In this document: positions 1 to 39,533 of the stretch, in pieces
How the letters are laid out: the number at the start of each line of letters is the position of its first letter
Numbering within the stretch: the first letter of the stretch is position 1
DNA from: an uncultured Muribaculaceae bacterium
GTDB lineage: Bacteria; Bacillota_I; Bacilli_A; RF39; UBA660
Length of the DNA stretch: 39,533 nucleotides
Reading direction: 5' to 3'
Assembly: GCA_964575655.1 (NCBI GenBank)
Contig: CAZNQV010000003.1
Span: forward strand, 1-39,533
Program-made: the position numbers and the translations under genes
Notes under the pieces: model-generated
What the model saw: only the letters and a program-made list of their open reading frames with translations
Database searches by the model: none
What the model was told of the DNA's origin: nothing

Positions 1-471
1 AATTATTTTTTAGACGAACTTACTTTTGAAAATGCAATTGAAAATGCAGTTAGAAGTAATTATTTTCCTAAGAACGCAACAAAAAGTTCAATTGTAGCCC
101 ATGAATTTGGACATTATTTATCATTTGTTGCCTTGAATAAAAGTTATGATGTTAATGAAAGATTTCTAATTAAAAAAATGAATTATTCTGGTTATTATAA
201 AGTTATAAGTGATTATGCAGCTGGTGTGTTAGCACAAAAGATAATTACTACTGCATATAATAATTATTCTGATAAGAATCCAGAGGCATTTTCATCAGAA
301 TTTGATTTTAGAGCATCCATATCTGAATACGCGGTTGTTGTTAATAGTCAAGGTGAATACATTTATGATGAGACTATTGCCGAAGCATTTCATGATTATT
401 ATGTAAATGGTAAAGAGGCTGCACCGGCAAGCTTAGAAATTGTAAAAGTATTAAAAAGTTATTTAAAATGA
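1..471 (+). CDS. C-terminal part of a zincin (HExxH) metalloprotease; 5' end lies outside the window
   Basis: Frame 1 is open from base 1 (the track start at 133 is internal). The translation contains ...SSIVAHEFGHYLSF..., with HEFGH at 100-114. A downstream ...ETIAEAFHDYY... segment resembles the third-ligand region of anthrax-LF/Pro-Pro-endopeptidase-like gluzincins. TGA stop at 469-471. Confidence 0.55.
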   Translation, partial: NYFLDELTFENAIENAVRSNYFPKNATKSSIVAHEFGHYLSFVALNKSYDVNERFLIKKMNYSGYYKVISDYAAGVLAQKIITTAYNNYSDKNPEAFSSEFDFRASISEYAVVVNSQGEYIYDETIAEAFHDYYVNGKEAAPASLEIVKVLKSYLK

Positions 472-482
472 AAGGATAATTT

Positions 483-1040
483 ATGAAATTATTGAAGAAT
501 AATAAAATTATTTTATATTCTTTAATCATAGTAATTGCTATTACTGTGAATTTTTGGTTGTCTTTTGATACTGATCAAAAGATGAATGAAGAGCGTTTTG
601 TTTTAAACACTTTTGATTTAAAAAATAGAATTAATAATGATGAAAATGATATCCAAGATGTAAATCAAGCAGGATTGAATTCTATTATTTTGCGCCCTCA
701 ATATTATTATGGTAAATTTGTTCAAGAAACAGTTAAAATGAATATATCGGATGAATTATACGATAATTATCGTGGTATAGGTGATGTTGAACATACGGTA
801 TCTTTAAAACCGGTTAAAGTAGCGGCATATAATGGAATTATTAGTTTTAGATATATTAATGATGTACATAGTACAATTGATACCATGGACATGGCGTTAG
901 ATTTTAGATTAGAATTAGAACGAGTAGGATATGACTTAACTATTAATAGTAATCATAAAAAGGTTTATGAAGGCAATCAATATAAAGTAGTTATTTTAAC
1001 TGAGTTTAACTATTTAATTATAGTTATTATTGAGAAGTAG
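483..1040 (+). CDS. hypothetical membrane-anchored protein (single N-terminal TM helix)
   Basis: ATG preceded by AAAGGA. N-terminal hydrophobic stretch IILYSLIIVIAITVNFWL. No recognisable catalytic motif. Confidence 0.5.
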   Translation: MKLLKNNKIILYSLIIVIAITVNFWLSFDTDQKMNEERFVLNTFDLKNRINNDENDIQDVNQAGLNSIILRPQYYYGKFVQETVKMNISDELYDNYRGIGDVEHTVSLKPVKVAAYNGIISFRYINDVHSTIDTMDMALDFRLELERVGYDLTINSNHKKVYEGNQYKVVILTEFNYLIIVIIEK

Positions 1041-1047
1041 GTGTATT

Positions 1048-1575
1048 ATGGATAATATTAGTCGTAGTATTCAAATTAAAGTATTAATTATTATTATTTT
1101 GGTTTTGTTATCATCACTTCTTATTCTATTTCTTGTTGCTGATCCTGGTGTGAGAACTTTTGAAAACGATAATTTTAAAATAGTATATGAAACTAATTGG
1201 AAAGTTAAAGAAAATGAAGATAATAAAGTTCGCTTATTACATAAGTCTGGTAGTGAATATATTATTGATTTAATTGATTTAGAAGGAGAACATCGCCGTG
1301 ATGAATTATCAGTTATTATTGAAGATATATTAGATCAAGTAGAAAAAGACAATCCAACTTATCGTTTAGTTAATAAAGAAGAGACAGTGATTAGTAAAAA
1401 TGAATATGAAGCATATCGTTATTTATATGAAACTGATGATTTACAATCAATGATTACTATATGTAAAAAGAATGACAAAGTATATATCATTAATTATAAT
1501 GCTGAGCATGTAAAATTTGATATTTTATTAGATTCTGTTTTAGATATGACCTGGAATTTTGAAATTTTAAGATAA
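1048..1575 (+). CDS. hypothetical membrane-anchored protein (single N-terminal TM helix)
   Basis: The track ORF starts at TTG 1030. ATG 1048 (MDNISRS...) follows the GAGAAGTAGGTG Shine-Dalgarno-like sequence. TM segment VLIIIILVLLSSLLILFLV. Overlaps the previous gene, so the two are probably co-transcribed. Confidence 0.5.
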   Translation: MDNISRSIQIKVLIIIILVLLSSLLILFLVADPGVRTFENDNFKIVYETNWKVKENEDNKVRLLHKSGSEYIIDLIDLEGEHRRDELSVIIEDILDQVEKDNPTYRLVNKEETVISKNEYEAYRYLYETDDLQSMITICKKNDKVYIINYNAEHVKFDILLDSVLDMTWNFEILR

Positions 1576-1588
1576 GTACTAAACACTG

Positions 1589-1617
1589 GCAAGTTTGTGA
1601 AAAAACTTGCTTTTTTG
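1589..1617 (+). terminator. rho-independent terminator
   Basis: GCAAGTTT / AAACTTGC 8-bp stem with a 6-nt loop, followed by TTTTTT. A nearly identical copy lies at 3680-3708. Confidence 0.65.
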
Positions 1618-1666
1618 TTTATAATCAATTAAACTTAAAATATAAAATCGGAGAGGAGTTGTTGGC

Positions 1667-3634
1667 ATGGCAACAAAAAAGTCGGTTAAAAAAACAATAG
1701 TAAAGAAAAACGGTAAAAAAAAGAAAATTTTAAATAAAAAAGGGAAGGCTAGTACCAAAACATTAATTATTATATTAATTATAGTAATAGTTGTTGGATT
1801 AGGAGCAATCTTTGGAATCAAAGCCTTAAGTAATAAAAAAGGGCTTAATGGTGGTGGCATGGATGCAACAATCAAAATAGCTCAATATAGATATTATAAG
1901 TATAAAAATAAATGTCAGTGTAAATTTTATACGGTGGGAACTAGTAAGGCAGTTAATAAATCTGTTTCATTAACTGCATCTACTAAATATGCTAATAAGG
2001 ATTGTACAACATATTGTACTAAAAATTTAAAAAAGATATATAGTAGTTCAAGAGAAATATATAAGGTAGAAGGTAAAATATCATCAGCTAGCAAAACTAA
2101 TTATAGTTCATGGACTACATCTACTAAGGTACCAAGTGGTTATACTAAATCAAATAAGCAAACGAGATATATTACAAAAAGCGTAAAAGAGTATTCTATT
2201 AAATATAATGGTAATGGAGCTACTAGTGGTAGTACATCTTCTCAAAAACATACTTATGGTTCATCTAAGACATTAACAGCAAATGGATTTGTTAAAACAG
2301 GTTATACTTTCTTAGGTTGGGCAACTAGTGCTGATGGGGCTGTGAAATATGCGAATAAGGCTTCTGTTAAAAATTTAACATCTAAGGATGGAGCAACAAT
2401 AACTTTATATGCAAAATGGAAAGTAAATGTGGCAACAATAAACTACCATGTTAATGGTGGTAAAATAAGTGGTGGCTTATCATCAATTAAATCCGATAGT
2501 TCATTAGTATATATAAACAATAATAAGATGGTTACCAAAGTAAATTATGATTCTAAAATTATTTCAGATGGATTAAATAATCCAAATAATCCAGCTTATC
2601 TAAATATAGTAAAATCAGGATATAAAGCACAAGATAAGAAAGAATGGTGTACTAATCCTAACGGAAGTGGTACATGCTATAATGATGCATCATCAGCATA
2701 TAAAGGTCAAGATTTCTGCAATTTAGATAAAGGAAACTGTACAGTAACATTATATGTTAATTGGCAAGCAATACCTAAAGTAAAAATCCATTTCATCAGT
2801 CAAACAACTAGTGCAGATGCTATTTTATTAGAATCTGATGGACATTTTGCAATGGTAGATACAGGAGTTGATATAACTGATCCAAAAAGTAAAGAAAATA
2901 ATCCCGAAAAAGTAATTGAGTATTTAAAAGCATTAAAAGTTAAAACATTAGATTTCATTTTGATAACTCATGCTCACGAGGATCATTTAGGTGGCGGATT
3001 GGATATACTTAATAGTGGTATTAAAGTTAAAAGAGTTTACATCAAAACTTTCTTGAGGAATGGAGAAAAATCAACAGGTTCTGCAGATAGATATATAGAT
3101 ATGTATAACAATTTTATGAAAGCTGTTAAGGCCTTGAGTATTCCAATTACCTATATTGAAACTTTAAAAGAGGGTTATACCTTTAATCTTGATGAAATGA
3201 AGATATCACTTTATAACACAGAACAGTTAATGAATAAGACAGATTATGCTGGTAAGTCGGAGAATTTTAACTCGGTGGTTCAGTATATTAAAATTGGAAA
3301 TACTAAAACATTATTAGGTGCTGATTCATATAGTAAAGAAATTTTCACAAAAATTGTTAAAAAAGTAGGCGATATTGATGTTTTAAAAGTTCCACATCAT
3401 GCTTATACAATTTGTGGAGTAACTCCAGAAAATGCAGAAATAATGAATCCAAAGTATTTAGTAGTTACTAATTCAACAGCAAAAATGCAAGAATATCGTG
3501 AAACTGGCGTTGATTCTGGTAAATGCTTAGATAACTTTAATAATGATATACCAAGATATTATGTAAATCATACATCGAAGTCTTTAATTATTGATTATAG
3601 TGATAATAAAATTAAAATAGTAGAAAACAATTAA
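1667..3634 (+). CDS. membrane-anchored exported protein: Lys-rich tail + TM, Cys-containing N-module, Listeria-Bacteroides (Flg_new-type) repeat, C-terminal metallo-beta-lactamase-fold domain
   Basis: RBS GGAGAGGAG. N-terminus is KK-rich, followed by TM LIIILIIVIVVGLGAIFGI. Repeat ...YSIKYNGNGATSG...TGYTFLGWATSADG...ITLYAKW. MBL signature ILITHAHEDHLGG (HxHxDH). Confidence 0.75.
   Translation: MATKKSVKKTIVKKNGKKKKILNKKGKASTKTLIIILIIVIVVGLGAIFGIKALSNKKGLNGGGMDATIKIAQYRYYKYKNKCQCKFYTVGTSKAVNKSVSLTASTKYANKDCTTYCTKNLKKIYSSSREIYKVEGKISSASKTNYSSWTTSTKVPSGYTKSNKQTRYITKSVKEYSIKYNGNGATSGSTSSQKHTYGSSKTLTANGFVKTGYTFLGWATSADGAVKYANKASVKNLTSKDGATITLYAKWKVNVATINYHVNGGKISGGLSSIKSDSSLVYINNNKMVTKVNYDSKIISDGLNNPNNPAYLNIVKSGYKAQDKKEWCTNPNGSGTCYNDASSAYKGQDFCNLDKGNCTVTLYVNWQAIPKVKIHFISQTTSADAILLESDGHFAMVDTGVDITDPKSKENNPEKVIEYLKALKVKTLDFILITHAHEDHLGGGLDILNSGIKVKRVYIKTFLRNGEKSTGSADRYIDMYNNFMKAVKALSIPITYIETLKEGYTFNLDEMKISLYNTEQLMNKTDYAGKSENFNSVVQYIKIGNTKTLLGADSYSKEIFTKIVKKVGDIDVLKVPHHAYTICGVTPENAEIMNPKYLVVTNSTAKMQEYRETGVDSGKCLDNFNNDIPRYYVNHTSKSLIIDYSDNKIKIVENN
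1751..1900 (+). repeat. direct repeat, copy 1 (5' coding region shared by the tandem paralogs)
   Basis: AGTACCAAAACATTAATTATTATATTA...GGAGCAATCTTTGGAATCAAAGCCTTAAGTAATAA... is near-identical to 3845-3994. The upstream terminator hairpin is also duplicated. Confidence 0.8.
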
Positions 3635-3679
3635 TAAACACTAGTTTAGGATAAATGTAAAAAAAGTGTAAAATTTATG

Positions 3680-3708
3680 GCAAGTTTGTGAATGAAACTT
3701 GCTTTTTG
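3680..3708 (+). terminator. rho-independent terminator (paralogous copy of 1589-1617)
   Basis: GCAAGTTT-GTGAATG-AAACTTGC followed by TTTTT. Confidence 0.65.
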
Positions 3709-3760
3709 TTTTGCTATAAGTTACACTAAATGCATAAAATATGAAAAGAGTTGTTATAAT

Positions 3761-4336
3761 ATGGCAACTAAAAAAGCGGCCAAAAAGCCTGCAATAAAGA
3801 AAACAACAAAAAATAAATCAATGTTAAATAAAAAAGGAAAGGTGAGTACCAAAACATTAATTATTATATTAGTTATAGTAGTAGTTGTTGGAGTTGGAGC
3901 AATCTTTGGAATCAAAGCCTTAAGTAATAAGAAAGAACTTAGTGGTGGCGGTATGGATGCAACAATTAAGGTAACTCAATATAGGTACTATAAATGGCAA
4001 AGTTATTGTGGAGCTGAAGGATATAATTATGAGGATCCAATTAGCACATACATGGGTTGGACAGAGGTAAAAGTTAATGTTTCAAATAAAAAATTTACTG
4101 ATAAGGAATGTTATGATTATGTTAATAAACGCAAAGGTAAGATATTTGGAAGTGGTGTTGATAAAATAGAAGTAGGGTTTACTAGAGCAACTAAATCATC
4201 TTATACTTCATGGACAACCAGTTCAGCAGTACCTTCTGGATATAGTAAAAGTAATAGAGAAATTAGATATGTTAACAAGACTACATCTTCTCAAAAACCA
4301 GCAAGACCAGGTGTCCCAAGTAGTACGGTTAAATAA
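3761..4336 (+). CDS. membrane-anchored exported protein, short paralog of the N-module of 1667-3634
   Basis: The track ORF starts at 3692, inside the terminator. ATG 3761 gives MATKKAAKKP..., colinear with MATKKSVKKT... of the upstream gene. Shared segments are GGGMDATIK(I/V)xQYRYYK and SWTTSxxVPSGYxKSN. No repeat or MBL domain. Confidence 0.6.
   Translation: MATKKAAKKPAIKKTTKNKSMLNKKGKVSTKTLIIILVIVVVVGVGAIFGIKALSNKKELSGGGMDATIKVTQYRYYKWQSYCGAEGYNYEDPISTYMGWTEVKVNVSNKKFTDKECYDYVNKRKGKIFGSGVDKIEVGFTRATKSSYTSWTTSSAVPSGYSKSNREIRYVNKTTSSQKPARPGVPSSTVK
3845..3994 (+). repeat. direct repeat, copy 2
   Basis: See 1751-1900. Confidence 0.8.
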
Positions 4337-4342
4337 TAATCT

Positions 4343-4368
4343 AAGGTAAGTTAAACTTACCTTTTTTA
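4343..4368 (+). terminator. rho-independent terminator
   Basis: AAGGTAAGT-TAA-ACTTACCTT stem-loop followed by a T-run. Confidence 0.65.
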
Positions 4369-4402
4369 TTTGCGTAAATTTTTATAAAAGTGATAAAAAA
4401 GC

Positions 4403-4431
4403 TTTACTTTTGTAATAAAAAATAGTAGAAT
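4403..4431 (+). promoter_or_regulatory. candidate sigma-A promoter of the dcw/mraZ operon
   Basis: TTTACT (4403-4408), 17 nt spacer, TAGAAT (4426-4431). Confidence 0.4.
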
Positions 4432-4432
4432 A

Positions 4433-4466
4433 GTGGTAGACAGTGGATGAATGTGGAGAAAAGTGG
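4433..4466 (+). promoter_or_regulatory. candidate MraZ operator: four GTGG boxes spaced exactly 10 bp apart
   Basis: GTGG occurs at 4433, 4443, 4453 and 4463 (taGTGGtagacaGTGGatgaatGTGGagaaaaGTGGtg), immediately downstream of the -10 element and upstream of mraZ. Confidence 0.55.
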
Positions 4467-4474
4467 TGATTTCT

Positions 4475-4912
4475 ATGTTGATGGGTGAGTATCATCATAA
4501 TATTGATGATAAGAAGAGAATGATAATTCCTTCAAAGTATCGTGAAGATTTAGGAGACATAGTAATTATTACTAGAGGACTTGAAGGTTGTTTGTTTGTA
4601 TATTCTAAAGCAGAATGGGATGGGATAGTTGCTAAACTAAAAGCATTACCGTTTACTAAAAAAGATGCGCGTAGTTTTGTTAGATTCTTTTTATCTGGAG
4701 CTACTGAATGCGAATTTGATAAACAAGGAAGAATTAAAATTGCTAATCCACTAGTAGAATATGCTGCTTTATCTAAAGAATGTGTTGTTATTGGAGTAAA
4801 TGATCGTTTAGAAATATGGAGCGAAGAAGTTTGGAATAACTTTATGAATGATAATAGTAACACATTATCAGATGCTGCAGAAAATTTATTTGATATGAAT
4901 TTTGATTTATAG
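4475..4912 (+). CDS. mraZ: transcriptional regulator MraZ
   Basis: MLMGEYHHNIDDKKRMIIPSKYRE... is the canonical MraZ N-terminus, and a second SpoVT/AbrB-like repeat (...FDKQGRIKIANPL...) is present. It is the first gene of the dcw cluster. Start could be 4475 or 4481; the track start at 4451 lies inside the operator boxes. Confidence 0.9.
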   Translation: MLMGEYHHNIDDKKRMIIPSKYREDLGDIVIITRGLEGCLFVYSKAEWDGIVAKLKALPFTKKDARSFVRFFLSGATECEFDKQGRIKIANPLVEYAALSKECVVIGVNDRLEIWSEEVWNNFMNDNSNTLSDAAENLFDMNFDL

Positions 4913-4919
4913 GGGATTT

Positions 4920-5849
4920 ATGGAAAAACATGTAAGTGTCTTGCTAGATGAGACTATTCAATTTTTAGATATTAAGCATAAAGGTATTTATGTTGACATG
5001 ACATTAGGTTTTGGTGGTCATAGTAGTGAAATATTAAAGAGAATTACTACTGGTAAATTAATTGGATTTGATCAAGACCTTGAAGCTGTTAAATATAGTG
5101 AAGATAGATTAAGTAAAATTAGTAATAATTATCAAATTATTCATAGTAATTTTGTTAATGCTAAGGAAGAACTTAATAAACTTGGCATTGATAAAGTAGA
5201 TGGTATTATCTTTGATTTAGGGATGTCTTCCGTACAAATAGATGATTCATCTAGAGGATTTAGTTATATGCATGATGCTAAACTTGATATGCGAATGAAT
5301 CAAGAAAATGAGTTAACTGCCTACCAAGTAGTTAATACATATAGTGAAGAAAAACTAACTAATATTTTTCGTTATTATGGAGAAGAACATCATGCTAGAC
5401 GAATTGCTAAAGCAATAGTGGAACAAAGGATAATAAAACCAATTGATACAACATTAGAGTTAGTTGATATTATTGATAAACAAATACCATATCGTGAGAA
5501 AAGACATTCACATCCCGCTAAAAAGGTATTTCAAGCAATTAGAATAGAAGTTAATAATGAATTAGAAGTTTTACAGAAGGCACTTAATGATGCCTTAGAA
5601 TTACTGAATATAAATGGTAGAATGTGTGTTATTACATTCCATTCATTAGAAGATAGAATATGTAAAAAAACATTTATAGAAATTACTAAAGAGGATCCTT
5701 TAGTTAAAGGGATGCCTAATATTGATCAAAGTCTATTACCTGATTTTCGGTTAATTACTAGAAATTCAATTAAACCAAGTCAGGATGAAATAGAAAATAA
5801 CAGAAGAAGTAAGTCAGCACAGTTACGAGTCATAGAAAGAATAAAATAG
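4920..5849 (+). CDS. rsmH: 16S rRNA (cytosine1402-N4)-methyltransferase RsmH/MraW
   Basis: HVSVLLDE...YVDMTLGFGGHS...FDLGMSSVQID...TFHSLEDR motifs. RBS AGGGGA precedes ATG 4920. Position directly after mraZ. Confidence 0.92.
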   Translation: MEKHVSVLLDETIQFLDIKHKGIYVDMTLGFGGHSSEILKRITTGKLIGFDQDLEAVKYSEDRLSKISNNYQIIHSNFVNAKEELNKLGIDKVDGIIFDLGMSSVQIDDSSRGFSYMHDAKLDMRMNQENELTAYQVVNTYSEEKLTNIFRYYGEEHHARRIAKAIVEQRIIKPIDTTLELVDIIDKQIPYREKRHSHPAKKVFQAIRIEVNNELEVLQKALNDALELLNINGRMCVITFHSLEDRICKKTFIEITKEDPLVKGMPNIDQSLLPDFRLITRNSIKPSQDEIENNRRSKSAQLRVIERIK

Positions 5850-5869
5850 GGTTGGAAGGAAGAGATAAA

Positions 5870-6157
5870 ATGAGAAAGATGAAAAAAGCAAAATTAACTA
5901 AATTTGAGAAATTGTTATATTTTTTCACTGTGGCTCTTGTTTTATCTTTTCCAATAGTTAGTCTTTTTTCTAAATCAGCATTATCAAAAGTAAACTATGA
6001 AAATGAAAAATTAAAGTCTCAAATAGTAACTCAAACTAAACAAAATGAAAGTCTAACTATGAAAATTAATGAATTAGCATCATTAGAAAATATCGAAGCT
6101 ATTGCTAAAACGATGGGATTAAGTTACAATAATAATAGTATAAAAGTAGTAGAATAG
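5870..6157 (+). CDS. ftsL: cell division protein FtsL-like (small bitopic coiled-coil protein)
   Basis: About 95 aa with one TM (LLYFFTVALVLSFPIVSLF) followed by a heptad-like region. Conserved position between rsmH and the PBP gene. RBS GGAAGGAAGAG. Confidence 0.6.
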   Translation: MRKMKKAKLTKFEKLLYFFTVALVLSFPIVSLFSKSALSKVNYENEKLKSQIVTQTKQNESLTMKINELASLENIEAIAKTMGLSYNNNSIKVVE

Positions 6158-6168
6158 GTAGTGATTTG

Positions 6169-8310
6169 ATGAAAAACAGAAAAGCTAGAAATGATATAAA
6201 ACTAAATAAGTTTTTGATTGTTTTTGCTTTTTTTTGTTTTGCTTTAATAGTTGCTAGGACGTCTTATTTAGCAATATCTCCTAGTATTGATGGCATAGAT
6301 ATAAAACAGTTTGCTAAGAATAGAACTACTTCTAAAACCACATTATATGCAAATCGAGGTACTATTTTTGATGTTCATGGTGATATATTAGCAGAGAATA
6401 CTTCATCATATACTTTAATTGCATATCTGGATGAATCTCGTAGTGAGAATTCTAGTACATTGCAACATGTAAAGGATATTGAATCGACCGCTAAGAGTTT
6501 GGCAACGGTTTTAGATATTAAAGAAGAAAAAATTGTGGAATATTTGAGTCAAAAGAACAGGTATCAGGTTGAATTAGGTCCTAAAGCAAAAGGTTTAACT
6601 GAACTAACTAAAGAAAAAATCGAAGCTTTAAACTTACCGGGAATTGATTTTATTGAATCAATACAACGATATTATCCCAATGGTAATTTTGCATCTTATG
6701 TATTAGGATATGCTAAGAAAAATGATGCAGGTATCATAAATGGTGAGTTAGGAATAGAGCAGTTATATAATAAGGAATTAAGTGGGACTGATGGATATGT
6801 AGAATTCCAAAAAGATCGAAATGGTTATCAAATCCCTAATACAAAAGAAATTAGACAAGATGCTGTTACAGGAAATGATATATATTTAACGATTGATAGT
6901 AATATTCAATATTTTGTAGATCAAGCATTACATGCTTCATATGGAAAATATTCACCAGAATGGATGTTGATGGTTGTAGCTGATGCTAAAACAGGGAAAA
7001 TTTTAGCAGATTCTTCTAGACCTTCATTTGATCCTAATATTTTAGATATTGAAAACTATTATGATTTAAGTATTTCACTTCCATATGAACCTGGTTCTAC
7101 TGTAAAAACATATACATATATGGCAGCCTTGGAAAAAGGAACATATGATGGATCAAAAAAATTTAAATCTGGCAGTTATAAAGTAGATAAAGATACAATA
7201 ATTAGTGATTGGAATAACAAAGGTTTTGGTACAATAACTTATGATCAGGGTTATGTTGCCTCAAGTAATGTTGGTATTATTAATGTGCTAAATAATTTTA
7301 TTACGGGGAAAGACTTAAAAGATTATTTGGATAAACTAGGTTTTGGTGTAGAAACTAATGTTGGGCTTGCTAACGAAGCCAAAGGAACTGTTAGTTTTAC
7401 ATATGATTCTGAAGTTTATAGTGCTGGTTTTGGTCAAGGAATTACCACGACGCCAATGCAACATATTAAGGCTTTAACTTCTATCGCTAATGATGGGATA
7501 ATGTTGCAACCTTATATTATTGATAAAATAGTTGATAGCAACAATGAAAAGGTTATTATGCAAAATAAACGAACAGAATTAGATACGGTGGCTTCTAAAA
7601 CAACCACCGATAAGATGAAAGAATTAATGTATATGGTAGTTAATGGTGGTAGTGGAGCAGCAAATACTGGTAGTGGTTATAAAATAAATGGTTATGATAT
7701 TATTGGTAAAACAGGTACTGCCCAAATATTTAATACTAAAAAAGGGGCATATTATACTGATGATTATAATGTAATTAGATCAGTTGCCTTAATGTTTCCA
7801 AAAGATAACCCACAAATAATTATTTATGCTGCAGAACAACGAGGTTCAATTAATGCTTTAACTTCTTCAGTTAAAAAAGTTATTGAAAATACAGCGACTT
7901 ATCTTAATATATATAAAACTACAACTGAACAAGAACAAATGATTAATTATAAAGTAGATAATTATATAAATGATAAAACTAATCAAGTTACAACAGATTT
8001 AACTTCAAAGAATATTAATTTTGTAGTAATTGGTGATGGTGATAAAATAATTAATCAATATCCTAGTTATAATAATATAGTAAATAGTAATGAGAGGGTA
8101 ATTTTACTTACTTCTGGAACTAATTACTTAATGCCAAATATTAAAGGTTATTCAACTAAAGAAGTATTAGCTTTGGCAGATTTACTGGAAATTGAAGTAA
8201 TTACTGAAGGATATGGTTATGTTAAATCATCTAATATTAAGGAAGGTACTGCAATTTCCAAAGATTTAATTTTAGAAGTATCGTTAGAGCGACTGTATGA
8301 TGATATATAA
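6169..8310 (+). CDS. pbpB: class B penicillin-binding protein (division transpeptidase, Pbp2B/FtsI type) with C-terminal PASTA repeats
   Basis: SxxK = STVK, SxN = SSN, KTG = KTGTA. N-terminal TM plus dimerisation domain. Two PASTA-like units at the C-terminus. The 713-aa length and the position match Bacillus Pbp2B. Confidence 0.9.
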   Translation: MKNRKARNDIKLNKFLIVFAFFCFALIVARTSYLAISPSIDGIDIKQFAKNRTTSKTTLYANRGTIFDVHGDILAENTSSYTLIAYLDESRSENSSTLQHVKDIESTAKSLATVLDIKEEKIVEYLSQKNRYQVELGPKAKGLTELTKEKIEALNLPGIDFIESIQRYYPNGNFASYVLGYAKKNDAGIINGELGIEQLYNKELSGTDGYVEFQKDRNGYQIPNTKEIRQDAVTGNDIYLTIDSNIQYFVDQALHASYGKYSPEWMLMVVADAKTGKILADSSRPSFDPNILDIENYYDLSISLPYEPGSTVKTYTYMAALEKGTYDGSKKFKSGSYKVDKDTIISDWNNKGFGTITYDQGYVASSNVGIINVLNNFITGKDLKDYLDKLGFGVETNVGLANEAKGTVSFTYDSEVYSAGFGQGITTTPMQHIKALTSIANDGIMLQPYIIDKIVDSNNEKVIMQNKRTELDTVASKTTTDKMKELMYMVVNGGSGAANTGSGYKINGYDIIGKTGTAQIFNTKKGAYYTDDYNVIRSVALMFPKDNPQIIIYAAEQRGSINALTSSVKKVIENTATYLNIYKTTTEQEQMINYKVDNYINDKTNQVTTDLTSKNINFVVIGDGDKIINQYPSYNNIVNSNERVILLTSGTNYLMPNIKGYSTKEVLALADLLEIEVITEGYGYVKSSNIKEGTAISKDLILEVSLERLYDDI

Positions 8311-8332
8311 AGCAAGATTAACTTGCTTTTTT
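8311..8332 (+). terminator. rho-independent terminator after pbpB
   Basis: AGCAAG-ATTAA(C)-CTTGCT followed by TTTTTT. Confidence 0.55.
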
Positions 8333-8374
8333 CATGCAATAATTTTATTTTGATTGGTTAGCAATTAGTATAAT

Positions 8375-8402
8375 TTGATAGTATTTGGTTATATTACATA
8401 AT
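8375..8402 (+). promoter_or_regulatory. candidate promoter of the SipW-like cluster
   Basis: TTGATA (8375-8380), 16 nt spacer, CATAAT (8397-8402). This would place the transcript start after ATG 8401 and before ATG 8428. Confidence 0.3.
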
Positions 8403-8427
8403 GAAAATATCTAGAAAGGATGATAGT

Positions 8428-8964
8428 ATGAGAAAAGAAAAGGAATTTAAAACTTTTGCCATAATTGCTATTTTCATTGCTATAATTGGTTTATCAATTG
8501 GTTATGCTAATCTTAGTGAAACATTAAGAATTAATTCTAAAACTACTTTAGAGGGTTCTACTTGGAAAATTGAGTTTGAAAATGTTGGAACACCAACTTT
8601 AAATGGTACAGCGGCGATCGTTACTCCGGCTAGTTTAACTGCAACAATCATATCGCTTGATGTATCTTTAACTAAGCCTGGAGATAGTATAATTTATACT
8701 TTTGATGTAACTAACAAAGGGGATATTGATGCTAAATTAAGTGCTATACCGACAATAACTGGATTAGATGAAGCTACAGCAAATAATATCAATTATACAT
8801 TAACTTATGCCAATGGAGGTGCTTTAACAGCTAATGATGAGTTAAATGCTGGTGATACCAAAAATTTAAAACTAACAATAGTTTTTAATAGTACTGCTAC
8901 AACAGTGGTGGCAACTGATACCATATTAAATATTAATGCTTCACTGGTATATGTACAAAAATAA
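8428..8964 (+). CDS. small exported beta-rich protein, TasA/camelysin-like (or CARDB-like) candidate fibre subunit
   Basis: MRKEKEFKTFAIIAIFIAIIGLSIGYA/NLSETLRINS...: a signal anchor with small residues at -3/-1 (G-Y-A). ...SLTKPGDSIIYTFDVTNKGDIDAKL... resembles the TasA segment NLKPGDKLTKDFQFENNGSLAIK (recalled from memory). About 150 aa mature. RBS GAAAGGA precedes 8428. Confidence 0.45.
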   Translation: MRKEKEFKTFAIIAIFIAIIGLSIGYANLSETLRINSKTTLEGSTWKIEFENVGTPTLNGTAAIVTPASLTATIISLDVSLTKPGDSIIYTFDVTNKGDIDAKLSAIPTITGLDEATANNINYTLTYANGGALTANDELNAGDTKNLKLTIVFNSTATTVVATDTILNINASLVYVQK

Positions 8965-8972
8965 TATGTGCA

Positions 8973-10100
8973 ATGTTAACAAATAAAAATAAAACAATTA
9001 TTTTACTGATAGTTATGCTAGGGTTCATACTTTTTCTTAATTTTTATTATGATTTATTTAGTTTATATAAAAGTGTAAGTAGTCTTTTTTGGATAATATC
9101 TTTTTTTATAATTATAATACTGATTGGTTTCAATAAGGATAAATATATATATAAAATTGATATAATACAATTAGTATTTATTTATACTTTTTGTTATTTG
9201 ATTTTTATTTATATTTTAGGAATTATCTTGGGTTTTTCAACTAGTCCTTATACTCATAGTATCAGTAATATTATTAAAAATAGTTTTTTTGCGGTATTAT
9301 TGATTATCTTTCAAGAATTATTTAGATATACTGTAATAGCGAAAGAAAACAAAAGGTTGAATCTTTTGGTTACAGTTTTGATTATTATATTTGATATAGT
9401 TTTAGGATTAAATTTATACGATGTAATGCTCGTTACTGATGTTTTTAAACTATTTGCATTAATTATTATTCCTAGTATATGTCGTAATACTCTGCTAACT
9501 TTTTTAACAATTAAAGCTGGATATTTACCAAGTATTTTATATCGAATAATTCTAACTATGTATATTTATATATTACCGATTTTTCCAGATTTAGGTATTT
9601 ATTTGGAATCAATATTTTATATTGTATTACCAATGATAATCTACTTAAGAATTAATAAATTATTAGATAAACAAGTTAGAAAAAATAATTATCAAAAAAG
9701 AACTTTGAAAGCTGTTTTAACTATGCCATTATTTGCAATTAGTATATTAATAATATGTTTAGTGTCTGGTTTATTTAAATATACTATCTTAGCGATTGGA
9801 TCTAATTCAATGTACCCTTATATAAAAAAAGGTGATGTAATTATTTTTGAAAAAACTTCTAATTATCAAAGTTTTAAGGAAAAAGATATTTTATTATACA
9901 ATTACAATAATAAAATAATTGTTCATCGGATTGTAGACATTAAGCAAAGTACTGGTAAATATGTTTTTTTTACTAAGGGAGATAATAATAAAACAATTGA
10001 TAATTATCCCATATATGAAAATATGATAGTTGGAAAAGGGATCACGAAAATACCTTTTGTGGGTTTTCCATCAGTATGGTTTAGTGAAGTTATTGACTAG
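8973..10100 (+). CDS. ER/archaeal-type (S26B, SipW-like) signal peptidase I fused to an N-terminal polytopic (~7-8 TM) membrane domain
   Basis: The C-terminal ~110 aa carry ...LAIGSNSMYPYIKKGDVIIF... (Ser box), ...VHRIVDI... (His box) and ...FFTKGDNNKTIDN... (GDNN box), which is the SipW/Sec11 pattern rather than the Lys-type LepB pattern. The preceding ~260 aa are almost entirely hydrophobic helices. Confidence 0.75.
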   Translation: MLTNKNKTIILLIVMLGFILFLNFYYDLFSLYKSVSSLFWIISFFIIIILIGFNKDKYIYKIDIIQLVFIYTFCYLIFIYILGIILGFSTSPYTHSISNIIKNSFFAVLLIIFQELFRYTVIAKENKRLNLLVTVLIIIFDIVLGLNLYDVMLVTDVFKLFALIIIPSICRNTLLTFLTIKAGYLPSILYRIILTMYIYILPIFPDLGIYLESIFYIVLPMIIYLRINKLLDKQVRKNNYQKRTLKAVLTMPLFAISILIICLVSGLFKYTILAIGSNSMYPYIKKGDVIIFEKTSNYQSFKEKDILLYNYNNKIIVHRIVDIKQSTGKYVFFTKGDNNKTIDNYPIYENMIVGKGITKIPFVGFPSVWFSEVID

Positions 10101-10113
10101 GAGGTAAAAGTTT

Positions 10114-11136
10114 ATGAATAAGAATAATACCAGAACAAATATTAAACTATTGATAGTATTGATATTATTAGTTGCAATGATTGTTTTTTGGGTGCGTTAT
10201 TTTCAAACTGCTCGTGATTCTTTTGTACAAAATGCCATTAGTTATAATGAAAAAGGTGAATTAAATTATAGTGTTTGCTTAGTCAAGAATGATTATATTG
10301 AAGAAAGTTGTTTTACTGAAAAAAGAAGTTTTATTACCAGTTTAATTGATTATATTGTTATAAAATTTAACTATAATTTTAGTGCTTCTGATGTTGTTAA
10401 TAATGATTATAATTATGTAATAAAAGCCTCAGTTGTAGCAAATGAAAGAGGGGAACAATCAAAAGTAGTTTATACTAAAGAAGAAATCCTAGTAAATGAG
10501 CAATCAAATAAAAATAGTACTGCTAATATCAATATTTTTGAAAGCATTAAGATAGATTATCAGAAATATAATAGTTTAATTACTGAATTTAAGAAAACAT
10601 ATTTTTTGTCATTAGATAGTAAATTAAACATTGTAGCAGAAGTAAATATAAATAATAAAGAGGTTAAAACTATTATATTAACTATTCCTTTATCAGAACA
10701 AACAACTAATATTATTGATAACGACGCTAAACTAGAAAATAATGGGATATTAACACAAAACAACATGCAGAAATTTTCTTTTTTAGAAGATATTGTTTTA
10801 GTAGTTAGTAGTATTGTTATAATTGTTTTATTATTTCTAATTATTAAATATATTAAACAAATAAAAGCCAATAATAAGAGATATTATGGCAGAATAAGAT
10901 ATATTTTAAAACATTATGATGAAATAGTTGGCAAAACGAAAATAATGCCCAATTTAGTGGATTATAGAGTTATTGAAATGAGTAGTTTTGAAGAACTATT
11001 GGATATTCGAAACAATTTAGGTAAACCTATATTATTTCATGAGAATAATAATAAAACAGAGGCTAATTTTATGATTTTGAACAATAATGAAATATATCTA
11101 TATAAAATACATAGAGATGACGAAAATGAGAAATAA
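10114..11136 (+). CDS. bitopic/two-TM membrane protein of unknown function (extracytoplasmic ~200-aa domain, cytoplasmic ~95-aa tail)
   Basis: Strong RBS AGGAGG. TM1 is IKLLIVLILLVAMIVFWV and TM2 is IVLVVSSIVIIVLLFLII. No catalytic motif recognised. Confidence 0.55.
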   Translation: MNKNNTRTNIKLLIVLILLVAMIVFWVRYFQTARDSFVQNAISYNEKGELNYSVCLVKNDYIEESCFTEKRSFITSLIDYIVIKFNYNFSASDVVNNDYNYVIKASVVANERGEQSKVVYTKEEILVNEQSNKNSTANINIFESIKIDYQKYNSLITEFKKTYFLSLDSKLNIVAEVNINNKEVKTIILTIPLSEQTTNIIDNDAKLENNGILTQNNMQKFSFLEDIVLVVSSIVIIVLLFLIIKYIKQIKANNKRYYGRIRYILKHYDEIVGKTKIMPNLVDYRVIEMSSFEELLDIRNNLGKPILFHENNNKTEANFMILNNNEIYLYKIHRDDENEK

Positions 11137-13183
11137 AAACATAATAATTATATGTATTTGTTTTATTTTTATATTTAGTATAACTATTGGTTATGCTGTT
11201 TTAAGTGAACAATTAAATATTAATAGTATGGTAACAGTGAGAAGTCAGAAGGATATTAGAATAACTAGTTTAAATGGATTTGTATCGACTAATGAAGGTT
11301 ATGAAATATATGTTGCTAGGTATAATGAAAATCAAATGGTGTTTAATATTGCTTTACCTAATATAGAATCTAATATTAGTTATAATGCTTCCATAACTAA
11401 TTATGGAAATACTAATATGAAAGTTAAAACAATTACAAATGAATCGTATAACAACAATGCTATTACCTACTATTTAAATGGCGTTAGAGAAGGTGATGTT
11501 ATTACTAATGGTGAAACAATTAATTTTAATATTGTATTTGAATATGATGATAATTTAACAACTATTCCTTCAAATAACGAATTAGGTGCAGTTATAAGTT
11601 TTGAATTTGAGGATTATGTATTAAATGATTATGTTTATGAAGAAAATGGTCTAATTTTAAATTTAATGGGACTTGATCAACCAGTAAATAATATTTGGTA
11701 TGATCGAGTGGATAATAAACCAATGTATTTAACTAATGCACTATATAATTCTGAAAGAAAAAGTTATTCCTTTAATAGTAATAGTTTTGGAACAATGAAT
11801 ATACCCATAATTCCTGAAACTGGTGATTTTACTCTAGAAACATATATTAAAACTCCAAATATATTTTTGAATAATGCTGATGAAGCGATTATTGCTCAAG
11901 TTAGTGATAGTGAAAATGATACAGGTCGATTTAAATTAAATATAAAATATAATTCAGAGTTAACTTCTAAATATCAAATATTAGCATTTATTAATTCATC
12001 AGTTTTAAGTAGTAATGTAACATTTAATTATACTATTTTACCAGTAATAGATACTGATTATTTACTACAATTAGTTAGAATTAATGATGAATTCAAACTA
12101 TATTTAAATGGAATAGAGATATTTAATAACACAGTTTTTTCTTCTAATAATACAGTTTCACAAGGACCTTTTAAAATAGGCAAATGGAATACTAAATCTA
12201 ATCAACCATTTACTGGGCAGATTTTTTCAATTAGAGTTTATAATCGAGCATTGACTGATCAAGAATTAAATAAAAACAAGAATACTGATTATCATTATTA
12301 TCAACAAGCTAATGTTACTGATACTATTAAAACTTATGCTGTTAATTATCATTTAGTTGATAGTGGTAGTGGGTTATATCATATAGATAATGAACACTAT
12401 ATTTATAAGGGTAATAGTAGTGTTAATAATTATGTAAAATTCGCTGAAAGTGATGATTTATATAGAATTATTGCTTTTGAAAATAATGATGTTATGAAAC
12501 TAATTAATGTTTCTAAAATTATTAATCGAGCTTTTGATGAAAGTGGTAATCGTACTACTGATAGTTCGTCATATTGTACATATGCTTCGACTTTAATTGA
12601 AAATTCGACTACTGAATTTCATGGTTGTAATGCTTGGAACTCAAATTCTGAATTAGTTACACCAGCATCATCAGGGAATGTTGTTAATGATTCATCTATT
12701 TTAACTTATTTGAATAATGATTTTTATAATTCTCTGCCTATTAGTATTAAAAATAAAATTATTGCTCATAATTTTTATTCTGGTCTAGTGGAGGCTGGTG
12801 TATCATCTGCTACAGCATTACAACAAATTAGATCGGTTACTTGGAATGGTAAGATTGGGTTAGTATCGTTAGGTGATGTATTAAATGCTTCACTTACTAA
12901 TTTTGAAATTGGTATAAATAATACAAATATTAGTAATTATTTTACATTTTATACTGGATCTAATAAATTTATTTGGACAATGACTGGAGCTAGTAATAAC
13001 ACTTGGGATGTGTGGACTTTAATTAACGGAGCAATTGGTAAGAGAAGAGCGAGTAGAACTGAACAAGAAATAACTTCGAATTTAACCGCTAAATACTATG
13101 TTTTTCCAGTTTTTTATACTAATAGTGATGTTGTAGCTGCAGGAAATGGTTCACTTTCACTACCTTTTATTATTCCAAATTAG
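11126..13183 (+). CDS. large exported protein: SipW-type leader + TasA-like N-domain + LamG/concanavalin-like domain + uncharacterised C-terminal domain
   Basis: MRNKNIIIICICFIFIFSITIGYA/VLSEQLNINS... carries the same leader motif as 8428-8964. LamG_3-like hallmarks: ...GDFTLETYIKTP... and ...FTGQIFSIRVYNRALTDQELNKN.... The start could also be 11117 or 11087. Confidence 0.65.
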   Translation: MRNKNIIIICICFIFIFSITIGYAVLSEQLNINSMVTVRSQKDIRITSLNGFVSTNEGYEIYVARYNENQMVFNIALPNIESNISYNASITNYGNTNMKVKTITNESYNNNAITYYLNGVREGDVITNGETINFNIVFEYDDNLTTIPSNNELGAVISFEFEDYVLNDYVYEENGLILNLMGLDQPVNNIWYDRVDNKPMYLTNALYNSERKSYSFNSNSFGTMNIPIIPETGDFTLETYIKTPNIFLNNADEAIIAQVSDSENDTGRFKLNIKYNSELTSKYQILAFINSSVLSSNVTFNYTILPVIDTDYLLQLVRINDEFKLYLNGIEIFNNTVFSSNNTVSQGPFKIGKWNTKSNQPFTGQIFSIRVYNRALTDQELNKNKNTDYHYYQQANVTDTIKTYAVNYHLVDSGSGLYHIDNEHYIYKGNSSVNNYVKFAESDDLYRIIAFENNDVMKLINVSKIINRAFDESGNRTTDSSSYCTYASTLIENSTTEFHGCNAWNSNSELVTPASSGNVVNDSSILTYLNNDFYNSLPISIKNKIIAHNFYSGLVEAGVSSATALQQIRSVTWNGKIGLVSLGDVLNASLTNFEIGINNTNISNYFTFYTGSNKFIWTMTGASNNTWDVWTLINGAIGKRRASRTEQEITSNLTAKYYVFPVFYTNSDVVAAGNGSLSLPFIIPN

Positions 13184-13212
13184 AATATGTTAATTAGGCA
13201 TGTTCTTTTTTT
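13182..13212 (+). terminator. rho-independent terminator closing the SipW-like cluster
   Basis: AGAATATG-(9 nt)-CATGTTCT (one G-T pair) followed by TTTTTT. Confidence 0.55.
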
Positions 13213-13246
13213 ATGATAATAAAAATAATCTATATTAGGTGATAAT

Positions 13247-14332
13247 ATGTTTCATAAGAGAATAGATCAAAGAATGAAAGTTGTTTTAATATTTATTTTA
13301 GTTTTTTTATTGTTTATTATACTGAGAATTGTTTTTATTGAAACAATATCTAATAAAAAACTAAAACTATTAGCAGATGATCTATGGAGTAGAGAATTAC
13401 CTATAACGGCAGAACGAGGTAATATTTATGACCGTAATGGTAAGGTTTTAGCAACTAATATTACAACAACGAGTTTAATCATTGTTCCTAATCAAGTGAA
13501 AAACAAGCAAGAAACAGCGCAAATAATTGCCGATATTTTAAATGTTGATTTTGAAGAGATATATGAACATACAACCGCTATTTCATCACTAGAAAGAGTT
13601 CATCCAGAAGGAAGAGGACTAAGCTATGAAATAGCCGATGAGATTAATAGTCATCAACTTGATGGTGTTTATTTAGTAAAGGAAGCTAAAAGATCTTATC
13701 CTAATGGAACAACTCTATCGCATGTTTTAGGATTTGTTGGAATTGATAATCAAGGACTAAGTGGTTTGGAACTACAATATGATTCTTATTTAAAGGGTGA
13801 TAGTGGGGCAATTAAATATTATGCGGATGCCAAAGGAAATAAGTTAAAGATGAGTGAAATGTATGTTCAACCGACTAGTGGCAATAATATATATTTGACA
13901 ATTGATTATGATATTCAAATGTCTTTAGAAAGAGAATTAGATAACGTTGTATCAATGTTTACACCAGATAATGCTTTAGCAATTGTAATGAATCCTAATA
14001 CAGGTGAGATTTATGGTATGAGTTCAAGACCGGCATTTGATCCTAATGATTATCAAAAGTATACAGTTGAGACGTTAAATCGTAATTTACCTGTTTGGTA
14101 TGCTTATGAACCGGGGTCAACCTTTAAAATCGTAACAACAGCTGCAACAGTAGAAGAAGGACTAATTAATTTAGAAAAGGATACTTTTCATGATTCTGGA
14201 TCGGTTGTAATTGAAGGAGCTAGATTAAAGTGCTGGAAAACTAAAGGTCATGGGCATCAAACTTTTTTACAAGTATTTGAAAATTCATGTAATCAAGGGT
14301 TTTATATAGAGATACCTTTGAGTATAATGTAA
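13247..14332 (+). CDS. spoVD: 5' segment of a split SpoVD-type class B PBP gene (authentic coding through 14293, then 13 element-derived codons and a stop)
   Basis: TM plus PBP dimerisation domain. SxxK = STFK (EPGSTFKIVT) and SxN = SCN (ENSCN) lie right at the junction. After N(14291-14293) the sequence reads QGFYIEIPLSIM*, unrelated to PBPs. No KTG box in this segment. Confidence 0.85.
   Translation: MFHKRIDQRMKVVLIFILVFLLFIILRIVFIETISNKKLKLLADDLWSRELPITAERGNIYDRNGKVLATNITTTSLIIVPNQVKNKQETAQIIADILNVDFEEIYEHTTAISSLERVHPEGRGLSYEIADEINSHQLDGVYLVKEAKRSYPNGTTLSHVLGFVGIDNQGLSGLELQYDSYLKGDSGAIKYYADAKGNKLKMSEMYVQPTSGNNIYLTIDYDIQMSLERELDNVVSMFTPDNALAIVMNPNTGEIYGMSSRPAFDPNDYQKYTVETLNRNLPVWYAYEPGSTFKIVTTAATVEEGLINLEKDTFHDSGSVVIEGARLKCWKTKGHGHQTFLQVFENSCNQGFYIEIPLSIM
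14291..14294. repeat. attL core (AATC shared with attR)
   Basis: tcatgtAATCaagggtttt compared with aagcAATCcaggatttg at 18049-18052. Flanking similarity follows the pattern AATCnAGGnTTT. Confidence 0.6.
14308..14315. repeat. element-internal inverted-repeat arm (left), putative recombinase half-site
   Basis: AGAGATAC is the reverse complement of GTATCTCT at 18026-18033. On the excised circle the arms would be 32 nt apart, with the midpoint on AA of the AATC core. Confidence 0.5.
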
Positions 14333-14642
14333 ACACAATAGATATATTACAATAGTATTAAAAATCTTTGCATAAAAATAATTTTAATTGGAAATCATAA
14401 TATAATTTGCATGAATTCAATTATGTATCATCAATCCAATTTATTTACTAATCATTATGATACATGATATAATAACTATACAAATTTAAAAGAAACTATT
14501 ATATATAAAAAAATTAATGTATCAGATCAAAAAAACTAAAAAAAACTAGATCATCAAACATTTATTGTTGTAAAAGAAAGTAAATATGTTTTTAATGGAT
14601 ATATTAAAAATAATATTAAAAAATAAATAGGAGCACTAAAAA

Positions 14643-15503
14643 ATGAATCATATATATATAAAAGCAAGAGCAAAAATAAACTTAACTCTAAATGTATTAG
14701 ATAAAAGAGATGATGGATATCATAATATAGAATCAATATTTCAAAGAATTTGTTTATATGATAAAATACATATCTATAAAATAAAAAATGATGAATTTAT
14801 ATTAGAAACAAATATATCAGAAATAAACAACAAAGAAAATATAATATATAAAGCATACATTGAACTTAAAAATAGATATAATCAAATTTCGGGAATAAAA
14901 GTAAAACTGAATAAAAGAATACCAATGCAAGCTGGCTTAGGTGGAGGAAGTGCAGATTGTGCTAGTTTTATATTAGCAATGAATAAACTCTTTAAATTAA
15001 ATCTCTCTGAAGTAGAAATGATCGAAATAGGTGAAAAGTTAGGTTCCGATGTAGTTCCATGCTTTTATAATCAAGTTGTTAAAGCTGAAGGTAAGGGAAA
15101 TATAATTAGTAAAATAAATTCGAAATGTCAGTTTCATGTCTTAATTATAAAACCTGATTTTACATGTAGTACTGTAAAAATGTATCAAAAATTTGATGAT
15201 AGGTATATAGAGCAAAATTATAATTCACACAAAATGATAGATGCGTTAAGAACAGGTGATATATTTGAAATTTCACAAAACTTATACAATGTATTTGAAC
15301 AAGTGATAGAAAAAAAAGAATTGATTAATAAAATAAAAATTGAGTTAGAGAAAAATGGAGCTATAGGTAGTTTGATGTGTGGCTCAGGCTCGTGTGTATT
15401 TGGTATATTTTGCAATAAAAAACAAATAAAAAAAGCTTATAAAAAGTTGAAAAAAACATATGATTTATATATGTGTCTTTCTTATAATAATAGAAATAGA
15501 TGA
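14643..15503 (+). CDS. ispE: 4-diphosphocytidyl-2-C-methyl-D-erythritol kinase-like GHMP kinase
   Basis: AKINLTLNVLDKRDDGYHNIESIFQ... is the IspE N-terminal signature. GHMP motif PMQAGLGGGSADCA. C-terminal GSGSCVFG. RBS AGGAG. Confidence 0.8.
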   Translation: MNHIYIKARAKINLTLNVLDKRDDGYHNIESIFQRICLYDKIHIYKIKNDEFILETNISEINNKENIIYKAYIELKNRYNQISGIKVKLNKRIPMQAGLGGGSADCASFILAMNKLFKLNLSEVEMIEIGEKLGSDVVPCFYNQVVKAEGKGNIISKINSKCQFHVLIIKPDFTCSTVKMYQKFDDRYIEQNYNSHKMIDALRTGDIFEISQNLYNVFEQVIEKKELINKIKIELEKNGAIGSLMCGSGSCVFGIFCNKKQIKKAYKKLKKTYDLYMCLSYNNRNR

Positions 15504-15853
15504 TATAGTTGTAGATTTTGATTCTGTTTTAAGGAAAATATATACAAAGGTAAATGAAGAACATGATGCCTTAAGATTTAAAAAAAATATGTCAGATGGA
15601 ACATATTGCGCATTTGAAGTGTTATATAAACAAAGAAAATTATTAAACACCTAAACTATGTTTATGGATAAAGTCGATTTTGTGATAAAACAAAAGAAGT
15701 CTACTGGGTTACTGCCTGTAAGTAAAAACTCCTTAGGCTATACGTCCAAAACGCGTAACTTTTCGACTTCATCTGGTAACAATATACTACAATCTAACAC
15801 AAATGTCAAATTGCCACCTGCTATCACTAATAGTAATATGCAAGAAAATGAAA

Positions 15854-15888
15854 ATATCAACTTAAAAGAACTTTAAGTTGATATTTTT
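15854..15888 (+). terminator. strong rho-independent terminator inside the element
   Basis: Perfect 13-bp stem ATATCAACTTAAA / TTTAAGTTGATAT with a 5-nt loop, followed by TTTT. Confidence 0.7.
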
Positions 15889-16089
15889 AATAAAATACTA
15901 ATTAAAAAACTTGTTCCTTTTTCTATATTAACAAATGTAATAGAATTTAATATTATAGTAGTCATAAAGTAAGTAACCGATTATGATAACTCATTATTTA
16001 AATGATATGAAAAATTTCAAACAGTGATTAAATTTTAACTCATAATATTGATTTTTTTTAATACTTTTAAATAAAAGGGAGGTAAAAAA

Positions 16090-16296
16090 TTGAATGAAAA
16101 AAGGGGCAGTTGTGAGGAATTATTATTACATACCGAAAAGAACATATTACCAAAAGAATACATTATGCTTAATCATAGATTAATTTTAAATAAAGAATTA
16201 TATGAATCAAAACTAGTAAGTACTCAAGTATTTCAAAAAATGGAGAAAATACTAATAACAAAAATGAATGATTTAATTGCAAAAACTCTGGAATGA
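16090..16296 (+). CDS. small hypothetical protein (68 aa) immediately upstream of the recombinase; candidate accessory or directionality factor
   Basis: TTG start 7 nt after AAGGGAGG. The stop overlaps the recombinase reading frame (ATGA). No recognisable motif. Confidence 0.4.
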   Translation: MNEKRGSCEELLLHTEKNILPKEYIMLNHRLILNKELYESKLVSTQVFQKMEKILITKMNDLIAKTLE

Positions 16297-16313
16297 TAAG
16301 AAAGGGGTATCTA

Positions 16314-18065
16314 ATGGACATTATAAAGGCAAGGGAAGATTTGATAAAAGGTAAAACAATTTATGATATGAAGTTAAGGGTAGCAGATTTATGTCGTGTA
16401 TCAACCGATAAAGATGAGCAATTAAATTCTTTAGATAACCAAGTAAATTATTTTAGTGAAATGATAAATAATTGTCCTAATTGGACACATATAGGATCGT
16501 ATGTTGATGAAGGAATTAGTGGAACTAGTGTAGATAAAAGAAAAGGTTTTTTAAAAATGATCGAAGATGCAAAACTTGGAAAAATAGATTTAATTTTAAC
16601 AAAAGAAATATCAAGATTTTCAAGAAATACAGTTGATAGCATAAAATATACTCAATTATTATTGTCCTGTGGAGTTATAGTGTATTTTCTTTCGGACAAT
16701 ATAAATACTATATATCCTGATAGTGAATTTAGACTTACTCTTATGGCAAGTATGGCACAGGATGAAGTTAGAAAATTATCAGAAAGAGTTAAGTTTGGAA
16801 TGAAAAGAATGATAAAAGATGGAAAACTAATAGGTGGAGGTAATATAACAGGTTATAATAAAAGTAAGGGTAAATTAGTTATTAATGAAGAAGAAAGACC
16901 AATAATAGAAACATTATTTAATTTATATGTAACTGGAGAATATGGCTTTGCAAAAATAGGTGAAAAACTTGCAGAAATGGGATATTTTACTACTAAAGGT
17001 AGGATATTTAGTGATACTACATTAAAAAAGATTTTGCAAAATCCAAGATACAAAGGATTTTACACAGCAAATAAGTCTTACATTGAGGATTATAAAACTC
17101 ATAAAAAAATTATGAATCCAAAAGAACAATGGATTTGTTATAAAGATGAAAATATACCACCAATAATAAGTGAAGAACTTTGGGATGAAGCAAATAGATT
17201 ATATGAAAAAAGAAAAAAGCATTGGAACAAATATGTAGTTAATAAAACTTTCTATTTAGAAAAAAGAAATTATACTTCAAAATTATTTTGTAAAGATCAC
17301 GATACAACTTTTATAAGATATGCCTCTGGTAAAAGAAAAGAAAATCCAACTTGGCAATGTAATGAATATTTAAGACACGGTTTAAAAGGTTGCAAGACTC
17401 CAATTATTTATGAAAAACATCTTGATAATATATTTGAAAAAGTATTAAATAAATTTATTACTAATAAAGAAGAATACTTGGAAGAAATTTTATTAGACTA
17501 TAAAAGATTAATAAAAGAAAATAACGGGGAATTTAATGTAGATGAATTACGAGAAAAAATAAAAGAGCAAGAAACTATAAAAGAAAGACTATTTGATATG
17601 TCCCTTAGAAAATTAATAACTGATGATGAGTTTGTGATAAAGAAAGAAAAAATAAATAAAGATATTAATGAATTAAAAATAGAAATTAATAAATATGAAA
17701 CAGAAAAAGAAGATATTAGTTTATATGAAAATATATGTAAAAAAATAAGAGAGTTTATTGAGCCAAAATTAGATATAAAAAACAATATAGAAAGATATGT
17801 TAATCTATTTATAGATAAAGTATTTGTTTCAAAAATAAATAATGATAGAAAGCATTTAAAATTAGAAATTGTATTCAATTTTAATAGAGATGATGAAGAA
17901 GTAGAAGTAGATTTCAATGAGTCAAATAATGGTAATAATACTAAAAAAACAAATAAAACAAATAAAACAAATAATAGGAAAGAAAAAACTAGGGTGTCAT
18001 TTGACAACAATTTTTTTCTAGAGAAGTATCTCTTACTAGACCACAAGCAATCCAGGATTTGTTAA
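16314..18065 (+). CDS. large serine recombinase (SpoIVCA/SprA/phiC31-type)
   Basis: ...LRVADLCRVSTDKDEQLNSLDNQ... holds the catalytic Ser in RVST. The resolvase core ...ILTKEISRFSRN...SE..R.LSERVK... is followed by a recombinase domain and a Cys-containing zinc-ribbon region (CKDH...WQCNEYLRHGLKGC) and a coiled-coil. RBS AAAGGGG precedes ATG 16314. The stop at 18063-18065 lies 13 nt beyond the attR core. Confidence 0.9.
   Translation: MDIIKAREDLIKGKTIYDMKLRVADLCRVSTDKDEQLNSLDNQVNYFSEMINNCPNWTHIGSYVDEGISGTSVDKRKGFLKMIEDAKLGKIDLILTKEISRFSRNTVDSIKYTQLLLSCGVIVYFLSDNINTIYPDSEFRLTLMASMAQDEVRKLSERVKFGMKRMIKDGKLIGGGNITGYNKSKGKLVINEEERPIIETLFNLYVTGEYGFAKIGEKLAEMGYFTTKGRIFSDTTLKKILQNPRYKGFYTANKSYIEDYKTHKKIMNPKEQWICYKDENIPPIISEELWDEANRLYEKRKKHWNKYVVNKTFYLEKRNYTSKLFCKDHDTTFIRYASGKRKENPTWQCNEYLRHGLKGCKTPIIYEKHLDNIFEKVLNKFITNKEEYLEEILLDYKRLIKENNGEFNVDELREKIKEQETIKERLFDMSLRKLITDDEFVIKKEKINKDINELKIEINKYETEKEDISLYENICKKIREFIEPKLDIKNNIERYVNLFIDKVFVSKINNDRKHLKLEIVFNFNRDDEEVEVDFNESNNGNNTKKTNKTNKTNNRKEKTRVSFDNNFFLEKYLLLDHKQSRIC
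18026..18033. repeat. element-internal inverted-repeat arm (right)
   Basis: GTATCTCT; see 14308-14315. Confidence 0.5.
18049..18052. repeat. attR core (AATC)
   Basis: See 14291-14294. AAT here is in frame with the downstream PBP codons (aat cca gga ttt gtt aaa atg). Confidence 0.6.
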
Positions 18066-18906
18066 AATGGGAATGCTACTAGGTAAAGATAAATTATTTG
18101 AATATATAGATTTATTTGGTTTTGGTGAAAAAACGGGAATAGATTTATCAGGAGAAGCTACGGGTATAATCTTTGATACAAATAATATTGGTTTAGTTGA
18201 AACGGCAACGACGGCATTTGGTCAAGGAGTGAGTGTTACCCCAATTCAACAGGTAAGAGCTGTATCGGCTATTGTTAATGGGGGATATTTATATCAACCT
18301 TATATTGTAAAAAGTATAAAAAAAGATAATCAAATTATCTTGGAAAATGATAAAAACTTAATTCGGAAAACAATCAGTGAGAATACTAGTGAAATTATGA
18401 AAATGGCATTGGAAAGTGTTGTTACTAATGGTGGTGGTCGAGCAACTTATATTGAAGGATATCGGGTTGGTGGTAAAACCGGTACTGCCCAAAAAGCGAA
18501 GGATGGAAGATATTTGGTAGGTAATTATATAATGAGTTTTATGGCGGTAGTACCAGCTAATGATCCAGAAGCTGTATTATATGTAGCAATTGACAATCCT
18601 CATAATACGGCTATGTTATCTAGTTATACAACTACCCCTGTTGCGAGACGAGTTTTATTGGATATTATTGATAGCTTAGATATTGAAAAACAAAGTGGTG
18701 CAACCGAAAAAAAATATGAATGGACAGATAAACGATATTATGATGTTCCTAATGTTATTGGGATGAGTGTAAAAGAAGCCAAGAAACATTTATATAATTT
18801 TGAAATTGAATATTCTGGTAATGGTGATAAAGTTTTAGAACAATCACCTAGTGGAGGAACAAGACATTACACAACCGGAAAAATCAGATTATTATTAGGC
18901 AATTAA
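18052..18906 (+). CDS. spoVD: 3' segment of the split SpoVD-type PBP gene (no independent start expected)
   Basis: In-frame PGFVKMGMLLGKDKLFEYIDLFGFGEKTGIDL..., GFGQG, KTG = GGKTGTAQ, and one C-terminal PASTA domain (VPNVIGMSVKEAKKHL...). The track ORF begins at internal Met 18067. Confidence 0.85.
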   Translation, partial: PGFVKMGMLLGKDKLFEYIDLFGFGEKTGIDLSGEATGIIFDTNNIGLVETATTAFGQGVSVTPIQQVRAVSAIVNGGYLYQPYIVKSIKKDNQIILENDKNLIRKTISENTSEIMKMALESVVTNGGGRATYIEGYRVGGKTGTAQKAKDGRYLVGNYIMSFMAVVPANDPEAVLYVAIDNPHNTAMLSSYTTTPVARRVLLDIIDSLDIEKQSGATEKKYEWTDKRYYDVPNVIGMSVKEAKKHLYNFEIEYSGNGDKVLEQSPSGGTRHYTTGKIRLLLGN

Positions 18907-18976
18907 TGTTACAAATTTGTGGCTACTTCTTGCATATGATTTATGATGTGTAGTATAATTAAATGACAGAAAGAGG

Positions 18977-19966
18977 TTGATGATAGTGTTAACATTAACA
19001 AAAGTATTATTAGCTATTATGTTAGGTTTTGTGGCATCTGTAGTTTTTGGATGGTTTTTCATACCTTTATTAAAAAGAATCAATTTTAAACAAAAAATTA
19101 GTAGATATGTTGGGGAAACCCATCAAAAAAAAGCAGGAACTCCTACAATGGGTGGATTAATATTTATTGTTCCAACAGTTTTAATTACAGTATATTTATT
19201 AATTACAAAAAGACTTGATTTTAGTTATGATTTAATAATTACTTTATTTGTTTTTGTAGCATATGCAGTTTTGGGTTTTATTGATGATTATTTGAGTATT
19301 AGACGAGGTAAAAATGAAGGTTTATCAATTGCTCAGAAATTTTTAGGTCAAGCTTTAATTGCATTGGTTTTCTTTGCTTTATTTATGAGATTTAATGGTG
19401 ATACAAGGTTAATTGTTTCATCTTTAGGAATCAATTGGGATTTAAAATGGTTCTATGGAATATTTATTTTGTTATTATTGGTGGGATTTAGTAATGCAGT
19501 TAATTTAACAGATGGATTAGATGGATTATCTGGTGGATTATCAGCGTTTGCCTTTATCGCTTTTGCACTAATTGCACTTTTTGCAGGATATTATGATATG
19601 GGTATATTTTGTTTTGTGCTAGTTGGTTCATTATTCGGTTTCTTAATGTATAATGGATATCCTGCCAAGGTATTTATGGGGGATACTGGTTCTTTATGCC
19701 TGGGGGCAGCGTTAGCCACAGTAGCGATATTAACTAGGCGTGAAGTTACATTATTTGTAGTAGCATTCGTATTTTTAATTGAAACAGTGTCATCTATATT
19801 ACAAATATATTGGGTTCAAAAAAAGAGTAAAAAATTGTTTTTAATGGCACCATTACATCATCATTTTGAAAAATTAGGATGGACTGAGCCGGATATTGTA
19901 AAAGTATTTTGGGTAGTTGGTATTATCTTTGCAATGTTAGGAATATTCTTCGCAGTTTGGTTATAA
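18977..19966 (+). CDS. mraY: phospho-N-acetylmuramoyl-pentapeptide transferase
   Basis: ...KAGTPTMGG..., NAVNLTDGLDGL, VFMGDTGSL and APLHHHFE motifs. The most likely start is GTG 18986, 9 nt after AGAGG. Confidence 0.92.
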   Translation: MMIVLTLTKVLLAIMLGFVASVVFGWFFIPLLKRINFKQKISRYVGETHQKKAGTPTMGGLIFIVPTVLITVYLLITKRLDFSYDLIITLFVFVAYAVLGFIDDYLSIRRGKNEGLSIAQKFLGQALIALVFFALFMRFNGDTRLIVSSLGINWDLKWFYGIFILLLLVGFSNAVNLTDGLDGLSGGLSAFAFIAFALIALFAGYYDMGIFCFVLVGSLFGFLMYNGYPAKVFMGDTGSLCLGAALATVAILTRREVTLFVVAFVFLIETVSSILQIYWVQKKSKKLFLMAPLHHHFEKLGWTEPDIVKVFWVVGIIFAMLGIFFAVWL

Positions 19967-19984
19967 AATATTATTGGTGATATA

Positions 19985-21064
19985 GTGTTAAGAAAGTATC
20001 GATATTTCCTTTTCTTAGCAATAATAATTTTAGTAATATTTGGATTAGTTATGATTTATTCAGCATCATATATATGGGCAGAATATAAATATATGGATGC
20101 ATTAAAATATGTGAAACAACAAGGTTTATTTATCTTAATAGGATTAGTTTTAATGTATATAGTAAGTAAGATAAATTATAAAATATATTATAAAAAGGCA
20201 AATTTAATTTTATTAGGTTGTCTTTTTCTTTTAATTATTGTTTTAATACCGGGTTTAGGCACTGTTAGGAATGGTTCTAGGAGTTGGTTTGGTATTGGAT
20301 CATTTGGAATTCAACCTAGTGAATTTGCAAAGTTAGGATTAATGATTTTTATATCAAAGTATCTAAGTAAAAGTGAAAAAATAGGGCAAAAATTTAAAAA
20401 TATTTTACCAATTTTAATTATTTTAGGCGTTTTCTTCTTTTTAATAATGTTACAACCTGATTTTGGTACAGGAATGGTATTAGTATTAAGTATTGTGTCG
20501 TTAGTATTTGCATCAGGCTTAAATTTTAAATACTTTTACTATTTAATTGGAACTGGCATAATGGGAATAACCGCTTTAATTATCGTGGCACCTTATCGAA
20601 TGCAACGCATTATTTCCTTTTTAAATCCTTGGAAAGACCCACTAGGTAGTGGCTTTCAGATAATTCAAAGTTTATATGCAATTGGTCCTGGAGGGTTATT
20701 AGGAGTAGGATTTCTAAACTCGAGACAAAAACATTTTTATTTACCAGAACCACAGACTGATTTTATATTTTCAATTATATGTGAAGAATTTGGAATTGTT
20801 GGAGCTTTGATAGTTGTATTTCTTTTTGGAATGGTTGCTTATTGTGGAATTAATATTGCTATTAAACAAGAGAATTTATTTACTAAATATTTAACATATG
20901 GAATAGTATTTCAAATAATATTTCAAGCTTTATTAAATTTAGCTGTTGTTATCGGGTTAGTCCCGGTAACGGGGGTGACACTTCCATTTTTAAGTTATGG
21001 AGGAAGTTCATTACTTGTTAGTATGGCATCAATTGGAATTATACTAAATATAAGTAAGGACTGA
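19985..21064 (+). CDS. ftsW: SEDS-family peptidoglycan polymerase (FtsW/SpoVE)
   Basis: A 10-TM protein with ...RSWFGIGSFGIQPSEFAKL..., QPDFGT, ...PEPQTDFIFS... and LPFLSYGGSS. Its position after mraY matches Bacillus spoVE. Confidence 0.88.
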   Translation: MLRKYRYFLFLAIIILVIFGLVMIYSASYIWAEYKYMDALKYVKQQGLFILIGLVLMYIVSKINYKIYYKKANLILLGCLFLLIIVLIPGLGTVRNGSRSWFGIGSFGIQPSEFAKLGLMIFISKYLSKSEKIGQKFKNILPILIILGVFFFLIMLQPDFGTGMVLVLSIVSLVFASGLNFKYFYYLIGTGIMGITALIIVAPYRMQRIISFLNPWKDPLGSGFQIIQSLYAIGPGGLLGVGFLNSRQKHFYLPEPQTDFIFSIICEEFGIVGALIVVFLFGMVAYCGINIAIKQENLFTKYLTYGIVFQIIFQALLNLAVVIGLVPVTGVTLPFLSYGGSSLLVSMASIGIILNISKD

Positions 21065-21096
21065 AAATAAACTAAATAATAAATTATAAAAAGTAG

Positions 21097-21124
21097 TTGT
21101 ATTGAGACACTTGTTTGATATAAT
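21097..21124 (+). promoter_or_regulatory. candidate sigma-A promoter with extended -10
   Basis: TTGTAT, 16 nt spacer, TATAAT, preceded by TGa (TGATATAAT). Confidence 0.4.
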
Positions 21125-21155
21125 TATGTTAATCTTGAATGAAAGGTAGAACTGT

Positions 21156-21953
21156 ATGAAAAAAGTAAGTGAAGGTTATAGGAGTATTTCATATTTAGAT
21201 GGAAATGATAAAATAGTTTTAAAAGGTAAAAACTATTATGCTAATAAATCTTATATCAAAGATTATAAAACGCTTAAAACCATTGGCAAGTATATTAAAA
21301 GTGTAGATATACCAAATAATGTAGAATTAATTGGTATTAATGATGAGTTTTTATATGGTGGCTTAAGATATTCATTCATAGGTGGCTTAGTATTTGATTA
21401 TAATTTAAAAGACAAATATAATTTAGAGGGTATTGCAAATGGATTATCAGCGTTTTTAAATGAATTACATTCAATAAAAACAAAGTATAATCGAAATAAA
21501 ATAATAAACGATGAGATATTAACTGTAAATCAAAATATCGATGTATTAAAAAAGTATTTAGATTTAAATTATATGGATAAAATAACTAAAATATGGTTAA
21601 GTAAATATAATAGGAAATTAGATGATTATGAGGATTTTTCAATTGTTCATGGAGATTTGTGGTATGAGAATTATATAATATCATATGATCATCAAAAACT
21701 AATAGGGATTATTGATTTTGAAAATTCAATGGTTTTTATGAGAGAATATGATTTCGTTCCATTATTATATATTAGTAATGATTTTATAAGTAATGTAATA
21801 AAAAAATATACTTATAATTTAGATAAAGAGTTAATAAATTTATTGTTTATTAGAAGAGAAATATGTAGTTTTAAATATATTTTAGAGAATGAACCTGATG
21901 ATGTGGATGAACAATTAGAAAAAATAAGAAATTCTATTGATAAATATCTATAA
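21156..21953 (+). CDS. aminoglycoside/choline-kinase-like phosphotransferase (APH family)
   Basis: Brenner-type catalytic loop VHGDLWYENYI and the downstream IGIIDFENS (DFE/DxD) motif. Confidence 0.7.
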   Translation: MKKVSEGYRSISYLDGNDKIVLKGKNYYANKSYIKDYKTLKTIGKYIKSVDIPNNVELIGINDEFLYGGLRYSFIGGLVFDYNLKDKYNLEGIANGLSAFLNELHSIKTKYNRNKIINDEILTVNQNIDVLKKYLDLNYMDKITKIWLSKYNRKLDDYEDFSIVHGDLWYENYIISYDHQKLIGIIDFENSMVFMREYDFVPLLYISNDFISNVIKKYTYNLDKELINLLFIRREICSFKYILENEPDDVDEQLEKIRNSIDKYL

Positions 21954-22056
21954 TTGATTTCTTAATTATCTTTGACATACATAGTAATTTTGATATATTT
22001 CTAGTAAAAAAATGGTGACTATGTTATAATGTATATGACAAAAAGGTGGGATTGTT

Positions 22057-23499
22057 ATGAGTTTAAAAGTTTATAATGTTTTAACGCGAAAAAAGGAAGA
22101 TTTTATACCTCAAGAGAAGAATAAAGTAAAAATGTATGCTTGTGGTATTACAGCTTCTGGCAACGCACATTTGGGACATGCTTATCAAGCAATAATTTTT
22201 GATGTTATAAAAAAGTATTTAGAATATATTGGATATGAAGTTACTTATGTTAGAAATTATACTGATGTAGATGATAAAATAATTTTAAAAGCAAGAGAAT
22301 TAAAGGAAGATCCTACTTGTTTTGCAGTTAAAATGATGAATAAAATAGATAAAGAATTAGATACATTAATTATTGAACGACCAACCATACAATCTAGGGC
22401 TACCGAATGTATTCCGGATATGATACAGTTTATTCAATCTTTGATTATAAAAGGGCAGGCTTATAGCACTGAATATGGTGATGTTTTCTTTAAGGTTTCT
22501 TCATTCAAAGATTATGGTAAATTGTCCAATAGAAATATTGATGAAACTATTTCTGGTGTTCGAAAAGATATTGAACCTGGTAAATTAGATGATCGTGATT
22601 TTGCATTATGGAAGCATGCAGGCGCTGATGAAATATATTGGGATTCACCTTGGGGGAAGGGGAGACCTGGTTGGCATATTGAGTGTTCAGCGATGAGTAT
22701 GAAGTATTTAGGAGAGACACTTGATATTCACGGAGGAGGAAAGGATTTAATATTTCCACATCATGAAAATGAAATTGCTCAAAGTGAGTCTCTTACAGAA
22801 AAACCTTTTGCTAAATATTGGATACATAATGGTTTGGTTAAGGTTAATGGCCAAAAAATGAGTAAATCATTAAATAATGGAATTATTCTTGAAGATTTGC
22901 TTAATGAATACAATTATGAAGTTATTAGAATGACATTGCTAGATAATAGTTATCGTTCTGATATTAATATTATGGATGGTGCTTTTGAAAATCATGAAAA
23001 GAAAATATATGGTTTTTATAAATTGATGAATAAAGTAGATGAAATAACTAAAAATATTGAATTTGAAGATGATTCTGATGTATTCAAATTAGTAGATGAT
23101 AAGTTTAGAAGTGCGATGAATAATGATTTTAATACCTCACTTGCTATATCGTATTTATACGATTTTATGGCGGAAATGAATGTAATGATCAAAGAAAATA
23201 AGTTGCAAAAATTACAAAATATGAAGAAGGCACTTATTGAAGTTTATAAAGTTCTTGGTTTATTACAACAAAATCCACAGGAAATTCTTGATGTAATAAA
23301 GAATAAGTATTTAAAATTATATAATATTTCGATTGAAGAAATAAATCTAAAGTTATTGGAAAGAAATAATTTTAAAAATAATAGAGAATATGATAAAGCA
23401 GATATCATTAGAAATGAGTTAAATGCTAAAGGTATAATTATTGAAGATAGTGCTGGAACATCAAAATGGGATATCGAAATTAATAATAATAGTTTTTAA
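22057..23499 (+). CDS. cysS: cysteine--tRNA ligase
   Basis: HIGH box = HLGHA, KMSKS box present, and WHIECSAM is the zinc/cysteine-binding signature. Confidence 0.95.
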   Translation: MSLKVYNVLTRKKEDFIPQEKNKVKMYACGITASGNAHLGHAYQAIIFDVIKKYLEYIGYEVTYVRNYTDVDDKIILKARELKEDPTCFAVKMMNKIDKELDTLIIERPTIQSRATECIPDMIQFIQSLIIKGQAYSTEYGDVFFKVSSFKDYGKLSNRNIDETISGVRKDIEPGKLDDRDFALWKHAGADEIYWDSPWGKGRPGWHIECSAMSMKYLGETLDIHGGGKDLIFPHHENEIAQSESLTEKPFAKYWIHNGLVKVNGQKMSKSLNNGIILEDLLNEYNYEVIRMTLLDNSYRSDINIMDGAFENHEKKIYGFYKLMNKVDEITKNIEFEDDSDVFKLVDDKFRSAMNNDFNTSLAISYLYDFMAEMNVMIKENKLQKLQNMKKALIEVYKVLGLLQQNPQEILDVIKNKYLKLYNISIEEINLKLLERNNFKNNREYDKADIIRNELNAKGIIIEDSAGTSKWDIEINNNSF

Positions 23500-23519
23500 A
23501 GAAGAGCAATCTTCTTTTT
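23498..23519 (+). terminator. rho-independent terminator after cysS
   Basis: AAAGAAG-AGCAAT-CTTCTTT followed by a T-run. Confidence 0.45.
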
Positions 23520-23590
23520 ATTTTACATTATTGTCTATAGTTAGTGCTATTTTTCTTGTAATTATGATATAATTAAAACAGGTGATATTA

Positions 23591-24661
23591 ATGCGAGTTG
23601 TTATTAGTGCTGCTGGAACTGGGGGACATATCTATCCAGCAATCTCAATTATTAATAGAATAAAACAAATGAACAAGGAAGCTTCATTTATTTATATTGG
23701 TACTACTAATCGTATGGAAAAAGACATCATTCCTAAATTAGGAATTAAGTATATTGGTTTAGATGTAGAGGGAATGAGTAAAAATCCAATTCAAGTAGTT
23801 AAATCGTTAGCTAAAATGGTTAAAGCAAACAAAAAATGTAAGCATTTAATGCAGGAGTTTAAACCTGATATTGTAATTGGTGTAGGTGGTTATGTAACGG
23901 TACCGGTTATTTATACTGCGCATCGTTTAGGAATCAAAACTTTAATTCATGAACAAAACTCAATACCAGGGAAAGCTAATATTTTTTTAAATAAATATGT
24001 TGATATTATTTGTACTTCTATCAAAAATTCAGGGAAGTATTTTGACGAATCAAAAGTTGTTTTTACAGGCAATCCTAGAGCAGAAGAGTTGTTGATGACA
24101 AAGAAAAAGACTAAAAAGGAATTAGGTTTTGATACTAATAAAAAATTAGTTTTAATAACGATGGGTTCTTTAGGGTCAGCTACAGTTAATGAAATGATTT
24201 ATAATTGCTTTGAACAAATGAATAATAAAAAATATGATGTTTTATTCATTACTGGTGATAAGTACTATGAAAAATATAAAAATTGTAAATATAAGAATAT
24301 AAAAATTGTAAAATATATTGATAATATGGCGGATATATTACAAATTACTGATGTAATTATTTCACGGGCAGGTGCAACAATATGTTCGGAAATAACAGCC
24401 GTTGGAATTCCATCTATTTTAATACCATCTCCCTATGTACCAAACAATCATCAGTATTTAAATGCTATGGAATTTGTTAATAATAATGCAACAATATTAA
24501 TACAAGAAAGAGAATTGGATTCTAAAGTGTTAATTAATGCTATTGATAGTTTATTTGATGATCAAGATAAATATTTTAAAATGAAACAAAATGCTAAAAA
24601 AATGGGTACTCCAAATAGTTTAAGCAATATATATAAAGAAATTAAAAAGTTAATTGGATAG
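23591..24661 (+). CDS. murG: UDP-N-acetylglucosamine--N-acetylmuramyl-(pentapeptide) pyrophosphoryl-undecaprenol GlcNAc transferase
   Basis: MRVVISAAGTGGHIYPA..., IHEQN and SRAGA motifs. The track start GTG 23582 lies inside the RBS AGGTGA. Confidence 0.92.
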   Translation: MRVVISAAGTGGHIYPAISIINRIKQMNKEASFIYIGTTNRMEKDIIPKLGIKYIGLDVEGMSKNPIQVVKSLAKMVKANKKCKHLMQEFKPDIVIGVGGYVTVPVIYTAHRLGIKTLIHEQNSIPGKANIFLNKYVDIICTSIKNSGKYFDESKVVFTGNPRAEELLMTKKKTKKELGFDTNKKLVLITMGSLGSATVNEMIYNCFEQMNNKKYDVLFITGDKYYEKYKNCKYKNIKIVKYIDNMADILQITDVIISRAGATICSEITAVGIPSILIPSPYVPNNHQYLNAMEFVNNNATILIQERELDSKVLINAIDSLFDDQDKYFKMKQNAKKMGTPNSLSNIYKEIKKLIG

Positions 24662-24668
24662 GAGAAAT

Positions 24669-25568
24669 ATGGATAAGCATCTAAAAAAAATAAAAGATTA
24701 TGGTGAAGTTAAAGAGAATGTATCTTTTACTACAATAACTACATATAAAATAGGTGGAATAGCAAAAATAGTTTGTTATCCTTTCAATTTAGATAATTTA
24801 ATTAAATTATTGAAGTATTTAAAAAGAAACAAGATTGCGTATAAAATATGGGGTAGAGGGTCAAATATTATACCTAGTGATAAAGAATACCAAGGAGTAA
24901 TAATTAAGCTTGATAATTTAAATAAAATAGATATTCGCCCGAGATATGTTATTGTTGGTTCTGGCGTTAATTTGATGATGTTGTCAAATATGCTTTGTAA
25001 TGCTGGTTTAGCTGGTTTAGAGTTTGCTTGTGGTATTCCTGGGACAATCGGTGGAGCAGTATATATGAATGCTGGTGCTTATAATAAAGCAATGAGTGAC
25101 GTGCTAATATCAATTAAAGTTTTAGATAAGGATTATGATATTGTTGAATTGAGTAACAAAGAATTGGAGTTTTCATATCGTCACTCATTATTACAAGATG
25201 TTAAAGATTATATATGTGTTGAGGCAAAAATTAGAATAGTTAAAACTGATAAGTTTATTTTGAAAAAATTAGTTGATGAACGCAAGGAGCGTCGTGAATC
25301 TTCTCAGCCTTTGAATTATCCATCAGCAGGTAGTGTATTTCGCAATCCACCTGAATTATTTGCAGGTAAACTAATTGAGGATGCTAATTTAAAAGGTAAA
25401 AAAATAGGTGGTGCGATGATCAGTGAAAAGCATGCTAATTTTGTAGTTAATACTGGTAATGCAAAAGCACAAGATGTCAAAGAATTAATTAATTTAATTC
25501 AAAAAGATGTTAAAGAAAAGTTTGATATTGAATTAAAAGCAGAACAAGAATTCTTTAATTGGGAGTAA
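24669..25568 (+). CDS. murB: UDP-N-acetylenolpyruvoylglucosamine reductase
   Basis: FAD-binding ...GRGSNI..., ...GIPGTIGGAVYMNAGAY..., SAGSVFRNP and ...SEKHANF.... RBS TAGGAGA precedes ATG 24669. Confidence 0.92.
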   Translation: MDKHLKKIKDYGEVKENVSFTTITTYKIGGIAKIVCYPFNLDNLIKLLKYLKRNKIAYKIWGRGSNIIPSDKEYQGVIIKLDNLNKIDIRPRYVIVGSGVNLMMLSNMLCNAGLAGLEFACGIPGTIGGAVYMNAGAYNKAMSDVLISIKVLDKDYDIVELSNKELEFSYRHSLLQDVKDYICVEAKIRIVKTDKFILKKLVDERKERRESSQPLNYPSAGSVFRNPPELFAGKLIEDANLKGKKIGGAMISEKHANFVVNTGNAKAQDVKELINLIQKDVKEKFDIELKAEQEFFNWE

Positions 25569-25571
25569 TAT

Positions 25572-26243
25572 ATGGCAAAAAAAAGGTTAAAAGTAAAATT
25601 TGTTCGATTATTGTTGCTAGTAGTATTAGCCTTTTTAGGTCTTTATTTATACTTTGGTGTAATTGGTGATGAAATAAAGGTTATTTATGTTAATAATAAT
25701 CATTATTTAACTGATCAAGAAATCATTGAATTAGCAGAGCTAGATAATTATCCAAGTTTTTTTGGAACTACTAAATATGAAATTACCAAAAAATTAAAGC
25801 AAAACTATTTTATTAAAGACGTTCATATTCATAAAAAGATTGGTCGGATAGTTGAACTTGATATTGAGGAATATAAAATTGTATTTAAAAATGGTAATAA
25901 TGGAAAGTATGTTTTAGAAAATGGAAAAGAATATATTTTTGATAAGAATTATGATGTTCCTATTTTAATTAATTATGTTCCAAATGATATATATAAGGAA
26001 TTAATACTTAATATGAATAAAATTAATAATAGTATTTTGATAAAAATGTCAGAAATAAAATATACACCAAATGATTATGATGATGACTTATTAATCATTT
26101 ATATGAATGATAAAAATATTGTTCAAGTTACAATTGATAAATTAGAAAATATTAATAAATATAATGATATTGTCGCTAAAGTTGATGGTAAAAATGGAAT
26201 ATTGTATTTAGATTCAGGAAATTACTTTAAAATTTTAGATTAA
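25572..26243 (+). CDS. divIB: cell division protein DivIB/FtsQ-like (TM + POTRA)
   Basis: N-terminal TM, then a POTRA-like IKVIYVNNNHYLTDQEIIELAEL. Conserved position after murB. Confidence 0.65.
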   Translation: MAKKRLKVKFVRLLLLVVLAFLGLYLYFGVIGDEIKVIYVNNNHYLTDQEIIELAELDNYPSFFGTTKYEITKKLKQNYFIKDVHIHKKIGRIVELDIEEYKIVFKNGNNGKYVLENGKEYIFDKNYDVPILINYVPNDIYKELILNMNKINNSILIKMSEIKYTPNDYDDDLLIIYMNDKNIVQVTIDKLENINKYNDIVAKVDGKNGILYLDSGNYFKILD

Positions 26244-26293
26244 GAATTGTAATTGATTGAAGAAATTGTTAAAATAGTGTTGGAGGTAATAAA

Positions 26294-26890
26294 ATGAAAT
26301 ATCGTATGATTAAAATATTGGGAATAATAGTGTTATTTATAGTAGCTTTAGTGGCAATTTATTATTTAATTGAAGGTAAAAAAGAAGAGCCAACTGATGC
26401 CCAAAAATTTGCTCAAGAGTATACTGAAGTTGGTAAAGATAATATATTTGTTTACAAAACGGCTAACGAGATTGTAAATATATTAGAAAGTCAAACAGGA
26501 ATTATTTATTTTGGTTTTCCTGAATGTCCGTGGTGTCAAAGATATGTTGTAATGCTAAATGAAGTGGCAAAAGAAAAAGGAATTGAACAAATATACTATT
26601 ACAACATTAGAGATATTAGAACAAATAAAACGCCGGCATATCAAGAGATAGTGACTTTATTGAGTGTGTATTTGCCATTGGATGATGAAGGTAACAAAAA
26701 AGTTATGGTACCTGATATTTCATTCGTAGTTAATGGTAAAATAAAATGGCATGACAATGAAACATCTACTTTTAGTTCCGGTACACCTGATGAATATTGG
26801 ACAGAGGAACGAACTGCTGTTTTTAAAGAAAAATTGGGCAATGCTATTGATGAAATTTTTTATGGTCAATGTACTTCATGTAATGAGTAA
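26294..26890 (+). CDS. membrane-anchored thioredoxin-fold protein (CxxC)
   Basis: N-terminal TM. YFGFPECPWCQRY is a thioredoxin-like CPWC active site. Confidence 0.6.
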   Translation: MKYRMIKILGIIVLFIVALVAIYYLIEGKKEEPTDAQKFAQEYTEVGKDNIFVYKTANEIVNILESQTGIIYFGFPECPWCQRYVVMLNEVAKEKGIEQIYYYNIRDIRTNKTPAYQEIVTLLSVYLPLDDEGNKKVMVPDISFVVNGKIKWHDNETSTFSSGTPDEYWTEERTAVFKEKLGNAIDEIFYGQCTSCNE

Positions 26891-26895
26891 ATAAA

Positions 26896-26920
26896 AAAAT
26901 CTAGAAATTATCTAGATTTT
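26896..26920. terminator. bidirectional terminator hairpin between convergent genes
   Basis: AAAATCTAGA-AATTA-TCTAGATTTT. Confidence 0.5.
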
Positions 26921-27821
26921 ATTTTGGATTATAAATTTGTTTTTCATAATCATGTTCACTATCATTTAATTTGTTTAGTTTAGCTTCATCTATTAAATAA
27001 TAATAATATTTAATTGTATCAGTGCCATTGTTAGTAACTGGATCATCCCATGTTAAGTCTAAATGATACCATTTTTCATTTAATTGCACATAATTCCAAA
27101 CATGGACTGAGTTTGATATTTTAAAATTGTTTATATTTAATTGATGCAAAAATAAAGCCATTGTATCAGAATAACCACCGCACATTCCAATACCATTGAA
27201 TAACACGCCATAGGCGGTATTGGATATTTTTTTGTTTTGTTTATTATCATTATACTTTGTATTATTTATTATATAATCATGAATTGCTTTTATTTGATCT
27301 TTTTGTGACATTTTTGAAGTAATATTCTTATTAATTATTTCTGTTACTTTGTTATTCAGTAATTCTATTTGATCATTTGTATACGTTTTTATAATATCGA
27401 CAGTAATCATTCCATTTGATGTGTAAGTTGTTTTAATAGTATCAAAAGAATTGTAAGGATGAACGAAATCATTAATAATGGATAATTTATCAGTATTATT
27501 TGATAATTTATTTACATCATTTATGCAGTTTTCATATTCTACATCACAATAGAAAGTAAAAGTTGGAGTACCACTATTAACAATTGTATAATAAATATTA
27601 AATAATTCCTCTTCACTAGTTGCAATAAAATTATTAACAATTTCAATATCTTTTACACTACTATTAAGAGCATATTTATTATTATCTATTGTTATATTCT
27701 TTCTAGAACTATCTAAATACTTTAAATAAAAATGATATATGTCTTCGTAATATACAACACTTAAAAATACTAGGATAATGATTATTAAAATCAAACATAA
27801 TTTATATATTAATCTTTTCAT
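26919..27821 (-). CDS. membrane-anchored transglutaminase-like cysteine protease-fold protein
   Basis: ...GMCGGYSDTMALFL...VHVWNYVQL...WYHLDLTWDDP... gives the Cys/His/Asp transglutaminase-core arrangement. RBS AAGGAG. Confidence 0.7.
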   Translation of the reverse strand: MKRLIYKLCLILIIIILVFLSVVYYEDIYHFYLKYLDSSRKNITIDNNKYALNSSVKDIEIVNNFIATSEEELFNIYYTIVNSGTPTFTFYCDVEYENCINDVNKLSNNTDKLSIINDFVHPYNSFDTIKTTYTSNGMITVDIIKTYTNDQIELLNNKVTEIINKNITSKMSQKDQIKAIHDYIINNTKYNDNKQNKKISNTAYGVLFNGIGMCGGYSDTMALFLHQLNINNFKISNSVHVWNYVQLNEKWYHLDLTWDDPVTNNGTDTIKYYYYLIDEAKLNKLNDSEHDYEKQIYNPK

Positions 27822-27852
27822 AAAACTCCTTAATAAAAAAAGTAGTTTAGTA

Positions 27853-28116
27853 CTACTTGATGCTATTTAAAGCTTTTTGTAATTTTGATTTATCACGAGC
27901 AGCTTTATTTTTTTTGATTAAGCCATTTTTAGCAGCTTTATCTATTTTTTTGTTAGCTAATTTTATTTCGTTTAAAGCTTCTTCTTTTTTATTTTCTTTT
28001 ACATTTTTTAAAACCTTTTTTTCAGCAGTTCTCATACTAGAAATTAAAGTATTATTTCTTTCTTTTTTGATGGCATCAGTTTTAACTTTTTTTTTGGCAC
28101 TTTTAATATTTGGCAT
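27853..28116 (-). CDS. rpsT: 30S ribosomal protein S20
   Basis: MPNIKSAKKKVKTDAIKKERN... is the canonical S20 N-terminus. The track start GTG 28125 lies inside the GAGGTG RBS. Confidence 0.9.
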   Translation of the reverse strand: MPNIKSAKKKVKTDAIKKERNNTLISSMRTAEKKVLKNVKENKKEEALNEIKLANKKIDKAAKNGLIKKNKAARDKSKLQKALNSIK

Positions 28117-28219
28117 TTTTTTCACCTCTTCCTTTATAACAAATTAAATTTTAGCAAAAAAAACAAAAAAAAGCAAATAAAATATGAATTTTAATGAAAA
28201 ATAATAGTAGGTGATATAT

Positions 28220-29245
28220 ATGAGAGAAATTAATTTGGAAAATTATCGAGTTAGAACAGATTTAATTACAGATGTCATTAATAATCGTAATATTGATGGC
28301 ATTGAAGAAATTGTTAAAGAAATTGATGGTATTAAAGTAAGTAATGTACGAGTATTAAGTGATGATACTTTATTAGATAAACGCAAAGGAGATTATACAA
28401 CGATCTTCTTTGATGATGTTACTGATAGCACTAATCAAAGACATGTTACTGATATTTTAACTATGGAGCTGAAAGAAATATTAAAAAAAGAGAAAATTAA
28501 AGATAGTGATAGTTGTTTGATTGTGGGTTTAGGTAATATTAGTTCAACACCAGATTCGTTAGGGCCAAAAGTAGCACATGGTGTTATTGTAACAAGACAT
28601 ATTGATTTGCTAGTTGGTTCTTTAGAAAAAGGATATCGTATTACTTCAATGATTGCACCGGGTGTTATGGGTTCTACAGGATATGAATCAACTGATTGTA
28701 TTTTAGGTTTGATTGATAAGATTAAACCTAGTTTTATTATTGCAATTGATGCATTAGCAAGTGATAAAGTAGATCGAGTTAATAAAACAATTCAAATTAC
28801 TAATACTGGGATTAATCCTGGTAGTGGTGTAGGCAATAAAAGAATTGAATTATCAAAAGATACTTTAGGAATACCTGTAATCGCCTTGGGAATACCTACT
28901 GTAGTTGATGCAATTACAATTGTTATAGATACGATTAATTATATGATGCAACATTTTAGTTATAATATTAAGAATATAAATAATAAATCATTAAAATTTG
29001 TACCCTCTTTAATGAGAAATTATTTAAAAACGGATAATGATGAACTAAATAGTAAGCAAAAAACAGAATTACTAGGAATGATTGGTAATTTGAATGATTA
29101 TGAATTAAAAGGATTATTGAAGGAAGTACTTACACCAATTGGATATAATTTAATGGTCACACCAAAGGAAGTAGATTTTGTTATTGATAAATTGAAAGAA
29201 GTATTGATTAATGGTATCAATAATACCTTGCATAATACTAATTAA
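28220..29245 (+). CDS. gpr: germination protease (spore SASP endopeptidase)
   Basis: ...YRVRTDL..., CLIVGLGNISSTPDSLGP, APGVMGSTGYES, IIAIDALAS, IQITNTGINPGSGVGNKR and LGIPVIALGIPTVVDA are colinear with Bacillus Gpr. Confidence 0.92.
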   Translation: MREINLENYRVRTDLITDVINNRNIDGIEEIVKEIDGIKVSNVRVLSDDTLLDKRKGDYTTIFFDDVTDSTNQRHVTDILTMELKEILKKEKIKDSDSCLIVGLGNISSTPDSLGPKVAHGVIVTRHIDLLVGSLEKGYRITSMIAPGVMGSTGYESTDCILGLIDKIKPSFIIAIDALASDKVDRVNKTIQITNTGINPGSGVGNKRIELSKDTLGIPVIALGIPTVVDAITIVIDTINYMMQHFSYNIKNINNKSLKFVPSLMRNYLKTDNDELNSKQKTELLGMIGNLNDYELKGLLKEVLTPIGYNLMVTPKEVDFVIDKLKEVLINGINNTLHNTN

Positions 29246-29294
29246 CGACAAAATATTTTTATATTTTCTAATATAATTTGTTAAAGGTGAAATT

Positions 29295-30203
29295 ATGAAA
29301 AAGAAAATAAAAATATTTTTTTTGTTTTTAATAATGCTTTTTACGATGATGTGGACATTTAATATATTATTAGAAAAAAACTTTACCTTAACGAGTGAAG
29401 AATTTTTGGATGTCTTATTAATTGATCCTTCTATTGGTAATAACACAAATACCAAAAAGGAAATAATGCTTAAAGCTACTGAAGTTTTGTCGGGGATTAA
29501 ACTAGATGATTTTTCAAGTTTTATTTTTCAAAACAAACAATATAATGATACAACAGAATCTGTTATTAATATAAGTGAACCAATAAATATAAAAATTAAT
29601 GAGCCACTAATATATATTTATAATACTCATCAACAAGAACAATATGATGCTGGGAATTTAAAAGACTATAATATCGTACCAACAGTTTTAACGGCTAGTT
29701 ACATAATGGAAGAAGCTTTTAAGAAAAATAAAATTCCAGTAGTAGTTGAGGAAACTGATATTATAAAAGAAATGAAAAAAAGAAAATATAGTTATTCAAA
29801 AACATACTCTATTTCTAGGGAGTTAATCAAGAAAAATAGTAAGGATTATCCTAGTATTAAGTATTTTTTTGACATTCATCGAGATTCAGTTTCTAGAAAA
29901 GTTTCTACAATTGAAATAGATGATAAAATGTACGCTAGACCAATGTTTGTGATTGGCATGAATAATAAAAACTATAAAAAAAATTTAGAACTAATGCAAA
30001 AGTTAGAAACTAAGTTAGATGAAAAATATCCAAATTTGAGTAGAGGAATTTATAAAAGAAATGAAATCTATAATCAAGATTTGAGTCCTAATGCTATCTT
30101 AATTGAAGTAGGGGGGATTAGTAATTCTATTGAGGAAGTTTATAATACTTGTTATGTATTAGTGGAGGTATTTGTAAATTATTTGGAGGAAATTTATGAC
30201 TAA
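29295..30203 (+). CDS. spoIIP: stage II sporulation protein P (engulfment amidase/endopeptidase)
   Basis: N-terminal TM. ...IYIYNTHQQEQY..., ...FDIHRDS... and ...ILIEVGG... match the SpoIIP pattern. Conserved gpr-spoIIP synteny. Confidence 0.85.
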   Translation: MKKKIKIFFLFLIMLFTMMWTFNILLEKNFTLTSEEFLDVLLIDPSIGNNTNTKKEIMLKATEVLSGIKLDDFSSFIFQNKQYNDTTESVINISEPINIKINEPLIYIYNTHQQEQYDAGNLKDYNIVPTVLTASYIMEEAFKKNKIPVVVEETDIIKEMKKRKYSYSKTYSISRELIKKNSKDYPSIKYFFDIHRDSVSRKVSTIEIDDKMYARPMFVIGMNNKNYKKNLELMQKLETKLDEKYPNLSRGIYKRNEIYNQDLSPNAILIEVGGISNSIEEVYNTCYVLVEVFVNYLEEIYD

Positions 30204-30522
30204 AGAAAAGATCTTTAAAAGATTAGGATATGGTATTTTATTAATCTTTTCAATTTTGTTTTTTATTTTAGTTATGGGTTACTATGAAACAGCAGAACAA
30301 AAAAGAGTATTATTGACTGAGCAACAAATAAATGAATTTGAAAAGGCAATTGCCGCAGGAGATGATGTTTTAATTGAAGACTATTTGAAAAATAATTATG
30401 TTGATTATAGTAACAATTTCTCTAAAAAAATGACTAAAATTTCAGATGGAATAGAGGATACTTTTGAAAAATCTATTAAGTATATTTTCAAAGAAATATC
30501 AGATATGGTGGAAAATGAATGA
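30196..30522 (+). CDS. small membrane protein, YqxA-like by size and position
   Basis: 108 aa with one TM. Translationally coupled to spoIIP (RBS GGAGGA). Occupies the position of Bacillus yqxA. Confidence 0.4.
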   Translation: MTKEKIFKRLGYGILLIFSILFFILVMGYYETAEQKRVLLTEQQINEFEKAIAAGDDVLIEDYLKNNYVDYSNNFSKKMTKISDGIEDTFEKSIKYIFKEISDMVENE

Positions 30523-30557
30523 AATTTGTGATATAATATGCCCCAAAAGGTGATGTT

Positions 30558-31331
30558 ATGGAAACTTTGTACTTAAATGAAAAAATGTTAAGAAATCAAA
30601 AAATAACAAATAAAAGGTTTGTCTGTAGTAAAGAGTTTTATCATAATCCTGTCGATAGTAATCAATTGTTAGCGTTATATCCAAATAATAGCGATTGGGA
30701 AAGTATTGATGAACGTTTAGATGTATTTGCAGAAATGAACTTACAAATTCCAGGTGCGGTTACTCCTTTAGCAAAAGTGTATATTAATGGTCTGCTGAAA
30801 GGTTTTTCAGTAAAATTTGTTAAAGGTGCGTTTGATTTTATATTTATTAATGAAGAAGTTGATTACGATAATGAAACAAAACTATTATTTTTAAAAAGGA
30901 TTGATGTAATATTACAAAAATTACATGCAAATGAAATTGTGGTAAAAGATTTAAATCCATCAAATTTATTAATTGATATTAATGCTCAACCACATATTAT
31001 TGATTTATTTGATAGTAAAATTGGTAAATTAAAAGCCAATACTTGTGCAATGGATTTATGTTGGTTTTATGATTATGATTTCAATTATATGACAGATATT
31101 AATGGTGTTGATAATGCTAATATGCATATTAATTTATTATATTTATTGTTATCTCAAAAAGATTTTGATAGATGTTTGCATAAGAAAACTAGAGAATACG
31201 AATCAATTATTGATTCTTTAGAATTGCCATTGGAACCAACTAAGACACTAAAAAGATTAAAAAAAATAACAGAAATTAAAAATGTTCCGCCAGTAACCCA
31301 AACTATTAATCAAATTATTAAAACTATATAG
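30558..31331 (+). CDS. atypical protein-kinase-like fold protein
   Basis: Catalytic-loop-like VVKDLNPSNLLI (compare HRDLKPxN) and IIDLFDS (DFG-like). No obvious glycine-rich loop. Confidence 0.45.
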   Translation: METLYLNEKMLRNQKITNKRFVCSKEFYHNPVDSNQLLALYPNNSDWESIDERLDVFAEMNLQIPGAVTPLAKVYINGLLKGFSVKFVKGAFDFIFINEEVDYDNETKLLFLKRIDVILQKLHANEIVVKDLNPSNLLIDINAQPHIIDLFDSKIGKLKANTCAMDLCWFYDYDFNYMTDINGVDNANMHINLLYLLLSQKDFDRCLHKKTREYESIIDSLELPLEPTKTLKRLKKITEIKNVPPVTQTINQIIKTI

Positions 31332-31373
31332 AAAATATATAGTTTTTTTGATATGATTAAAGTGGTGAAGAAT

Positions 31374-32303
31374 ATGAAAAAAGTTGTATTTATGGGAACT
31401 CCAGAATTTAGTGTAACAATTTTAAAAGCTTTAGTGGAAAATTATGATGTTATTGCAGTGGTTACACAACCTGATCGTGAGGTAGGAAGAAAACAAGAGA
31501 TATCGTTTTCAAAAGTTAAAGAATTTGCATTACAACACAATATTAAAGTTTTACAACCAATTAAGATTAGAAAAGAATATCAAGATATTATTGATTTGGG
31601 ACCAGATATTATTATTACTTGTGCTTATGGACAAATAATTCCAAGTGAAATACTAGAATATCCCAAATATGGTTGTATCAATGTTCATGCATCGTTATTA
31701 CCTAAATTAAGAGGTGGTGCACCAATTCATCATGCTATTATGGATGGTTATCAAATTACTGGAATAACAATTATGTATATGAATGAACAAATGGATGCTG
31801 GTGATATTATTACTCAGCAATCAATTGTAATTACTGATGATGATACTGTTGGTCTATTGCATGATAAATTAAGTGTTATGGGAGCAGATTTGTTGTTAAA
31901 AACTTTGCCTAGTATCTTTGATGGTAGTATTAAAAGAATAGAGCAAGATGAGTCGCTAGTAACATATGGGTATGTAATTAATAGAGCAGATGAATTAGTA
32001 GATTTTAATTTAGATACAAGAGCAGTGTTTAATAAGATTAGAGGTCTTAATCCTTTTCCCGGAGCTTATGCTATTTTAGATAGTAAGAACATTAAATTAT
32101 ATGATTGTGTTATGGGTACCAGTAATTGTGGTAAGAATGGAGAAATTATTAAAATTTATACAGATGGTATCGGGGTGGCTACAAATGATGGAGAAATAAT
32201 AATTAAGTCATTACAAATGCCAGGAAAGAAAAAAATAAGTGTTAAGGATTATCTAAATGGAATTGATAAAGATTCATTAATAGGTAAAGTATTTAACGAA
32301 TAG
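31374..32303 (+). CDS. fmt: methionyl-tRNA formyltransferase
   Basis: KVVFMGTPEFS..., ...VVTQPDR... and ...INVHASLLPKLRGGAPI... (the HxSLLPxxRG signature). Confidence 0.92.
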   Translation: MKKVVFMGTPEFSVTILKALVENYDVIAVVTQPDREVGRKQEISFSKVKEFALQHNIKVLQPIKIRKEYQDIIDLGPDIIITCAYGQIIPSEILEYPKYGCINVHASLLPKLRGGAPIHHAIMDGYQITGITIMYMNEQMDAGDIITQQSIVITDDDTVGLLHDKLSVMGADLLLKTLPSIFDGSIKRIEQDESLVTYGYVINRADELVDFNLDTRAVFNKIRGLNPFPGAYAILDSKNIKLYDCVMGTSNCGKNGEIIKIYTDGIGVATNDGEIIIKSLQMPGKKKISVKDYLNGIDKDSLIGKVFNE

Positions 32304-32357
32304 GATTAGCCTTTCTTTTTTAATAAAAATATTTTATAATTTAAGTGGGAGATATTA

Positions 32358-33374
32358 ATGGAAAGTATTTATAAATATAGTTATACGGATTTAGAAGATA
32401 AATTAGTAACTATCGGTGAGAAAAAGTATCGAGCAAAACAAATATATGATTGGTTATATATAAAAAAAATAACTAACTTTGAAGATATGACAAATTTAAG
32501 CAAAGATAGTATTAATAGTTTAATAAAGTATTTTGTTATTGATAATTTAAAAATAATTGAAAAACAAGTAGATAAAGATGTAGTAAAATACTTATTTGAA
32601 TTGGTTGATGGTGAAAGAATTGAAGCAGTATTAATGTTCCATGATTATGGTAATAGTTTATGTATTTCTAGTCAAATTGGATGTAATATGGGTTGTAAAT
32701 TCTGTAATAGTGGTAAATTAAAAAAGAAGAGAAATTTAGAAGTCAATGAAATGGTATTACAAATCTTACAGGTTGAAGCGGATCTAAACTTAAAAATATC
32801 ACATGTCGTAGTTATGGGAATTGGTGAACCTTTTGATAATTATGAAAATGTTTGTAATATGATAAAAATAATTAACAATCCATTTGGATTGGCAATTGGA
32901 GCTAGACATATCACCATCTCAACTTGTGGTATTGTTCCAAAAATAATAGAGTTTAGTGATTTTCCATATCAAGTTAATTTAGCAATTAGTCTACATGCAC
33001 CAACTGATAAGATAAGAAATAGTTTAATGCCGATAAATAATGTATATAATATTAAAAGTGTAATTGATGCAGTAAAACAATATATTGTTAAAACAAATAG
33101 GCGGGTTACTTTTGAATATTTGTTGTTAGATGGTATTAATGATAACGATTATTGTGCTAGGGAATTATCTCGATTAATGCGAGGATTAAATGCATATGTT
33201 AATTTAATTCCTTACAATATGACAGATGATTTGACATATAATAGAAGTAGTGAGTTAAAAATTAGGGAATTTTATGATATACTTAAACGAGAGGGTATAA
33301 ATGCGACGATAAGAAGAGAGTTTGGTACTAATATTAGTGCTGCTTGTGGTCAACTTCGAGCAGATAGGGAGTGA
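32358..33374 (+). CDS. rlmN: 23S rRNA/tRNA (adenine-C2)-methyltransferase, radical SAM
   Basis: ...YRAKQIYDWLY..., SSQIGCNMGCKFCNSG (CxxxCxxC), ...MGIGEP... and the C-terminal ...AACGQL. Confidence 0.92.
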   Translation: MESIYKYSYTDLEDKLVTIGEKKYRAKQIYDWLYIKKITNFEDMTNLSKDSINSLIKYFVIDNLKIIEKQVDKDVVKYLFELVDGERIEAVLMFHDYGNSLCISSQIGCNMGCKFCNSGKLKKKRNLEVNEMVLQILQVEADLNLKISHVVVMGIGEPFDNYENVCNMIKIINNPFGLAIGARHITISTCGIVPKIIEFSDFPYQVNLAISLHAPTDKIRNSLMPINNVYNIKSVIDAVKQYIVKTNRRVTFEYLLLDGINDNDYCARELSRLMRGLNAYVNLIPYNMTDDLTYNRSSELKIREFYDILKREGINATIRREFGTNISAACGQLRADRE

Positions 33375-33378
33375 TTCA

Positions 33379-34125
33379 ATGAAATCATTTTATCTCACAG
33401 ATACAGGTAAATTAAGGGAACACAACGAGGATAGTGTCATTGTCGTAGAAAACAGAGATGGCGACTATCTTTTAGCCGTTGCAGATGGCATGGGTGGTCA
33501 CTCAGCGGGTGAGGTGGCTTCATCAATTGCTATTAGTTATTTAGGTAAGCGTTTCCATGATGGTTTTATGCATATGCCAAAGACAAAAGCTGTTGAGTGG
33601 ATCAGAGACAGTGTTTCTGAGATAAATAGCTTAATCTTTAAATATACTGAAGATAATCCTGAGAGTAAGGGTATGGGAACTACATTGGTTATTGCCATTG
33701 TTACTAAAGACTATATTTTATTTGGTAATATTGGGGATAGTTCTGGATATGTTGTAAAGGATAAAGAGATGCATAAAGTTACTTATGATCATACATTAGT
33801 TAATTTATTAGTAACGGCAGGAGAACTTACTGAAGAAGAGGCAAAGCATCATCCAAGAAAAAATGTATTAATGAAGGCACTTGGAATTAGTGATCCTATC
33901 GATATTGATGTTTTTGATTGTAACATGGAAATTTCATCAATTATGTTGTGTAGTGATGGTTTAACAACAATGTTACAGGATGAACAGATAGAAAAAGTGT
34001 TATTAAGTGATATTGAAATAGAAGAGAAAGTAATAAAATTAATTAGAAAAGCAAATAATCGTGGTGGTAATGATAATATTTCGATAGCTTATTTAATTAT
34101 AAATGAGGGAAGTGGAAAAGAATGA
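33379..34125 (+). CDS. prpC: PP2C-family Ser/Thr phosphatase
   Basis: ...REHNEDS..., VADGMGGHSAGEVAS, ...GDS..., LCSDGL and ...GGNDNIS. RBS AGGGAG precedes ATG 33379. Confidence 0.9.
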   Translation: MKSFYLTDTGKLREHNEDSVIVVENRDGDYLLAVADGMGGHSAGEVASSIAISYLGKRFHDGFMHMPKTKAVEWIRDSVSEINSLIFKYTEDNPESKGMGTTLVIAIVTKDYILFGNIGDSSGYVVKDKEMHKVTYDHTLVNLLVTAGELTEEEAKHHPRKNVLMKALGISDPIDIDVFDCNMEISSIMLCSDGLTTMLQDEQIEKVLLSDIEIEEKVIKLIRKANNRGGNDNISIAYLIINEGSGKE

Positions 34126-35873
34126 TAGTAAAGGGGCAAAAAATTAATGACCGATATGAGGCCTTAAAGAATATTGGTGAAGGTGGTATGGCTAATGTTT
34201 ATTTAGCACAAGATACTATTTTGGACCGATTGGTAGCAATTAAGGTTTTACGAGGAGATTTAGCAAATGATGAAAAATTTGTTAGGCGTTTTCAACGTGA
34301 AGCATTATCAGCTTCTAGTTTATCACATCCTAATATAGTTGAAATATACGATGTTGGAGAGGATGATGGTAGTTATTACATTGTAATGGAGTTTGTAGAA
34401 GGTAAAACATTGAAACAATTGATTAAAAAAAGAGGAATCTTAACAGTTGAAGAAGTTGTTGACATTATGTTACAAGTAACTGATGCAATGGCAGTAGCTC
34501 ATGATTCCTTGATTATTCATCGTGATTTAAAACCACAAAATGTAATGATTTCTGAAGATGGTGGTATTAAAATTACTGATTTTGGTATTGCCATGGCCTT
34601 AAATAGCACACAATTAACTCAAACTAATTCAGTAATGGGATCTGTTCACTATTTACCACCAGAACAAGCTAGTGGAAAAGGGGCAACCTTAAAAAGTGAT
34701 ATTTATTCTCTAGGAATAATGATGTATGAATTGCTAACAGGTAGATTACCATTTAAAGGAGAAAACGCCGTAGAAATAGCATTAAAACATTTAAAAGAAG
34801 AATTACCATCAGTTAGAGTGGAAAACCCTAATATTCCTCAAAGTTTAGATAATATTGTTCGTAAAGCAGCAGCTAAGAATCCTAAAAATAGATATAATAA
34901 TGCTAGAGAATTATATGAAGATTTAAAAACTTGTCTTAATAAGGAAAGAATTGATGAACCATATCGTGAATTAAAATATACTGAAATTGATAATGATGAT
35001 ACAAAAGTTATTGAATTAAAGGGTGATATTGATAATTCATTAGTGAAAAATATAACGGATGAAAGTGAAAAAAAATCTAATACGAAATTGATTATCTTGT
35101 TTTCAGTATTAGGATTTTTGATATTGGCAGTTGCAAGTGTATTTTTAATTAATCGTTTTAGTAAACCTGATGAAGCGGTTATTCCAGATGTTAAAGGTTT
35201 AACAATTAGTGCAGCCGAAAAGAAGTTAAGCGATGCAGGTTTTACAGTAGCAATTGATACAATTGAAATTGAAGATGAGGAATTTGAAGAAGGATTAGTG
35301 GTAAAAACAGCACCAGCTATTGGAAGAACTATTAAACTTTCTAAGGAAGTAACATTATATATTTCAACAGGGACTATCAAATATACAGTTGAAGATTTAA
35401 CGGGTAAAAACTATATAGAAATACAAACGATACTTGAATCAGTATATGGTTTAGTAGTAACGGTTGAAGAAAAGGATCTTCCAGAAGATGATGAGAATGA
35501 TTATGATGAACAAGAGATAATTGGCCAAAGTGTTGATCCTGAAGTAGTTTTAAAGAAGGGTGAGGCAATTATTTTGTATATTCCTCGTGATATGAATAAA
35601 TATCCAAATTTTGTAGAAGAAAAGTGGACTGCTGAAGAAGTTCAAGCATTTGCTGATAAATATAAAATTATATTAACGATTTCTTATAAAGAAACAGCAG
35701 ATTATCCTGAAGGTACTATAATTTCACAAAGCCGAGCTGCTAAAACTGAAGTATTAGAAAACTCTACACTTAAAATAGTGGTTGCAAAAGCAATTACGGC
35801 CCTTGATCCAGAAATAGAAGTTCCTGATGATGGGGAAGATACTGGTGATGTTGAAGAGGAACCAACCGAATAA
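34122..35873 (+). CDS. prkC: Hanks-type Ser/Thr kinase with TM and extracellular PASTA repeats
   Basis: GEGGMANVY, VAIKVL, HRDLKPQN, DFGIA and ...SVHYLPPEQ, then a TM and three PASTA-like units (VIPDVKGLTISAAEKKL...). The acidic C-terminal tail overlaps the prpC stop (ATGA). Confidence 0.92.
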   Translation: MIVKGQKINDRYEALKNIGEGGMANVYLAQDTILDRLVAIKVLRGDLANDEKFVRRFQREALSASSLSHPNIVEIYDVGEDDGSYYIVMEFVEGKTLKQLIKKRGILTVEEVVDIMLQVTDAMAVAHDSLIIHRDLKPQNVMISEDGGIKITDFGIAMALNSTQLTQTNSVMGSVHYLPPEQASGKGATLKSDIYSLGIMMYELLTGRLPFKGENAVEIALKHLKEELPSVRVENPNIPQSLDNIVRKAAAKNPKNRYNNARELYEDLKTCLNKERIDEPYRELKYTEIDNDDTKVIELKGDIDNSLVKNITDESEKKSNTKLIILFSVLGFLILAVASVFLINRFSKPDEAVIPDVKGLTISAAEKKLSDAGFTVAIDTIEIEDEEFEEGLVVKTAPAIGRTIKLSKEVTLYISTGTIKYTVEDLTGKNYIEIQTILESVYGLVVTVEEKDLPEDDENDYDEQEIIGQSVDPEVVLKKGEAIILYIPRDMNKYPNFVEEKWTAEEVQAFADKYKIILTISYKETADYPEGTIISQSRAAKTEVLENSTLKIVVAKAITALDPEIEVPDDGEDTGDVEEEPTE

Positions 35874-36694
35874 TGCAAGGGCAAATAGTTAAAATTTTAA
35901 GTAATGATTATTTTGTATTAGCAGATAATACAACTTATATATGTAAATCCAGAGGTAAGTTTAGAAATGACAACATAACTCCACTAGTTGGAGATTATGT
36001 TTTCTTTGATGCTACAAAAAATTATATTATGGAAGTTTTACCACGAAATAATTATTTGATTAGACCTAGTGTTGCTAATGTTGATCAAGCATTAGTTGTA
36101 ACTAGTCTAAAAAAACCAGAATTAGATTTGGTATTATTAGATAAATTTTTAGTAGTTTTAGAATTTAATAGAATTAAGCCAATTATTTGTTTTACTAAAA
36201 AAGATTTACTTACAAGGGAAGAATATAGACATTATAAACCAATAATTAAGTATTATAAAAAAATTGGATATACTGTTTTATTTAATAATAATGTTAGTCG
36301 AATTAAGAAAATATTTAAAAATAATACAACTGTATTTACAGGACAAACAGGTAGTGGCAAATCTACATTAATTAATAGAATAAATCCTAAATTAAATTTT
36401 CAAACTGGGGAGATATCCGAAGCTTTAGGAAGAGGCAAGCATACGACTAGACATGTTGAATTAGTTAATATGAATAAGGGAAAAATATTGGATACTCCAG
36501 GATTTTCAGATATTGATCTTAATTTAATTAAGGATATTGATAAATACTTTGTTGAATTCCAAAACTATCCTTGTAATTTTAAGAATTGCAAGCACATTAA
36601 TGAACAGGAATGTGAAATTAAAAAACAAGTTAAACTTGGAAATATCTTGAATTCAAGATATAATAATTATAAGAAATTTGTAGGAAGTAGATGA
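35873..36694 (+). CDS. rsgA: ribosome small-subunit-dependent GTPase A
   Basis: Circularly permuted GTPase with ...FTKKDL... (NKxD-like) before GQTGSGKSTLIN, DTPGF, and the C-terminal zinc knuckle CNFKNCKHINEQEC. Confidence 0.9.
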   Translation: MQGQIVKILSNDYFVLADNTTYICKSRGKFRNDNITPLVGDYVFFDATKNYIMEVLPRNNYLIRPSVANVDQALVVTSLKKPELDLVLLDKFLVVLEFNRIKPIICFTKKDLLTREEYRHYKPIIKYYKKIGYTVLFNNNVSRIKKIFKNNTTVFTGQTGSGKSTLINRINPKLNFQTGEISEALGRGKHTTRHVELVNMNKGKILDTPGFSDIDLNLIKDIDKYFVEFQNYPCNFKNCKHINEQECEIKKQVKLGNILNSRYNNYKKFVGSR

Positions 36695-36698
36695 TACT

Positions 36699-37328
36699 AT
36701 GAAAGAAGTTTCCACATCCATTCTTAGTGAAAAAAATATTTTCAAGTTGATTGAACAATTAAATAATAGTCAGACTGATTATATCCATTTAGATATAATG
36801 GATAATAAGTTTGTACCAAATAAATTTTTAACTGTTGGAGAAATGGAAACAGTATTGGAAAAAATTAGTAAAAAAACTGATGTTCATTTAATGGTTAATA
36901 ATCCTGAACCGTATATAAAAAAATGTGCGTTATTTGATATTAGTTACATTACAATTCATTATGAAATAAATGATTATTTGAAATACATTAATATGATAAA
37001 AGATTATGGTTTCAAGGCTGGTATTTCAATAAAACCTAATACGGAAGTAGAAAAGATATACGATTTGCTTGATCAAGTGTCATTAGTGTTAATTATGAGT
37101 GTTGAACCTGGTAAATCGGGTCAACCATTTATTGCTGAAACGCAAAATAAAATTGATAAGTTGAAAAATGAAATAATGAGAAGAAAATTGAATGTTAAAA
37201 TCAGTGTTGATGGTGGTATTAATGATGATGCCTTGCAGTATGTAATGAATGCTGATATCATTGTTAGTTGCACTTATATATTGGATGATTTAAAAAATAT
37301 AAATAAAATAAAAGAATTCACAATTTAG
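36699..37328 (+). CDS. rpe: ribulose-phosphate 3-epimerase
   Basis: ...IHLDIMDNKFVPN..., ...HLMV..., MSVEPGKSGQPF and VDGGIN. Confidence 0.9.
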   Translation: MKEVSTSILSEKNIFKLIEQLNNSQTDYIHLDIMDNKFVPNKFLTVGEMETVLEKISKKTDVHLMVNNPEPYIKKCALFDISYITIHYEINDYLKYINMIKDYGFKAGISIKPNTEVEKIYDLLDQVSLVLIMSVEPGKSGQPFIAETQNKIDKLKNEIMRRKLNVKISVDGGINDDALQYVMNADIIVSCTYILDDLKNINKIKEFTI

Positions 37329-37340
37329 TGAATTCTTTTT
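37311..37340 (+). terminator. rho-independent terminator of rpe
   Basis: AAAGAATTCAC-AATTTA-GTGAATTCTTT followed by TT. The stem includes the rpe stop codon. Confidence 0.6.
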
Positions 37341-37356
37341 GTAAAAAAAAATAGAA

Positions 37357-37524
37357 CTAGTTTTTTTTCATAGTTCTAAGTTCTTTTGTAGATACTCTTA
37401 CTTTAGATCCATCATCTAATTTGATAGTTTGTAAGTTTAATTTTTGTTTTTTCTTAGTTGTATTTAATGCTTTAGATCTTAAGTTTTTTACATTTGGTTT
37501 TCTACTAGATACATTGATTGCCAT
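37357..37524 (-). CDS. rpmB: 50S ribosomal protein L28 (55 aa; below the ORF-track length cut-off)
   Basis: Hand translation of the minus strand gives MAINVSSRKPNVKNLRSKALNTTKKKQKLNLQTIKLDDGSKVRVSTKELRTMKKN*. The S-x-A-x-N-x-TK...NLQ...V(R)VS(T)K-LR pattern is that of L28. RBS GAGGAG sits upstream. The convergent rpe/rpmB arrangement is the same as in Bacillus. Confidence 0.8.
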   Translation of the reverse strand: MAINVSSRKPNVKNLRSKALNTTKKKQKLNLQTIKLDDGSKVRVSTKELRTMKKN

Positions 37525-37592
37525 TTATATCACTCCTCGTCTTCGTTTTCTCGCCTTTTAACTTTAACATATTATTAAAAATAAGTCAAATA

Positions 37593-39533
37593 TTATTTCC
37601 TTGTTTGATTAATCATCCAGTTAACAATTTCAGGATCACTGTAAACTTTTATGGTTATATTATGACCTAGTCCTGGATGCACTGTTACTTTTGCATTACC
37701 GCCATTTTGATTTATAGCATCAGTTAAAGTTATTATTTTTTCTTTATTTGTTCTATCTATTTCGCCAACATGTGCCCATATTGGAGTATTAGTTAAAGCA
37801 GAGGCTTTTTTTACATTTTCCCAACCGCCAATGGGAACAATGCAAGAAAAATAATTAGTGTATATTGAAGAAATATGTAGAGCTTCCATACCACCATAAC
37901 TAAAACCAGTGATTGATACTTTTTTTGGATTAATATTATAAGTAGCTATAAGTGAATCCATAAATCTTTTAAATACACCTTCACCATTAGCTTCGTTGCT
38001 AAACATATTTAATCCAAAAGTGTGTGGTGAAACAATAATTGCATTGTAATCAATTCCACTATTAAGTACTCGAGGGAAACCATCACGTAATAGTGTTCGA
38101 ATCTCTTTTTCTTTTATTTGACTAGAGCCATGTAAATATATAATTAATGGCATTTCTTTAATGGTTGGTGTATTAGGTGGTGCATAAAAATAATACTTAA
38201 TATAACCGCTAAATCCTTTAACTATATTATCTTGATATTCTTTTATAATTAATCGCTGGGATGTATTATTCCAATACTCAATATCACTATTTTTTATCCA
38301 AATAGCGTATAATACTAAATCTTTGTCTTGTTTATAGGTATCATTTGGATTATACTTTTGGCCACTATTATCAGTCTTGGTATTCCAATTAAGAAAGGTA
38401 TAATCAGAACGAGTTGGAATTTGGGATGTAATAGTTATTGTTTGATTTTTTTCTTTTATTTGTTTGTTTGGGGTAGTGGTAGCTCCAGGATTATTATATG
38501 TAATAGTATATAATACTTCAGCATTAGTAATATCAACTGAATAAATTTGTGAATTATTAGTAATATCATAAATAATAAAATCATATGTACCATTTTTGTA
38601 CACAGTATATGTTAATGTGTTTGTTGTTGCTTCACTCTTATTTGGTAAAATAGTCTTTTTATATCCAGTCCCATCAATATTTAAAGTGATTGTTACTCCT
38701 TTTGAGGTTATTGTTTCTGGACTAATTGTATGATTTACATTAAATTTTACTTCTACTTTGTTAACTATAATTGTTCTTGTTATTTCTGTTGTTATGTTTC
38801 TACTATTTGTTACTTTATATGTTATTGTATAATTACCTGGAGTATTAGTATCTACTTTACCTGTTGTTGTTACTTTTTTGGTAATGTCACCATCTATTTT
38901 ATCACTTGCTTGATAACCTAGTTCTTCATAAATACTGCCTTGCATTATACTTCTTACTTTGTTACCGACTAACTCAATTGTTGGATTTCTTCCTTGAATA
39001 TCTTCGGCAATCACAATTCTTTTTAATTCTGTTATATATTTATCTTGTTCTTTGATATGATAACTAACAATATTTATACCATTATCAATATCATTATTCT
39101 TTATTTCTAAGGTGTATTTATTATCTATAATATACCCTGGTTCTTCATATTCACTATTACTAATAATTAATGGATTGTCTCCTTTTAGACTACCATATTG
39201 TTTTAATTTATCATTATTATCTAATATCTCTTGTATTACTTTTGATGTATATCCTTTACAGATTAAATATGGATAATAGGTATCTTGTTCTTTTAAAACA
39301 CCACTGATATTTTCACAATCTAAAGTTTCTTTTATACTTAGATTTAAGTTATTTAGTGATAGATAAGTATTATTGGTAATATTGTTATTTTGAGTATATT
39401 GTTTGGCATTTAATACCATTATTGTTTCGATTCCTTGATAGGTTAAATCTTCTTTTGGTTTCTTGTTATTAATAACTACTAATACTATAATTAAAACAAT
39501 TATAAGACATGCTAAAATAATGATATATTTTTT
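37593..39533 (-). CDS. large membrane-anchored surface protein: Ig-like (DUF5011-type) domain, Listeria-Bacteroides repeat, C-terminal alpha/beta-hydrolase (esterase); 5' end outside window
   Basis: The minus-strand frame stays open upstream of Met 39419 to the window edge (KKYIIILACLIIVLIIVLVVINNKKP... is a signal anchor). ...GDITKKVTTTGKVDTNTPGNYTITYKVTN... is an Ig-like unit. ...YTFLNWNTKTDNSGQKY...LVLYAIW is the repeat. Esterase signatures are PLIIYLHGSS and the nucleophile elbow GFSYGG, with a C-terminal GLGHN. Confidence 0.75.
   Translation of the reverse strand, partial: KKYIIILACLIIVLIIVLVVINNKKPKEDLTYQGIETIMVLNAKQYTQNNNITNNTYLSLNNLNLSIKETLDCENISGVLKEQDTYYPYLICKGYTSKVIQEILDNNDKLKQYGSLKGDNPLIISNSEYEEPGYIIDNKYTLEIKNNDIDNGINIVSYHIKEQDKYITELKRIVIAEDIQGRNPTIELVGNKVRSIMQGSIYEELGYQASDKIDGDITKKVTTTGKVDTNTPGNYTITYKVTNSRNITTEITRTIIVNKVEVKFNVNHTISPETITSKGVTITLNIDGTGYKKTILPNKSEATTNTLTYTVYKNGTYDFIIYDITNNSQIYSVDITNAEVLYTITYNNPGATTTPNKQIKEKNQTITITSQIPTRSDYTFLNWNTKTDNSGQKYNPNDTYKQDKDLVLYAIWIKNSDIEYWNNTSQRLIIKEYQDNIVKGFSGYIKYYFYAPPNTPTIKEMPLIIYLHGSSQIKEKEIRTLLRDGFPRVLNSGIDYNAIIVSPHTFGLNMFSNEANGEGVFKRFMDSLIATYNINPKKVSITGFSYGGMEALHISSIYTNYFSCIVPIGGWENVKKASALTNTPIWAHVGEIDRTNKEKIITLTDAINQNGGNAKVTVHPGLGHNITIKVYSDPEIVNWMINQTRK

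Follow-up and report, generated by a model that had tools for sequence, protein, structure and literature searches.

The locus raises the question of what four genes lodged between two PBP genes encode, and whether their position reflects their function. In the window, i.e. the whole analysed stretch of 39,533 nucleotides, four co-oriented and tightly packed ORFs (genes 1 to 4) were present on the forward strand at 8428-13183, as a sequence-only reading had described. The gene order is mraZ-rsmH-ftsL-pbp-(four-gene cluster)-spoVD-mraY-ftsW/spoVE-...-murG-murB-divIB, which places the cluster inside the dcw cluster. Genes 1 and 2 are separated by 8 nt and genes 2 and 3 by 13 nt, genes 3 and 4 overlap by 11 nt, and the cluster is separated from its upstream and downstream neighbours by 117 nt and 63 nt, respectively.

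6166-8310: PBP2B/FtsI-like class B PBP with PASTA domains, upstream flank
8309-8335, forward strand: hairpin (8309-8329) with U-tract, probably a weak intrinsic terminator that ends the upstream PBP gene (-7.8 kcal/mol, z -2.3)
8375-8402, forward strand: TTGATA-16-CATAAT, resembling a sigma-70 promoter for gene 1, a consensus match only
8428-8964, forward strand: gene 1, 178 aa, putative AbpX-like (TasA-superfamily) fibre subunit (hhalign to AbpX, AF2, Foldseek)
8973-10100, forward strand: gene 2, 375 aa, predicted polytopic S26B signal peptidase I (TIGR02228, SEC11C profile, AF2, Foldseek)
10114-11136, forward strand: gene 3, 340 aa, DUF5305 (TafG-type) two-TM protein (Pfam PF17231, hydropathy)
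11126-13183, forward strand: gene 4, 685 aa, putative large terminal/adhesin subunit (BLASTP, gene-1 profile, Pfam)
13182-13213, forward strand: hairpin (13182-13206) with U-tract, probably the intrinsic terminator at the end of the four-gene unit (-8.8 kcal/mol, z -3.2)
13247-14332: N-terminal half of spoVD, downstream flank

The bracketing terminators claimed earlier were recovered as hairpins that fold with U-tracts, though both are AT-rich and weak, and a consensus terminator scan requiring three G-C pairs reported neither. The sigma-70-like match carries little weight, because promoter-like matches across the region were not enriched over shuffles (44 found vs 57.9 expected). The start of gene 1 is the Met at 8428 in homologues and is preceded 9 nt upstream by AAAGGA; an ATG at 8401 is the less likely start. 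Each of the four ORFs has homologues in other genomes at E-values of 1e-26 to 1e-157, with conserved order, and the cluster is not a chance arrangement. The spoVD gene adjoining it is interrupted by a 3.75-kb serine-recombinase element.

Gene 1 had been read as a small exported beta-rich protein resembling TasA, and this was borne out by homology to AbpX. The AbpX loci (Pyrodictium abyssi AbpX, with clusters in Thermoproteota, Clostridia and Chloroflexota; bioRxiv 10.64898/2026.01.04.697558; PDB 9SJ2, 9RHP) are the closest known system. The parts of gene 1 are as follows.

8428-8508, forward strand: signal peptide (residues 1-27), predicted cleavage after G-Y-A27
8509-8550, forward strand: putative amphipathic donor strand (residues 28-41), NLSETLRINSKTTL
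residues ~46-178, forward strand: beta-sandwich core

The gene 1 family aligned with archaeal AbpX, a TasA-superfamily donor-strand fibre solved by cryoEM (9SJ2), in hhalign at a probability of 94.5-95.3% (E 2e-8 to 7e-8, ~138 columns). Removal of the leader or of the strand left 85-89%, while reversed and shuffled controls gave 2% or less. The alignment placed IGLTYA followed by QWSETLSLSATIS over IGLSIGYA followed by NLSETLRINSKTT, so that the signal-peptide end and the N-terminal strand match residue for residue. AbpX was the best PDB sequence match for a narrow gene 1 profile, and was no longer found when the PDB was searched by plain HMM search with a broad 132-sequence profile. The Pfam Peptidase_M73 match of gene 1 was sub-threshold (18.5 bits vs a cutoff of 22.5), and with TasA itself only a shared KPGD...NxG motif of 23-30 residues aligned. 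The best Foldseek matches of the AF2 monomer model (pLDDT 82.9) were almost all donor-strand pilins (CfaB, TasA 8aur, AbpA 7ueg, Fim subunits and Saci_0406, the 0406 thread 7pnb), at weak E-values of ~1e-3 and TM 0.33-0.42 over the full precursor.

The N-terminal extension (residues 29-47) was left unstructured in this model, yet it is among the most conserved segments of the 132 family members, with alternating hydrophobics (A-1 95%, L+6 95%, I+8 92%, G+10 84%, W+19 98%). The consensus is G-L-S-(I/V)-(G/A)-(Y/F)-A for the leader end and x-L-S-x-T-L-x-I-x-G-T-A-x-V for the strand. Judged from this conservation and from the model, the strand appears to behave as a donor strand.

Gene 2 had been called an S26B, SipW-like peptidase. 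The S26B assignment held, with 87.5 bits against TIGR02228 (cutoff 51.85), whereas orthology to SipW did not, as the NF046067 score of 70.9 bits lies below the cutoff of 190. Gene 2 has nine TM segments, whereas SipW spans the membrane twice.

residues 1-236, forward strand: eight-helix membrane domain
residues 244-265, forward strand: TM anchor
residues 266-375, forward strand: extracytoplasmic SEC11/SipW-type catalytic domain
9807-9809, forward strand: Ser279, invariant
9924-9926, forward strand: His318, invariant
residues 337, 339 and 343, forward strand: Asp337, Asn339 and Asp343, invariant

The gene 2 profile matched SEC11C at 7e-21, and the AF2 model (pLDDT 91.7) has 9 TM helices and a short C-terminal helix. 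From these profile and model data, gene 2 is predicted to encode a signal peptidase of the ER/archaeal type (S26B, SEC11-like), preceded by eight additional membrane helices. The membrane domain carries an invariant Glu115-x-x-Arg118 and an LPIxP motif. In Foldseek, gene 2 matched SEC11A/C and also SipA of S. pyogenes, a peptidase homologue that is inactive yet required for pili to polymerise. The latter match, together with the fairly long hydrophobic segment of the leaders (17 residues), would fit a scheme in which the products of genes 1 and 4 stay membrane-tethered by uncleaved signal anchors and gene 2 is a non-catalytic assembly factor, as SipA is in sortase pili. We consider this scheme extremely unlikely, as Ser279, His318 and the Asp residues of the catalytic site are invariant across 77 homologues, and the (G/A)-(F/Y)-A leader end conforms to the -3/-1 rule with 95-100% conservation. 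Moreover, neither a sortase nor, by motif scan, an LPXTG signal was present in the cluster, gene 4 included.

Gene 3 is preceded by a strong ribosome-binding site, GGAGG, and matched PF17231 at 3.3e-14 (53.3 bits, cutoff 29). By hydropathy it comprises TM1 (residues ~5-33), an extracytoplasmic domain (~34-218), TM2 (~219-253) and a cytoplasmic tail (254-340). The two TM segments of the earlier reading thus stood; in place of the membrane platform suggested there, we propose by analogy that gene 3 is an accessory subunit of the gene 2 peptidase, the role proposed for DUF5305/TafG in archaeal Tafi and AbpX loci (PMC11821415, PMC12337348, bioRxiv 10.64898/2026.01.04.697558).

Gene 4 carries a LamG domain and the leader of gene 1, as had been noted, but the likeness is wider, the whole N-terminal subunit domain being shared (BLASTP 4e-5 against gene 1; gene-1 profile match 2.3e-14).

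11126-11197, forward strand: leader (residues 1-24) ending TIGYA, the same as in gene 1
11198-11239, forward strand: putative donor strand, VLSEQLNINSMVT
to residue ~175, forward strand: gene-1-like domain
11849-12307, forward strand: Laminin_G_3 (residues 242-394; Pfam 1.3e-12)

The C-terminal ~290 aa are uncharacterised, with a weak DUF6273 match. Orthologues of gene 4 were found in loci L001, L007 and L013 at 1e-87 to 1e-157.

The survey of other genomes revealed that these genes co-occur, with their order kept in most of the loci examined. Each of the 6 peptidase-seeded loci has DUF5305 beside the peptidase, 5/5 of those whose DNA was compared also have gene-1-type small ORFs and a larger protein whose N-terminus is gene-1-like, and genes 2 and 3 lie next door in seven of nine gene-1-seeded genomes. 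The module of L001 is followed by a genuine Peptidase_M73 (TasA-family) protein.

The core of the sequence-only reading, a dedicated SipW-type signal peptidase with TasA-like exported subunits, a donor-strand fibre and an adhesin-like large subunit, is supported by the homology and fold of the parts, by their conserved motifs and by the co-occurrence of the genes. We think it probable that the four genes together make up a self-contained module for building a TasA-superfamily extracellular fibre, closest to archaeal/Clostridia AbpX-type loci. Sec would export gene 1 (the major subunit) and gene 4 (the large subunit), both with the family-specific leader, and the gene 2 peptidase, probably with the gene 3 protein, would cut after the final alanine of the leader. 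The cut would release the N-terminal strand of each, which would insert into the open beta-sandwich of the following subunit by donor-strand complementation and yield a non-covalent fibre. Gene 4 would join through its gene-1-like domain and display the LamG lectin-like domain and a further domain. It may sit at the tip or base of the fibre as an adhesin or nucleator, in a role comparable to that of TapA or of the 'tip proteins' in AbpX loci. Against this reading, the cluster contains no LPXTG or SLH cell-wall anchor by motif scan and no regulator.

The same genes might instead export and process surface proteins or adhesins that do not polymerise, the leader being a signal for a private peptidase and the strand an edge strand of its own fold. 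One leader heads very different and very large adhesin-like proteins, whose C-terminal domains vary between LamG, DUF285/BspA-LRR and a 7215-aa Flg_new adhesin. The core beta-sandwich also recurs as a repeat in giant proteins; therefore, a fibre does not follow from the fold alone. The calcium-clamp residues of AbpX are not conserved either: the aromatic at +2 is found in 28/132 family members and the acid at +4 in 8/132, and the proteins of the window have L2 and E4. However, the AbpX homology spans the whole subunit, strand included, and AF2 leaves the strand unfolded rather than back on its own domain. The small subunit genes (~180-200 aa) encode only a leader, the strand and one beta-sandwich, often in 2-5 tandem paralogues (L008, L010, L014), a pattern of major and minor pilins. 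An export module without a fibre is thus considered unlikely.

As a putative fibre module, the unit resembles AbpX loci in subunit homology (hhalign probability 85-95%), in the signal-peptide end ..G-L-T/S-..-Y-A and amphipathic strand xΦSETLxΦ, in an acidic subunit (pI 4.4), in combining a multi-TM SPase I with a DUF5305 accessory and with a large 'tip' subunit whose N-terminus is of the pilin type, and in the absence of chaperone and usher. It differs, besides the calcium clamp, in a D+E content of 9.9% (~15% in AbpX), in the peptidase helix number (ten reported for the AbpX-locus peptidase; bioRxiv 10.64898/2026.01.04.697558), and in lacking adjacent SLH or LPXTG anchor, histidine kinase and c-di-GMP genes. 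AbpX-type fibres were first described in 2025-26, and the host here is an uncultured low-GC gut bacterium of a Bacilli lineage, not Clostridium or an archaeon.

The parallel drawn earlier with Bacillus subtilis tapA-sipW-tasA (TasA fibre, PDB 8AUR) holds as an analogy: a dedicated S26B (ER-type) peptidase is encoded with its substrates, which are exported beta-sandwich subunits, here putatively polymerising by N-terminal donor strands, and a second, larger substrate has a related N-terminus (TapA there, gene 4 here). TapA has no homologue here, DUF5305 is not part of the Bacillus operon, and the nearest characterised relative is the AbpX/Tafi-type locus, of which the fused peptidase and LamG subunit, taken earlier as departures, and the two-TM protein are standard parts. 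Haloarchaeal Tafi loci (TafA/E pilins, TafD, TafG; PMC11821415, PMC12337348) likewise place SPase I and DUF5305 beside donor-strand pilins and variable large accessory/adhesin proteins, and TafD was genetically shown to process pilin (PMC11821415). In contrast, Tafi pilins are Tat substrates, while the leaders here are Sec-type and lack a twin arginine; TafD has four TM segments and an N-terminal peptidase domain, while that of gene 2 is C-terminal after eight helices; and a TafB-type regulator is absent here. Chaperone-usher pili of Gram-negative bacteria (Fim, Pap, CFA/I), the top Foldseek matches, share the incomplete Ig-like subunit completed by the strand of a neighbour, as would apply here, but periplasmic chaperone, usher and outer membrane are not involved, and the adhesin domain of gene 4 is C-terminal to the pilin domain, the reverse of FimH/PapG.

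The position in the dcw cluster, noted earlier as odd, is real in the window, and had suggested a spore or septal appendage whose expression and function are tied to the spoVD/dcw neighbours. Adjacency to spoVD-like PBPs recurs in L010, where the module also abuts spoVD, and in one other genome. In GCA_016648615.1, the module and a PASTA-type class B PBP are ~5 kb apart, and L015 has an orphan paralogue of gene 1 at a distance of 5 kb from spoVD-mraY-ftsW. TasA was originally found spore-associated, and the PDB lists 5of1 as 'Spore coat-associated protein N'. A coupled appendage nevertheless appears very unlikely to us and remains speculative: the unit has its own hairpins on both sides and its own sigma-70-like match, and a sporulation-sigma promoter was not identified. 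Homologous modules follow recO, ffh, rplS, prs and smpB, which are unrelated chromosomal sites, and unrelated loci also house the closest orthologous modules (L001 and L007, LamG subunit at 1e-145 to 1e-157); the dcw position is not a general property of the module.

Four co-oriented genes, g1 to g4, lie on the + strand of the dcw cluster. Their coordinates from the ORF listing, and those of the two hairpins that bracket them, are as follows.

Features of the four-gene unit
8309-8329, + strand: hairpin and U-tract (fold -7.8 kcal/mol, z -2.3)
8428-8964, + strand: g1, AbpX-like putative subunit
8973-10100, + strand: g2, polytopic signal peptidase
10114-11136, + strand: g3, DUF5305 protein
11126-13183, + strand: g4, protein with a g1-like N-terminus and a Laminin_G_3 domain
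13182-13206, + strand: hairpin and U-tract (fold -8.8 kcal/mol, z -3.2)

The sequence-only reading had described four tightly packed genes set within the PBP pair of the dcw operon and enclosed by terminators. The arrangement was found as described, with gaps of 8 nt and 13 nt followed by an 11-nt overlap. The g1 start at 8428 has an AAAGGA motif 9 nt upstream and coincides with the aligned position at which homologues begin, and the ribosome-binding site of g3 is GGAGG. The gene order is mraZ, rsmH, ftsL, a PASTA-bearing class B PBP gene (6166-8310), g1-g4, spoVD, mraY and ftsW/spoVE, continuing with an APH-like kinase gene, cysS, murG, murB and divIB, with gpr approximately 2 kb beyond. Both stems fold and have U-tracts behind them, and termination is a plausible function for the two hairpins in sequence of 26.8% GC; a consensus terminator scan reported neither, the stems being weak and AT-rich. 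Rfam search of the window returned zero RNA families. A mobile-element origin of g1-g4 was rejected, as no phage match was found, plasmid matches were to generic signal peptidases only, and the GC content of the cluster (24.6% vs 26.8% for the window) is unremarkable.

Profile searches of the four products matched TIGR02228 (g2), DUF5305 (g3) and Laminin_G_3 (g4). The g1 product, previously likened to TasA/camelysin, generated only sub-threshold Ig-like hits in Pfam, among them Peptidase_M73 (18.5 bits, cutoff 22.5). A word-indexed search gave 17 relatives, and an exhaustive profile search gave 8,522 clusters (50% identity) at E <=1e-3, 5,319 of them at E <=1e-10; the best 150 clusters are mostly full-length proteins of about 180-230 aa. 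None of 10 clusters checked carried a name, and no Pfam or NCBIfam model matched the subunit family above threshold. In the AF2 monomer of g1 (pLDDT 82.9), residues 2-28 form the signal-peptide helix, residues 29-47 are unstructured, and a beta-sandwich follows. Nearly all of its top Foldseek matches in the PDB were donor-strand pilins (CfaB, the TasA fibre 8aur, AbpA 7ueg, Fim subunits and the Sulfolobus 0406 thread), with probability near 1, weak E values (~1e-3) and TM scores of 0.33-0.42 over the full precursor.

The best PDB sequence match of the 17-sequence g1 profile was AbpX, the fibre protein of Pyrodictium abyssi (9sj2, E 0.04), aligned from mature residue 3. Because this match was lost when a broad 132-sequence HMM was searched against the PDB, the homology rests on profile-profile comparison with controls, for which the AbpX precursor sequence was taken from the supplement of the preprint describing it. 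The g1 family aligned to AbpX in hhalign over some 138 columns, with a probability of 94.5% (E 7e-8) in one comparison and 95.3% (E 2e-8) in another, and at 85-89% (E 2-6e-6) after removal of the leader, or of the leader and the following strand; reversed or shuffled AbpX gave <=2%. The corresponding alignment to TasA, whose query sequence was checked against 8aur_A, covered 23-30 residues at 20-48% probability and contained the KPGD...NxG motif only. On these comparisons g1 is an AbpX-like putative subunit, and it joins the TasA superfamily through AbpX, which the preprint places with that superfamily (bioRxiv 10.64898/2026.01.04.697558). The earlier assignment as a TasA-like exported subunit thus holds at the superfamily level, with AbpX homology and donor-strand pilins at the top of the Foldseek matches; membership of TasA/camelysin proper (PF12389) was rejected, the score being below the gathering threshold and the TasA alignment confined to one motif. 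Membership by way of homology to a neighbouring Peptidase_M73 protein was rejected likewise, since only the KPGD..NxG motif aligned.

The g1 leader comprises residues 1-27 and ends in G-Y-A at the predicted cut, and g4 carries the same leader and strand. The leader ends and the strands that follow are given below, with the cut marked by an arrow.

Leader ends and N-terminal strands
AbpX: ...AIGLTYA↓QWSETLSLSATIS
g1: ...IIGLSIGYA↓NLSETLRINSKTT
g4: ...SITIGYA↓VLSEQLNINSMVT

Among 132 g1-family members, the residues around the predicted cut rank among the most conserved in the protein. The tag reads G (-6), L/I (-5), S/T (-4), V/I (-3), A/G (-2), F/Y (-1, 100% aromatic) and A (0, 95%) before the cut, and A/S, L/M/F, S/T, T/Q, T, L (95%), x, I (92%), x, G (84%), T/S, A, x, V after it; a W at +19 is found in 98% of the 132. 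As read from the alignment, the predicted cut motif obeys the -3/-1 rule of signal peptidase I. The hydrophobic residues alternating at +2, +6, +8, +12 and +14 are highly conserved, and the predicted post-cut segment is an amphipathic strand of the donor-strand pattern. In hhalign the g1 N-terminal strand aligns to W2-I12 of AbpX. The conserved strand is the very stretch left unstructured by AF2 in the g1 monomer, and the N-terminal strand of the AbpX monomer is likewise left unstructured (bioRxiv 10.64898/2026.01.04.697558).

The aromatic-2/acid-4 calcium clamp of AbpX, in contrast, is not conserved across the g1 family, in which +2 is aromatic in 28/132 members and +4 is acidic (Glu) in 8/132. 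Of the features associated with calcium-triggered assembly (aromatic 2, acid 4, pI ~4, ~15% Asp/Glu), the window g1 has some and the family as a whole does not: the window g1 and g4 have Leu2 and Glu4, and g1, with a pI of 4.41, has fewer acidic residues than AbpX (9.9% vs ~15% Asp/Glu). As the family lacks the clamp residues, its assembly may have a different trigger.

The g1-type leader and strand also head giant adhesin-like proteins in two homologous loci (L017 10103-15122 and L016 10180-12915), and the 7215-aa Flg_new protein of L017 begins ...AFSAFSTSLTITSE. The g1 core itself is repeated 37 times in a 4825-aa protein, P0018.

Residues 266-375 of g2 form a signal peptidase domain of the ER/archaeal type (S26B), scoring 87.5 bits against the TIGR02228 cutoff of 51.85; the g2 profile matched SEC11C at 7e-21, and Foldseek returned SEC11A/C followed by S. 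pyogenes SipA. Ser279, His318, Asp337, Asn339 and Asp343 show no variation among 77 homologues, and g2 thus has the catalytic Ser and His, the absence of a Lys and the Asp box that characterise S26B enzymes. The AF2 model (pLDDT 91.7) shows eight N-terminal helices, then a ninth TM helix (244-265) that connects to the catalytic domain, with a short helix at the C-terminus. The gene had been called an S26B, SipW-like fused peptidase. The S26B type was borne out; orthology with SipW was not, as g2 scored 70.9 bits against the NF046067 cutoff of 190 and has nine TM helices in the model, not two. [quoted passage not shown]

The membrane domain of g2 (residues 1-236, 8973-9680) had no match in Pfam or in PDB sequence searches. 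It contains an invariant Glu115-x-x-Arg118 and an LPIxP motif, and its sole structural match was a weak one to the CAAX protease Rce1 (4cad_C; Foldseek rank 40, TM 0.50 to target, E 0.6). A CPBP/Rce1 identity was rejected, since this Foldseek hit is accompanied by neither a Pfam or PDB sequence match nor a conserved His, and it is kept only as a lead. The invariant motifs and the weak Rce1/CPBP-like match would fit a second functional unit, acting as a platform for assembly or as another active site, in place of a passive anchor, a reading that we consider unlikely. If it were true, the fibre would be gripped during growth by the membrane domain, which would insert the N-terminal strand of each subunit, once cut, into the subunit before it. 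The peptidase and DUF5305 pair would amount to a processive polymerisation machine resembling a chaperone and usher, and the (G/A)(F/Y)A↓xΦSxTLxIxG tag would serve as a general signal for sorting and attachment, by which giant adhesins too would be loaded onto fibres.

The two-TM membrane protein reported at g3 was identified as DUF5305 (PF17231), matched at 53.3 bits against a cutoff of 29 over profile positions 1-217 of 217. Its TM segments (~5-33 and 219-253) flank an extracytoplasmic domain, and a cytoplasmic domain forms the C-terminus. DUF5305 is TafG of the haloarchaeal Tat-fimbriae, where it is proposed to help TafD, the peptidase, and it occurs in some cases as a fusion with signal peptidases (PMC11821415, PMC12337348); in AbpX loci it is termed 'SPase I accessory' (bioRxiv 10.64898/2026.01.04.697558). 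The LamG assignment of g4 was likewise upheld (Laminin_G_3 at residues 242-394, 1.3e-12, with ~290 uncharacterised residues behind), and the resemblance to g1 proved to extend past the shared leader to the first ~150 mature residues (BLASTP 4e-5; g1 profile 2.3e-14). PDB sequence searches of g3 and g4 gave nothing informative. No C-terminal LPXTG signal was found in g1-g4 and no sortase domain among the ORFs of the cluster or, as far as 29245, of the rest of the window, and a sortase pilus was rejected on these grounds; a chaperone-usher pilus was also rejected.

The sequence-only reading had held that it would fail if the four genes did not co-occur in other genomes, and had proposed a survey of the peptidase neighbourhood. 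Six loci were obtained with g2 as seed (L001, L003, L005, L016, L017 and GCA_016648615.1), and DUF5305 adjoins the peptidase in all six; one or more small g1-family ORFs, together with a larger protein whose N-terminus resembles g1, accompany them in 5/5 of these loci with DNA. A tight g1 alignment gave loci in nine species-representative genomes, in seven of which g2 and g3 lie directly downstream of g1, in the order g1(n)-g2-g3(-g4); the remaining two (L009, L015) carry orphan g1 paralogues. Tandem g1 paralogues, in 2-5 copies, were found in L008, L010 and L014. The large subunit differs among loci.

Large subunits
Window, L001, L007: LamG_3
L013: orthologue of the window g4 (1.7e-87; domains not scanned)
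L003, L014: DUF285/BspA-type LRR
L016: 911-aa protein
L017: 7215-aa Flg_new adhesin beginning with the same tag

The module is flanked, depending on the locus, by recO, ffh, rplS and a housekeeping signal peptidase gene, rpsB-tsf, prs or smpB, which indicates that it is portable; no association with phage or plasmid was found. In L010 it adjoins spoVD (rpsB-tsf-g1x3-g2-g3-spoVD-mraY), and in GCA_016648615.1 a PASTA-type PBP gene lies ~5 kb away. By their labels, the hosts of the g1-seeded loci are animal-gut MAGs of uncultured Bacilli, Erysipelotrichaceae and 'Tenericutes', or bear no taxon name, except for three (L007, L009, L013) with the module or a g1 paralogue that are labelled 'uncultured Muribaculaceae'; these three bins may be mislabelled. 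In L001, the orthologous four-gene module is directly followed by a gene (12356-13849) for a 497-aa protein whose N-terminus scores above threshold for Peptidase_M73 (TasA/camelysin), which ties genuine members of the TasA family to this type of peptidase.

Fibres of the TasA superfamily form the protein scaffold in Bacillus biofilms and in archaeal bundling pili, and the B. subtilis SipW/TasA/TapA system is the paradigm (TasA fibre, PDB 8AUR). The gene set, homologies, catalytic residues, tag conservation and co-occurrence were observed here; from that paradigm, from the AbpX cryoEM structure (preprint) and from the genetic evidence for the role of the TafD peptidase (PMC11821415), we infer that g2 does the cutting and that the subunits polymerise, and also what g3 does and where g4 sits. 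In the most probable mechanism, Sec would export pre-g1 and pre-g4, and g2, with g3 as its proposed partner, would cut after (G/A)-(F/Y)-A. The freed N-terminal strand would then complete the beta-sandwich of an adjacent subunit, so that a non-covalent fibre forms, and g4 would co-polymerise through its g1-like domain and present the LamG and further domain, either as an adhesin at the fibre terminus or as a nucleator like TapA.

The interpretation of the cluster as a fibre system is supported with corrections, its nearest known relative being the AbpX-type locus. Such loci, described in January 2026, combine a multi-TM SPase I with a DUF5305 accessory and with minor or tip subunits, as the window cluster does, and the bacterial cases known so far are in Clostridia (among them Clostridium amylolyticum, Natronincola and Heliobacterium; bioRxiv 10.64898/2026.01.04.697558). 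The window cluster differs from them in host lineage, in having no anchor or regulatory genes adjoining g1-g4, and in the LamG-type large subunit, which is specific to its group. The AbpX-type system (subunits, multi-TM signal peptidase and DUF5305) is thereby extended into uncultured low-GC gut Bacilli. This fills in a recently described picture, with little surprise after the papers of 2025-26, and overturns no current idea. The useful leads are the large un-modelled subunit family and the occurrence of the tag on giant adhesins. As the tag is common to LamG, LRR and giant adhesins, it offers an annotation handle, and a profile built on the g1-family tag and domain could give an annotation to thousands of surface proteins now called 'hypothetical' and help to predict which adhesins are fibre-borne.

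Downstream of the unit, spoVD is split, with ~3.75 kb between its halves and junctions near 14291-14302 and 18049-18060.

Features of the split spoVD
13247-14332: spoVD N-half (residues 1-356 at 13247-14302)
14643-15503: ispE, inside the element (TIGR00154 above cutoff)
16293-18065: large serine recombinase, ending at the junction and abutting the spoVD C-half
18043-18906: spoVD C-half (residues 351-639 in the numbering of the intact L010 protein)

The intervening element also holds small ORFs. When the halves are joined at a shared 12-bp AATC(A/C)AGG(G/A)TTT core, the result is an unbroken ORF of 633 aa that spans the SxN motif. Orthologous recombinases (60-65% identity) occupy the same place before a spoVD C-terminal fragment in L018 (6001-8590) and L019 (6001-8602), and the cargo of these two differs (an SNF2-type helicase in one, bAvd and a reverse transcriptase in the other). 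From these sequences, the element looks like a member of a family of skin-like intervening elements that target spoVD and would be excised in the mother cell; a literature search found no paper on such a spoVD-targeting family. The dcw cluster is further interrupted at 21156-23499, between ftsW/spoVE and murG, by the APH-family kinase-like gene and cysS. Near the start of the window, three small ORFs (133-1575) with no family match precede a gene (1667-3634) for a 655-aa protein with a Listeria-Bacteroides repeat (Flg_new) and a metallo-beta-lactamase domain.
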